Assembly (NCBI GenBank): GCA_044892525.1
Contig: CM097888.1
Location: 6,883,410-6,946,000 of the forward strand
Direction of reading: 5' to 3'
DNA from: Schmidtea polychroa
Lineage: Eukaryota
Length of the DNA: 62,591 nucleotides
Shown: positions 1-62,591 of the stretch, piece after piece
Numbering within the stretch: the first letter of the stretch is position 1
Layout of the letters: every line of letters starts with the position of its first letter
Made by a program: the position numbers and the translations under genes
Notes under the pieces: generated by a model
Database searches by the model: none
What the model saw: only the letters and a program-made list of their open reading frames with translations
Told to the model about the DNA's origin: nothing

Positions 1-11125: not shown

Positions 11126-12792
11126 ATTGACTGTTATAAAACATTTTTGTTAGTTTTTATTACAAAAGTTTTATTTCTATTAAAATAATTGAAAAATTAC
11201 ATTATCCCGAAGCATCATCTGGCGGTTGAGGGGCGTATTCTGTGGTTTCATGTTGAAGTCGAATTACGTCTTCATCTTTACACATGTCACAAATAATTAG
11301 AGTTTATAATAATAATAACAATAATAATAATACACATTATTATATTTCGAAAATATTTAAAAATGACATTGTTCACAATTTAAAAATAAATATGTTTACC
11401 GCACGTTTGTCTTTATTTGAATTCCCTTACAGAATGAGAGACAGGTCAAAAATTCTAAATATACTATAAAATAAATACAAACCCAAAAATTGCATTAGAA
11501 AAAGAAGAGAAATGTACGATAAATCATTTTTCCTTGGAGTTATTACAAGGATTTTTCTGGTGATTTTTTAAACTTTTTTAAAATTTTACTATCTTTATAG
11601 TTATTTTTTCAGGGAAATTTTTCTGTTTTTACAAATATTATTGGTTTTCAAACTCTCCCGCTACGTTTTTTGACAAATCCGTTACTACCGCGTTGTTAAC
11701 TACATTCTAATATATCTAACTGTTTTACAAATTCAAATTCAAAAAATTAATAATTTATTGATTTTCTGTAAATTTGTATTTTACGAATTTTATATTTAAC
11801 TATGAACTTTTATTTAACTCTATTTTCATTATATTTACTTTTGTTATCAATTCTACACTTTTATATTTCTTTTCATTTTATTTTTATTTTAAAATAATTT
11901 TAATTTATTTTAGTTGAGTTCGTTTAAATATGCTAAGTAATTCACAACATATATTTATTTTCCCTTATAGTTTTTAGTGATTGATAGCTTGTTATTGTTT
12001 CCATTTTTTTAAAGTTTTGTCTCATTTTCGTCCAGAATATGTTCTATAAACTTTGTTTCCTGGTTTTAGAGTAATAAATAATAAATTGCAAATTTACAAA
12101 TATAAACCTATTTAAACCACCAAATAGTCACATTACAATAACAATANNNNNNNNNNNNNNNNNNNNNNNNNNNNNNNNNNNNNNNNNNNNNNNNNNNNNN
12201 NNNNNNNNNNNNNNNNNNNNNNNNNNNNNNNNNNNNNNNNNNNNNNNNNNNNNNNNNNNNNNNNNNNNNNNNNNNNNNNNNNNNNNNNNNNNNNNNNNNN
12301 NNNNNNNNNNNNNNNNNNNNNNNNNNNNNNNNNNNNNNNNNNNNNNNNNNNNNNNNNNNNNNNNNNNNNNNNNNNNNNNNNNNNNNNNNNNNNNNNNNNN
12401 NNNNNNNNNNNNNNNNNNNNNNNNNNNNNNNNNNNNNNNNNNNNNNNNNNNNNNNNNNTAAAAATTTTGAAATTATACTGATTGAATTGAACCATATTTT
12501 TTATTTTATATCGAAATTATTTCATAAGTCTTTCCAAATAAGTAAAACTATAAAATACAGTGAATGAATGTTTACGTGAAATATATTTGACATTCAATTT
12601 GCAACAGGTGGAACAGATAATTTCCTCTGATTGCTTCATAGATAAATTGCCAATAAGTTATTATTGTAAATTATTATAATTCGTGTTTATTTATAATCAC
12701 AATAATCACTCATAAACCATGTGCTAATGAATCCATAATTGACTTGTTCACAATATCTAGACCAACATCTACGGACTCATCATCATTTACAG

Positions 12793-13066
12793 CTCATTTT
12801 TCTTTGAAAAAGAAATCAGTAAATTGTGTTATCCTGTCGCATCGGAAGATGGCAATGTCCATCTGATTACAGTTTCAGTTTCTCCCAATGATCTTGGGTT
12901 TTCTGATTGTCAGACAAGCTTTGAAAATGGTAGCAATAAAGAACAATTAAATATCAATGGATCTTTAAAACAAGCCGTTCAAGAGGATTTTGAGTTGTAT
13001 AAAGAAAACACTATTGCGGCCTTCACAGAATTACAAGAGCTGACATTGGATGATAATGTGTTGAAG
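12793..13066 (+). CDS. Probable host internal exon, product unknown
   Basis: tttacAG| acceptor, 274-nt open frame (SFFFEKEISKLCYPVASEDG...TLDDNVLK), AAG|GTATCA donor, and raised GC in AT-rich surroundings. Confidence 0.45.
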
Positions 13067-13429
13067 GTATCAATTATTATAGATATTTTCTAAATTAAAA
13101 TTCCTATATGTTCCTTTTCTCATTCGTTTTGACAAAGCACTCGTTTCACACCTTCAATTTATCTTGAAATATCGATTTTTTAAAAATAAAAATAACATTA
13201 AAAAACTATTGATAAATTCAAAAATGAACGTTTAATTTATTTATGTTAACCGTATTTCTCGATGGGCTTTACATTTGGAGGTTAAAATATTGTTTTTGAT
13301 ATACTTAGGTTTTATTTATTTTAATCTAATATTATTATATTATTTATCGTTTTTAATATAATTACAAATATATTTAGTAAATTTTAATTTGTTTAAATAA
13401 TCAAATCAATAAGAAGAGAAGCAAGGCAA

Positions 13430-13990
13430 AAAAGATCTAATAAAACTGGAAAACTTTCAATTAATAAACACTGAAGAAAAGGCTTACATATTTATTTGAA
13501 TTACGTTTTTTATAAATAATTCCGCAATTGTTAATAGATTAATTATAATTAATAATTGAATAAATAATCTTTTTGATGTTCGAAAATATAATAATTTATC
13601 TAAATTATAATATTTTGTGGGACCTTATAAATTATAAAACAATAAAAGTGAAGAGAAATGGAAAGATATTAGCTAATTTTCTAACTTCGATGAAAAAGAT
13701 CTATTTCAGCTGGAAAACTTTCAATTAATAAACACTGAAGAAATGGCTTACATATTTATTTGAATTACGTTTTATAAATAATTCCGCAATTGTTGATTGA
13801 TTGATCATAATTAATAATCGAGTAAATAATTTATTTAAATTGAAATATTAAATATCAATTTTTGAATTGATTTTCGAAAATATTTTAATTTATCTAAATT
13901 ATGAAATTTGTGGGAGGTTATAATGAAAAAAAACAAGAAAAGCGAGGAGAAAGGGATAGATTTAATCGGAAAGATCAGCTAAATTTCGTA
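13430..13990. repeat. Diverged tandem duplication with a period of about 265 bp
   Basis: aaaagatcta...ctggaaaactttcaattaataaacactgaagaa.ggcttacatatttatttgaattacg occurs at ~13431 and ~13694. Confidence 0.8.
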
Positions 13991-14359
13991 TATGACTTAA
14001 CAGAACTATTTTAGGTAGAAAATTTCAAATTAATTTACATTAAAGAAATCGTTTATATTATTGTTATTTAATCTTTAACATCTTCAAGGAAATTTTACCT
14101 ATTAATTAATCATTAATCTTTTTTGATATAATTAATGTCGTTCTGGTATTTAGCGCATATATTATAAAAATACAAAGAAAAGCACATCAGAAATACTGAG
14201 GACTTTGTACCAAAGAATAACGGAATACCATATAATATATCTTTAATAATATCAGCCACAAAAATTCCTGATTATTTGTTGAAATGTTCTCGGCTTAACT
14301 ATGAGAAATTATTTGTAGTTTTCAGTATAATCCCCAATAAGACTGATGAATTTATTTCA

Positions 14360-14900
14360 GTATTGCAGCTGTGTCATTATAATCTTGATCCTGTAGTGGT
14401 TCCCTGTAAGGTTTGCAAAATACCCCTCTACGAGCTGAATCGTTTCTTGTTTCGAAGAAAAGTGACGACCTGCAAGAAATCGTTTTAATGTTAGAGTGAG
14501 ATAGAAATCAGATAGAGCCAAATCTGTGAAGTAGAGTGAATTGGCTAGCAAATCATTTATTCTTCCATAAACACTTATGTAGTTAGGCACATTTTTCCTT
14601 CTGCAAACCGGAATTTTTCTACCATTTTCAAGAAAAACAAAAAAATACCTTTCCTGGTGATGAACCCTGAAATGTTTTGTTTTCACATTATTCCCTGGCT
14701 CGTGTCTCAATTCCCGTGCTTAATATTAGATCCAACTCTTATCCATAGTAATAATTCAGTGCGATAAATCAGTTTTATTCTTATTAATACACACCAAGCA
14801 CTATTCAAAGATTTTCATGAGAATTCGTTTTTGATTCTTCTTACATTTATCTTACACGTTTTTTTTAAATGCCTTTAGTTTCGTAATTCTTTCATGGAAT
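14360..14900 (-). mobile_element. Mariner transposase remnant
   Basis: IITMDKSWI (first catalytic D, TxDEtW motif) and LANSLYFTDLALSDFYL...LKRFLAGRHFSS.. (YSPDLAPSDFYLF motif). Confidence 0.75.
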
Positions 14901-17633
14901 GTGATAATTTATTTTCAGAATTAATAAAATGGTATAACACGCTTGTAAAGTTCGTGAAATGTGCAAATTTATTACCGTGAAATATTTATAGCGATATTCA
15001 GTATGCAAAATCCATAGGTTCATCACTGTAATAAAAGCTTTCCTGGCGTTAGTTTTCCTTTTGTCATTTTTATGTCAAATATTTTAGTTTAATTGAAAAT
15101 TTGAGGCAAAGATAGATATCTGAATATGAAGCATAAAGTAAAAAATAATCAGCATGATTGCAGATATTTCCACAAGAAAAATCTTATTAACTAAAGAAAC
15201 AATAAAAATTATTTTAAAATTTAAAGTTTTTTTAAAAAATTATCTGAAGAAACTTTAATATAGAAATTAAATCAAGATCCAATCAAAAGGCAAATAATTT
15301 AAATCAAAATATTTTCTTAGGCAAATTGAAGAGAATCACTCCATAGTTGCTTGATCAGGATACTTTCGCATATGCTTGTGCATTTTTTGTATTCTTGGAA
15401 ACAATTTCTGGTATAAAACTCTAACTATTCTAACTATGATGGTGTCTAACCCTGGCATAAACTAATAGGATTTCATCCTTTCTGAATGAATTCTCAATGC
15501 TCTTTTTCTTTATTCTTTCTCTACATTATTTGCATTCAACATTAAAATTATCTCTCTTCATAAGTCATCTTGAAACTATGAAACACAAGCTCATTCTAAA
15601 CAATATGTATAAAGAATCTACAAAATTTCAAACTAGTATGAGTTTTCATGGAGTTTCAATTTAACATTATATAAGAAGGATCAAGTGAAACAATAAAAAT
15701 CATTGTGTACATTATTAAAAACGAAATCATCATCATTAAGAGAATGTGAAAAAGTATACATCTCGAAGTATACATTGTATCCAGTCCTGTGGATCAAATT
15801 TAATAGCCTGAATAAATATTTAATTCCAACTAGTTAAACCACAGATCAATAAATTCTTAAATCCTGAAAGAAATTGTGGGATACCCATCTTAATAGGCCA
15901 AATTTCAGCAAAGGTAACAACACTTTTTATAACCTTAAACATTTATAAAATCATTAGGAATATAACCTTGACCATTCACAAAATCAATAGGTGTATATAT
16001 TCTCTAAATTAATTTTTATTAGTAATTATTATTGTTTTAATGTTAATTTGGCGCTATATTTGAATATATTAAAAGCATGCATACCAATACCAATCACTCA
16101 ATTATTCTGTAACTTGGTCACTAGCGGGTCAGTCATATATGCCTTATCGATTTTCNNNNNNNNNNNNNNNNNNNNNNNNNNNNNNNNNNNNNNNNNNNNN
16201 NNNNNNNNNNNNNNNNNNNNNNNNNNNNNNNNNNNNNNNNNNNNNNNNNNNNNNNNNNNNNNNNNNNNNNNNNNNNNNNNNNNNNNNNNNNNNNNNNNNN
16301 NNNNNNNNNNNNNNNNNNNNNNNNNNNNNNNATATCTTTGTCGGCAGTCGTCGATATTTAAGCATCTTATATAATAGAATAATGTTGTAATATTATGACT
16401 CAATAAATCAAATAAATGCCTTCAATAAATTTGCTCTTGATTGGATGTTTATCGAAGGAAATTTTGATAATTATCAAAGTTTCACATTAAAATTTTAAAA
16501 TCATATTTTATAATTGTTTCCGTACTAGTTTTTCAATGTTGTATAATGTTACTACGAACCTTTCATAAGACTGTTCCTAAATTCTAGTGCAGCGATGGCC
16601 GGCAGTATTTTCGATGTATTTAGTATTGTACTCATTCTGACGAAAATATAGTTTCGCATTTATATTTCGCTTATAAATCAGTTTTGTTGCTATTTACATT
16701 TGATCCTAGTTTTTATCTTTTAGTATAACCTTGAAATTTATTAGTGGTATAATATTAAATGATCTCGATGTATCCGGTAACGTATCAATAATAGCTGAAA
16801 GTAATAATATCTCCTTACTAAACTATGCAACTGAGAGCAATTTAAAATAGGATTGCAATTGCATTTCCAGATTGTAACATATGATAATATCTAAATTGAT
16901 AATGTTTTACTTTAATTTGATTGTTTATTTTATATATTAATATTATTATTGAATATTTAATATAAATATTGATTAAAGCTTTATCATATGTCAATTAATT
17001 GTTTAATGATTTTACAATTAATAAAATTAATAAAACATTTAATGTCAAGGTTCTACTACTAGATGAAGAATCTTATTGTATAATAAACCAAAATTTATAT
17101 TGTTTTCATTAGAAAGTAATTAAAAAATGTAAAACAAGAAAAGGGAACTTTTTGTCAGAAATAATTTGTCTGAAAATCCTGCCAATTTATCATAGACAGA
17201 AATCAAGCCTTTAACAACTCTAATTAAATGAGTTTTCATTTTTCAGGAATAATTTGTTTCAATCATCTAAATAAATTAAAAGAAAAGTAAAAGTAAAAAA
17301 AGTAAAAGTATCTTTATTGCAATTTCATAAGCTCCAATTATTTTATATTTAATTTATTCTACATCCAGAAAACCTTTATTGCTACTGCTGCTATCATAAA
17401 CTGATCATAATTAAACCTGACAAAGTGGGACAAATTATATAATTTCTGAAAAAGTAGATCTTTACTTAATTATAAAAAATAAAAATGTATTTCACATTTA
17501 TTAAAAATACAATAACATCAATATTAATAATTACGACGCCTCAATTGTTTAAATTGTCAGAACAAACGAGAGAATTTTAATTTATAAATAATAAATAAAT
17601 GTTGGAAGAATACTTGAATTTAATTTCGTTTAA

Positions 17634-17634
<1 letters not shown>

Positions 17635-17720
<86 letters not shown>
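17635..17720. repeat. (ATT)n microsatellite
   Basis: Perfect run. Confidence 0.95.
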
Positions 17721-17721
<1 letters not shown>

Positions 17722-18199
17722 AAAATAGTCAGAAATGTAAAAAACAAAATACATGCAAAAACAACAAAAATAATAATCAGGTGTTCAATAGCTACACTTG
17801 TGAAATTATTTACAATGAAAAATATTTCCCTGATAAATAATGGGATCAAATTAATTCGAAAGGAAAGCAACAAAATTGAATTGGAAAACTCCTTAAATTA
17901 ATAATTACATAAATTGTTATGTAATTGGTAGCGCTATAAAATAGTGTGGTAATTATATATTACAGTTTGAATTTTATTAAATAAATGTCTCCTTTTATCA
18001 AGTGTGAATATGATAAAGTCTGTGCAATTAAAATACTCTTAAATAATAAACTATATGTGATAGAAAGAATCTGTTAAAAATAATAAATATATCAACCATC
18101 ATTACTAATGTAAAGGAGAATGCAGTTCTTTGAGAACATTCTTCCTGATGATTTTTAGAAATCCCGGCAATGAGATCAGTTATTTTATCTTGCAAACAA

Positions 18200-18720
18200 T
18201 ACTAAATAAAGTTTTAAAGACCAAAATACTAGAATACATCAAGCTTATTAGTCCCTGTTTGAGAAAATCTGTGTTTGATTTCGTTGGTGTGGGTGAATTT
18301 GATGAGTTAAATAGATTAAATATCGTGGGTAAGGATGAGCCTAAATTTATGTTGGTATTACCGTACTCAGAAGGTTTTAAGGATTATAAAGGGAATATAA
18401 CCAAACAGTTAGGGAATTTAAACTATAGGATTGTATCAAATTCATTCAAAGTACGTAATATGTTTTTACATAAGTCTAAAACTTCGGTCGAATTGTGTTC
18501 TGATCTCGTTTATCAGATTATATGTAACTGGTGTAATGTCACACACATTGGAGAGACTTCCTGTCATCTCTGTATTCGAGCTCGAGAACTGTAAGAGTAA
18601 AATAGGTATGTCTGATTATAAAATTTTAATAAAAAATTTCAATAATTATTGGGAACGTGTAATTTGTGAAGCATTATTGATAAAGTCATTGGATCCGAAA
18701 ATTAATGTGCAGAATGCAGT
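18200..18720 (+). mobile_element. Penelope-like element C-terminal remnant (linker plus GIY-YIG endonuclease)
   Basis: LVLPYSEG linker, SDLVYQIICNWCNVTHIGETSCHL, and ERVICEALLIKSLDPKINVQ (R...EA..I....P.IN.Q). Confidence 0.8.
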
Positions 18721-19299
18721 GAATACTTGTGTTTTAAATGCTTTAATTCATAAATTATATATACGGATTGTTGTTGTTAAATTAAATAATTATTAAATTA
18801 AATTTTGTATTTGATTGTTAAAATTTTAAAAAATAATATATTATTTGAATATTAGTTTTTGTAACATATTTTTCTATCGCATATACTTACAAAGTCACAA
18901 GTATTTTTAATATTATTATTGAGCATTTAATATAAATATTGATTAAAGCTTTATCATATGTCAATTAATTGTTTAATGATTTTTCAGACCAAATCATTAA
19001 TATAATTTAAATAATTAAATTAAAAGAAAAAATTAATAATTCTCAAGGTGCCACTAATAGATGAAATATTTTATAATATAAATTTGCAACTGACATTAGG
19101 TGATATCAAAAGTTTAGTGTCCCCAAAAACAAAAATTGAATTTAGGATTAATAATAATTGGTCTGGAAAAAGGAACTAAGCTATAAATGGATCGCGGAAA
19201 TCGCATAGATTTAAATCTGATATAATTCCAATATCAAACATTATTTTCCCGGTTTTCAGGTTCTAATTCTCGCAATAAAACTGTTCGATCATGACAGTC

Positions 19300-19400
19300 T
19301 GCCTCCTGAAATGCGAATGTCAGTGAAATTGACGAGGAATAAATATTCATGTTTTCTCATGCGGTATTTGCGTTTAAAAAACCGCTCATCCGGAGCAGCG
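19300..19400 (-). mobile_element. Possible PIF/Harbinger transposase N-terminal remnant
   Basis: DERFFKRKYRMRKHEYLFLV resembles D..F...FRM....F..L. This is a short match only. Confidence 0.3.
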
Positions 19401-19602
19401 GTTTTGCACTTTTCTCGCATGCTTATGAGTTTCATCGACATTTGTACTCTTGAAATCAGAATGAATGAATTTGCCAAGCTCCTTTCCCTTGATGGATTGA
19501 GTCCTTTAATGCGAGAGGTTTGTAGTCAACGCCCATCTTTGTCATGTTCTTGACTCATTTCTTGACTCATTATTACTATTTCTTCTACTGTTGTTGTTTT
19601 TA

Positions 19603-19655
<53 letters not shown>

Positions 19656-20808
19656 ATTATTATTATTTATTGTTATTTCGTATCTTTACCGACCAATTAC
19701 ATCTCTATTTTGTATTGTGTACAGTTGAATGATTTGTCGTTGTGACCTATTCCATTATTGATTATTATATATATTATATATTATTATTATTATAATTATT
19801 ATTATTATCAGTATATATAATTCGTCGTCCTATTTAACCTAAGAATAATTTCTATTTTATCTGTGATGAGATAGATGAATCATTTTGTTGTTGTTGTTGT
19901 TGTTGTGATTGTTGTGATTGTTGTGATAGCGGAATATTTGAACGGGGAAAATAATCAAAATTTAATTGACCAAATTTCAGGAAAATTTGTTTGCTGACTT
20001 GCACAATAATAAATAATAATTGATTTCCATTAGTCAGTGATTTTATATTTTAATTATTATTGATTGATGTTTTACCGGCGCTAGTATGTGTGTATATCGA
20101 TATATTGGGATTTTGGTGTGGGATTATTGATGTATATGTGCTTGTGTGTGTGTGTGTTATTGATCCATAAATTTGTATTTATATTATTGGATATATTAGA
20201 CTTATTGATTTTGGAATTTTGTCATTTTAAATGCACATTTATCGAGTAATGGAACTAATCAATCATTTTGTGAAAACATAATTTATTGACAAGTTTTACA
20301 GAATAAATATCGACTTCATTTTGATTTCATGATTTTGTTTATATTTATTAATTATCAATATTGATTTTATTAATAAAATTGTTAATTTTCATTATTGATT
20401 GACGGTATTGATTTTGTCTTAATTGATGGGAGTTCGATAAAAATAATTTTTTAAAAATCAATAATGTGTTAATTTCTTTATTAATTATTAATTGAATCAA
20501 TAATTATCGGTTTCTTGTTTGTTTTTTAATCATTTTTGATTTTTTAGTTATGGGAGAATTTCAGTGGAGGCTCATAAGGGATGCAAAACATTTTTCCGTT
20601 TGTGGTATATTTATTTTTAAATTGTAAAAACTAGGTGCTCTGTATGTGTGTATTGTTGGGGTCAATGCGATTGTGTTTGGATGAGGATAGTTCGATAATA
20701 ACAAGACGCATTACAAACAGACCCGGATTTAAGGTGATTGGGCCCGTATTACCACCAAAATTAACAATAAGTTATTTTTAAAGCAAATTGATTTTGACGA
20801 TTTATTTT

Positions 20809-21003
20809 AACAATTCCAGTGAGAGTTGCTTCTGGAGAGAGAGATCATTTTCTATGCTAAAACTAATAAAAAGACTATCTGAGATCGACAATGACTCAGG
20901 ATAGATTCAATAGTTTAGCAATTATGTCGATTGAAATTGAAGAAGCAGAGTAATTGGATTTTCCTATTATTTTAGAAGAATTTACAGAACAAAAAGTTCG
21001 AAA
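20809..21003 (+). mobile_element. hAT transposase C-terminal dimerisation domain remnant
   Basis: TIPVRVASGERSFSMLKLIK.YLRSTMTQDRFNSLAIMSIE. Confidence 0.85.
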
Positions 21004-21095
21004 TATGTAAATTCATATATTCATTTTTATTTTTTAATGCATGAAGAAGTTTACCTATCTTATATATTGAATTTGCATTTTATTTTATATAAAAA

Positions 21096-21234
21096 TTCTT
21101 TTATGCCCCCCCCCCTGGAAAAATTCCTGCGGACGCCCATGCTCGGATCCAATAAATATAGAAGGCCCTGCATTTATTGGATCCGAGCATGGGCGTCCGC
21201 AGGAATTTTTCCATGGGGGGGGGGCATAAAAGAA
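21096..21234. repeat. Near-perfect ~62-bp-arm fold-back made from a hAT-like terminus plus 16 bp of flank
   Basis: ttcttttatgccc...cctgcggacgcccatgctcggatccaataaat | 14-nt loop | atttattggatccgagcatgggcgtccgcagg...gggcataaaagaa. Confidence 0.9.
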
Positions 21235-21619
21235 AGTAGAGAACTTCTACATATTAATGTAATACTTAAGCATACACCAATTAGTATCATTTAAATTCAT
21301 GTTATGCTCATCTACGAAAAGAGATTGTTACTATATATAATCAGATTAATAATAGTATATTGATGATTTCAATTAAAGTCATTTTTATCGTTGAAACATT
21401 AATGTGGTTTTTGGAATAAACAAAATCAAAAAACGTAAAAAATTTTCTTTTTGTATATTTTCCATAAATATTTATTCAATTATAAAACAAAATTACAGAC
21501 TAATTCATAAATATTACTTTTTGAAAAGAAATTGCAAACGTCTGTGATCTTGACCAAATTTATTGATCACTTGTCCATTATTTTTCGTTTTTTTACTGTC
21601 ATTGATTCTGTCACGATGA

Positions 21620-22085
21620 ACACTGATCATGCAAAGTCCAGAAAGTCTATTTTCACACATTGTTGACCTTAGCCACGTTTTGACTCTGCTCAGTGTGCTA
21701 AATGATCTTTCAACAATGCAACACTGGCAATGTTAAAGCAATAAGAACTGTTTTTAATAGCTGGAAAAAGATCTGTGAATTATAATAAATCCATCATTCC
21801 ATCGCGACTTTTGATTTCAAAATCCGGCTTTTTATTTAACCACATCTCAAACCAAGTGCTTGCCTCAGCATCAAAATTTTCAATTTCATACTCCATTATG
21901 ATGCTTTCTGTGTGAGTTTTGAATTCATCTTTTGAAAGTTTCAACATTTCTACTGGGTGAAGTGAAAATAGAATAAATTTGATTTTGTTATTGTCATTGA
22001 ATCTGCTCTTCAACGATGAGATGATTAAATCCAAGTAATGTATAGAGACAGATATTTGAAAGTATTCTTCAACAGGAAAGATGTG
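21620..22085 (-). mobile_element. hAT (ZMYM1/PRKRIR-like) transposase C-terminal remnant
   Basis: EEYFQISVSIHYLDLIISSLKSRF, then EASTW..MW and DLFPAIK preceding the dimerisation motif. Confidence 0.7.
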
Positions 22086-22139
22086 GGGAATTTGAAAAAG
22101 TTCACAAATTTCATGAAGAGGAAACCAACAACAGAGATC

Positions 22140-22910
22140 AGCCACAAGAGGCAATTCAAGAGGGGTCAATGTGTCAAATGTGGATCTGAACATTACTTGA
22201 ACCAATGTCCGGAACTTTTAAAAATGAAAGTAGCAGCACGAAAAAATGAAAAATGAATACATGGGAAAAGCAAGATGAGGCTGGCCGGGCTGGTCAAATC
22301 GTAAAATTATCCGAAGATAAAATTGTGGAACCGAAGGCAGTGGAAGTGTTGAGCAATTGGGAAAAAGATAAACCAGCATCAGAGGATCTGACGTCCGAGG
22401 CGGCGGTTATTGATATTCAGGTTGATGAATGGAAAATTAATCGACTAAAAGAAGAGCGGGATAATGTTCAAAAGGCCAAAGAAGTTTTGGATTTAACAGA
22501 AAAATTGAACGAATCATTGAACAGTCTCAAACAACACGGATCATTTGAACTCGTTTGCACGCCTCTAAAGATGTACACGAAAGATGTACAATTGTCAATT
22601 CAACACGAAGCAATCAAAGAACGACTTGGTAGGATACCTATGAGAACATTAAGTGAAAACTGGTCACTAAATGAAATGCAACAGGTAAAAGTGTGGAATA
22701 TTGAATTGGTGAAAAATGAAGAAAGAATAATGGAGATATTATACCTAAACAAAATGAACAGGGACAGTTGCTTGTCCGAGTATGTCGATGGTAGGTGGAT
22801 AATCCACAGTGATATTTAAACATAGGTACGTGGTGCGGTTGCGTATATAATAGGAAGATGGGTATGTCAGAGTTATTGGAGATTGAGCAAATGAAAAGAG
22901 TTATTGGTAC
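22140..22910 (+). mobile_element. BEL/Pao LTR retrotransposon gag-pol remnant
   Basis: CVKCGSEHYLNQC (Cx2Cx3Hx4C knuckle) followed by M.V..R; downstream EDGYVRVIG resembles D..G..RV.GR. Confidence 0.5.
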
Positions 22911-22952
22911 CAATAACTGAGGTTTGCCACTAAAGTAGATTGGGTTGTTGAT

Positions 22953-23123
22953 CCGCTGGAAGGGATCAAGGAGGGGGGAAATGTTTCCGCCGATTTTGGC
23001 GTTTTTTATCGCGTCTGTGTGCGCGTTATTAGCAGACTGCTATTCGGAGTAGTGTGCGCACACAGACGCAAAGAGTTGGTATGTTTTGTTTTTTATATGG
23101 ATTGTTATTAATTAGTTTTTTAG
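22953..23123 (+). promoter_or_regulatory. Cassette module copy C: imperfect hairpin (22953-22992), perfect 14-bp inverted repeat (23011-23024/23056-23069) and mini-intron (23079-23123)
   Basis: gcgtctgtgtgcgc/gcgcacacagacgc; TG|GTATGT...TTTTAG|A (45 nt); ATG at 23200. Confidence 0.8.
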
Positions 23124-23199
23124 AATTGATTTATGTTTCTATTAGAAACGAATTTGTTTTACCAGGAGATTTCGTTGGAAAATATAAATTTTTGCTAAA

Positions 23200-23301
23200 A
23201 TGGCTTCAGGTGTTAAATGTGATTCTTTAGTGGAAGAATATCTTAATTAAATTGAATTTCAATATACGATCTTTGGATTGAATAAACTGAAGGATAGAAT
23301 T
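23200..23301 (+). pseudogene. ADF/cofilin N-terminal fragment with an in-frame stop at codon 17
   Basis: [26 protein letters not shown] matches the cofilin start MASGV..D plus Y.IF. Confidence 0.65.
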
Positions 23302-23487
23302 ATTCAAAAAGAATCTACTCTCTATTTGGTTTTGAGATTACGAGGTGGCATGCAAATATTCGTGAAAACTCTCACTGGCAAAACGATTACACTCGAATTT
23401 AAATCAAGCGATACTATTGAAAATGTGAAAGTAAAGATTCAAGACAAGGAAAGAATTCCTCCCGATCAACAAAGACGAATTTTCGCT
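23302..23487 (+). pseudogene. Polyubiquitin fragment spanning a unit-to-unit junction
   Basis: [16 protein letters not shown]|[16 protein letters not shown]...DTIENVK.KIQDKE.IPPDQQR.IFA. Confidence 0.95.
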
Positions 23488-23661
23488 GAAACTGGGGAAT
23501 TTGGTACTTCTTATGAAAAGTTCAGATTACACATGATCGAAACATATGCTAAAGGAGGTTGCTATGCATTATATGACTATCAGGGTACTTTGGCGTTTAT
23601 TTAATGGAAACCAGAAACAATGAAAATCAATAATCGTATGATCATGGTTTCTTCAAAATCA
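23488..23661 (+). pseudogene. ADF/cofilin central and C-terminal fragment with an in-frame stop at 23602
   Basis: SYEKF...CYALYDY...LAFI*WKPETMKINNRMIMVSSKS matches cofilin cRYAlYD..., W.P......kM..aSSK. Confidence 0.7.
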
Positions 23662-23664
23662 AAG

Positions 23665-23790
23665 ATTGCAACCAATATCTATTCAAAGAGTCATATTTCT
23701 GCTTCAAGGGATAAATCCATGATTATTTGGGATGACCTTGAAGATGAGGCTGCTATGTCAGATGATGGTCAATTTGTATTGTCTGAGTCA
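23665..23790 (+). pseudogene. RACK1: RACK1 (WD40) N-terminal fragment with internal deletion
   Basis: IATN...ISASRDKSMIIW...SDDGQFVLSES compared with RACK1 IATTP...ILSASRDKTIIMW...SSDGQFALSGS. Confidence 0.7.
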
Positions 23791-26160
23791 ATTGAAATTA
23801 TTTCTCTTTCTTGTTTTCACTCGAAACACTATTATTTTGAAGATAAAAACGGTAAATCAGTAAATTGTCTTCATTTATTTTTATACAGTATAAAATATAT
23901 AATATATATAACAAAACAAAATATTTATTTTGTATTGTCAATTCACTAAACAAAGTAAGTTTTTATAGTAAATATAATCCATAGAAATCGAACAAGTTAT
24001 TAAAAAAATAAAGTTGCAACAAGTAACGAAGGAAATAATAAAGCGGGCGATACCATATGCAGTGTGCCGAAGCTTCACAACTTGTGACTCACTCACAAGC
24101 AAGAGCCAAACACTTTGTATTTTACGTACACACATGATATGTTTGCGAGTGTGGCACACCGAATGCACTATGTATAAGCTGATCATTAGCCAGTGTCATT
24201 CTTAATTGTCTCCCTGTTAGATTTTAGATCCCGTTGATTTTTACCCATCGTTTCGTCGGATTTTCAGTTTAATCTGATTTATTTAAATAATAGTACATTT
24301 AATCATTAATAAAATTNNNNNNNNNNNNNNNNNNNNNNNNNNNNNNNNNNNNNNNNNNNNNNNNNNNNNNNNNNNNNNNNNNNNNNNNNNNNNNNNNNNN
24401 NNNNNNNNNNNNNNNNNNNNNNNNNNNNNNNNNNNNNNNNNNNNNNNNAATCGACATAACTTACATAAAGCCCAAGATAAATAAAATCTTTGTAATAAAC
24501 TAATATATAATCGTATTTATTAAAAAATCGACTATATCGAAGTTATTTTTGTTATTCACGAATTTTCGACAGAGCCTTTTTCAAGTGATTTTATTAATCA
24601 TAATCATATATAATTAAAATAAGTAATTGTGAATAATAAATTTCAAATATTTATATATATTTTGTTTTGTTAATATCTTTATAGCATTGTTTTAAATGCT
24701 TTTTTATATTTGCCATTATTATGTCTTGGATTTCTTGTATTGTATTAGGTAAATTTTTTATTTGTTTTACAATTTCCTATAAAAATTAGAGCGCATGTAT
24801 GTAATACAAGACACTGATAAATTCCAAATATCATTACGCAATAATATATCTCGGTTGGTTATATTTTATTTTAATTAGTTACTTCTTATCCTCCATTTTT
24901 AGATCAAAGTATTTAATTTACGATTATAACTATTAATGTATTAGTATCCGTGTACATATTATTTTTTGACACTGTCTTTAACAAATGCTAGAAATACTAG
25001 TACTGGATAAAGAAACAATTCACTAGCGTTAAATTTTATAGCGTCACATTATTATTTGGAATAATTGCTTTGATGTGTGTCATGTTTTACGATTAGAAAT
25101 ATGATCGCGATGAAACAGGTTAAACAATTAAACTATGATTCGGGGTGAATTGCTCGCGATATGATTATTTGTTTGGAAGTTATATCCTGCATGCAATCGA
25201 TCATTTAAGATATAACTTGAAAGAGAAATTTCAATTATAATATTGCAGGTATTTAATCCGTAATTTGACAATATAATTATTTTAATTACTAAAAAGTACC
25301 CAATCGCTATTTATATCAATATTTGATTCCTAATCTATATTTTCATATGATAAGGTTCCCCACCTCATCAAGTACTCCAACAATTCTATCGGAGATTTTA
25401 CGCATATGTTCCACTATCCTATTTAGGAGCCTTTGCCGGTTTTGTAGGTACCTGATAGTTGACGGCGCAAATTCTTAGTTTCTGAGTATATATAGATTGT
25501 CTCCCCTCATACTAGGGCAACTAAGTGATTATTGGATTTCACTACTTGATGTATGATTAGCTCTGAAATTCTCCAATGATTTATGTATTTATTCTTGAAT
25601 AATAAATGAGATTAATTAATTAATTAATTTGTTTTATTATCCCATCTACCCCTAGGGACCCCAAATAATTTTAAAAAGGGAACCTAACTTTCAAAGTGCG
25701 GAAAAAATGAACTGTACAATGATGATTAACTTTATAATACGCTGCATAAAAATCGCGTTGACCACACATCCTTAACTTTTTCGCGACTCCAGCAGTGCAG
25801 GAATCATCACCGAGAGTTGTATGCTTCTACGATGAATTGTGGTAGGGTTACATAGGTTCGTCATCAAGGGAATTGCCTGATATTGACATCGGACCGACAC
25901 AACCTACATTAAAGTGATGATGACGACATTAACCGCCGATTATATCTGCTAGGCTAACCCAAGCCTAAGAAGACATCATGGATTCAGTCAAATGAACCAC
26001 GATATGAATGAAGACATTAACAACAATAATGAAAATAGAATAGTTATGGTAATACAAGGCCGCGTAGTGATACGTGGTGGTATAGATGATTCGCACACCA
26101 CCAATCGATCGAAGAACGAGATTCCATGCATACATGTGTTGACACGTTGCATTAACCACG

Positions 26161-26560
26161 ATCCATAGGTAATCGAATGGGAAAGGAAATTATTCACGAG
26201 AATGAAGACGCATACTAACGTCACAATAATAAAATCATCCAGAGACGAGACTAGTGCACACTAAGGACTTTAAAATCCACAAATGTCTCAGTAATTATAT
26301 TTACGGTCGCGCTATTTATACAAATTTTTCATACTTGTCAGCTGGTTTAAAAAATATTATATTATTATTAAATCATTACAATTATTAAATCATTACAATT
26401 GATTAAATTATTGCAATTGATTAAATTATTACCAGTTGATACTATTATTGTTATATCATTCATGATTATGAAAAATTCTATTAATTCGTATCATATTAAA
26501 AATTATTTTATAATATTGATTATATATTAAAATCGATTTGTCATCAAAAATTGTTATTAT
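26161..26560. repeat. Interspersed repeat copy; a near-identical copy at 28573-28890 interrupts Rep copy 1
   Basis: ccataggtaatcgaatggga...gaatgaagacgcatactaacgtcacaat...gtgcacactaaggactttaaa...ttacggtcgcgctatttatac shared between the two sites. Confidence 0.85.
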
Positions 26561-26919
26561 TAATTAATGTTTAAAAATTAAAATATAATGATAAAACTAT
26601 ATTGTTAAATAAATTGACCCATATCAATCGAAATAAAACTACATATAGAATACAAATGGATAAATTATTGAAAAGAAAAGAAAAAAATTCAAATCAGGAT
26701 AAAAATAAAAACAAAACTGTAAAATCAAATAATTTACGTTTTTTCGAAAGTGCGTGCGCGATTTTCGGTTGGACAACATTGGATTAGCTCTATTTCTATA
26801 TATATTCTTCATTTAAGTTTTTCTCTTCTTCTAATTTAGGTTTTTATACAAGTTCCTACAAATTTTCCAAAACAAAATAATTAAATTAGGCAAACAACAT
26901 CTTTCAAGTCAAAGCATTT

Positions 26920-27140
26920 CGGCAAGGGATATTGTTAGACGCTGGCAAACCATCATCATATCTTTGTTTACGTCGATTCGAACATTCAGTTCACGATGGG
27001 TCTCTGATAAATTCTTTGATGATTCTCCAGTTTAATTGGTTTCATATTGTCATTGCTTAAAACTTTGTTGCATAAAGGGCACATAATCAATCGTTTGTGT
27101 AACAATGATGGAATGACGCCTAAATACAAATAATTAACAC
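26920..27140 (-). mobile_element. hAT (Buster/Charlie-type) transposase N-terminal remnant
   Basis: YLYLGVIP....MCPLCNKVLSNDNMKP and DDGLPASNNI. Confidence 0.55.
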
Positions 27141-27739
27141 TATTTGTAAATTAAGCTAGAAAAAATAATTGTTGAAGCCGCAAAATCATAGAGGGATACC
27201 CAAGATGAGTTGCCTCACATCCTGCAGCCTGGCGTAACCAACGTGCAAGGTAACCCAAGTAATATTACAATAAAATCTATTCATAATATTTTCTATCAAG
27301 TAAGAAAAGTAGATAATTATAATAACTATTAATGTAGTTGTCAATATTACTATATTTATTAGATATTATTATCAATATTAATATATTTGTTAAATATTAT
27401 TATCAATATTATTATCAATATTAATATATTTGTGAAATGTCATTTTCATAATTGTGGTGTTTATAAATTTCAGGATTTTTTCGTCTTTATTTAATAATTC
27501 GAAATNNNNNNNNNNNNNNNNNNNNNNNNNNNNNNNNNNNNNNNNNNNNNNNNNNNNNNNNNNNNNNNNNNNNNNNNNNNNNNNNNNNNNNNNNNNNNNN
27601 NNNNNNNNNNNNNNNNNNNNNNNNNNNNNNNNNNNNNNNNNNNNNNNNNNNNNNNNNNNNNNNNNNNNNNNNATAACATAAAAGAAATAATAATTGTTAC
27701 CTTGGGACAACTTATCCCAGTAGCATAAAAAATACAATA

Positions 27740-28400
27740 AGCATAATCTTGTAGTACCTGATTTCGTGTTGGTGGACGTTTAAATGTTTTCACAATTTTC
27801 CTAACTTTTTGTATAAGCGGGCCGAGCTGATTATGGTTTAAGTCAATATCTCGTTCTCGCCCCTGTATATTGTATCCCATTACTAAGCCATCCTCTTAGT
27901 CATCTCCTTCGCTAGCATATTAAATATTGCATTCTTTAGTTTCAGAATTTGAATTCATGTAAATTGACTCATTCGAACTATTGTTTGTATCTTCGGTTGT
28001 ACTTGTTTTATGTAGAACATCGACGACCGCAAGTTGTATCGCATGAGCCAAACATAATTGCTGAGCAGCCGGTACTAATTTGCCTACTTTTTTCATAACT
28101 GATGCACCATAATTTATTAAACAAATGATATTCTTCTCTAAAGACAAACCATAATGATTCAATTTACTGCAGGTAAGCTTCCATTGATGCGTAGAAGTCC
28201 TAAATTCCAAAAACAATTTTCCGAATGAAGGTTAATATTTATGTATCGACGATTTCTTAGAGAGGTTCACTCATCGAAAGTAATACTAAAACCATTGCCA
28301 TTTAATTTACGATCAGATATTTTATTAATTTATAATTGACGTATTTTTTGCAGTAATCAATGACAATTTTTCTAATATTGTTGGCTGATTTTGGTAGCTC
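27740..28400 (-). mobile_element. hAT transposase catalytic-region remnant
   Basis: GASVMKKVGK...QQLCLAHAIQLAVVDVL (CxxH motif) and IQKVRKIVKTFKR.P..N.VLQ.Y. Confidence 0.8.
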
Positions 28401-28403
28401 ATC

Positions 28404-29470
28404 CACTTTCTTTTATGATGTTCTGATAAAGCTTCTCTTCCCCATGTATTCGTCACAGAATTGCATTTTTTCTGGTTTCTGGCCAAGCTGGGTTTATAAT
28501 GTTGCCGAGTTCATTTCCGAGTACGATTCTCTTTAAACCTGCTTTTAATATATCAGTCCCGTATTTTACATTCCATAGGTAATCGAATGGGAAAACAAAA
28601 TTATTCACGAGAATGAAGACGCATACTAACGTCACAATATTAAAATCATCCAGAGAAGAGACAAGTGCACACTAAGGACTTTAAAACCCACAAATGTCTC
28701 AGTAATTATATTTACGGTCGCGCTATTTATACAAATTTTTCATACTTGTCAGCTGGTTTAAAAAATATTATATTATTATTAAATCATTATAATTATTAAA
28801 TCATTACAATTGATTAAATTATTGCAATTGATTAAATTATCGTATCATATTAAAAATTATTTTATAATATTGATTATATATTATATATTACAATTGCACG
28901 ACCACTAATCGTCAATTATAATGCCGTCGTAATCACTTTTTCTGACTCCAATTTGCCGAAATCTTGGCGAATAGTGATATGCAAAGTGACTTAAAGCAAA
29001 ATTAGTTTTTTGCCTGTGCTTGTTTCACCGATGATGACAATAGTTCTGTTTGCAATAGGAATTTTTCGAATAACCCACTCGTCATTGAATTTTGGTTGAG
29101 TCACGACACCTAATTTCCTGTAATTTAGAACTCGATTTATAATTATATCTAATACTTTGACAAATAAATTATCCGAGCTTTGTTCCCATTCGAATGAAAT
29201 CAAACGGTTTCGCCCAAAAATCTTCATCGGGTATCGGTCGTTTGGTGAATTTGTAGAAATAACCATTGGGAACTGTTGTGTGAACTTTGAGCACATAATC
29301 GAGACAAACCATCATATCTTTATATTAGAACCCCGCCACCCATGACACTTCTGGATTTTTTTTTAATGGTCAGTAATTAGTCGAATTTTTGAGTACTTCC
29401 ATGGCCTCCTATTTCTTGCCTGAGAACAACATTTTTGCAGATTTTTTCGAATTGTATTATTAAATTTTTC
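28404..29470 (-). mobile_element. CRESS-DNA-virus-like Rep (HUH endonuclease + SF3 helicase) remnant, copy 1, interrupted by a repeat at 28573-28906
   Basis: VVLRQEIGGHGST (pre-motif-II-like), CLDYVLK (YxxK), IVIIGETSTGK (Walker A, frameshifted), DYDGIIIDD (Walker B), NVKYG..LKAG..RIVLGN (B'/C), NAIL*RI (Arg finger with CGA->TGA). Confidence 0.8.
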
Positions 29471-30524
29471 TTCCGTCTAATCCAGTGGCGCCAATCCTGT
29501 GCCCGCGGGCGCCATGGCCCCCGGCAGCTGTTTTATGTGTGCTACCAGAAAAAAAGTAAATCAAGCAAAATTTTTGATTGAAAAAAAAAATTAAAATCGA
29601 TAGATTTCGAAATTTTAAGATAATAATAAGCATATTTTTATAATTTTCTTTATATATAATTTGCGTTTACATATTTTCTTTATTTATTATTAATCTTTTG
29701 TTTTCATTATATTACTCGCCTGTTTTTTGATTTTAAATTTGTTATTTTGCTGTACACTTGCACGACCACTTATTGTTTATTGTGCGCTAGTACAGTTGCA
29801 GAGGCAAAAAAACATAACGTTGAACGTCACTTCTATTCTAATTAGCACTTTTGATTAGGAAGAACAAAATTAGAGACCTTAAATTAAATTTATCTGGCCA
29901 GCAATCTATTTTCACTCGACATTTGGTAAAATCTAAAAATGCCACCATTGCTTCTTTTAAAATTTCCCACGTGCTCGCAAAGAAGAAAAAAACCATACCA
30001 AGACGGTTAGATAAAATAAGCATTTCTTGCTGGCGCTGAGTGCTTATTTGAGGGACTTTCCAACAAGCCTGAAATTATGTCAGCAATACAAGATTTACAG
30101 TTGTCAGGCAATACGGCAATACTCTTAGCCACTCTTTTGTAGGCATTCGGAATTTGAAAACCTTTAATCTTTTTTTGTTGAGTTCAATTCTCTTTTTTTA
30201 TCTTCCTCGGTGTGGGTATTTCCTCTAGCTGTTTCCGAGGGGACATGAGCACATTGCTATCCACTGGCAATTTTGCACCACTAGGAGTACTTGTTCGGGG
30301 GCCAAGTATCTCCAATCTCGCCGTTGTCCTTGCAGTATATTCTGTAATAATTTCAGCAAAGCAGTCGTAAATTTCAACTATAAATAATAAAATAAATGCT
30401 AAGAAATAATTTTTATAAAAAATTCTATTATTTTCTATTTTTGTTAATCGCTCTCCTTGAGTTTTAATTTGTTCTTTTTTATCTTCTATTTCTTTTAAAA
30501 TATTTAGACTACTTTCTTAATATA

Positions 30525-31406
30525 CAGTCCCCCAAAAAAAGTCGTGAACAGTTAAATTTATTCATAATTTCTTTACAAACTTCATAACAACCCAAATAAA
30601 GTGAAAGACATTTACAATTTGAAACATCATAATTAACAAAATGTTCAGAACCTTTAAATAACACTGGGAGCTGCCTCTTTTGTCATTACACAAGAAATGA
30701 ACTTTTCCAGGTCCATAAGCAGTGAAGCTTCTCCATAACACAATAGAAGATGGATGTTTGAGTAGGGAGTGTAAATTTTGATTTATCATCCTTTTTCGCC
30801 ACACACGTTGGCGTCTTGAATTATTTACCACAGATATTCTTGTTTCATCAGTGTACATCACTTTTTTTCAAAAATTCTGAAGGCTCCTTGACATACTTCT
30901 TTGGAAACATTACTCTCATTTGTCTGTGCCCTTTTGTTAACAGTAGGTTCTTGAGTGGTAACGAGGATCTAAATCCCCTGACAGTTTGACTACTAATGTT
31001 TATATTCTTGTGATTATCTCAGCTTTGCGATTTCTATTGCCGTGTCGATGAACTCTGCTTGAAAGTATCTTCTTTCGACCACAATTTGAATATTTGTTAG
31101 ACAAATCATTAGTTGTTCTGTACTGTTTTACCACTTTCGAAATTACTCCAACAGAAATATTGATGTTGCTCGCGATTTTTCGATAACTTTCCCAAGTTTT
31201 CAATTTATTGATGATTAAAGATCGAATTCTTCTATTCAAGACTTAGTTTCGTGTCATGTGTAAAAATAAATGGAGTTTAAACGAAATAATGATTCCATTG
31301 ATATGAAATAAATGAAACAACATTAACTATATATACACTAACAACAAACATTTAGACTTTTACATACAGAAAACAATAGGTGTTCACGACTTCTTTTGGG
31401 TGACTG
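30525..31406 (-). mobile_element. Internally deleted Tc1 element (882 bp) with TIRs and TA target-site duplication
   Basis: TA|cagtcccccaaaaaaagtcgtgaac ... gttcacgacttcttttgggtgactg|TA. HTH region (SYRKIAS..GRKKILS) and YTDETR...VWRK...KH..SIVLW. Confidence 0.92.
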
Positions 31407-33714
31407 TACTTTTGTATTTTCTTTTTTAAAGTACAAATGGAGAAAGAGGTTGCGCATTTGTTGAAATAAAACACAATTTGTACCTTAAGTTTACTTAACT
31501 CCATCTCATCTAAGCATTTTTCATACATTCGTTGGTAAAGCTAATATATCCGCTTTGATCTTCTATGAAAGTAAATAATTTACTGTTACTTTGAATGTCT
31601 AAAATTTTATGGTCTCATTCTTTTTTACATATACAAAGAAAACAAAAAAATCAATTGATACACTGTAGTACTAGTTACAGTCCTCTAAAATTTAGAGTCT
31701 AAATTGAACTTAAAATTTCACTGACAAAATTTGTTCATTTGATCTCCAAATAAAATGTTATCTTTATGTTCGAAATCAAACAATTCAATTCATTCATAAC
31801 CAAGTCATAGCATACAATAAATGCAGTTGAATGTGTTGGGCAAAAACTGAAATTTGCCTTAAATTAAAATTTTGAATTAAAATGTGTCGAAAAATAGCAT
31901 GCAAACTTAGTCGTAATTTGAGTTAAAAAACACGAAAAATATCAATTAAAGCCCTTTAAGGGAGCAAAATATAGTGTCAAATTCGAAAAATATAAAAATA
32001 AATCTAAAATCAGAAACAAATGCAAGATATATTGCAAGAAATAAACATATAATAATAATAATAATACTAATATTTGTATTAGCAAATTAATTTAGCTATA
32101 AATATACAATGAAGTCGGTATTAAACAGTCTGTTAGTGTTATTCAAATGAATTCTAATTTCGGCACTAGCATCAAATATAGCAACTATAATAAAAGGTCT
32201 AACAACAATGAAATATTTTCGTTGATTCCAAAACTATATAATTATTACAATATCATTATTTACTTTTCATTTTACAAAGTAAAGGATTGGATCGTATTCG
32301 ATTGAATATTTTTTTTTGAAATTTCGACATCAATCCACTTTTTTTCAATTTTCATATTTTTTTCACATCTTCAAGGCTGTGTGTATCCACCTGCATTTGT
32401 TTTCCCAGCATTTCCAGCATTTTCAAACTTCCCGATCGAAGTTCCTATGAATTAATTCTAGCTGTTGGCTTGAAATTATTTTGGAATTACCGTTTCGGTT
32501 GTATTTCTGTTTTTTTCATTTCGGCTCCAATTTTCTTGCGATTTCAATTTTAACCAACTCTACTGCTTTTATTTCTGACTTTTGTTTTCTATGTTTAAGC
32601 GTTGTTTGATAATGGTTTGACTTCTGATTGTTTGCTAGTTTGAAAAGTTGTGATTTCGGTTCGAGTATTTGTTCCTGTGGTCTTGATAATAGAGAGCTAC
32701 TTATTTCAAAATAATTGTTCTTCATTTACAGTTTCTGTAGTTCTCAGTTTTGAATTTAGTATGTTAGCCTGTAGTTATTTTTTCCTTCGTTGTTCTTTGT
32801 TTGTAGATTGTGAGTTTTTTGGAGTTTTAATAATCTATTTGGACACTTCTTATTTGGTATTTTTTAACTCATGTAAATGTCCATCTGCTATCTGTGAACT
32901 CCTACAGAGTTTTGTTGCTAATCCGATCATTAACTTTTGTAGCTACTGTAGGTTTTGCTTACTAATCACCTACAGACTTAACAAGATTAACACGATCCTC
33001 TCTAAGTCTGAGGAAGTGGTCGGCTGGCCCCACAGCACAATTGCATAGGTCGATTAAAGGAAATAATGTTTGCACTCTTAAACTCTGACTATCTATTGTA
33101 ACACGACAGTTCTACTTCGTTGAAACTATCCATTTATCCTAGTAAATATTTAAAATATTACTTTGTTGCCAGATGTTTTTTGTAAATTAGTGTAACTTAT
33201 GCTATCAGGATATGTGACAAACCGGAATAATCGAACTTACCACGTGATTCGGAACTCTGTAGGTCTATGGATACTTAACTTTGATGTTAGATATCACCCT
33301 GACACACTCGTGATGAGTTGTTCTGCATCTTTAGTGCGACTGGCTTAATTACGTTTTAAAAATGACACTGGTATAAATTTCTTCGGCCTGGTTCTATAGT
33401 ACTCAATGAAAGTGAACATATTAAGTGAACATAATTAATATTACAGAAATTCTGATTTTAGTCTCAAAACCCCTTGATGGCGTCGCGTAAACAGGCCCAA
33501 TTATATAAAATAGTAAGAATGAAGTGTATAATGTAATGCCAGTGTTAATGTACACTGAAACTGACATTAGAATAGTTTCAAATTACATTTGCACTGTCAT
33601 ATAAAAAGTTTTAAATAAATTACACTGTAAAATAGATAAAATACATATATTGTCCAATAAATACAATCAATTAGTGATTTTGTAATGTTGATAAATGATC
33701 AAATTTTTTGCCAG

Positions 33715-34390
33715 TTATTCGTTTAGAATATTTGAGAATGCTCCACTTTCTTTTATGATGTTCTGATAAAGCTTCTCTTTCCCCATGTCATATACATGGA
33801 TTGGTCACATAATTGCATTTTTTCTGGTTTCTGGCCCAGCTGGGTTTATAATGTTCCCGAATACCAGTACCGTATTTTACATAATTCGATGTCGAATAAT
33901 TCATATCGAATTAATTAATTCCTCTGGCTCCCATTTGTAAATCGTCTATTATGATGCCGGCGTAGTCACTTTTTCTGGCCCCAATTTGCCGAAATCTTGG
34001 CGAATAGTGATATGCAAAGTGACTTAAAGCAAAATTAGTTTTGCCTGTGCTTGTTTCACCGATGATGACAATAGTTCTGTTTGCAATAGGAATTTTTCGA
34101 ATAACCCACTCGTCATTGAATTTTGGTTGAGTCACGACACCTAATTTCCTGTAATTTAGAACTCGATTTATAATTATATCTAATAATTTGACAAATAAAT
34201 TATTCGAGCTTTGTTCCCATTCGAATGAAATCAAACGGTTTCTTTCAAAAATCTTCATCGGGTATCGGTCGTTTGGCGAATTTGTAGAAATATCCATTTG
34301 GAACTGTTGTGTGAACTTTGAGCACATAATCGAGACAAACCATCATATCTTTATATTAGAACCCCGCCACCCATGACACTTCTGGATTTT
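33715..34390 (-). mobile_element. CRESS-DNA-virus-like Rep remnant, copy 2; cargo of cassette D
   Basis: NPEVSWVAGF*YKDMMVCLDYVLK (motif III), RTIVIIGETSTGKTNFALSHF (Walker A), YAGIIIDDL (Walker B), WEPEELIN. Highly similar to copy 1. Confidence 0.82.
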
Positions 34391-34505
34391 TAAATTTTTT
34401 GATATATATATATATATATATATACAAACACAAATGTTCCATTTCCTTTTGACGATTCCAATTTCGAAATTCCCTGATAAAGCAACTCTTAACTAAAGTC
34501 TAATT

Positions 34506-34632
34506 CTACAATTTTCAATAAAAAACAACTCAATTTTTTATTACAATAAAAATTACCCATTCCTCGCGTCTGTGTGCACACACTAATACGACATAGCAGT
34601 TTAACAATAACGCGCACACAGCCAGTCAGAGG
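34506..34632 (-). promoter_or_regulatory. Cassette module copy D, partly deleted: mini-intron (34556..34506), inverted repeat and one hairpin arm
   Basis: ctcgcgtctgtgtgcac...gcgcacacag|ccagtcagagg. Minus strand GG|GTAATT...TTGTAG|A (51 nt). ATG at 34442 is in frame with Rep motif III. Confidence 0.75.
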
Positions 34633-35933
34633 GAGATATATACGTTGTGAGGGTTGAGCCTTATTTTATAAAACACGAAGTGTCCGAACCACCGACTAGT
34701 ATTATCTATTTAATCTAAACCCAACAATATAAATATTTATGGTTGCTTGCATTGCATCTATGTTGATAGGGAGAAAAAGAATTGTGTTGTGGGAGAAGAT
34801 TGGTTAATAAAAAACATATTTACATTTACTCATTATATTCAATTCATTGTAAGTAAATCAGAAAAAATTAAAAACCAGAAATTCCTTAACTTTTAAAAAA
34901 AATAATTATACATTAAAAAGACTGCCACTCTCCAGGTGATTACATTGTCAGGAGTGTAGCTATCTCGATTTTGAACCTAAGTTCTCTGTGGTCACGTATA
35001 TAATATGTTTAGTTTCTGGCTCATATTGAAAATATAAGTTATTTGAAATAATCCACTGACCCGGAAATTTTTATTGTTATTTCTTAGTCATAAGAAGTCC
35101 AACAATTAAGGTTACACGATTAGGCTCGTTTCTGAGATAGTTTCTCGCTACCGATCCATTTTCGAAGCATAATATCTCGTAATAATTTGCACTAATTCTT
35201 GAGTATGTCGACATTTACACTCTGAAATGTGATTCGCACTTTCACCAAGTTCAGTGGCTTCCAATATATATTGATTCTAATTATTACTGGTTCTATTTCG
35301 ATTATCTCGTTCTTAACTCTTACTAGCACTTTCTGAAAATTTTCCAGACTTTAATTCGAATTTATGAATCTTTTATCGATTTTCATCAATTCATCTTTTT
35401 TGTGCTATTCTCATATACTACACATTTTTTTCTTCGCATTGCCACTTCTCTCCTTGACCAATCTTACACCTGTCCCATTCCTTTAATTACAAATATAATT
35501 TAATTTTCATAATTTCATAACCCCAACAATGTGAACCAGAGTGAACATGTAAGAAAACATACGGTATTAGAGCTATTTCTAGTGTTGAAAACGAAAAATT
35601 ATATGCATTTATTGGACTTCTATATGCACGCAGCGCAAATGAGACTAAAAATATGGATATATTATATTTATGGAATAAGAGATTTTTCGCGACAATTATG
35701 AATCGAAATCACTTTACTAAAATCATGAGATTTATTCGGTTAACATAAGTAAACGAATCCATCTCTTACAAAACGATAAGTTTGCTTTGATCTCTGAAGT
35801 TTGGTAAAGATTTATCGATAATAATTTCCAACATAAGCTCATTTTATATTTACTCAATAAATGCTCAATAAACCTGACAAATTTGGCATACAATTCTGGT
35901 TGGCTTCCGATGTAGGTAATAAGAATAGTTTTG

Positions 35934-36580
35934 GTGTTCAACAAGAGAGGTACAAAAATTAGGTGAAAAATCTTTAAAAACACCAAATTCACAATAATAA
36001 TTTAAAGTATAAAAATATTAATTAAAAATCAAAAAAAATTAAAAAATGAATTAGATCATCTGATGAAATTATAGAATCAAAATTTAATTTTCCTCACAAT
36101 TTAGAAATATAAGTTGGATGTTCGAATCATTAATTGTCATGAGAATAGCGAACATTGAAAAAAATTGCACCAACAAAGAATATATGATCCATTTGTCCTG
36201 AGGCCATTCCAATTACCAAACAACTAAATTTCTAATTTCATAATTTCATAAATTTTTTTGAAAGATATTTTTGACTAGGAATTTTTAATTACAAAAATGA
36301 AATTTCTTCCCATTCTAATTGTTACCACTTATTTAATTGTTATTTGGATAAATAGCCAGTTCGTTACAGACACTTGAATAATAATGAAATAAATTGTAAA
36401 TATTCAGCAGAAAGCCAAAGAATAATTATAAAAATTATAACAAATTAATGGGGGAGATATGTTGGGGTTCAACAAGAAAGGTACAAATATGAGGTGAAAA
36501 ATCAATAAAAACACCAAATTCACAATAATAATTTAAAGTATAAAAATATTAATTAAAAATCAAAAAAATTTAAAAATGAA
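35934..36580. repeat. Pair of ~115-bp direct repeats (35934-36050 and 36464-36580)
   Basis: gttcaacaaga.aggtacaaa.at.aggtgaaaaatc...aaaaacaccaaattcacaataataatttaaagtataaaaatattaattaaaaatc occurs at both sites. Confidence 0.8.
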
Positions 36581-37069
36581 TATTTTCCGGGAAAAACTGG
36601 TATGGGCGGATGCCGAACAATGAGAAGAGTTCAAATGTAATAAAATAAAATCAATGGGGGTTCCTAGAAGGATTTAATTACAAAAAACTAAAATTAATTA
36701 AAAATTAATTAGCAAATAGGAAACCCGAGCAGTGTGAGAGGACCGAATGGTCAATCAAATTAGCTAGAGGCAATTAAATCACCCAGCGAATAATTAAATT
36801 GGATGAAGCTATCAAAAAGAGAAGAAAATTGCCCAAACTTATTAGGTAGATAAGAGGAAGCCCGGGGAAAATGGATCCAAATTAATTTGACGGGGGAAAA
36901 TCAAATTACGAGATCGGTATAAGTGACTGGCAAGTAAACGATAAATTCTATCAAGTTTTATTTTACCATCTCAAATACTACGTTATGTAAGGATAGCGAA
37001 CGACTCTATCGTTATTAGTACCACTCATACTCACGGTTATTATTTTTATTAACACTACTAGTATTGGTA

Positions 37070-37097
37070 TTATTATTATTATCATTATTATTATAAA

Positions 37098-37158
<61 letters not shown>
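37070..37158. repeat. (ATT)n microsatellite
   Basis: Visible run. Confidence 0.9.
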
Positions 37159-37159
<1 letters not shown>

Positions 37160-40100
37160 GGATCGAAAAGATGGGGGCTACTAATCTTAACACTGTGACT
37201 CCAATAAATAAAAATAGATATAAATATAAGATATTTAATGTGGTTGCGCGTATTTAAATCAAATAAAAAGACAACTTCTCTTTTCTTTTATAAAACTTTT
37301 ATTGAACAATTTGTTGGCGTATGAGGGAGAAGAAAACTATACATACATAACCGTCATACATGCAAGACCTTATCTTTTAGCTCAGACACTCCCCATGCAT
37401 ACTCCAAATGATCATCCGAATATTCCCACGCATGAGCCCGTGGTGATGTTCCACGTTGGTGCTGCCCACACGGGTCGGAAAAGGTTAGCAGGTGAGCCTC
37501 TGCCTTAAGACTACTCCTAACCCCTTCACGGTTCAGGTTCTAAGGTGCCCCAGAAGGACTTACCCGTATTCCCATAGGTAACTTGGTCCGATCCTGTTCC
37601 AAGGGAACGACCATCGATAAGATTTACCTGCACTCTACATCATACGCCTACGTCATATGTATCATACTTTTGGTTGTTGTTTATTACCATTCTAGCATTT
37701 CACAGACCTCATCATCCATCCTCATTCACAGTCATTCCGCTACAAGCATTCAAATTTCTTCATATAATCGTTTATGAAAAGAGAACGGGGGATGTACTTA
37801 AGAAATGCCCCCTATCTAGGCCTCACCCCCTTATTATATCTTTATTCTCCAATTCCCCGTTACCGTCTCGGAATTTTATCGAGGTCAATATACCTGAAAT
37901 CTCAAAACGAATTATAATCCCTGGCGACCTATGGCCATTTATATTTTAGTCTACGCAAAGAAAATATAATAAGTAAAATTGAGTTAGAAAATTGAATACT
38001 AAATTAAAGTTCTAATTAATTTAAATTATGCGCTGTATTTGTCGTCATAGAGACATTTATTTGAGGTCGTACGTTATGATTAGATAGCTAGGGGTGTCAA
38101 TCCTCCCGGTCGCAATTTTAATTGTGTGTTAACTATTATCTTGAGCAACTGTCTGTACTATTGGAAGAGGTGGTTATATACCCAGTTGAGTTGAGGAAAT
38201 CCAATTCCTCACTCCTGTCTATCGTATCACCATTTCTGAAGAAAAGCATGTGCTCACGTTATTGTTGCATCACCAACATTTTCTGCCCAATTCGTGGGTT
38301 CATTTGTACACTGCATTATGTAGGAGTGGCTGAAGCGTGTGTGTGTGCTATGACAGAATAGGATGGATTACGTAACTGATTTTTCCGACAAGCAACAGTA
38401 GACAGATCGAAAATCAAGCTTATCATCTCAAGTAATCGACAATGTAGTAGAGCACTGGGTAAGTTGACTTTGTTATCTAATTTCTTTTCATGATATTGAC
38501 TCAGGACAATGATTGTTAACGTATTCATCCGACAATTCCTACCAACTAAACGATACGTTATCATTTCACTCTTAACGTTATCAGATATTCCCGTCGGCTG
38601 ACAATCAGCTGGCTACTACAGATCGTCGAATACTATTATCGTTGGCGATAATTCCCTAGACCTCAAAGTGAGTACTCTTGACAAGTTTATCGAAAAATGT
38701 TTACCTCCCCGTCAGAGAGAGATTATCTATCGCTGGTGTCTGTGATTCAAGGAAGACAGTTCAACATTCAAGAGTACATTGATGGTGGATGTAGCAGCTA
38801 ACATCCGGGTGATAAATTTCAGATCGAATCTCGAGAAGGCAAAAACGTTATAGAAAATCGCTGACTTATTCACGAAATATTGTTGATAATGCCCTTCCTA
38901 AATACTCTGACGACAACCTGAATGCCATGAAGATCCTCTCTTATCTGTGTGGATTATTACTAGATCAATGCGAATGTCGATGTCGATCTCTATCTGAATG
39001 TTTTAGAATTTTCCTTTAAATCGTCAATACTATTTCTGAAATTTCGTCATACGAATGGAGACACTCCAGGAACGACCGCACTCGGTGGAACAATTTTACT
39101 TCGCAAACGTATTTCAACTACCGAGTCTCTTCACCCCTCATGACACACCCATGAAGGCATTCATCTCTGCCGCCGTTCTTGCACCGTTATGAGGGACCAA
39201 TCGACTTATTCATATTCAAAATTTTTAGTATAATTTATGAGTGTAAAACAATAAATGTTGAACAAAAATAAAAAATTTACCCGGCGACCATATCATTTGG
39301 CATCCAAGTATGATGTCTCTTTCCTATCCAATCGCGCATTCAATCATCACATTTATAACCATCTCATCAATTATTATCATGTTCTCCAAGGATCTAATAA
39401 TTTTTCAACATCTTCTGGATGCATTCTATAAAAATTCCTCGTGGCAGTGCTCTCCACCGTAGCATACTTCTGTTCGTCCACATCATACTTGAATCTTCCA
39501 GATGATACAGTTGCCGGCACCATGAAGAAAGGCTGTTCTTGGTTTAATAATTTTATTTCATGAAATTATTTTTATTTACAATAACTAAAATAATAACCAT
39601 CCATAAGTAACCATCGAGCCATACCTTAAGTTTTGAAAACTGGATAAAATCGGTCTAGTTTGAAATTTGGAATGAATCGGTCACTGGTCGTTAATTATCC
39701 CTTAGTTGAAATCACTAAACTGAAATTAAAGGCTCTGAAGTCTGTAGTTTTGAAAAGTAGTCTCTAGTCCTGTAATCTGAAATCTGCAATCGTGAAAATT
39801 AAAGTGGTGGTTTTCTTAACTAAAATTTTACCTGCAATCGTGAAAATTAAAGTGGACGCGACTTGCTTGTAATTTTTCTATTTATTATTATTTTTATGTT
39901 TTTATCATAATATATTAAATTTTAATGACTTGACTTATTTCTTATTATTATTTTATTTATTTTTCTTATTCTTACTAATTTTCTCCTAATTTTTCTGCGG
40001 GTTCACTGCTACTTTATCGTAATACAATTTTTTGTTTTAATTAGACTTAAAGATGATTTTGTTTTTTATTTATTTCTTTAATTTCTCATTTATTTTCTCT

Positions 40101-41745
40101 CACTTTTGCTTATTCTATTTCTACTTTATCCGTTGTATATTTTAGATCGTTTCCCTTTTGCCTTATTCTCAACATTTTAGGGGTTTTATTTATTTGGTTG
40201 CTTATTCTTATTCTTTTATTGATATTTTATTGTTTCTCCCTATTTACTACCGGGATTTGGTGGTAATTTATTTTTTATCCTATTTCATTTAATTTTTCCC
40301 GGGGTTCGTTCCCTATTTGATCCAGTTTTCGCCACCTCCACATTTAGCCCAACAAATTTACAAATGATCATTTTATCAATGTATAGAAGAAAAATTCAAG
40401 ATACGGATTTATTAATCCCTGCTGTTTATCTCAGCGTGCAAGAGATCGATGGCTCCTGTGTAGCACAACAATCGTAAAGTCGATGAAAGAATTGGTTAAG
40501 CAAGTGGGATTATTTTGGGGCTCCCAGGGAACACGAAAGCAGCTCAACGTACTTTGTGTTCGCTTAATTTAATAATTTGCAATTTACCCAAGGATAATAA
40601 TTTATCCTCCAAAAATTCTTTACCTGTGAAACAATCTGTAGTAATATTCAAAGTCGTAATTTTCTTTGACTGCAATATTTCCTGGAATTCTCTTCTCTCT
40701 CAGTCTATTTACAATCGCAAATTTCTCCAATTTATACTCTGTTCAAATCAATTGGTTACACTGATCGAAATGTTGATTCAATCTGTTGATTGAACTAATT
40801 TGTTTAGTTAATGACAATGTAATTCTCCTTCGACTAAAGTGCAAGTAATTTCCTCAATTGATAACGTTTTTCCATCGTTCTACTATTTTTAGTTTCTCTT
40901 GCAAATCTCCAAATTTTGCGTCCTAAATTGTTCGTCCCTGGTTCTCATTTTGAACCAGTATTTATATTATAATATAATTATTTATAATATTAATAGTAAT
41001 TTTATAATTACTATTTATAGTATTAGTAACATTAGTTGTTACTAATTATTGCTTATTTTTATTTAAGGTATTTAAATGTTTATATTCTATTTTAAGTAAT
41101 TTGTTGTTTTATTGTTCCAAGCTCCAGGCCTATCCCTAACAAGTCTTACCCCCTAAAAGATTTTCGTCTCGAAAACAAGATAAGTAACCCTAAGAAAGAC
41201 TTTAAATAAAATTACAATAAAATATAAAAATTTATCAGATATGACAAATCAACTTCAATTATCTACACAAAACCATAAAACAAATGTCTCAAATCACAAA
41301 TAACTGGATCATTAATGTAAAAAGTTGAATAATCACAATGTCAAATAACTGGATAATCAAGTCAATTTATATACATGAATGAATTCGACGATAACTGTTG
41401 AGAGGCAACGTTCTCTGATTAGATATCCAGATCGTCGCGATCTGGTTCTGGGATGTTGTAAAGGTTTAATTCCATTCTGCTGTTGCCATTCGCAATAACA
41501 TATTGCTGCTGCAGCTTCTTTTTCCTCTTCTGCAAGACTTCTGGCTAAAAACTCACTGCCAAAGCCTTACCATCCAAAGTGCTTGTTAATATGACCGTAG
41601 ACACTAAGTAAGGGATTCCGTCTACGTCATATGTATCATACTTTTGGTTGTTGTTTATTACCATTCTAGTGACTGGTAGGCAGTCATACTCTTTGGCCCT
41701 GGGTTTCCATTTACTGTCCAGTTACGAGGAAAGACACATCCAATT

Positions 41746-42610
41746 CCGGTACCTCAAGAAATTTTCGATCAAATGGGAGAGGCACGATATTTCACAGTTA
41801 TTGATTTAAACAAAGGATACAATCAATTTAGAATAAAAGAGGAAGATAGAGAAAAGACGGCGTTCTCTGATGGCAAAGAACTTTATGAATTCAATGTGTA
41901 GCCCGAGCTACATTCCAACGAGGAATGAATTCTGTGTTACGAGGTATTCGACATGCATTGGTGTATATCGACGATATAATAATATTTTCAAATGAGTTTG
42001 AAGAACACCTCAAAGATGTAGAAACCGTATTTAAACGGCTCAAAAGTGCAAAATTAAAAATCAAACCATCGAAATGTGAATGGGGCAAAGCAGAAGTAAT
42101 TTATGTCGGACATATAATATCACGGCGAGGGTTACAAACTAATCCAGATAACATCAAAAAAGTGGAAGAGTACCCATTACCAAAAGATGCCGATGAGGTC
42201 AGACAGTTTTTAGGTTTGGCTAGCTATTACAGAAAATTTATGAAAGATTTCTCTCATATCGCACAACCATTGAATACGTTACTAAAGAAAAACAATAAAT
42301 TTATTTGGGGACAAATGCAACAAAGCGCTTTCAATACATTAAAAGAGAAATTAGTTACAACTCCTATATTAAGATGTCCAGCACCGATGGAGATGACGGC
42401 AATAGATATTCTGGGACCATTACTGGAAACAAAAGGAAACAAATACATTGTTGTTTTTTGTGACTATTTTACTAAATGGCCGGAAGCATACGCTATTCCA
42501 AACCAAAAAGCCGACACGATTGCTAGAATATTTGTGGAAAACATAATATTTCGCTATGGTACTCCAAAGAAATTGCTAACTGATCAAGGGAAGAACTTTC
42601 AAAGCGTGAA
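41746..42610 (+). mobile_element. Ty3/Gypsy pol remnant: RT joined directly to the integrase core, RNase H deleted
   Basis: YFTVIDLNKGYNQF..EKTAF, PATFQR, YIDDII, FLGLASYYRKF, then AIDILGP...DYFTKWPEA..TDQGKNF. Confidence 0.92.
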
Positions 42611-45600
42611 GCGGATTTTATGATGTTTCGGATGAAGGTAGAAGTGTCGAAGAAATCGGAGGATGAGGGTGAGCTCAATCAATTGAATTAAATAAATTAT
42701 GCGAACGGACCTTGTTTTTTTCGTCCTCGGAAAATAGAAAATAAATAAATTAACAAATAGATAAATTGATTAAATAAATAAATTAACAAATATATAAATT
42801 GATTAAATAAATAAATTAAGAAATAGATAAAGTGATAAAAAGAAAAGGTTAATGTGTACGTAAATAAGTGAACAAACAGATAAATGAACTAAATAACTAA
42901 AAAATAAATAAATAATTGAGTAATTCAGTAAATAAATAAAGTAAAATGAGCAAATAAAATAAATAAATGTTATAAATAAATGACTGCCAATTGATAAATA
43001 AAGTAATAAATAAATGACTGACTAGTAATTGATGAATAAATTAACATAACTAAATAACCATGGGTAACCTACTGGGGCGGGAGAATAAAATTATAACCAA
43101 TAAATATTAGTTAGTAAGTAATAGTTTCATAGTAGCTTCAATTCCCAGTAGGAACAAAGGCTAATCAGGAAGAGGAATACAACTATCCCAATAGAAATAT
43201 TATCCAAAATAAAAACAAATGTATGCTGAATATTTTATTCATTAGAGTAAAATTTTTATTGTTCGTCATCAGAGTCCAGCAAAATAGGACTTTGGATACC
43301 ACAGTCCTATTCCTTGCGTATATTGCAAGGTGGGCGTCTCTCGAGCCTGTTGGACGTATCCACGCAGGCCAAGGTGCACTTTAAGCCCTTTCGACTCGGT
43401 GGTAAAGGGACCCTGAAAAATGAAAATAAAAACCTGTTAGCATATCAGTCAAGTAACCATTCCACAACATCCAGATGTTCAAACTTGGGTGCCGTAACAA
43501 CCTAAATTAGTAATAGTTGAAAAAAAATGAAATAAAGACTATTTAAAAGTCCGTAGCATGGCGCCCTCGATATATAGTTAGTTGCAGAGAAATAGTACAT
43601 CTTTATGAATTACGTAATAAATACTAAATTAAAACAAGTTCAATTTGTTGAAAATACAAATACCTAAGTATGAATACGGTTAGTAGTGATAGGAAAAATG
43701 CAAGATTTAAAATAATAATTATTATTGGGAAAATTACTAAAATCAATGTGAAATGTTTTTAATGTGTTCTCCAAAATAAAAAGCGCCATGAAAGGGTATA
43801 CTTGGATTTTGAAAAATTTTGACACATAGTTATATCATTGGCAATTGAAGTAGCATCATTGAATAGAGTACACACCACTTTGTTTACACATATAAGAATG
43901 ATATCATAAAAGAAAAATAACCCCCCAAAAAAAATTAATAAAAGAAAAAATTTCTGTCTAAAAATGAATAGAATTCTCAGTTACCTATAATATACTTTTT
44001 TTATATATCATTTATTTTCCCCCTTTTTTATGGAAAATATTTATTGAGTGTATCGGTAGATATTGAGAATTTACTTTATCAAAAAAAATATAAATTAATG
44101 AATAAAACAAATTTATCGTAGTTTTCGACATTATTTCCTTTGTCTGCTCTTTTGCAGGCTTTGATGTGGATTTTTCTGCATTTTGTGGCATGCAATGATC
44201 TAGAAACGGTAAAACAATATCATCTTTGCAAGCTACCCAAATGAACTCACTTAAAACAATCGTGCATTTAACGTCATTCCTCGGTAAGAATTCGATATCG
44301 CTAGGGCCGATATTAAATTGAGACCCAAAAAAGCTAACTGAATTTATTTAAAAATATCCTAGCTAACGATTTATAGTAAAAAATAAATGAAGACCTGAAA
44401 ATCCAACCGAATTTATTAAAGAAAAGGCGACTACAGCTAACAAATTATATCAAATGTTGACACAAACTAAGTTTATGAAAAATTACAATCCGAACTGGTC
44501 CCTGAATATCTATCTCATTATATCGATGTAAAGAAAATAAAAGATTTGCGTTGTGTTATACGTTCCTCCTGCAAGACCGGTATCTCAGAAATCTTAAAAT
44601 TACCGGTTAAATGATTATTTGGGTGAATACAGATTGGTAACATTATACTGACAGTAAATAGGTGATTTAAACACCCTAGATAAAATTTTTAATTTTTATT
44701 ATTAATTAAAATCGTAATTTGAAAAGGAAAAGGAATCTGAATAAGTAAACCCAACTTTAATTTAATTTGGATTCGTCTGAATTATAATTTTAAAAAATTG
44801 TAGAATTGTTCGATCATACCAGCTGCAGCGAGGAAGACCAGGAAAAGGAGTGATTACCCAACTCAGGACGAGGTACAGAATAAATTTTTATTATCTACAT
44901 GTGGATGCATGTGTATAGCCATCCATAATTTCTTTAATTTACAGTATTCAAATTATTCGAGAACCTAAGGAGGGACCGGGAGCAAGCCCAGCAACAGGTG
45001 GAGGGTCTCCAACCCACAGTCGCGAAACTTAGAGGACGATGTCTGGAGCTCGAAAGCACTTGGTTCAGCCTGGCCAAATTGAAAAATCGAATGATTCAAA
45101 TCCAACAATTTCTGTCTCAAGTAGACCAAGATCAAACCGAAATCCGCGCTCTATAGATTCAAATACGCACACTAGAGACCCAACTGAACCAGCGGTTCAT
45201 CAACACGGTGGTAACCGCACAAATCCGACTACTGCCAACGGAGCTGACCGAAATTTATCCACTGGCTCAGATGAGTAGATCGAAACGTAAACGGTTGGGG
45301 CGCAACACTCGAGAAAAACAGAACAGGATCAGATTAGCGGAGCAGAGGCACGGGGAGAATCAGGGCTCACCCCAAACATAAAACGATTTGTAATTAGACA
45401 TGTATCCGAAATAAATAATTTGATGAATTGTTGTGGATCTTGACGTGTTTGGTGTTTGATTGATCAAAGAACGAGCAAATATTTGGGAAAGAAACTAAGA
45501 TGAAGGACCAGAGCAAATCGGCCACATCTTCTATCGATAGTCCATGAACCCAAGGAGTGCCTGACAATTATAGTGCAAATTATTCGCTCACTTCTTTCGA

Positions 45601-46923
45601 ACACTCACCCACTTGATACAGTACCAACGTTGTATTTTGGGTTACACTGGAAACAGCACGAACAGGAAAAATACAGGTAACCCACCAGTATGTGGGAAAT
45701 GTGCATTACAAAATACTAACTAAAATAAATTATTTTGTTAATTTTTATCTTTTTTATTTTGCATTTATTTTAGCCTTTTTTATCTGTATTAAATAAATTT
45801 ATGCGCAAGATTAGTTAGATTTTTTTTAAATTACCTGAACTTTTTCATTGAAAATTTATTTTTATGCCTTTTAACGTGAAATTTTAATGTACTTTGGGTT
45901 TTTTCATTAAAAGTTAAATTTTATGCGTTAGAAGAAATGCTTAAGTTTTTTTAATGTAAAAGAAAAGTAAAAAATAAATTGAAAAAAAAGAAAAATTTTA
46001 AAAAATTTTAAAATTGCAGAAAAACTTTTATAGTGGGGAAATCTTCCAAAAAAATATTTCAAGCTAAATATCCTATATGCCTACTCCTACTTTACCTGCT
46101 TTCCTTTCCCTTTAATTTGTAAAAAATGTGCTGAAAATGCATAAATGTAAATGGAAAAAAAAGTTTGTTTACTATCTTATTGGCTAAAATCTTTTTCTAT
46201 GTTAACGATACATTTTTTTCTGAAGCAGCCATTTGACCACTCATGGTAGGATTCAATTTCTTAATTTATACATGAAATGTTGGAAGGGTTAGTGTTAAAA
46301 CAAATAAAAATAATATTTTGAAAAGGTTTGGGTGAATTCTTGTTTTCTAACTGTGAGTTGTATATAGAATTTAAACAGAAATCTAGTGACACTGAATTTA
46401 GAACGACTAAATGTTTTTTATGGACGACTTCAAGATTTCGCTTCTTTAATGTTTTAATTGCGGTTCAGACTGTGGAACGGATCAACAGCCAAGAATTTAG
46501 ATGTAACTTGCAAGCAATCGTTCATAAAGTTCAGTGAATGTTTCCAAATATTTATATAAATTTATTTCTTGAATATTTGTTATTAAAATAAAATGTTTAT
46601 TTATTTCGATATTTGAAATATTAGTATTGTTTATGATATTTGTAGAAAATAATTAAAAGATTTTGTCATAGAAATTTAATTTGATTTAATCAAGTCAAAA
46701 TAAAACTTTCCTGAAATTTGTTTTTGAATGCAGCAATTTCCTCCTTGCCCCGTGACTTCGATCAACCTTTTTTTATCAATTTCTGAGTATTATAAAAATT
46801 ACGCTTTTCGATGATTTTTCCAATATTTCCCATAATGTTCATAAACCAATCATCATTATCCAAATTTATAATTAAAAAAATGCTGTTATAAATGATTGCT
46901 ATCTCTAATTTTGGCCGTCTGTG

Positions 46924-47792
46924 CAGTGTTGCCATCTGTCCGGGTTTTGAAACGTGCGTCCAGGCGAAACCCAAAAATGTCCGAGTTGTATCTGAATTGG
47001 ACTGCCACATCGATTTGTAGTCAAATAAATAATTTATTGCGCGGTTAATTTAAAATAATATCAAATTAACCTCGAAATTATATTAGGTATTGCCACCTCT
47101 CTTTTTCTTGATTTTGTTCTGTACAATGCGCTTGGTTTTTGTTTCTACATAAAACTACATAAAATTTTTCAAATGTTTTAAAATTTTGTTTTCATAGATC
47201 TGTGGTTTATGATTAATATTGATGACTGTATGTGGACATCGAATCACAAGATGACAATTTATTTCACGAGCTATACTCATTAAATGATATATTAGCTAAA
47301 TATATCACCGAGAACGAAAAGAACGAAAAAAGCAATAGAAAATTGTTGGTGCAAATACTGAGGAAAGAAAAATATCCTGTACTGAAGAAGTTAATGGAAT
47401 TTTTATTCAGCATTCCCGCATGTAATTTCTTTTGTCGAACGAATTTTTTCACTAATGGGTTCGTTATGGTGGGATAAGAAACCGTTTAAAGCCGAATTAT
47501 TAATTTGTAAAAATTTTAAAATAAAATGAAACAAATTTCTGGCTATGGCAGCAGGAAATGAAAAGCGTTTAGCAGCAGCACGGAGTAATATAAAATACAG
47601 TTTTAAAAATAAAATTTACAATGTCTTTACAAAAAATTTTCCTTTTTTAAAAAGAAATCCATTTTGCATGTTATTTAATTGTAATAATAAAAACTTATTT
47701 TCGTGTTACAATGATTTTCTCTTTCTCGTGTTCCAAAAATATTTTTTTTACTCATGTGTCGGAGTCAAAAAATTTTAAATGTGGCAACACTG
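46924..47792 (+). mobile_element. Non-autonomous hAT element (869 bp) with 11-bp TIRs and 8-bp TSD cgtctgtg
   Basis: cgtctgtg|cagtgttgcca ... tggcaacactg|cgtctgtg. Internal YPVLKKLMEFLFSIPA..VERIFS is a dimerisation-domain remnant. Confidence 0.9.
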
Positions 47793-47920
47793 CGTCTGTG
47801 TGTATTTTGTAATAGGGTTGTTGTGTGTATTGTATCTGTTTGTATTTAACTTTTCTCACCAAATTCATTTTTCTGCCTTTCTATAGTAAATGCCCGTAAT
47901 ATATGCCAGTGCTCTTAATA

Positions 47921-48168
47921 CACCCATACCTCGCTATACGGCCGCTCTTTATACGGCATTTCGTTATAACGGCCCTCTTCAATTAAGGTACGTTTTCGGT
48001 TTACGGCCTAAAATGTTTCGCTATAACGGCAAAAAAACTTTTTCTCGATGTCGATATATCTACATGTTGCCAATCTTATGCAAGCGCAATCTCGATTCCT
48101 TATACGGCTTTTCGCTTTACGGCCAAGTTTCGTGGAACGTATCTAGGCCGTAAAGCGAGGTGTGGGTG
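47921..48168. mobile_element. Tc1/mariner-pogo-type MITE with TA TSD
   Basis: TA|cacccatacctcgctatacggcc ... ggccgtaaagcgaggtgtgggtg|TA. Confidence 0.85.
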
Positions 48169-48206
48169 TATTTGTCATTTTTTCAAGTGTTCATTTTTTC
48201 TATATA

Positions 48207-48422
48207 CCGTATTTTAGCGCATATAACGCGCACATTATACGCATTTTTACAAACCGTGCACCCCCCATGCGCGGTATCTGTGGGTGCGCGCTTTATGATT
48301 TATATTTTACACGTGGCGGCATTGCCAGTGGAAATATTTTTATGATGTGACAGTAACCCTACAATCGGTTTTATTGTTTATTGTAATCAGATACCGTGCG
48401 CGTTATATGCGCTAAAATACGG
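48207..48422. mobile_element. Tigger/pogo-like MITE with TA TSD
   Basis: TA|ccgtattttagcgcatataacgcgcac ... gtgcgcgttatatgcgctaaaatacgg|TA (27-bp TIR). Confidence 0.88.
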
Positions 48423-49240
48423 TATATATATAAGAATTATGTCTTAGAGTATTTCTTAATTTATTGTTAAATGTACCATAATTTATGCGCCTTAGTGTAT
48501 CAAAACTGTGTCATATATGGGAATGACGTCATTATTTATCTGTCAATTATATATATACGACATGGCCTCCCTAAAGAGCTACAGTGATACGCTTGAATGA
48601 CACGACCCGCAATGTCTTAATAATTATAGTTCTAAATTATCCGTTCACATGACAGTCTTCACCCTTTGGATTTTTCTATATTTATCTCAAAGATTCTTGA
48701 TTAATGCCCAAATTATTATATATTTAATAAATTTGATTAATTTATCATCTTGGTATCACTAAATGTTTATTTGAATTTAAATTTTGAAAGTAATTTTAAA
48801 GAATTATTTCATTTTTTCAATTTCTATTTTTTGATTTCTAGAGTTAATCTATTTATCAGATGAGTGAATCGTGCGTAAAACAAGCATGTCAAATGGGAAA
48901 TTTACTGACTGTAAAAATATCGACAGGACACTCTTACACATATACATTTTATATCCAGTAACTTTGAAAAGTGTCTCAAACTGTAGAATAAAAACATCAA
49001 TCTAGTTATAGCGAAAGTTTTATCCAATACAAAATAACATTTATTTAACCAATAAAGACAATATGTTAATTGCGAAATACAAACAAATAATTTTTGGTCA
49101 GTGTTTCTAAAATGTTGAAAATAGTCTTCCTTGTGGTCCATACATTTTTGCAAACGTTTTGGAAGTTGTTTTATGATCAGCGCCGTGAAAAGCCTAGCCA
49201 GGCCCTGGTAAAATGATTAACGCGGGCCTTTTATCGATTA

Positions 49241-49469
49241 CACTCATACCTCGCTATACGGCTGCTCTTTATACGGCTTTTCGCTATAACGGCCTACTTT
49301 AATTACGGCACTTTTTCGATTTACGGCCTAAAATATTTCGTTATACGGCTAAAAATCCTATTGAATTTATATGGAATTGTATCAAAATGTATTTGATTCG
49401 TTATGCGGCGTTTCGCTTTGCGGCCAACTTTCCTGGGACGTATCTAGGCCGTAAAGCGAGGTATGAGTG
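49241..49469. mobile_element. Second copy of the 47921-48168 MITE family
   Basis: TA|cactcatacctcgctatacggc ... gccgtaaagcgaggtatgagtg|TA. Confidence 0.88.
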
Positions 49470-49956
49470 TATTATAATATATTTTAAATATAAATTGTTG
49501 TGTTTTGTTTGTATGCAAGCATACTTTTGGTTGAACGGACAATTGGTTTTTTTGCAGAAATCTAAATCCCAGAGAGTCTAATGTTTGTCTTTCTAAATTC
49601 GATTTTTCCTTCTTTTCCTTGGCAAGTTTTCGTTTTTGGGCTCTAGATTTATGCTGATAACTCATTTTTAGCTTTTGTTATCAATGATAAATAATTAAAT
49701 TATTTAATGCAAATAGTTTGCCAAATAGTAAAATTAGGGATACTTACAAAATCTAAATTTCGATCGATTAAAACTGTTTTATGATTATAAAAACAAAACT
49801 CTTACTTTTTTCTCTGAAATATAGCTGTAATAGATTTACTTAGGCTCAAGGGAAAGTAACGATAATTTTAAACTAAAACTCTAGCCGACACCGTAAATTA
49901 AAAATATATAGATATAACTTGATAAAATTTGGTGTTGTCGAAAAAAAACAGGTTTA

Positions 49957-50054
49957 GTAGGGACAAAAAAATCCGCTACTGAAACCGCAGAGGACAGCAC
50001 CAAAACAATCAAATCGCCATCTGCGGTTTTAGTAACGGTTTTTTTTGTCTCTAC
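49957..50054. repeat. Imperfect ~35-bp inverted repeat inside a possible ~1.1-kb TIR element (49931-51057)
   Basis: gtagggacaaaaaaatccgctactgaaaccgcaga / tctgcggttttagtaacggttttttttgtctctac. Outer ggtgttgtcgaaaaaaaa / ttttttttcgacacc. Confidence 0.55.
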
Positions 50055-53000
50055 TACACCTAACTGCGAAATATAACATTATCTATAATCTAAAAAAAAA
50101 ATCAATAAATATATATTATAGGAACACACAAACTTACCTGTGTGTAGAAATTTAATGCTGCAAAATTTAACATATTTATTATAGGAATCTAAAAAGTGAG
50201 AGAAAATAATTAAGCATACAAGCACAGCACACATAATGAAAAATACATACAAAATTAAGTAAAGTGTTTTTCATGCGAAATATACATTGATTAACATATA
50301 ATTAACATATCAATATTTTCAAATTATTTAAAAAGTTATGTACAAAAAAACTTTTGAATCAGATTCTGACTGCTCTACCTTGAGCTTTATTGAAAAAGAA
50401 GTAAATACATCGTAAGATTTAATTATAAAATAATTTAGAATATAAATTTCTTTAGATTTACAGATATTGAAGAAGATCCTTCGACATCTTTGAATTTGCA
50501 GGAAAAAAATCGCAAATCGTAAATTTTAATAAATTATTTTAACAAATTAATATTTTCATAGAATTACAGAAATAGACAAAATTCGAAAGAAGATTACAAA
50601 AACTTAAAAAATATTTTATCCATTCTTTACTAAATGTCTTTAAAAAATAAATGTTTGGTGATTACTTTACATATTTACAATTATAAAAATATCTAACTTA
50701 CATTTTTACGAAATAAATCCAAATAAATTCAAATCAAATACCATAAAATTCCTAATAAAACACCTGAAATTTAATTATCAATGTTATATATTATCAATAT
50801 TATAAATGCTGACTAACAGTAATATTTAAGAACTTGAATAATGATCTCATAATTATATAAAATCAAAATTCAAGTCCTAAAAATTACTTCAATTCAAAAA
50901 CTTACCTTAAAACGATTTTTGAAAAATTGAAAAAATGAAATTAAGTTAACATTGTCATATAATTGGTGACTCACCTCAGGTGGTGTGCACACCGACGTAT
51001 ATTATAGACAATGTTAACTTTCGCTGTTAGGTGTAAATCTGATTTTTTTTCGACACCTTTGCAAAAGAGAAGAATAGACATGTTCTATCTAGTTACTTAT
51101 AATCTCTGACCGACACCGACAATTTTTCATTTTACATACTCACAGGAAAAAAATAGCGGTGAAATCCATTGATTCAAAGGTTTTCTGAAAATCTTTAAAA
51201 AAATTTTAAATCAATGAATTTTTCATTAATTTGAAAGTTTTCATATTTGATTTGATGTTTAAAAGAGAGTAAATACATCATTTCACAGTTGATTTGAATT
51301 TGAAAAAATTAAAAAATCATCATTGTTAACAATCGAAAAACCGTTGATTTACCATCTGAAAAGTAAATCAACAGTTGTAATTTTTGTGTGTGTAGTTTTC
51401 AAGTTTTTCTGTTACGATTAAAACTTTTAGTGCACCTCTCCGGGCCCCCTTTCAATACCGGGCCCCGGGAAAAATACCCGTCTCCCCCTCTCTTCGGCCC
51501 TGTTCTGTGCGCTCGAATGTTATCTTGAAGGAAATGGCAATTTTCAAAACTGTTTCCGTGCAGTCAACGCCTTTTTTGTTGACACTCGTATATATATATG
51601 ACGTATATATTTATTTTTTAATCTTTTTTGTTAGACGTTTTTCAATATTTGTCTTAAATTAACTTCCCAAGGTTCGAGTGTAGGACCAAGTATAGGTCAC
51701 CTTCATTATGACAAAGAGGTTTTTATCAGTTTTCTTTATTCTGCGAATTGCTTTTATTAAGTTTCCTATATGTAAACAATTGTTCGCTCTAATGTCTTTA
51801 CCAAAAGTAACAGCATATATGTGGCAAACCTTTTAAATGCTTTGAATTTTTGTCAAAAATAATAATGTATGCCTTGGATTCTAACTTTTCGATATTTTTT
51901 ATTTTAGAATTGAATTATTCAGCTATAATTGTAATGAAATAAGGGTTAGGGTTATAATGGTAGTCTTAAGGTCCTTATCCACAATTTTCTAATTAATATT
52001 GCATTGGTATTCCTTCAGTTTTGGTCTATCTGGATACAAATTTTCTGACTTTGCTACCGGTCAGGCATAAATATTTTATCCTTAACTGTCATTGTTTATC
52101 TTTTATTGAATGGTTTTGATTGTTTTTTTCTTAAATAGCTAATTTTGCAACCCTTTCTCATAGTTTATTTATTGCTTTTCATATATTTTGTACATAAATT
52201 CTTTTAATTCCTAAGTGAAGTTTTTAAAATTCTTATCTCTAAGTTTCCCTTCAAAACAAAAATGCTAAATCTATGACCAGCATCATACAGATTATTTTAT
52301 TACAAATGATACACAAGATATTGTTGCATTTTCAGAAGTAATTCAATTTCCATCTATCTTTAATTTGTATTTTCCGATTGACTTCGAGAGCGACATTTCC
52401 TTAATAAAAATTTAGTCAAAATATAATACTACTTACGCGTATTTGTCAGCAACCACGCACAATTCAAAATAAGAATGTATTGCTTTTGTAAGCTTTTATT
52501 GTAGCAGAAAACTACGTATAAATAATATAATTTTTCCTAAGTGCATAAAGGATTGATACAACCCCCAATAGCCCTACCTTTGCTAATTCTATCACATTTG
52601 TAAAATTTCAAAAATTTTTAAAAATATATTTTATATATTAAATATTAAAGAAAAAATATTCTAAAATATGCAACTTTNNNNNNNNNNNNNNNNNNNNNNN
52701 NNNNNNNNNNNNNNNNNNNNNNNNNNNNNNNNNNNNNNNNNNNNNNNNNNNNNNNNNNNNNNNNNNNNNNNNNNNNNNNNNNNNNNNNNNNNNNNNNNNN
52801 NNNNNNNNNNNNNNNNNNNNNNNNNNNNNNNNNNNNNNNNNNNNNNNNNNNNNNNNNNNNNNNNNNNNNNNNNNNNTAGATAGCTATTATATTCTTATCC
52901 ATTCTATATATCGGCCACTAGGTCAAAGAACCCAACTAAAGCGCACTGCCAAATGTATATAAATTTAATTCCTTCACTTTGAAACACCAATATAAAATTT

Positions 53001-56000
53001 CTATAGTTATTTTCATTTTTTTCAAAACATAAATGGAGTTGAAAATGGAAATAGATCAATCATGAAAAGTATAAATTTGCAAAAACGTAAAAAAAATATT
53101 ATATAAAAACAAGTAAATAAAAATTTGTTTTAATTGAATAATTGAGATTTTAGCATTTTGGCGTAATATTATACCTTGAATTTTGATAATTTTAACCAAT
53201 AGAATTAGTTTTAAAAGTTAAAATATAAAATAACGTACTTTTAATGAATTTAAAAAACAAATAATTAATTAAAGATGTCTGAATTCGGCGAGTAAAAGCT
53301 TTTATAAGTCCATACCTATTTGGTTGTATTCAGTGGTGTCAATAAACCACTGGGACAAGAAACACGACATTTGGATTGTATATCGTAAATTGAGCTCATT
53401 TGAATCAAACGAATTGTCCTAAATATTTACCAGTAACTGTTATAGTTTTCTTTTGATGAAAATTTGGTTTTAGATAAAAATATATGTAAAATTTCTTTAC
53501 CAAAAGGTGGAAATTTAATTTAACTGTTAAATTCAGTATTTACAAAGACGTGCTCCCATCCAAATTGTTAATAAAATCCCATCTACTTCTCTGTTAAAAT
53601 ATTGAATTTTTTTTACAAAATTTCTAAAAATTAAAAAACGTTCAAATCGCACCTGAACAATCGTTGATAAAATATGATTTCATTCGGAAAAACCCCCATT
53701 TGAAGATTTACCACTAAATCGTAGTTGGAGTAATTGAATCTCACTTGGCCAGCCGCGGTGAAATACAATAGCTCCACTACAGAAAAATGTGGCAATAGCG
53801 CTTTTGAATTCAATAGAAACCGACGTTCACTATCAGCTTTAGAACTGGAAGAGTTAGATCTGACTGTGTCGACATGACGGTGCACAGCAGCTAAACCAAA
53901 CCTTCCAGTGCTGAAAATCTGATTTCAATTTTTATATTTTCGTGAGAGATTCATCACAAGTGAATGAGAAAAAAAACAACGAAAATATCATTCACCACTC
54001 TAACTGATTTGCAATGAATAGATGAAATAAATTCGCTGTATTTTATAACCGAAAACCCTGCGTGCATGACCCGGCCAAAGTTTAAGTGGCTTGCGTTGAA
54101 TTCATTCTCAGAACATGAACTGATTAATTGAGTTAGTTTTTTTCGTTCGTGGTTTGAAGTTCAAGTGAGTCTGTAAAACTGCAGATTTGTTTTATTTTAC
54201 TGATTTTATCGAAAGGCATTCAAGTGAATGATAACCAAACCGCGTTTGTTTTAAATCGAGCGAAGGTGAAAATCCTTTTTATTGGTGCTAATACGGTGTT
54301 ATCTCAGTAGGTATGTTCGAGGCTGATAAAGAACAGTTTTGTAATCAATCTGACAATGCATTGGTTTTGTGCGATTTAATGAAAATATGATACGATTCCA
54401 TTTTGTAGAGCTGAATTTTGCACTGGTAAAATATGTGAATTGAAAGTTGGCAAGGGTAACAGGGTAGCCCTTGCGTAAGGTAAAGGCAATATTGCGAGAT
54501 TTTTCGTTGAGATGTGTTACACGGCCTTTATTAGGGAAACTTAAAATTATTAATTAAAAATTAATTTTAAAATAAAAATAATATATGGTGGTCTTTATTC
54601 ATATTAAAAGTTATCTTAGAATTGAAGATATAATTATTTAATTAATTAATGAAAATACTACCAATAACTAACTTTTGTCCCTGAACTGTTAATTAAATGT
54701 TGAAAGAATTTTTATTTTTTTTATGAAAAATTGTTTAAAACAATCTTTCAAAATTTCGTTAATGTGATTGGCTAGTTTTGTTTTTGATGAGTTCATTCAA
54801 TCGAGTCAGAATTTCAATGATGTCAGATTTTTATTGAATCTTATTGGAAATGGAAAATTAATATTAAAATTCTGGTTGATTTCTATTTATTTATAAACTG
54901 GATCTAGATGGCCAAAATTGACAAAAGCTTAAAGTTGGGAATACCTAGTGAGAAGGAAAGGAAGTGCCTTACCAGCAAAACTTGACGTTAAGATAACTTA
55001 TGGGATGTTGTTAGTGATGTGCCATTTTTCCTTCGCTCTTTGTAACAAAGAATTCCAGTAGTGGCTTTATCAAGTGTTATTACATTTGATAAGGGTAATG
55101 TCAAAAATATTTGCAAATAAAGCAAAAGGGAAAATGTGGTAAATATTTTTAAGTATTTTCGGAATGTTGTTCTAGGAATAATTGATTGTGTAGAGAAACA
55201 ATTATAGGATCACCCAAAATATTTCAGATTTATGTCGCTTTCACCTCAAGACTCATGAAAATATTAATATTTGGTGTGTAATATAATATTTAGATAATAA
55301 TAAAAGTATACAAATAAACAAATCATTTATAAAGATGCATAAATAATAAATAAACAACAATTTATTAATACAAAACAAAGTTTGTTTATCTTTTAGTTTT
55401 TGAATGACCTTTCGACCTTGTGAGTTGCTATTGGTAACGCTGCCCAAATTCTTAGACTTTTGGAAATATATTGATGTTAGAGATGTGCAAATTCTTTATA
55501 TATTATTAAATTATTTACACTATTTTTTTGGCATCAAAATATTGTTTTTTTGATTGTGGAAGATTAAAGGTTATTTCTCCTCTGAAGGTAGAAGATATCA
55601 TTGTCAATAAATTCATTGGATTTTGTATACCCTTTCAAATTTACATTATATTGGGAAAAAATTGGAATATTGAGGAGGTGTAAATACATCGCTTTATCCT
55701 TACCCCTTTACAGTCACTCACTTTCGCTTTATCACTGGAAAGGTCATCCGAAATTTTTAATTTGAAGGAAAAGATTTAGCCAAAGATTTCGAAAGAATTC
55801 CGAGACTCTCAGACCATCAAAAACTTAAAAATTTATTATTTTCAATGTGAAATTTGTTTTTGCGATTCAACGTTCACTTTTCCGTCGGTATGAAAATATT
55901 ATTTTGTACTTCAATGGAATTTTAACAATTTTTGAAACTGATTCATAGTTTGAGATCAAACTGGTTCGAGTGATCGGATCTGTGCATTCCGGGATTTTCA

Positions 56001-57333
56001 ATATTTTCGAAAAATTTTTTTAAAACATTTTGTTGAGTTGCGTTTTACAAGATTCTTTTTTTATTTTTTTAAATTTTTTTTTCTTTATATTAAACTTTGA
56101 TAATAAGCTATTTTCAAAATTATTTAAATTACAGTTATATAAAAATAAATTTAATAAAAGTTTTTGTGTGCAGATAACAATAAAAATAAGGCAACTTTGG
56201 ATATATTTCAATTTTTGACATTGTATTTATTAAAACAGCTTGACTATGAATGAGTAAATATATCGATGTTTTTTTGATATTCACGATTTTTCGGCACTGC
56301 TTTTTTCAAGTGAACGAGAAAAGTTATTAAAATTATAATTTAATTTATTTCAGAAAATACACTATTGAGAAATGATTGATGTAAATACGCTTTATAAAAA
56401 GGTAAACAATTCTGTCAGCATTGTCATCATCGCCGTAGAAATTAATTGAGCGTATTATTAATAGTGAGGATTGTTATTTAGACATTTTAATAGGTGTGAT
56501 CATTGTGTTGACAGATAAATAGTAATTTTTGCAATTTTTTGTTATGGAAATGATTCGTGTTCAGTTCCATCTTGGTAACATGAAAATATGGAAGTAGTTA
56601 TCTTTACATGAAAATGTATGTCAGAAATTATGGCTCAACTTTTCTTAAAGTTTAGATTGATAAAATCCATTTTTAGATGATAAAGGATAAAAATAATTTT
56701 ATTCTTTTTGTGACTTTAGTTTGTGTTGAATAATGGTACTTATTTCTTCCAAAGTGGTCTACGTTTACTAAAATTGAATTTTCTAATAATTAGGAGTCTG
56801 ATAACTGAGGAAAACTAAGCTTTTGAAACATCATGCAAGTATGAATGTAAGGGCCAAGGTAGTCAGACATTAGCTAACAAATTGTAAGTTCTTCCTTCCT
56901 TATGAAATTCTCAAATAAACAAAAATTGTGTATAGAAAAAAATATTAAAAACATATTTAAAGAGGTTGTCAAACATTAATTAAAAATGTTTATATTGTAG
57001 AAATAAATTTTTTATTGTATTTTTCTTATATAATTTATTAAAATAATATAATTTATTAAAATAATAACTTCTTGATGAAATCGAAGGTGACGAAAAAATG
57101 GATAAGAGCAAAATTCCAAAATAAATCTTAAATGTTACTGAGGATATTGAAATAAATTTTTATAGTGAAAATGTTAGGGTTGGGCGAACAGGGATGGGCA
57201 TGAAATAAACAATAGGAAATAGCTAGTAGATAAAAATAGTAATTTTATAATTACTAAAAAATGTACATAGGTGAAAATAGTAATATATTATTACAAACAG
57301 GACCGTCGCGAGGGGTGTTTCATCCAATCTTGT

Positions 57334-57440
57334 GCTCGCGTTTGTGCGCGCGTTCGGTTTGTTCTTGTGTTTGCGTCTGTGTACGTGTTAATATTTATAT
57401 TATTATTTCAATTGATTTACTCGCGTCTATGTGAGCACGC
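57334..57440 (+). promoter_or_regulatory. Degenerate module copy F: three direct half-sites of the CGCGTCTGTGTG motif upstream of HSP90
   Basis: ctcgcgtttgtgcgcg, ttgcgtctgtgtacg and ctcgcgtctatgtgagcac, then a T-rich leader with ttggaatttcgaa words, then ATG at 57683. Confidence 0.5.
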
Positions 57441-57682
57441 CTTCTTGAATTACTTGTTTTTCTTGTACAAGGAATTTTTTTTGTTATTGGGTTTTGCTTG
57501 GATTTATTTATTGGAATTTATATTTCTGGATTGTGCTCGAATACTGTTTGAATTTGGAATTTCGAAGAATTTTGTGGATTTTTTAATATTTTGTTTTCAA
57601 TTCGTGAATATTTAAATTTTGCTTGATTTTTTTGGAATTAAATTGTTGGAATTTCGAATTTTTCTTCGATTAAATTGAAATA

Positions 57683-57887
57683 ATGAATGACTCTGAGTCG
57701 TTTACATTTCAAGCAGAAATCGCTAACAGTTGAGCGTTATTAACGATTCTTTCTATTCCGACAAAGAAATACTTTTGCGTGATGTGAATTCAAATTCTTT
57801 TTTGGATACAGTCAGAGTTTATGAGTAGTATATAGTGAGGACTCCAACGCACTTTCAAGGTCATCCCAATGTTCAAATCAAATATTG
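57683..57887 (+). pseudogene. HSP90: HSP90 5'-end fragment, frameshifted
   Basis: MNDSESFTFQAEIA, then QLSVINDSFYSDKEILLRDVNSNS.LDTVR, compared with [43 protein letters not shown]. Confidence 0.85.
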
Positions 57888-58631
57888 ACCAATCGAATCT
57901 TTTTAATTTAAATTTTATTTAATTACTTTTATTTAATTATTTAATTCATTACATTTTATTATATTTTTATTATTATTTGATTTTAATTAATATTTTGTTA
58001 ATTTTTAATTTATTAATTAATTGATTCATTATGTTTATTATTATTTTATTTTANNNNNNNNNNNNNNNNNNNNNNNNNNNNNNNNNNNNNNNNNNNNNNN
58101 NNNNNNNNNNNNNNNNNNNNNNNNNNNNNNNNNNNNNNNNNNNNNNNNNNNNNNNNNNNNNNNNNNNNNNNNNNNNNNNNNNNNNNNNNNNNNNNNNNNN
58201 NNNNNNNNNNNNNNNNNNNNNNNNNNNNNNNNTATTTAATTATTTAATTAATCTTATTTATTATTATTATTTTTTTTTACATTTTTATTTAATATAGTCT
58301 ACCAATAACGTAAATTATAACAAGAATATTTCAATTAGAACAAATTTTTAAATAGTAATTATTCGATTTATTATAAAATAAAACGTCGAGTTATTTTAGA
58401 TAAACTGGGTATTAATTTTTCAGAAAAAAAAGTTTTTCATGAAAATAATTATTCTTACTTAAAACTAATTATCTAAATTAATTGGACAAATGAATTATTA
58501 AATGATAAAACACATTTTAATTAACTAAGTCAAATTATTCACAATATATATTTTATTATTCACATAAATTTAATTGTTAAAGTGCTTGCTTCGATTTGCA
58601 TTCATTTCTAGACATAGCAGTTGCAATATGC

Positions 58632-60470
58632 ATTTGACGAATCTTATAGTGACCGTATGCATAGCTTTCATCAGAATTGAACCAATACCTTTTATCTTCC
58701 AAACATTGGAGAGCTCGTTTTTTTGTCATGAAAGTATACATGTGAGTATCTTATTCTTTTTTGTGGGATGCTCACTTTTCCACCATCAGTATTCACTTTT
58801 TTGTAAGCTTCATGTGTAAGATTAGAATTGGTAAGACTTATTCATTTGGCTTATAAAGTGTCTTTATCGCCTTGGAGTGAGTAGCACTTGGGTGGAAGGA
58901 ACACCCATTCCTTTTATTGATTTCCTTTATTCTTATCCTTGACTTTCCCGATTACAGAACAAATTTTATCTGAGAACAATGGATCGGTCACTGGATAATT
59001 TGAAGTATCTAGGAGCCCATCGGCAATCATTTTTGGATACAGCTGTAAACGTAAATCAACATTTTTACATTCTAAAAAGAAAGAATCTGTGTCACCGGCT
59101 AAGATATTGATTTGACAATTTAACTCTTCTCTATAACTCTGTAGTTCTTTATATTGAAACCGAAGTTTAAGTACCGTTTGTCCAATATACATTGTTCTAT
59201 CTAAACTAGTGGCCTGCCGAACTTTGATTTGAACTTCTATTCGGACCAAAGTTCAAACACTTCGGAAACTTCGGACTTCGGCAATACGATCCAAATAGTG
59301 AAATTTTGCTTGAGCGATAATAAATTATTATTGTTCCGTGATTATTTATTATACTTATTATTATTTATACTTATTATAAAATTATATAGAAATAATTGTG
59401 TCATTTTTCTGTCATAAAATTGTGTCTCATAAATGAATGATTTATTCATTAGGTAAAATATTAGACTGAGCAGAACTACCAGTTGAGCATCCGATTCACT
59501 TTCCACATCATCACATGCGAAAATCTCCATAGCTCCATACCCCTCCCCAGTGTACATAATATATATAAAAGCCCATCAAATTTGAAATCGAAAATTTTAA
59601 ATATATTTCTTTAACAAAATTAATAAATTAGTTTAAATATTAAAAATAAATGAAAGTAATAAATATGGCTAATGCTATGAGAAGTAAAATTTGGAATTTC
59701 TTTGAAATCAACGCTGTGGATGAATCTTTTGCTAACTGTGGGACATGCAGAATGAAAATGAAACGTGGCGGCAAGGATCCATTTGAAGAGGAAACGCGGA
59801 ATGCTAGTTTGTCAACTGCAACAAGCGGAATGATTATTCCAAGTGTGCGTGTACTTCAGGTAGTTTTGACGAGACCAGCAAAGGAGGGTGACGACCTCTG
59901 CATTCAAACAATCGATGTGGTCCGTTTTGACTACTAATAAACTAATGAAGATGTATATATTTATATAAACACATGTATTTTTTTATTTTTTCGTTTCACG
60001 TTACTTTGCTTGTTGCGAACAGATCTATGTTATATAATTTACATCCATGTTTCAAAAGACAACAAAATGAACACTTCTCAATATCATGTATTATCACCCA
60101 TTGTATAATTTTTTCAGTTTTATTGACGATTCATTTTAATAAATCGCCGTAGGTCATTGCAGTAGGTACAGGTCCCTAAATTATTTTCACGCACCAGACA
60201 TTTGATTCGACTTCGGCTTCGGCCAAATAGTAATTTAAAAATTTGAACTTCGGACTTCGGCAAAAAAGTCACTTCGGCAGGCCCTTAATCTAAACACACC
60301 ATTTCTTTATCGAGTATAAAAGCTATGAGGTCATCCGCAATCTTGATGCTACGACGAAACATAGGATGACTACAATAAGTTATCATTCTCTTGCTTTTGT
60401 TGCATAATCTCAAGTTTATACGTTCTTCAGGTTTTCCACGGTTTTACCGTATAAACTGTTGAATAAGATC
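58632..60470 (-). mobile_element. Polinton/Maverick-type protein-primed DNA polymerase B C-terminal remnant, split by a hAT insertion
   Basis: NSLYGKTVEN (60460-60431, motif B), HPMF..LD|RTMYIGQTVLKL, GDTDS (motif C), LDTSNYP...GKVKD, KCYS, EDKRYW...YAYGHY. Confidence 0.85.
59207..60287 (+). mobile_element. Non-autonomous hAT element (1081 bp) with BED zinc-finger remnant and 8-bp TSD atctaaac
   Basis: atctaaac|tagtggcctgccgaa ... ttcggcaggccctta|atctaaac. ORF 59650 contains RSKIWNFF....ANCGTC; subterminal cttcgg repeats. Confidence 0.92.
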
Positions 60471-60499
60471 CAAATAAATCATTAAAATTTTATTCTTTA

Positions 60500-61014
60500 A
60501 CACTGTCATTTTCATTTCCCCGTCTGCATTGCTGCTATCAATCCAAGGAAGAGCTTCGATAAGTATTTCCTCATTGCAAATTGTGCTTTCATTTATTGCT
60601 TTCGAAGCTTTCATTTTACTGTGCTCAACAACACTTGAATTGTCGAATAATAAAAATCGACACTTTCTACATTTGAATTGAACTAAATCTTTTGAAGATG
60701 CTGATAACTTAAATTGAGCTTGAGAAACTGTATTTGCGCATTTGTTGATTTCATCACTGCAATTCATGTTGAAATATATCTTTAATTGTTTCATGAATCC
60801 ATCATTTGGACATATAAATGACTTTTCCTTAATTGTCTCAATCGCATCGTTTGGACCAACTTTAAAATGTTAAATAAGCCGTCAAAATAATTCCACTTCT
60901 TGATATTCCACCAAATTTTCTGCCATTTTCAATGAATTCACTGGTTTCATCGAAATAAGAAATAAGATCTTGGCTTGGAACATCATAAGCTTTAATAAAT
61001 TTGTAATCAAATTC
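60500..61014 (-). pseudogene. DUSP12: DUSP12/YVH1-like dual-specificity phosphatase fragment lacking the catalytic HCxxG segment, frameshifted
   Basis: FDYKFIKAYDVPSQDLISYFDETSEFIENGRKFGG|ISRS..LTAYL, ICPNDGFMKQL, and C-terminal zinc domain FKCRKCRFLLF...EH...IEALPWI. Confidence 0.8.
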
Positions 61015-61056
61015 TTCTTCTTCAACTGAAGGATCACATTTCACACCTGAAGCCAT
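61015..61056 (-). pseudogene. ADF/cofilin start fragment (MASGVKCDPSVEEE) fused in frame to DUSP12
   Basis: aaaATGGCTTCAGGTGTGAAATGTGAT is nearly identical to 23200 aaaATGGCTTCAGGTGTTAAATGTGAT. Confidence 0.65.
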
Positions 61057-61144
61057 TTTTAAAAACAGGAATTTACAAATTTTGATTCCAACTCCACTTT
61101 CGAACATTTACACATTTCAAACAAAAAACCAAATTCTAGAATTT

Positions 61145-61329
61145 CTACAATATCAATATAACAATCAATTCACAAAAAAAACACAATTAACAATTACCTA
61201 CAATATCAATCCATTGCTCGCGTCTGTGTGCGCACACCAACAATATTCGGTCTAACCAGACCGCGCACACAGACGCGATAGAAAAAAAACCGAATAAATG
61301 CCAGTCAGAGGCAATCCCCCTCTGACTGG
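61145..61329 (-). promoter_or_regulatory. Cassette module copy E, the only ungapped and undegraded copy: mini-intron (61197..61145), perfect 16-bp IR (61218-61233/61263-61278) and perfect 11-bp hairpin (61301-61329)
   Basis: tcgcgtctgtgtgcgc/gcgcacacagacgcga; ccagtcagagg-caatccc-cctctgactgg; AG|GTAATT...TTGTAG|A (53 nt). Confidence 0.85.
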
Positions 61330-61555
61330 TCGAAACAACTGTAGTTCTTTAACTTATAATAATCTCGCTAAAATGAATCTATACTAGCTGCTCTCATTTG
61401 AGTACTGTAATCAATATATCCTTTGAAAATAGCGACTTGCTTGAATTCTACAGCGCGATTAACTTTTGTGACTTTTGCACCGTAACTCAACCATTCCGTC
61501 AAAACTCTACTATTAACTACATAGTTATTCTTAGGTTCGTGTGATTACTTTAATG

Positions 61556-61755
61556 ATTAAAATTATTTCCGATAAAGATGCTGGAACTTTAAATATTAAT
61601 GACAATGGAATCGGAAGGACAAAGGCAGATTTGATCAACAAATTACAAACAATCGCTAAATCTGGAACTAAGGCATTCATGAGAGCACTTCATGTTGGAG
61701 ATAATTTTTCAATGATTGGACAATTTGGAATAAGCTTCTACCCATCTTATGGAGT
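61556..61755 (+). pseudogene. HSP90: HSP90 ATP-lid fragment
   Basis: [65 protein letters not shown] compared with [55 protein letters not shown]. Confidence 0.92.
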
Positions 61756-61937
61756 GACAGAAATCATCCTTACTGATGATAATCTAATCGTCAGAACTAA
61801 GGGGCCTCGTACATTTTAGGGGGCCCCGTTTTGATATAAAGTATTTTAATGTAAAAGGTTAAATGTGTAAAAAAATATAATGAAAATGAAGAAATAAATA
61901 AAATCTAGTAACGCACAGCTTAATTGTTCCAAAGTTG

Positions 61938-62462
61938 TACTAAATATTGTGTAACTCCCTCTATCCCATACATTTACTGTATTAAATAGTTTAAAGTAGA
62001 CTATATTATAATCAGTTGAGTGGCTCGCTTGGTGATGCATCGCGTTTCTTACTTACTATAATTATGAAGGTTGCCAAGTGCGTGTATACGACTCATTAAT
62101 AAAGATTGACGTCATACAAGTATTTATTATTTGCAAAAATTGTGTTAATTGCAAGTTGAATTCAGATTTGTTGGTGAGCTAAATATTCGTTATAAGATTA
62201 TAGCAGAAAGCTACAACAATAAACAACAGACGATATCAAATCATTAACTCAGAAATTTGATCCGGCTTTGATTTAATGCTGAGTATAAATAGTTGAGAAA
62301 GATACTCACCCACAGATCAAGAAATTTAAACGAAACTCGGAATTTGTTAAAGAGTAGTCTAGTAAACTAAATATTGTGTAACTCCGTCTATCCCATGCAT
62401 TTACTGTATAAAATAGTTTAAGACACACTATATTATAATTAGTTGGGTTGCTCTCTTGGTGA
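61938..62462. repeat. Pair of ~100-bp direct repeats (61938-62037 and 62364-62462)
   Basis: actaaatattgtgtaactcc.tctatcccat.catttactgtat.aaatagttt...ctatattataat.agttg occurs at both sites. Confidence 0.8.
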
Positions 62463-62591
62463 TTTAGTATAAAACAACAGTATTTGTACCAAATTTTTTA
62501 GTATACTATATGGATCAAAACCAAGCACAGAGAAACATTAGAATTTGCAGAATATTTCGTTGGATTTATTTAAAAAAACGGCATTAAGTCT

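What the first reader, a model, noticed from the sequence alone, without database searches (positions are those of the whole stretch)
33715..34632. CRESS-virus-like Rep directly downstream of, and in frame with, module D
Seen: the leader ATG at 34442 (MEHLCL, then a (TA)n run) is in frame with NPEVSWVAGF*YKDMMVCLDYVLK. Further on are Walker A GETSTGKT and Walker B IIIDD. Established: YxxK plus SF3 helicase in this order defines CRESS Reps. Inference: this is the decayed master or autonomous member that could act on the module hairpin. It is the key link between the cassettes and a replication mechanism.
Basis: partly seen in the sequence, partly recalled or inferred. Interest (0 to 1): 0.82.

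Follow-up and report, generated by a model that had tools for sequence, protein, structure and literature searches.

The report
Dead planarian virus Rep in cassette
This is a broken remnant of a flatworm DNA-virus replication gene sitting behind the same hairpin and leader that elsewhere in the region heads scrambled pieces of ordinary host genes; it cannot be the active driver, and whether it is a passenger or the element's own former gene is still open.

Summary
The Rep is real but dead. Window 34455-33766 (minus) is a CRESS-type Rep remnant. Its closest named relative is the Rep of the planarian virus-like element PEVE. A mir-753 match also points to a planarian host, and an integrated relative, PIVE, is already reported.

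YxxK, Walker A and Walker B are present, but not in one frame. The ATG frame closes after 28 codons. Motif I is not found, motif II is degenerate and motif C is deleted. Rep similarity probably starts just before the ATG, so the ATG may be internal.

Module D is genuine but damaged. It lies 121 nt before the ATG, against 128-247 nt in five other cassettes that carry host-like gene pieces. A second Rep copy shares the main lesions and has no module, so both descend from an already dead ancestor.

An autonomous member is refuted. Captured cargo (about 0.5) is slightly favoured over a decayed native gene of a PEVE-like master (about 0.35). No evidence was found that the hairpin is a Rep origin. 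Comparing the module with PEVE/PIVE DNA would decide it; this could not be run here.

The parts
34564..34632 (-). Module D: box (34632-34622) joined by a deletion to a 5' arm remnant (34621-34611), then loop and 3' arm (34579-34564). Its loop is closest to module C.
   Evidence: C-D loop score 45, reached by 0 of 500 shuffles
34443..34563 (-). 121-nt C-poor leader of the same type as in the other cassettes. Its last 15-40 nt may already be Rep-derived.
   Evidence: 3 C in 81 nt; 0 of 222 coding windows that low
34419..34442 (-). ATG plus EHLCLYI, a degenerate motif II (His kept, second metal-ligand position changed). A frame change against the PEVE Rep falls at about 34443.
34401..34424 (-). 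(TA)n microsatellite inside the endonuclease domain
34203..34391 (-). Rep piece 1: stop at 34358, motif III YxxK (34328-34317), stop at 34247, and an 18-codon gap in the oligomerisation region near 34240
   Evidence: (E 1e-04 and 3e-08)
33716..34202 (-). Rep piece 2: about 40 extra AT-rich nt with a frame change, then an SF3 helicase remnant (Walker A 34060-34037, Walker B 33955-33941). Further frame changes near 34015, 33970 and 33856; motif C stretch missing; stops at 33913 and 33807.
28402..29360 (-). Second Rep copy: no module, 5' end truncated, 14 mismatches in 452 nt against D, interrupted at 28588-28906 by foreign DNA, retains the motif C stretch that D lacks
4..823 (-). Cassette A: module plus an open 188-codon RING-like ORF
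4736..5815 (-). Cassette B: module plus Rab1-like and proteasome-subunit in-frame fusion, followed by a SelR/MsrB piece
23009..23800 (+). Cassette C: module plus cofilin start, ubiquitin, cofilin and RACK1-like pieces, all in one frame
60447..61329 (-). Cassette E: palindromic box, module, then cofilin-type start and dual-specificity phosphatase pieces
57336..57900 (+). Cassette F: three arm-like words in direct orientation (no hairpin) plus an Hsp90 5' piece

Best explanation
A fragment of a PEVE/PIVE-type CRESS Rep gene became cargo in a planarian gene-capturing cassette, died, and was then copied passively.

Shown: the cassette head (box, inverted arm pair, C-poor leader, ATG) is one homologous family. 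It is followed by different gene pieces in each copy, and in D the piece is a Rep that begins near motif II.

Inferred: the head is the promoter or 5' end of a non-autonomous mobile unit. It picks up abundant transcripts by template switching near its start codon, which yields in-frame mosaics, and viral Rep RNA or DNA was one such template. The enzyme that moves the unit is not encoded by this copy.
For: - 5 of 6 cassettes carry non-Rep, host-like pieces in the same position and orientation.
- Arm-to-ATG distance is 121 nt in D versus 128-247 nt in the others.
- The D leader has leader-type composition, and shares words with the other leaders up to 14 nt before the ATG (words picked by eye). 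Local alignment of leaders C-D and D-E was reached by 3 of 300 and 5 of 300 shuffles.
- No motif I match in the leader (score reached by 44 of 150 shuffles).
- D and copy 2 share the stop at 34358, the 18-codon gap and the frame changes, and each lacks sequence the other has. Copy 2 is itself patched with foreign DNA.
- No conserved nonanucleotide in 5 of 5 loops.
- Multi-parent, in-frame, intron-free chimeras are a known product of RNA template switching (PMC5131818).
Against: - A viral Rep in 1 of 6 cassettes is an unlikely random capture compared with housekeeping mRNAs (inference).
- The other five cargoes appear to begin at their own start codons. D is deletion-prone, so its Rep 5' end could simply have been deleted from a native gene.
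- The absence of a module in copy 2 is uninformative, because it is truncated 3' of where the module would lie.
- No LTR, shared 3' end, poly(A) tail or target-site duplication was found to identify the capturing element.
- Intron loss was not tested against parent genes.
- D-A, D-B and D-F leader alignments are at chance level.
Confidence: 0.5

Rival explanations
1. Decayed master. The module is the terminal repeat, origin and promoter of a PEVE/PIVE-like element whose own gene is this Rep. D lost its Rep 5' end by deletion, and cassettes A, B, C, E and F are non-autonomous derivatives that swapped in host sequence and were mobilised by Rep supplied in trans.
For: - The closest named relative is a planarian element, with an integrated relative in S. 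mediterranea (PMC3198968).
- Arms are far better conserved than loops or leaders, and fold strongly in A, B, C and E.
- E has an 11-bp palindrome at its outer edge, and A and B hit scaffold gaps at that same loop.
- Hairpins at the ends are general in Rep transposons (PMC10288648).
- An ATG-GNF reading just after the 3' arm lies about 40 codons before the motif II His, near the 42 seen in two relatives (by eye; not significant).
- PEVE segments are flanked by inverted repeats (recalled).
Against: - No conserved loop nonanucleotide.
- F has the arm word in direct repeats and no hairpin, which suits a protein-binding promoter word.
- The leader is non-coding in composition.
- No capsid or parvovirus NS1-like ORF among 132 ORFs scanned.
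- D has the most damaged hairpin of A-E.
Confidence: 0.35
2. Chance juxtaposition. A PIVE-like insertion landed in or near a cassette, and later deletions fused the leader to the middle of the Rep.
For: The region is a transposon graveyard with nested insertions, and D has many deletions.
Against: Orientation, distance and start-codon context match the other cassettes, and the Rep runs from near its 5' end to its 3' end.
Confidence: 0.12
3. Active autonomous gene, read through introns or another genetic code (for example flatworm mitochondrial).
For: One AT-rich extra stretch of about 40 nt lies between the two main frames.
Against: Table 9 changes the Walker A lysine. Stops, several frame changes, in-frame gaps and loss of motif C cannot all be introns.
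Confidence: 0.02

Closest known systems
[quoted passage not shown]
   Same: Closest named protein: 39% over the helicase stretch, E 5.6e-05 (name), and 82 of 216 aligned codons over almost the whole protein. Same YxxK-oligomerisation-SF3 layout.
   Different: PEVE was not found integrated (PMC3198968) and has a second, parvovirus-like helicase gene. This copy is chromosomal, broken and headed by the cassette module. Unnamed relatives P0005, P0006, P0004 and P0001 score higher than PEVE.
[quoted passage not shown]
   Same: An integrated planarian element. Its PIVE_3p protein is listed beside the PEVE large-segment Reps in Fig. S7 of PMC3198968.
   Different: Sequence not available here, so identity with this locus is untested. 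No association with captured host genes was seen in the passages read.
LTR-mediated chimeric retrocopies (Tan et al. 2016, PMC5131818)
   Same: Multi-parent, often in-frame, sense-strand gene pieces behind an element's promoter.
   Different: No flanking LTR sequence was identified. The head here is an inverted arm pair.
Helitrons and Replitrons (HUH transposons)
   Same: Terminal hairpins and non-autonomous derivatives. Helitron gene capture is recalled.
   Different: Helitrons have a Y2 Rep with an SF1 helicase, and Replitrons have no helicase (PMC10288648). This is a Y1 Rep with an SF3 helicase.

Membership tests
CRESS-DNA Rep | Motif I near the N-terminus | tested here: not met
   Profile of 5 relatives against 34547-34418: score reached by 44 of 150 shuffles. 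Leader composition is non-coding.
CRESS-DNA Rep | Motif II (HUH/HUQ metal ligands) | tested here: inconclusive
   EHLCLYI is in the top 0.054% of 117,902 sites, 36 codons before the Tyr (37-43 in 9 relatives), but the second ligand position is Cys. Profile rows were chosen after the resemblance was seen.
CRESS-DNA Rep | Motif III YxxK | tested here: met
   Aligns with DYCTK and DYVQK of P0002 and P0003.
CRESS-DNA Rep | SF3 Walker A and Walker B downstream of the endonuclease | tested here: met
   in a different frame from motif III.
CRESS-DNA Rep | SF3 motif C / sensor 1 and arginine finger (positions from relatives; names partly recalled) | tested here: not met
   Motif C stretch is deleted in D and present in copy 2; a stop falls in the arginine-finger region of both.
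CRESS-DNA virus | Stem-loop origin with a conserved nonanucleotide in the loop | tested here: not met
   0 of 5 loops have an exact match to the recalled consensus; the best matches have 1-2 mismatches and do not agree with each other. The only exact match within 250 nt of any module lies near F.
CRESS-DNA virus | Capsid gene on the same replicon | tested here: inconclusive
   No capsid family among 132 ORFs of 62 aa or more or in the frames flanking D. Divergent capsids could be missed.
Autonomous element | Intact open Rep ORF | tested here: not met
   ATG frame stops at codon 29; multiple breaks.
PEVE/PIVE | Rep of the PEVE large-segment lineage | tested here: met
   No tree was built.
PEVE/PIVE | Second, parvovirus NS1-like helicase gene | tested here: inconclusive
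   None among 132 ORFs in this window; the rest of the genome was not available.
PEVE/PIVE | PEVE-type flanking inverted repeats (recalled) | not testable with these tools
   PEVE DNA and the original paper could not be obtained.
Helitron | Y2 Rep fused to an SF1B helicase | tested here: not met
   Single YxxK and SF3 helicase (definition from PMC10288648).
Replitron | Y1 Rep without a helicase | tested here: not met
   SF3 helicase remnant is present.
LTR-mediated retrocopy | Gene pieces flanked by LTR-retrotransposon sequence | tested here: inconclusive
   No shared 3' flank. The ORF upstream of C is a dynein heavy-chain piece. A and B end at gaps.

The most novel reading that the evidence does not exclude
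Planarians host a family of gene-capturing mobile units derived from a PEVE-like ssDNA element. The hairpin module is its end or origin plus promoter, a Y1-SF3 CRESS Rep supplied in trans mobilises it, and derivatives carry in-frame mosaics of housekeeping mRNAs (Rab1, proteasome subunit, ubiquitin, cofilin, RACK1, Hsp90). D would be the fossil of the founding Rep-bearing unit. This would be a third kind of eukaryotic HUH transposon besides Helitrons and Replitrons, in an animal model organism.
Probability: 0.3. Interest if true: 0.82.

Novelty: new variant of a known kind. Interest (0 to 1): 0.46.

Why it matters
The Rep alone is one more dead viral insertion of a lineage already reported in planarians (PEVE, PIVE). 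What is unusual is its place: behind a conserved hairpin head that occurs six times in 62 kb and fronts scrambled host genes. My literature searches found no description of that cassette family.

If the module proves to be PEVE/PIVE-derived, it would show a CRESS-type replicon turned into a gene-shuffling transposon in an animal. It would also give the long-neglected PEVE element a testable origin sequence. If not, the Rep is a marker that viral sequence is captured by the same process as host mRNA.

Tried and rejected
- Pfam on the six Rep frames of D and copy 2: no Rep family. PDB with the helicase frame: 0 hits. Word-index protein search: 0 of 24 candidates passed.
- Motif I in the D leader: not significant.
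- Upstream LESSKGN as Rep-derived: only moderate support. 0.56% of sites score as well, three offsets were allowed, and it overlaps a word shared by the other leaders, so the exact junction stays open.
- Nonanucleotide origin in the loops: not found.
- Module as a known RNA family: no Rfam match at any module.
- G-run before modules C and F as an LTR polypurine tract: dropped, because the ORF before C is a dynein piece.
- Flatworm mitochondrial code: rejected.
- Shared 3' end among cassettes: none.
- GTDB genomes: 0 matches to the module pattern; 0 of 92 pattern hits confirmed as Rep relatives.
- Module words in paper text: 26 of 27 papers listed, none planarian or viral by title.
- No structure prediction or tree was run.
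- Unchecked: DNA around P0001-P0017 and PEVE in viral and metagenome contigs; cluster members of the hits; the PEVE paper; Grohme 2018; Repbase PIVE.

Full report
OBSERVATION. The six-frame translation shows the ATG at 34442 on the minus strand reading MEHLCL, a (TA)n run and NPEVSWVAGF*YKDMMVCLDYVLK in one frame. The stop at 34358 closes that frame after 28 codons, before YxxK (34328-34317). Walker A (34060-34037) and Walker B (33955-33941) lie in another frame. The title 'in frame with module D' is therefore true only for a short peptide. The window is an AT-rich draft scaffold with ten N gaps and remnants of LTR, piggyBac-like, Tc1-like and hAT-like elements. An Rfam mir-753 match (61.8 bits, cut-off 62, E 1.1e-11) points to a planarian; that mir-753 is planarian is recalled. 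The species was not determined.

WHAT THE REP IS. Pfam, PDB and the word-index search missed the decayed piece. The Atlas placed it with CRESS RNA_helicase clusters (0.95). phmmer returned 3 proteins at E<=0.001. [quoted passage not shown] The YxxK frame matches P0003 and P0002 independently (E 3e-08 and 1e-04). Of 14 relatives aligned, 5 hit Viral_Rep and 4 hit Gemini_AL1_M, and their profile finds the solved Rep 7lar at E 8e-17. A frameshift-aware alignment of the PEVE Rep to the DNA scores 171, against 28-43 in 12 shuffles, and spans residues 2-272 over 34455-33766 with 82 of 216 codons identical. Four unnamed relatives score higher, at 173-216. PMC3198968 reports that PEVE was not found integrated, and that an integrated relative, PIVE, exists in Schmidtea mediterranea (passages). 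Its Fig. S7 text lists PIVE_3p beside the PEVE large-segment proteins (supplement part 13 of 14). So an integrated Rep of this lineage in a planarian is probably not new.

STATE OF THE GENE. Against PEVE, one search places stops at 34358, 34247, 33913 and 33807, an 18-codon gap near 34240, and about 13 extra codons with a frame change near 34200-34150. There are further frame changes near 33856 and, against other relatives, near 34015 and 33970. The motif C stretch is absent from D. Motif I was not detected between the hairpin and the TA run (44 of 150 shuffles scored as well). EHLCLYI behaves as a degenerate motif II: top 0.054% of 117,902 sites, best site in its 170-nt neighbourhood, and 36 codons before the Tyr versus 37-43 in 9 relatives. 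Those profile rows were chosen after I saw the resemblance, and the broader profile did not pick it up. The PEVE alignment crosses a frame change at about 34443, so the 'leader ATG' may be a by-product of a break inside the Rep. The seven upstream residues score in the top 0.56% of sites, with three offsets allowed, but they overlap a word common to the other leaders. The junction is therefore uncertain by a few tens of bases. This copy cannot be autonomous.

SECOND COPY. 29360-28907 plus 28508-28402 matches D, with 14 mismatches in 452 nt. It shares the first stop, the 18-codon gap and the main frame changes. It starts abruptly at the position equivalent to 34391 and has no module. It keeps the motif C stretch that D lacks, and carries foreign DNA at 28588-28906, including a 97% copy of 26162-26429. 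Neither copy can be the parent of the other, so a dead Rep was duplicated. Thus 1 of 2 Rep copies has the module, but the other is truncated too far 3' to be informative.

THE MODULE. The 16-nt arm word has 12 matches in the window against 0.02 expected, grouped in six places. A, B, C and E have inverted pairs that fold well (z -3.5, -6.4, -5.4, -9.6). D has lost part of its 5' arm (z -1.2), and F has three direct copies (z -0.5). Loops fall into related pairs, B-E and C-D (0 of 500 shuffles each), so the heads are homologous. Each is followed by a C-poor leader (C 0.04-0.08) and an ATG, at 158, 132, 128, 121, 161 and 247 nt for A-F. The cargo is a RING-like open ORF in A (weak); Rab1-like, proteasome and SelR pieces in B; cofilin, ubiquitin, cofilin and RACK1-like pieces in one frame in C; a cofilin-type start plus a phosphatase piece in E; an Hsp90 piece in F; and Rep in D. 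The D leader is like the others: 3 C in 81 nt, matched by 0 of 222 coding windows. Its alignments with the C and E leaders were reached by 3 and 5 of 300 shuffles, while those with A, B and F are at chance. No loop holds a conserved nonanucleotide, no Rfam family matches a module, and no shared 3' end was found.

MECHANISM. Shown: a homologous head, interchangeable gene pieces behind it, and a dead, 5'-incomplete Rep in that slot. Inferred, best reading (0.5): the head is the promoter end of a non-autonomous unit that captures abundant transcripts by template switching, as described for LTR-mediated chimeric retrocopies (PMC5131818; abstract and one section read), and the Rep was one capture. 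Rival (0.35): the head is the end or origin of a PEVE-like element and Rep is its native gene. For the rival are the low prior chance of catching a viral Rep in 1 of 6 cassettes, the conserved arms, the palindrome at the outer edge of E, and the general use of hairpins by Rep transposons (PMC10288648, passages). Against it are the missing nonanucleotide, the hairpin-less F, and the absence of capsid or NS1-like ORFs among 132 scanned. Chance fusion (0.12) and an active spliced or recoded gene (0.02) are weaker.

COMPARISON AND NOVELTY. It is a CRESS-type Rep by motif III, Walker A and B and overall homology (motif definitions from PMC8780604, passages). It fails the tests for a working Rep and for a CRESS origin. 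It is neither a Helitron nor a Replitron enzyme. Ten paper searches (listings only unless noted) found no account of this cassette family. The PEVE paper, Grohme 2018 and Repbase were not available, and statements on PEVE's inverted repeats are recalled. Other papers seen as passages only: PMC6186406, PMC6431247, PMC11410931, PMC9241645 and 10.1101/551184. Supplements of bioRxiv preprints were not seen, and repeat libraries there could already name the module. GTDB scans were empty. The DNA context of the relatives in viral and metagenome contigs stayed unchecked.

VERDICT. A real, dead PEVE-lineage Rep in the cargo slot of an undescribed hairpin-headed cassette. Interest 0.46; 0.82 if the module proves to be PEVE-derived (probability about 0.3).

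Noticed in passing
57684-57900 (+) and 61550-61770 (+): Two Hsp90 pieces are contiguous in the protein (residues 24-77 and 71-141 of 8u1l). Cassette E and about 3.6 kb of other DNA therefore appear to sit inside the cargo of cassette F; the ends of this insert could define the mobile unit.
   Followed up: partly
57336-57436 (+): A sixth module-like head with three arm words in direct orientation and no hairpin, which suggests the arm word is a protein-binding site.
   Followed up: partly
61301-61329; gaps from 824 and 5816: An 11-bp perfect palindrome around a 7-nt loop at the outer edge of module E. Modules A and B run into scaffold gaps at that same loop.
   Followed up: partly
4-567 (-): Open 188-codon RING-like ORF behind module A. 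Atlas leads are viral RING clusters, but weak (recognition 2167). It could be a native accessory gene.
   Followed up: partly
4736-5580 (-): Rab1-like and proteasome-subunit pieces fused in one open frame, followed by a SelR/MsrB piece in another frame.
   Followed up: partly
23200-23800 (+) and 61018-61059 (-): Cassettes C and E begin with the same cofilin-type start (90% over 42 nt) although their leaders and loops differ. C strings four gene pieces in one frame.
   Followed up: partly
26162-26429 and 28572-28840: A 269-nt duplication (97%); one copy interrupts the second Rep.
   Followed up: partly
50823-50883 (-) and 53716-53785 (-): mir-753 precursor (61.8 bits) and a weaker mir-1175-like match.
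   Followed up: no
22253-22816 (+): Dynein heavy-chain-like piece (30% identity) just upstream of module C, with a perfect 20-nt palindrome at 22899-22918.
   Followed up: partly
1982-4538 and 6838-7789: An 85-copy 30-nt tandem array and a Q/N-coding-like repeat array, lying next to cassettes A and B.
   Followed up: no
21106-21223; 31003-31242; 35545-35745; 41680-42620; 59650-59934: A 52-bp inverted repeat (MITE-like), and remnants of Tc1-like HTH, piggyBac-like transposase, LTR RT/integrase and BED-finger elements.
   Followed up: no

Follow-up and report, generated by a model that had tools for sequence, protein, structure and literature searches.

A hairpin and inverted-repeat module that very probably heads a cargo-carrying mobile family in Schmidtea polychroa

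What accounts for a GC hairpin and a 14-16-bp inverted repeat that recur together at several places in an AT-rich stretch of the Schmidtea polychroa genome? The stretch analyzed here (62,591 nt of contig CM097888.1, hereafter the window) has a GC content of 30%, and a sequence-only reading of it had described a conserved tripartite module whose CpG-rich arms were taken to imply selection on a dimeric protein-binding site or cruciform, as in a replication origin or promoter. The module is real where that reading placed it but complete in only one of the five inverted-repeat copies, E, where a perfect 16-bp inverted repeat with a 29-nt spacer is joined through a 22-nt linker to an 11-bp hairpin. 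Copy E is laid out as follows:

61301-61329, minus strand: distal hairpin, 11 bp with a 7-nt loop, the sole complete one of its type
61279-61300, minus strand: linker, 22 nt, T-rich
61263-61278, minus strand: distal arm of the 16-bp inverted repeat
61234-61262, minus strand: spacer, 29 nt, of the subfamily shared with copy B, including a small inner hairpin that is not conserved across copies
61218-61233, minus strand: proximal arm
61145-61197, minus strand: intron-like stretch, 53 nt, GT...AG, with the putative splice donor TAG/GTAATT
61054-61144, minus strand: C-poor leader with an ATG at 61054-61056

The proximal arm and the adjoining spacer edge contain a 12-bp palindrome, GTGTGCGCACAC, at 61226-61237. 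Folding of E yields z scores of -7 to -9.7 against dinucleotide shuffles; the strong stems fold on both strands, and the inner spacer hairpins differ copy by copy.

A scan with the arm pattern returned 13 matches in the window at up to three mismatches, against 0.05 expected. Twelve of them belong to six loci, A (727), B (5714), C (23010), D (34565), E (61219) and F (57337-57436), and the thirteenth (38334) is a GT-repeat match; a profile search of the window revealed no strong locus beyond these six. All of the evidence below comes from six copies within one gapped window, the remaining five of which are:

565-823, minus strand: head of copy A, with a half hairpin at 799-809 that runs into gap 824-1541, arms at 725-741 and 762-778, an intron-like stretch at 670-718 and an ATG at 565-567
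5578-5815, minus strand: head of copy B, with a half hairpin that runs into gap 5816-6581, arms at 5713-5728 and 5758-5773, an intron-like stretch at 5662-5705 and an ATG at 5578-5580
22948-23202, plus strand: head of copy C, with arms at 23010-23024 and 23056-23070, an intron-like stretch at 23079-23123 and an ATG at 23200
34440-34633, minus strand: head of copy D, with the proximal arm at 34563-34579, an intron-like stretch at 34506-34556 and an ATG near 34440
57337-57685, plus strand: degenerate head of copy F, with a long C-poor leader and an ATG at 57683, lacking the donor found 9 nt past the arm in other copies

The proximal arms of the five inverted-repeat copies are 87-100% identical, as are the distal arms of A, B, C and E, so that the proposed near-invariance of the arms holds except for the distal arm of D (60-73%). 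The two spacer subfamilies were recovered as described, with 83% identity between B and E and 78% between C and D, against 38-62% in the remaining eight of ten pairs (shuffles, 42-52%), and within the window the arms are indeed more alike than the spacers and flanks. The hairpin, said to follow 20-25 nt away, does so in E, whereas that of C (22948-22969) lies about 40 nt from the arm; its different, 7-bp stem had been noted correctly, but its ATCCC sits at the stem/loop junction rather than at the end of the loop. In D, one hairpin arm is fused to a distal arm shortened to 10 bp, with loss of the linker, and the sixth locus, F, retains three half-sites (57337-57436) in direct instead of inverted orientation. 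The hairpins of A and B consist of one arm and the loop, and in each an N gap (718 and 766 nt, respectively) starts exactly after the loop sequence CAATCCC, a position that could reflect either stalled sequencing or an inverted duplicate that folds back. A perfect 20-bp palindrome is also present at 22899-22918, 30 nt upstream of the C hairpin.

Conserved arms do not in themselves demonstrate selection, as the common descent of a mobile family explains them without it. The argument from CpG content falls away in a window whose observed/expected CpG ratio is 0.97 and which is therefore not CpG-depleted, and the covariation proposed for the stems was absent from the arms, where 0 of 16 pairs carry a compensatory double change in a low-power comparison of five copies. 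On the same grounds, a conserved structured RNA was set aside. Rfam returned no match at gathering level across the whole window, and E-value scans of copies C and E turned up nothing but generic hairpins that scored far under the threshold; an HDV-like ribozyme was rejected for want of Rfam support, and a hammerhead because it had no Rfam match and all five loose matches to its core lay outside the heads and the cargo ends. A prokaryotic origin was likewise rejected, with no match to the arm pair in GTDB genomes or in phages and one short 78% match in plasmids that was judged to be chance.

In all five inverted-repeat copies, the module leads, with fixed polarity, first into an intron-like stretch that runs from GT to AG over 44-53 nt and then to an ATG. 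The GT lies exactly 9 nt past the proximal arm in four of the five (E has AT there and its donor at +22), and a T-rich stretch closing with TAG follows 44-53 nt later in every one; per copy, the probability by chance is about 0.02 for the GT and about 0.27 for the TAG, values that are not independent between copies because the copies are related. The ATG lies 122-162 nt from the arm in these five copies and 246 nt away in F. Neither F nor the continuation through donor, intron, leader and ATG featured in the sequence-only reading, whose start coordinate, 61145, is the acceptor of the E intron-like stretch, and its promoter option fits the fixed polarity, the fixed distance to the donor, the intron-like stretch and the ATG.

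The leaders are 4-8% C, and the words GAATT, TGGAA and TTCGA, picked post hoc, occur in them well above shuffle levels. Compared as wholes, leaders are weakly alike across different cargos, with z above 0 in 15 of 15 pairs (4.1 at most, for D-E, followed by 3.8 for A-B), simple identities near shuffle level, and the last 50 nt of C and E no more alike than shuffles (z 0.6). We infer that the leader is the element's own and that cargo is joined to it at the start codon. Three leader-like stretches (20081-20270, 51831-51970 and 10422-10571) were rejected as heads, having neither an arm nor recognizable cargo; the first of them, C-poor on the plus strand with GT runs, is possibly a decayed seventh head.

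The sequences that follow the start codons are as follows:

1-567, minus strand: cargo of A, an intact 188-aa ORF with an N-terminal RING-like motif (zf-RING_2, E 0.0025)
4672-5580, minus strand: cargo of B, the N-terminal half of Rab1, proteasome alpha-6 (PSMA6), MsrB and (AAT)22
23200-23790, plus strand: cargo of C, in one frame, a cofilin start, a polyubiquitin piece (about 23302-23487), cofilin again and a RACK1 piece
33742-34391, minus strand: cargo of D, a broken, partial CRESS-type Rep-like (P-loop) piece
61015-61056, minus strand: first cargo of E, a presumed cofilin-like start, so named from its 90% identity over 42 nt to the start of C
60519-61014, minus strand: second cargo of E, a DUSP12/YVH1-like piece in frame with the first
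58917-60518, minus strand: third cargo of E, a broken family-B DNA polymerase-like piece (Pfam E 0.14 only)
57683-57825, plus strand: cargo of F, a frameshifted HSP90 N-terminus (HSP90 family in 60 of the 60 matches listed, E about 0.02)
61550-61770, plus strand: next collinear HSP90 piece, beyond element E (chain 2qfo residues 14-44, then 60-132)

In three of the five inverted-repeat copies (B, C and E), the ATG thus opens an intronless, same-sense mosaic. In B, Rab1 passes in frame into PSMA6 near 5250, with MsrB from about 4972 and (AAT)22 at 4672-4737; the nearest named matches of the PSMA6 piece are from molluscs, an annelid and an insect, at 52-56% identity. In C, cofilin is left and re-entered around ubiquitin, the second cofilin piece giving no PDB match on its own and a Pfam match when read longer; the N-terminal 33 aa of cofilin alone gave no match. 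The DUSP12-like piece of E, 85-90% identical to P0001, carries in-frame deletions of 8 and 17 codons, the first of which removes the catalytic motif, and one frameshift, and the polymerase-like piece, which we take to be of Polinton type, is split by a hAT/BED insertion at 59207-60287 with a zf-BED match and an 8-bp target-site duplication, ATCTAAAC, at 59199-59206 and 60288-60295. The identity of the D cargo is indirect, resting on the matched P0042, which carries Gemini_AL1_M, groups with Cressdnaviricota Rep clusters and gave no match in plasmids. For the RING ORF of A, 0 of 66 candidate relatives passed E 0.01, and its atlas look-alikes, generic RING clusters with a low recognition score, were discarded. 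The first frame of the F cargo gave no HSP90 match on its own, and the collinear HSP90 pieces on both sides of E suggest that E inserted into the cargo of F. Two regions, 28328-29360 and 26162-26429, are head-less paralogous mosaics of the Rep-like cargo of D, with pieces 86-97% identical, the former interrupted at 29361 by a different repeat. A 98-bp direct repeat (61939-62036 and 62366-62463, 89%) closely follows the second HSP90 piece and might mark the end of the F cargo or another element.

All identified cargo pieces are sense to their head, including six of six non-first pieces (the polymerase-like one being weakly identified), and frame is kept at five of five scorable junctions, with two more unscorable, and across both long DUSP12 deletions; small frameshifts and stops are also present. 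Such frame-keeping does not show selection for translation, as codon-spaced similarity itself favors frame. About 2 kb of host coding pieces show no intron, while the window does contain a nuclear-receptor-like exon bounded by splice sites. Furthermore, head and cargo are uncoupled: B and E have a common spacer, yet carry Rab1 and cofilin, respectively, and C and E share a cofilin start under different head subfamilies.

At the far end of E, two further features stand out:

57898-58340, minus strand: A-rich tract, a candidate 3' tail, 64% A in 57900-58053 and spanning an N gap
57893-57897, plus strand: TCGAA, a candidate 5-bp target duplication, present again at 61330-61334, abutting the hairpin

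The candidate duplication, identified post hoc, was seen in E alone and has a chance of about 0.01 as estimated from 5-mer frequency; LTR retrotransposons leave duplications of 4-6 bp, and the other copies offer chance-level matches only (C, D and F) or are blocked by gaps (A and B). The 3' end of A falls outside the window. A sense-strand A-rich tract follows the cargo in four of five copies, clearly in B and E and weakly in C and F, and is absent in D. The arm scan and profile search detected no second head copy at the 3' ends of B, C, D and E, self-BLAST and head searches detected no terminal repeats bracketing any cargo, and the flanks at 57830-57897 and 61335-61549 gave no identifiable match. 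Shared distal ends among the cargos were considered and rejected, as their z scores reached 5.9 against shuffles but corresponded to 3-7% against the real AT-rich background.

We propose that the module is, very probably, the head of a cargo-carrying mobile family whose cargo was probably assembled through RNA. Judging from its layout, we also lean towards a promoter role for the head, and the whole chain, namely a non-autonomous element with a promoter/leader head, reverse transcriptase (RT) template-switched cargo and a Penelope-like retained 5' intron, strikes us as an evenly balanced proposition. The head, which spans about 270 bp from the hairpin and inverted repeat through the splice donor and a roughly 50-nt intron to a leader that ends at an AAATG-like start, would serve as an internal Pol II promoter and leader and probably also as a cis signal for copying. 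Head-driven transcripts would be reverse-transcribed in trans, with the RT jumping at short similarities between abundant mRNAs (cofilin, ubiquitin, RACK1, Rab1, PSMA6, MsrB, HSP90 and DUSP12) and also onto transposon- or virus-like RNAs, such that each copy would end up with a distinct, same-sense, intronless and mostly in-frame mosaic. The head would keep its 5' intron, as Penelope-like elements do, and new copies would integrate with an A-rich tail and a short duplication and then decay. The sequence itself displays the anatomy, polarity, cargo identity, frame, head/cargo shuffling and nesting; transcription, splicing, an RNA intermediate, template switching and the nature of the mobilizing enzyme are inferred from these. 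RT template switching predicts uniform sense, presumed intron loss, cargo from abundant mRNAs and leave-and-return mosaics. The putatively retained leader intron and the terminal palindrome resemble Penelope-like elements, but keeping such an intron is hard to square with an RNA intermediate that is spliced in the ordinary way. With no 3' head copy, no hammerhead or other Rfam family and no terminal repeats, the copies fit none of the end structures known from retroelements. A more demanding version, in which a high-copy, retroelement-like family without terminal repeats or coding of its own has as its one conserved part a hairpin/inverted-repeat promoter head with a mini-intron, refilled at the start codon with in-frame mosaics of the most abundant mRNAs that must stay translatable, seems to us doubtful.

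In the main rival reading, possible but unlikely, the module would be where a rolling-circle transposon (Helitron or Helentron/HINE), taken on the strand opposite to the cargo, has its 3' end, the inverted-repeat pair, a terminator hairpin and a CTRR-like or TT end closing an element whose antisense gene pieces were captured at the DNA level or as retrocopies and then amplified. The ends of E fit this reading as well as the retroelement one, in which the hairpin opens the element, the A-rich tail closes it and TCGAA is duplicated around it. Helitron1 elements begin with TC, end in CTRR about 10-16 nt after a hairpin and insert between A and T; Helentrons and HINEs have a stem-loop 8-35 nt from the 3' end and TT flanks, and make no duplication. 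On the other strand, E starts at its far end with A/TC (57898) and terminates 15 nt past the hairpin in a one-mismatch CTAG-like/T, and C does so 13 nt past its own (about 7% by chance for each); a TT at 8-35 nt from the stem-loop also fits E and C but has a 90% probability by chance, and an exact CTRR is found at neither end. All five copies have a TT no more than 2 nt from the proximal arm's outer edge, and the sole two exact matches to CTTTTTAATTTA, a post hoc observation, are at the far ends of B and E. The anatomy resembles that of mite HINEs, whose subterminal inverted repeats of 12-15 bp are accompanied by a palindrome and a 3' stem-loop (PMC4067079), and with the Helentron/HINE group as outlined there and in PMC5148889 it shares inverted repeats (here 15-16 bp), an overlapping palindrome, a hairpin about 22 nt on and a TT by the arm. 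Bat Helitrons show a preference for carrying promoters, 5' exons and retrogenes (PMC4224331), and the heads here similarly carry 5' gene ends. Nevertheless, both arms lie at one end, bracketing 20-32 nt rather than the cargo, with none at the far end, and similarity continues past the TT, the would-be 5' end, into the donor, intron and leader. End bypass, moreover, captures DNA 3' of the hairpin while the cargo here is 5' of it, 0 of 300 ORFs scanned gave a RepHel match, and the sense, in-frame, intronless mosaics are unexplained unless reverse transcription is added.

We consider it improbable that the module is instead a native housekeeping promoter architecture, with paired factor sites and CCAAT-like boxes, a short first exon and a small first intron, whose copies are DNA-level duplicates of gene 5' ends fused by microhomology repair. 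Four of the six heads (B, C, E and F) do open onto the genuine start of a conserved gene, the direct half-sites of F are as expected of an orientation-independent factor site, the ORF of A is intact, and the hairpins contain or adjoin CCAAT or a variant differing by one base, presumably a link to NF-Y. On the other hand, cofilin starts occur under two head subfamilies with unrelated leaders, the 83% spacer identity of B and E spans different genes, and the 59.5 kb of the window that are sequenced hold six copies among the remains of transposons (matches to BED-finger, gypsy-type RT/integrase, piggyBac-like and Tc1-like sequences). In addition, the one related promoter motif compared, the planarian initiator (PMC10558129 supplement), has no match in the arms and shows only weak enrichment in the leaders (3 versus 0.6 expected at two mismatches, 9 versus 4.4 at three).

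The replication-origin, cruciform and Rep-binding part of the earlier proposal, under which the module would be an origin with iterons bound and nicked by a CRESS-type Rep and the family a Rep-driven replicon, is more improbable still. CRESS-DNA origins carry a NANTATTAC-type nonamer at the hairpin apex, and although the spacer of A includes an 8-of-9 match to the nonamer, the stems are strong on both strands and a Rep-like cargo lies just downstream of head D, none of 28 matches to ANTATTAC falls within a module. The missing covariation and the direct half-sites of F point the same way. The piece behind D is broken, partial and one of six first cargos, Rep is represented in the window by broken partial pieces only, and the 96% paralogue of the D piece at 28.9-29.4 kb is head-less. 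A solo MITE, about 130 bp long and inserting near gene starts, with a secondary association with cargo, would suit the size, inverted arms and high copy number; it is largely refuted within the window and very unlikely overall, as 0 of 6 copies occur without leader and cargo, polarity is fixed, the arms have no flanking duplication and similarity extends past them. Assembly chimeras, for which one could invoke the gapped draft with its 10 N runs, two of them abutting a hairpin, are barely credible given the divergence of the pieces (85-90% to P0001) with their stops and deletions, the nesting that includes an hAT insertion with its own duplication, and junctions far from gaps.

With a cargo-carrying mobile family as the favored reading, the module was compared with known systems and is not assigned to any named family, as none has all of its defining features here; in the proposed chain it would behave as a template-switch chimera equipped with a leader of Penelope type. 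The head has no description in the literature searched, with Repbase and most subscription journals lying outside that search, and the arm sequence is absent among the papers listed; the head may already be catalogued as an unclassified repeat. Penelope-like elements carry a hammerhead ribozyme in their repeat, absent in some clades, and a non-autonomous member would have an autonomous RT-GIY-YIG partner with the same cis unit. In contrast to them, the cis unit here is not repeated as a 3' pLTR or in partial tandem and no hammerhead was found. The likenesses are a putative short 5'-leader intron retained over an internal promoter in the 5' UTR, as in Penelope, Chlamys-3 and Adineta Pen3a (PMC2377424, PMC8557442, PMC3846280), a palindrome at the 5' end of a cis unit of about 200 bp (the pLTR), host genes mobilized in trans (PMC3846280) and fold-back ends that break assemblies; unlike the single intron-containing gene of Adineta, the cargo here is intronless and multi-gene.

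Template-switch chimeras of several genes have been reported for two other retroelement classes (PMC5131818 and PMC2104539). LTR-mediated chimeric retrocopies, including the maize Bs1 cited in the former, are similar in joining same-sense partial mRNAs into in-frame fusions, in being driven by an element promoter and in being re-amplified as non-autonomous units; the cargo here differs in having no flanking LTR pair or retroelement ORF remnants, and the head in including an intron-like stretch and meeting its cargo at the start codon. Template-jump chimeras made by LINEs (Magnaporthe WEIRD/MGL, U6-L1 type; PMC2104539) likewise fuse a common non-coding 5' piece to other transcripts, and the candidate tail and short duplication of E recall theirs. 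The cargo here, unlike theirs, lacks a LINE 3' end and runs to up to four pieces, and its 5' piece contains an intron-like stretch; with respect to LINE/SINE-type intron loss, the coding pieces are uninterrupted and the leader stretch is kept. Pack-MULE and Pack-TIR elements, bounded by terminal inverted repeats and a target duplication, are also non-autonomous units with host gene pieces (PMC8277862), but here the cargo has no surrounding terminal inverted repeats and looks spliced rather than genomic.

Retrocopies are usually promoterless, and transposons that capture genes tend to pick up fragments of genomic DNA irrespective of frame; here, by contrast, one shared head equips spliced-looking, in-frame mosaics of several genes with promoter-like sequence, an intron-like stretch and a start context, and the copies are locally dense. 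If the translatable-mosaic version were true and the density of six in about 60 kb genome-wide, the family would act as a permanent source of exon shuffling, supplying chimeric ORFs that come with a promoter, among them possibly the intact RING ORF of A, and the element may be a route to new fused genes. If confirmed, the copies would offer many natural replicates for two questions: by what mechanism retroelements that keep an intron are copied, and how frequently expressed chimeric genes arise from template switching. Chimeric housekeeping pseudogenes can be expected to contaminate gene predictions for this genome.

Other features of the window deserve mention. An exon-like ORF at 1583-1945 on the plus strand, which has no Pfam match and which we take to resemble a nuclear-receptor ligand-binding region, is directly followed at 1982-4538 by an array in which a 30-bp unit occurs 85 times, with 94% matches and no stops in several frames, and a long CAA-rich degenerate tandem array occupies 6838-7789, just past the gap of B. 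Remnants at 10485-10916 (minus strand) and 18109-18793 (plus strand) show, by eye, CxxC between GIY- and YIG-like motifs and are presumably of the Penelope-type GIY-YIG endonuclease-like kind; neither has a Pfam match or an adjacent head. Just upstream of head C, 22029-22819 on the plus strand contains CCHC-knuckle-like and coiled-coil-like ORF pieces that look gag-like by eye and have no Pfam match. An internally deleted gypsy-type RT/RNaseH/integrase remnant (Pfam RVT_1, rve) lies at 41680-42623 on the plus strand, and a small MITE-like palindrome at 21096-21234 has 52-bp arms (98% complementary) around a 14-nt center. Finally, 47919-49473 holds a repeat family that has inverted arms of 43 bp (48196-48433) and a second copy at 78%.
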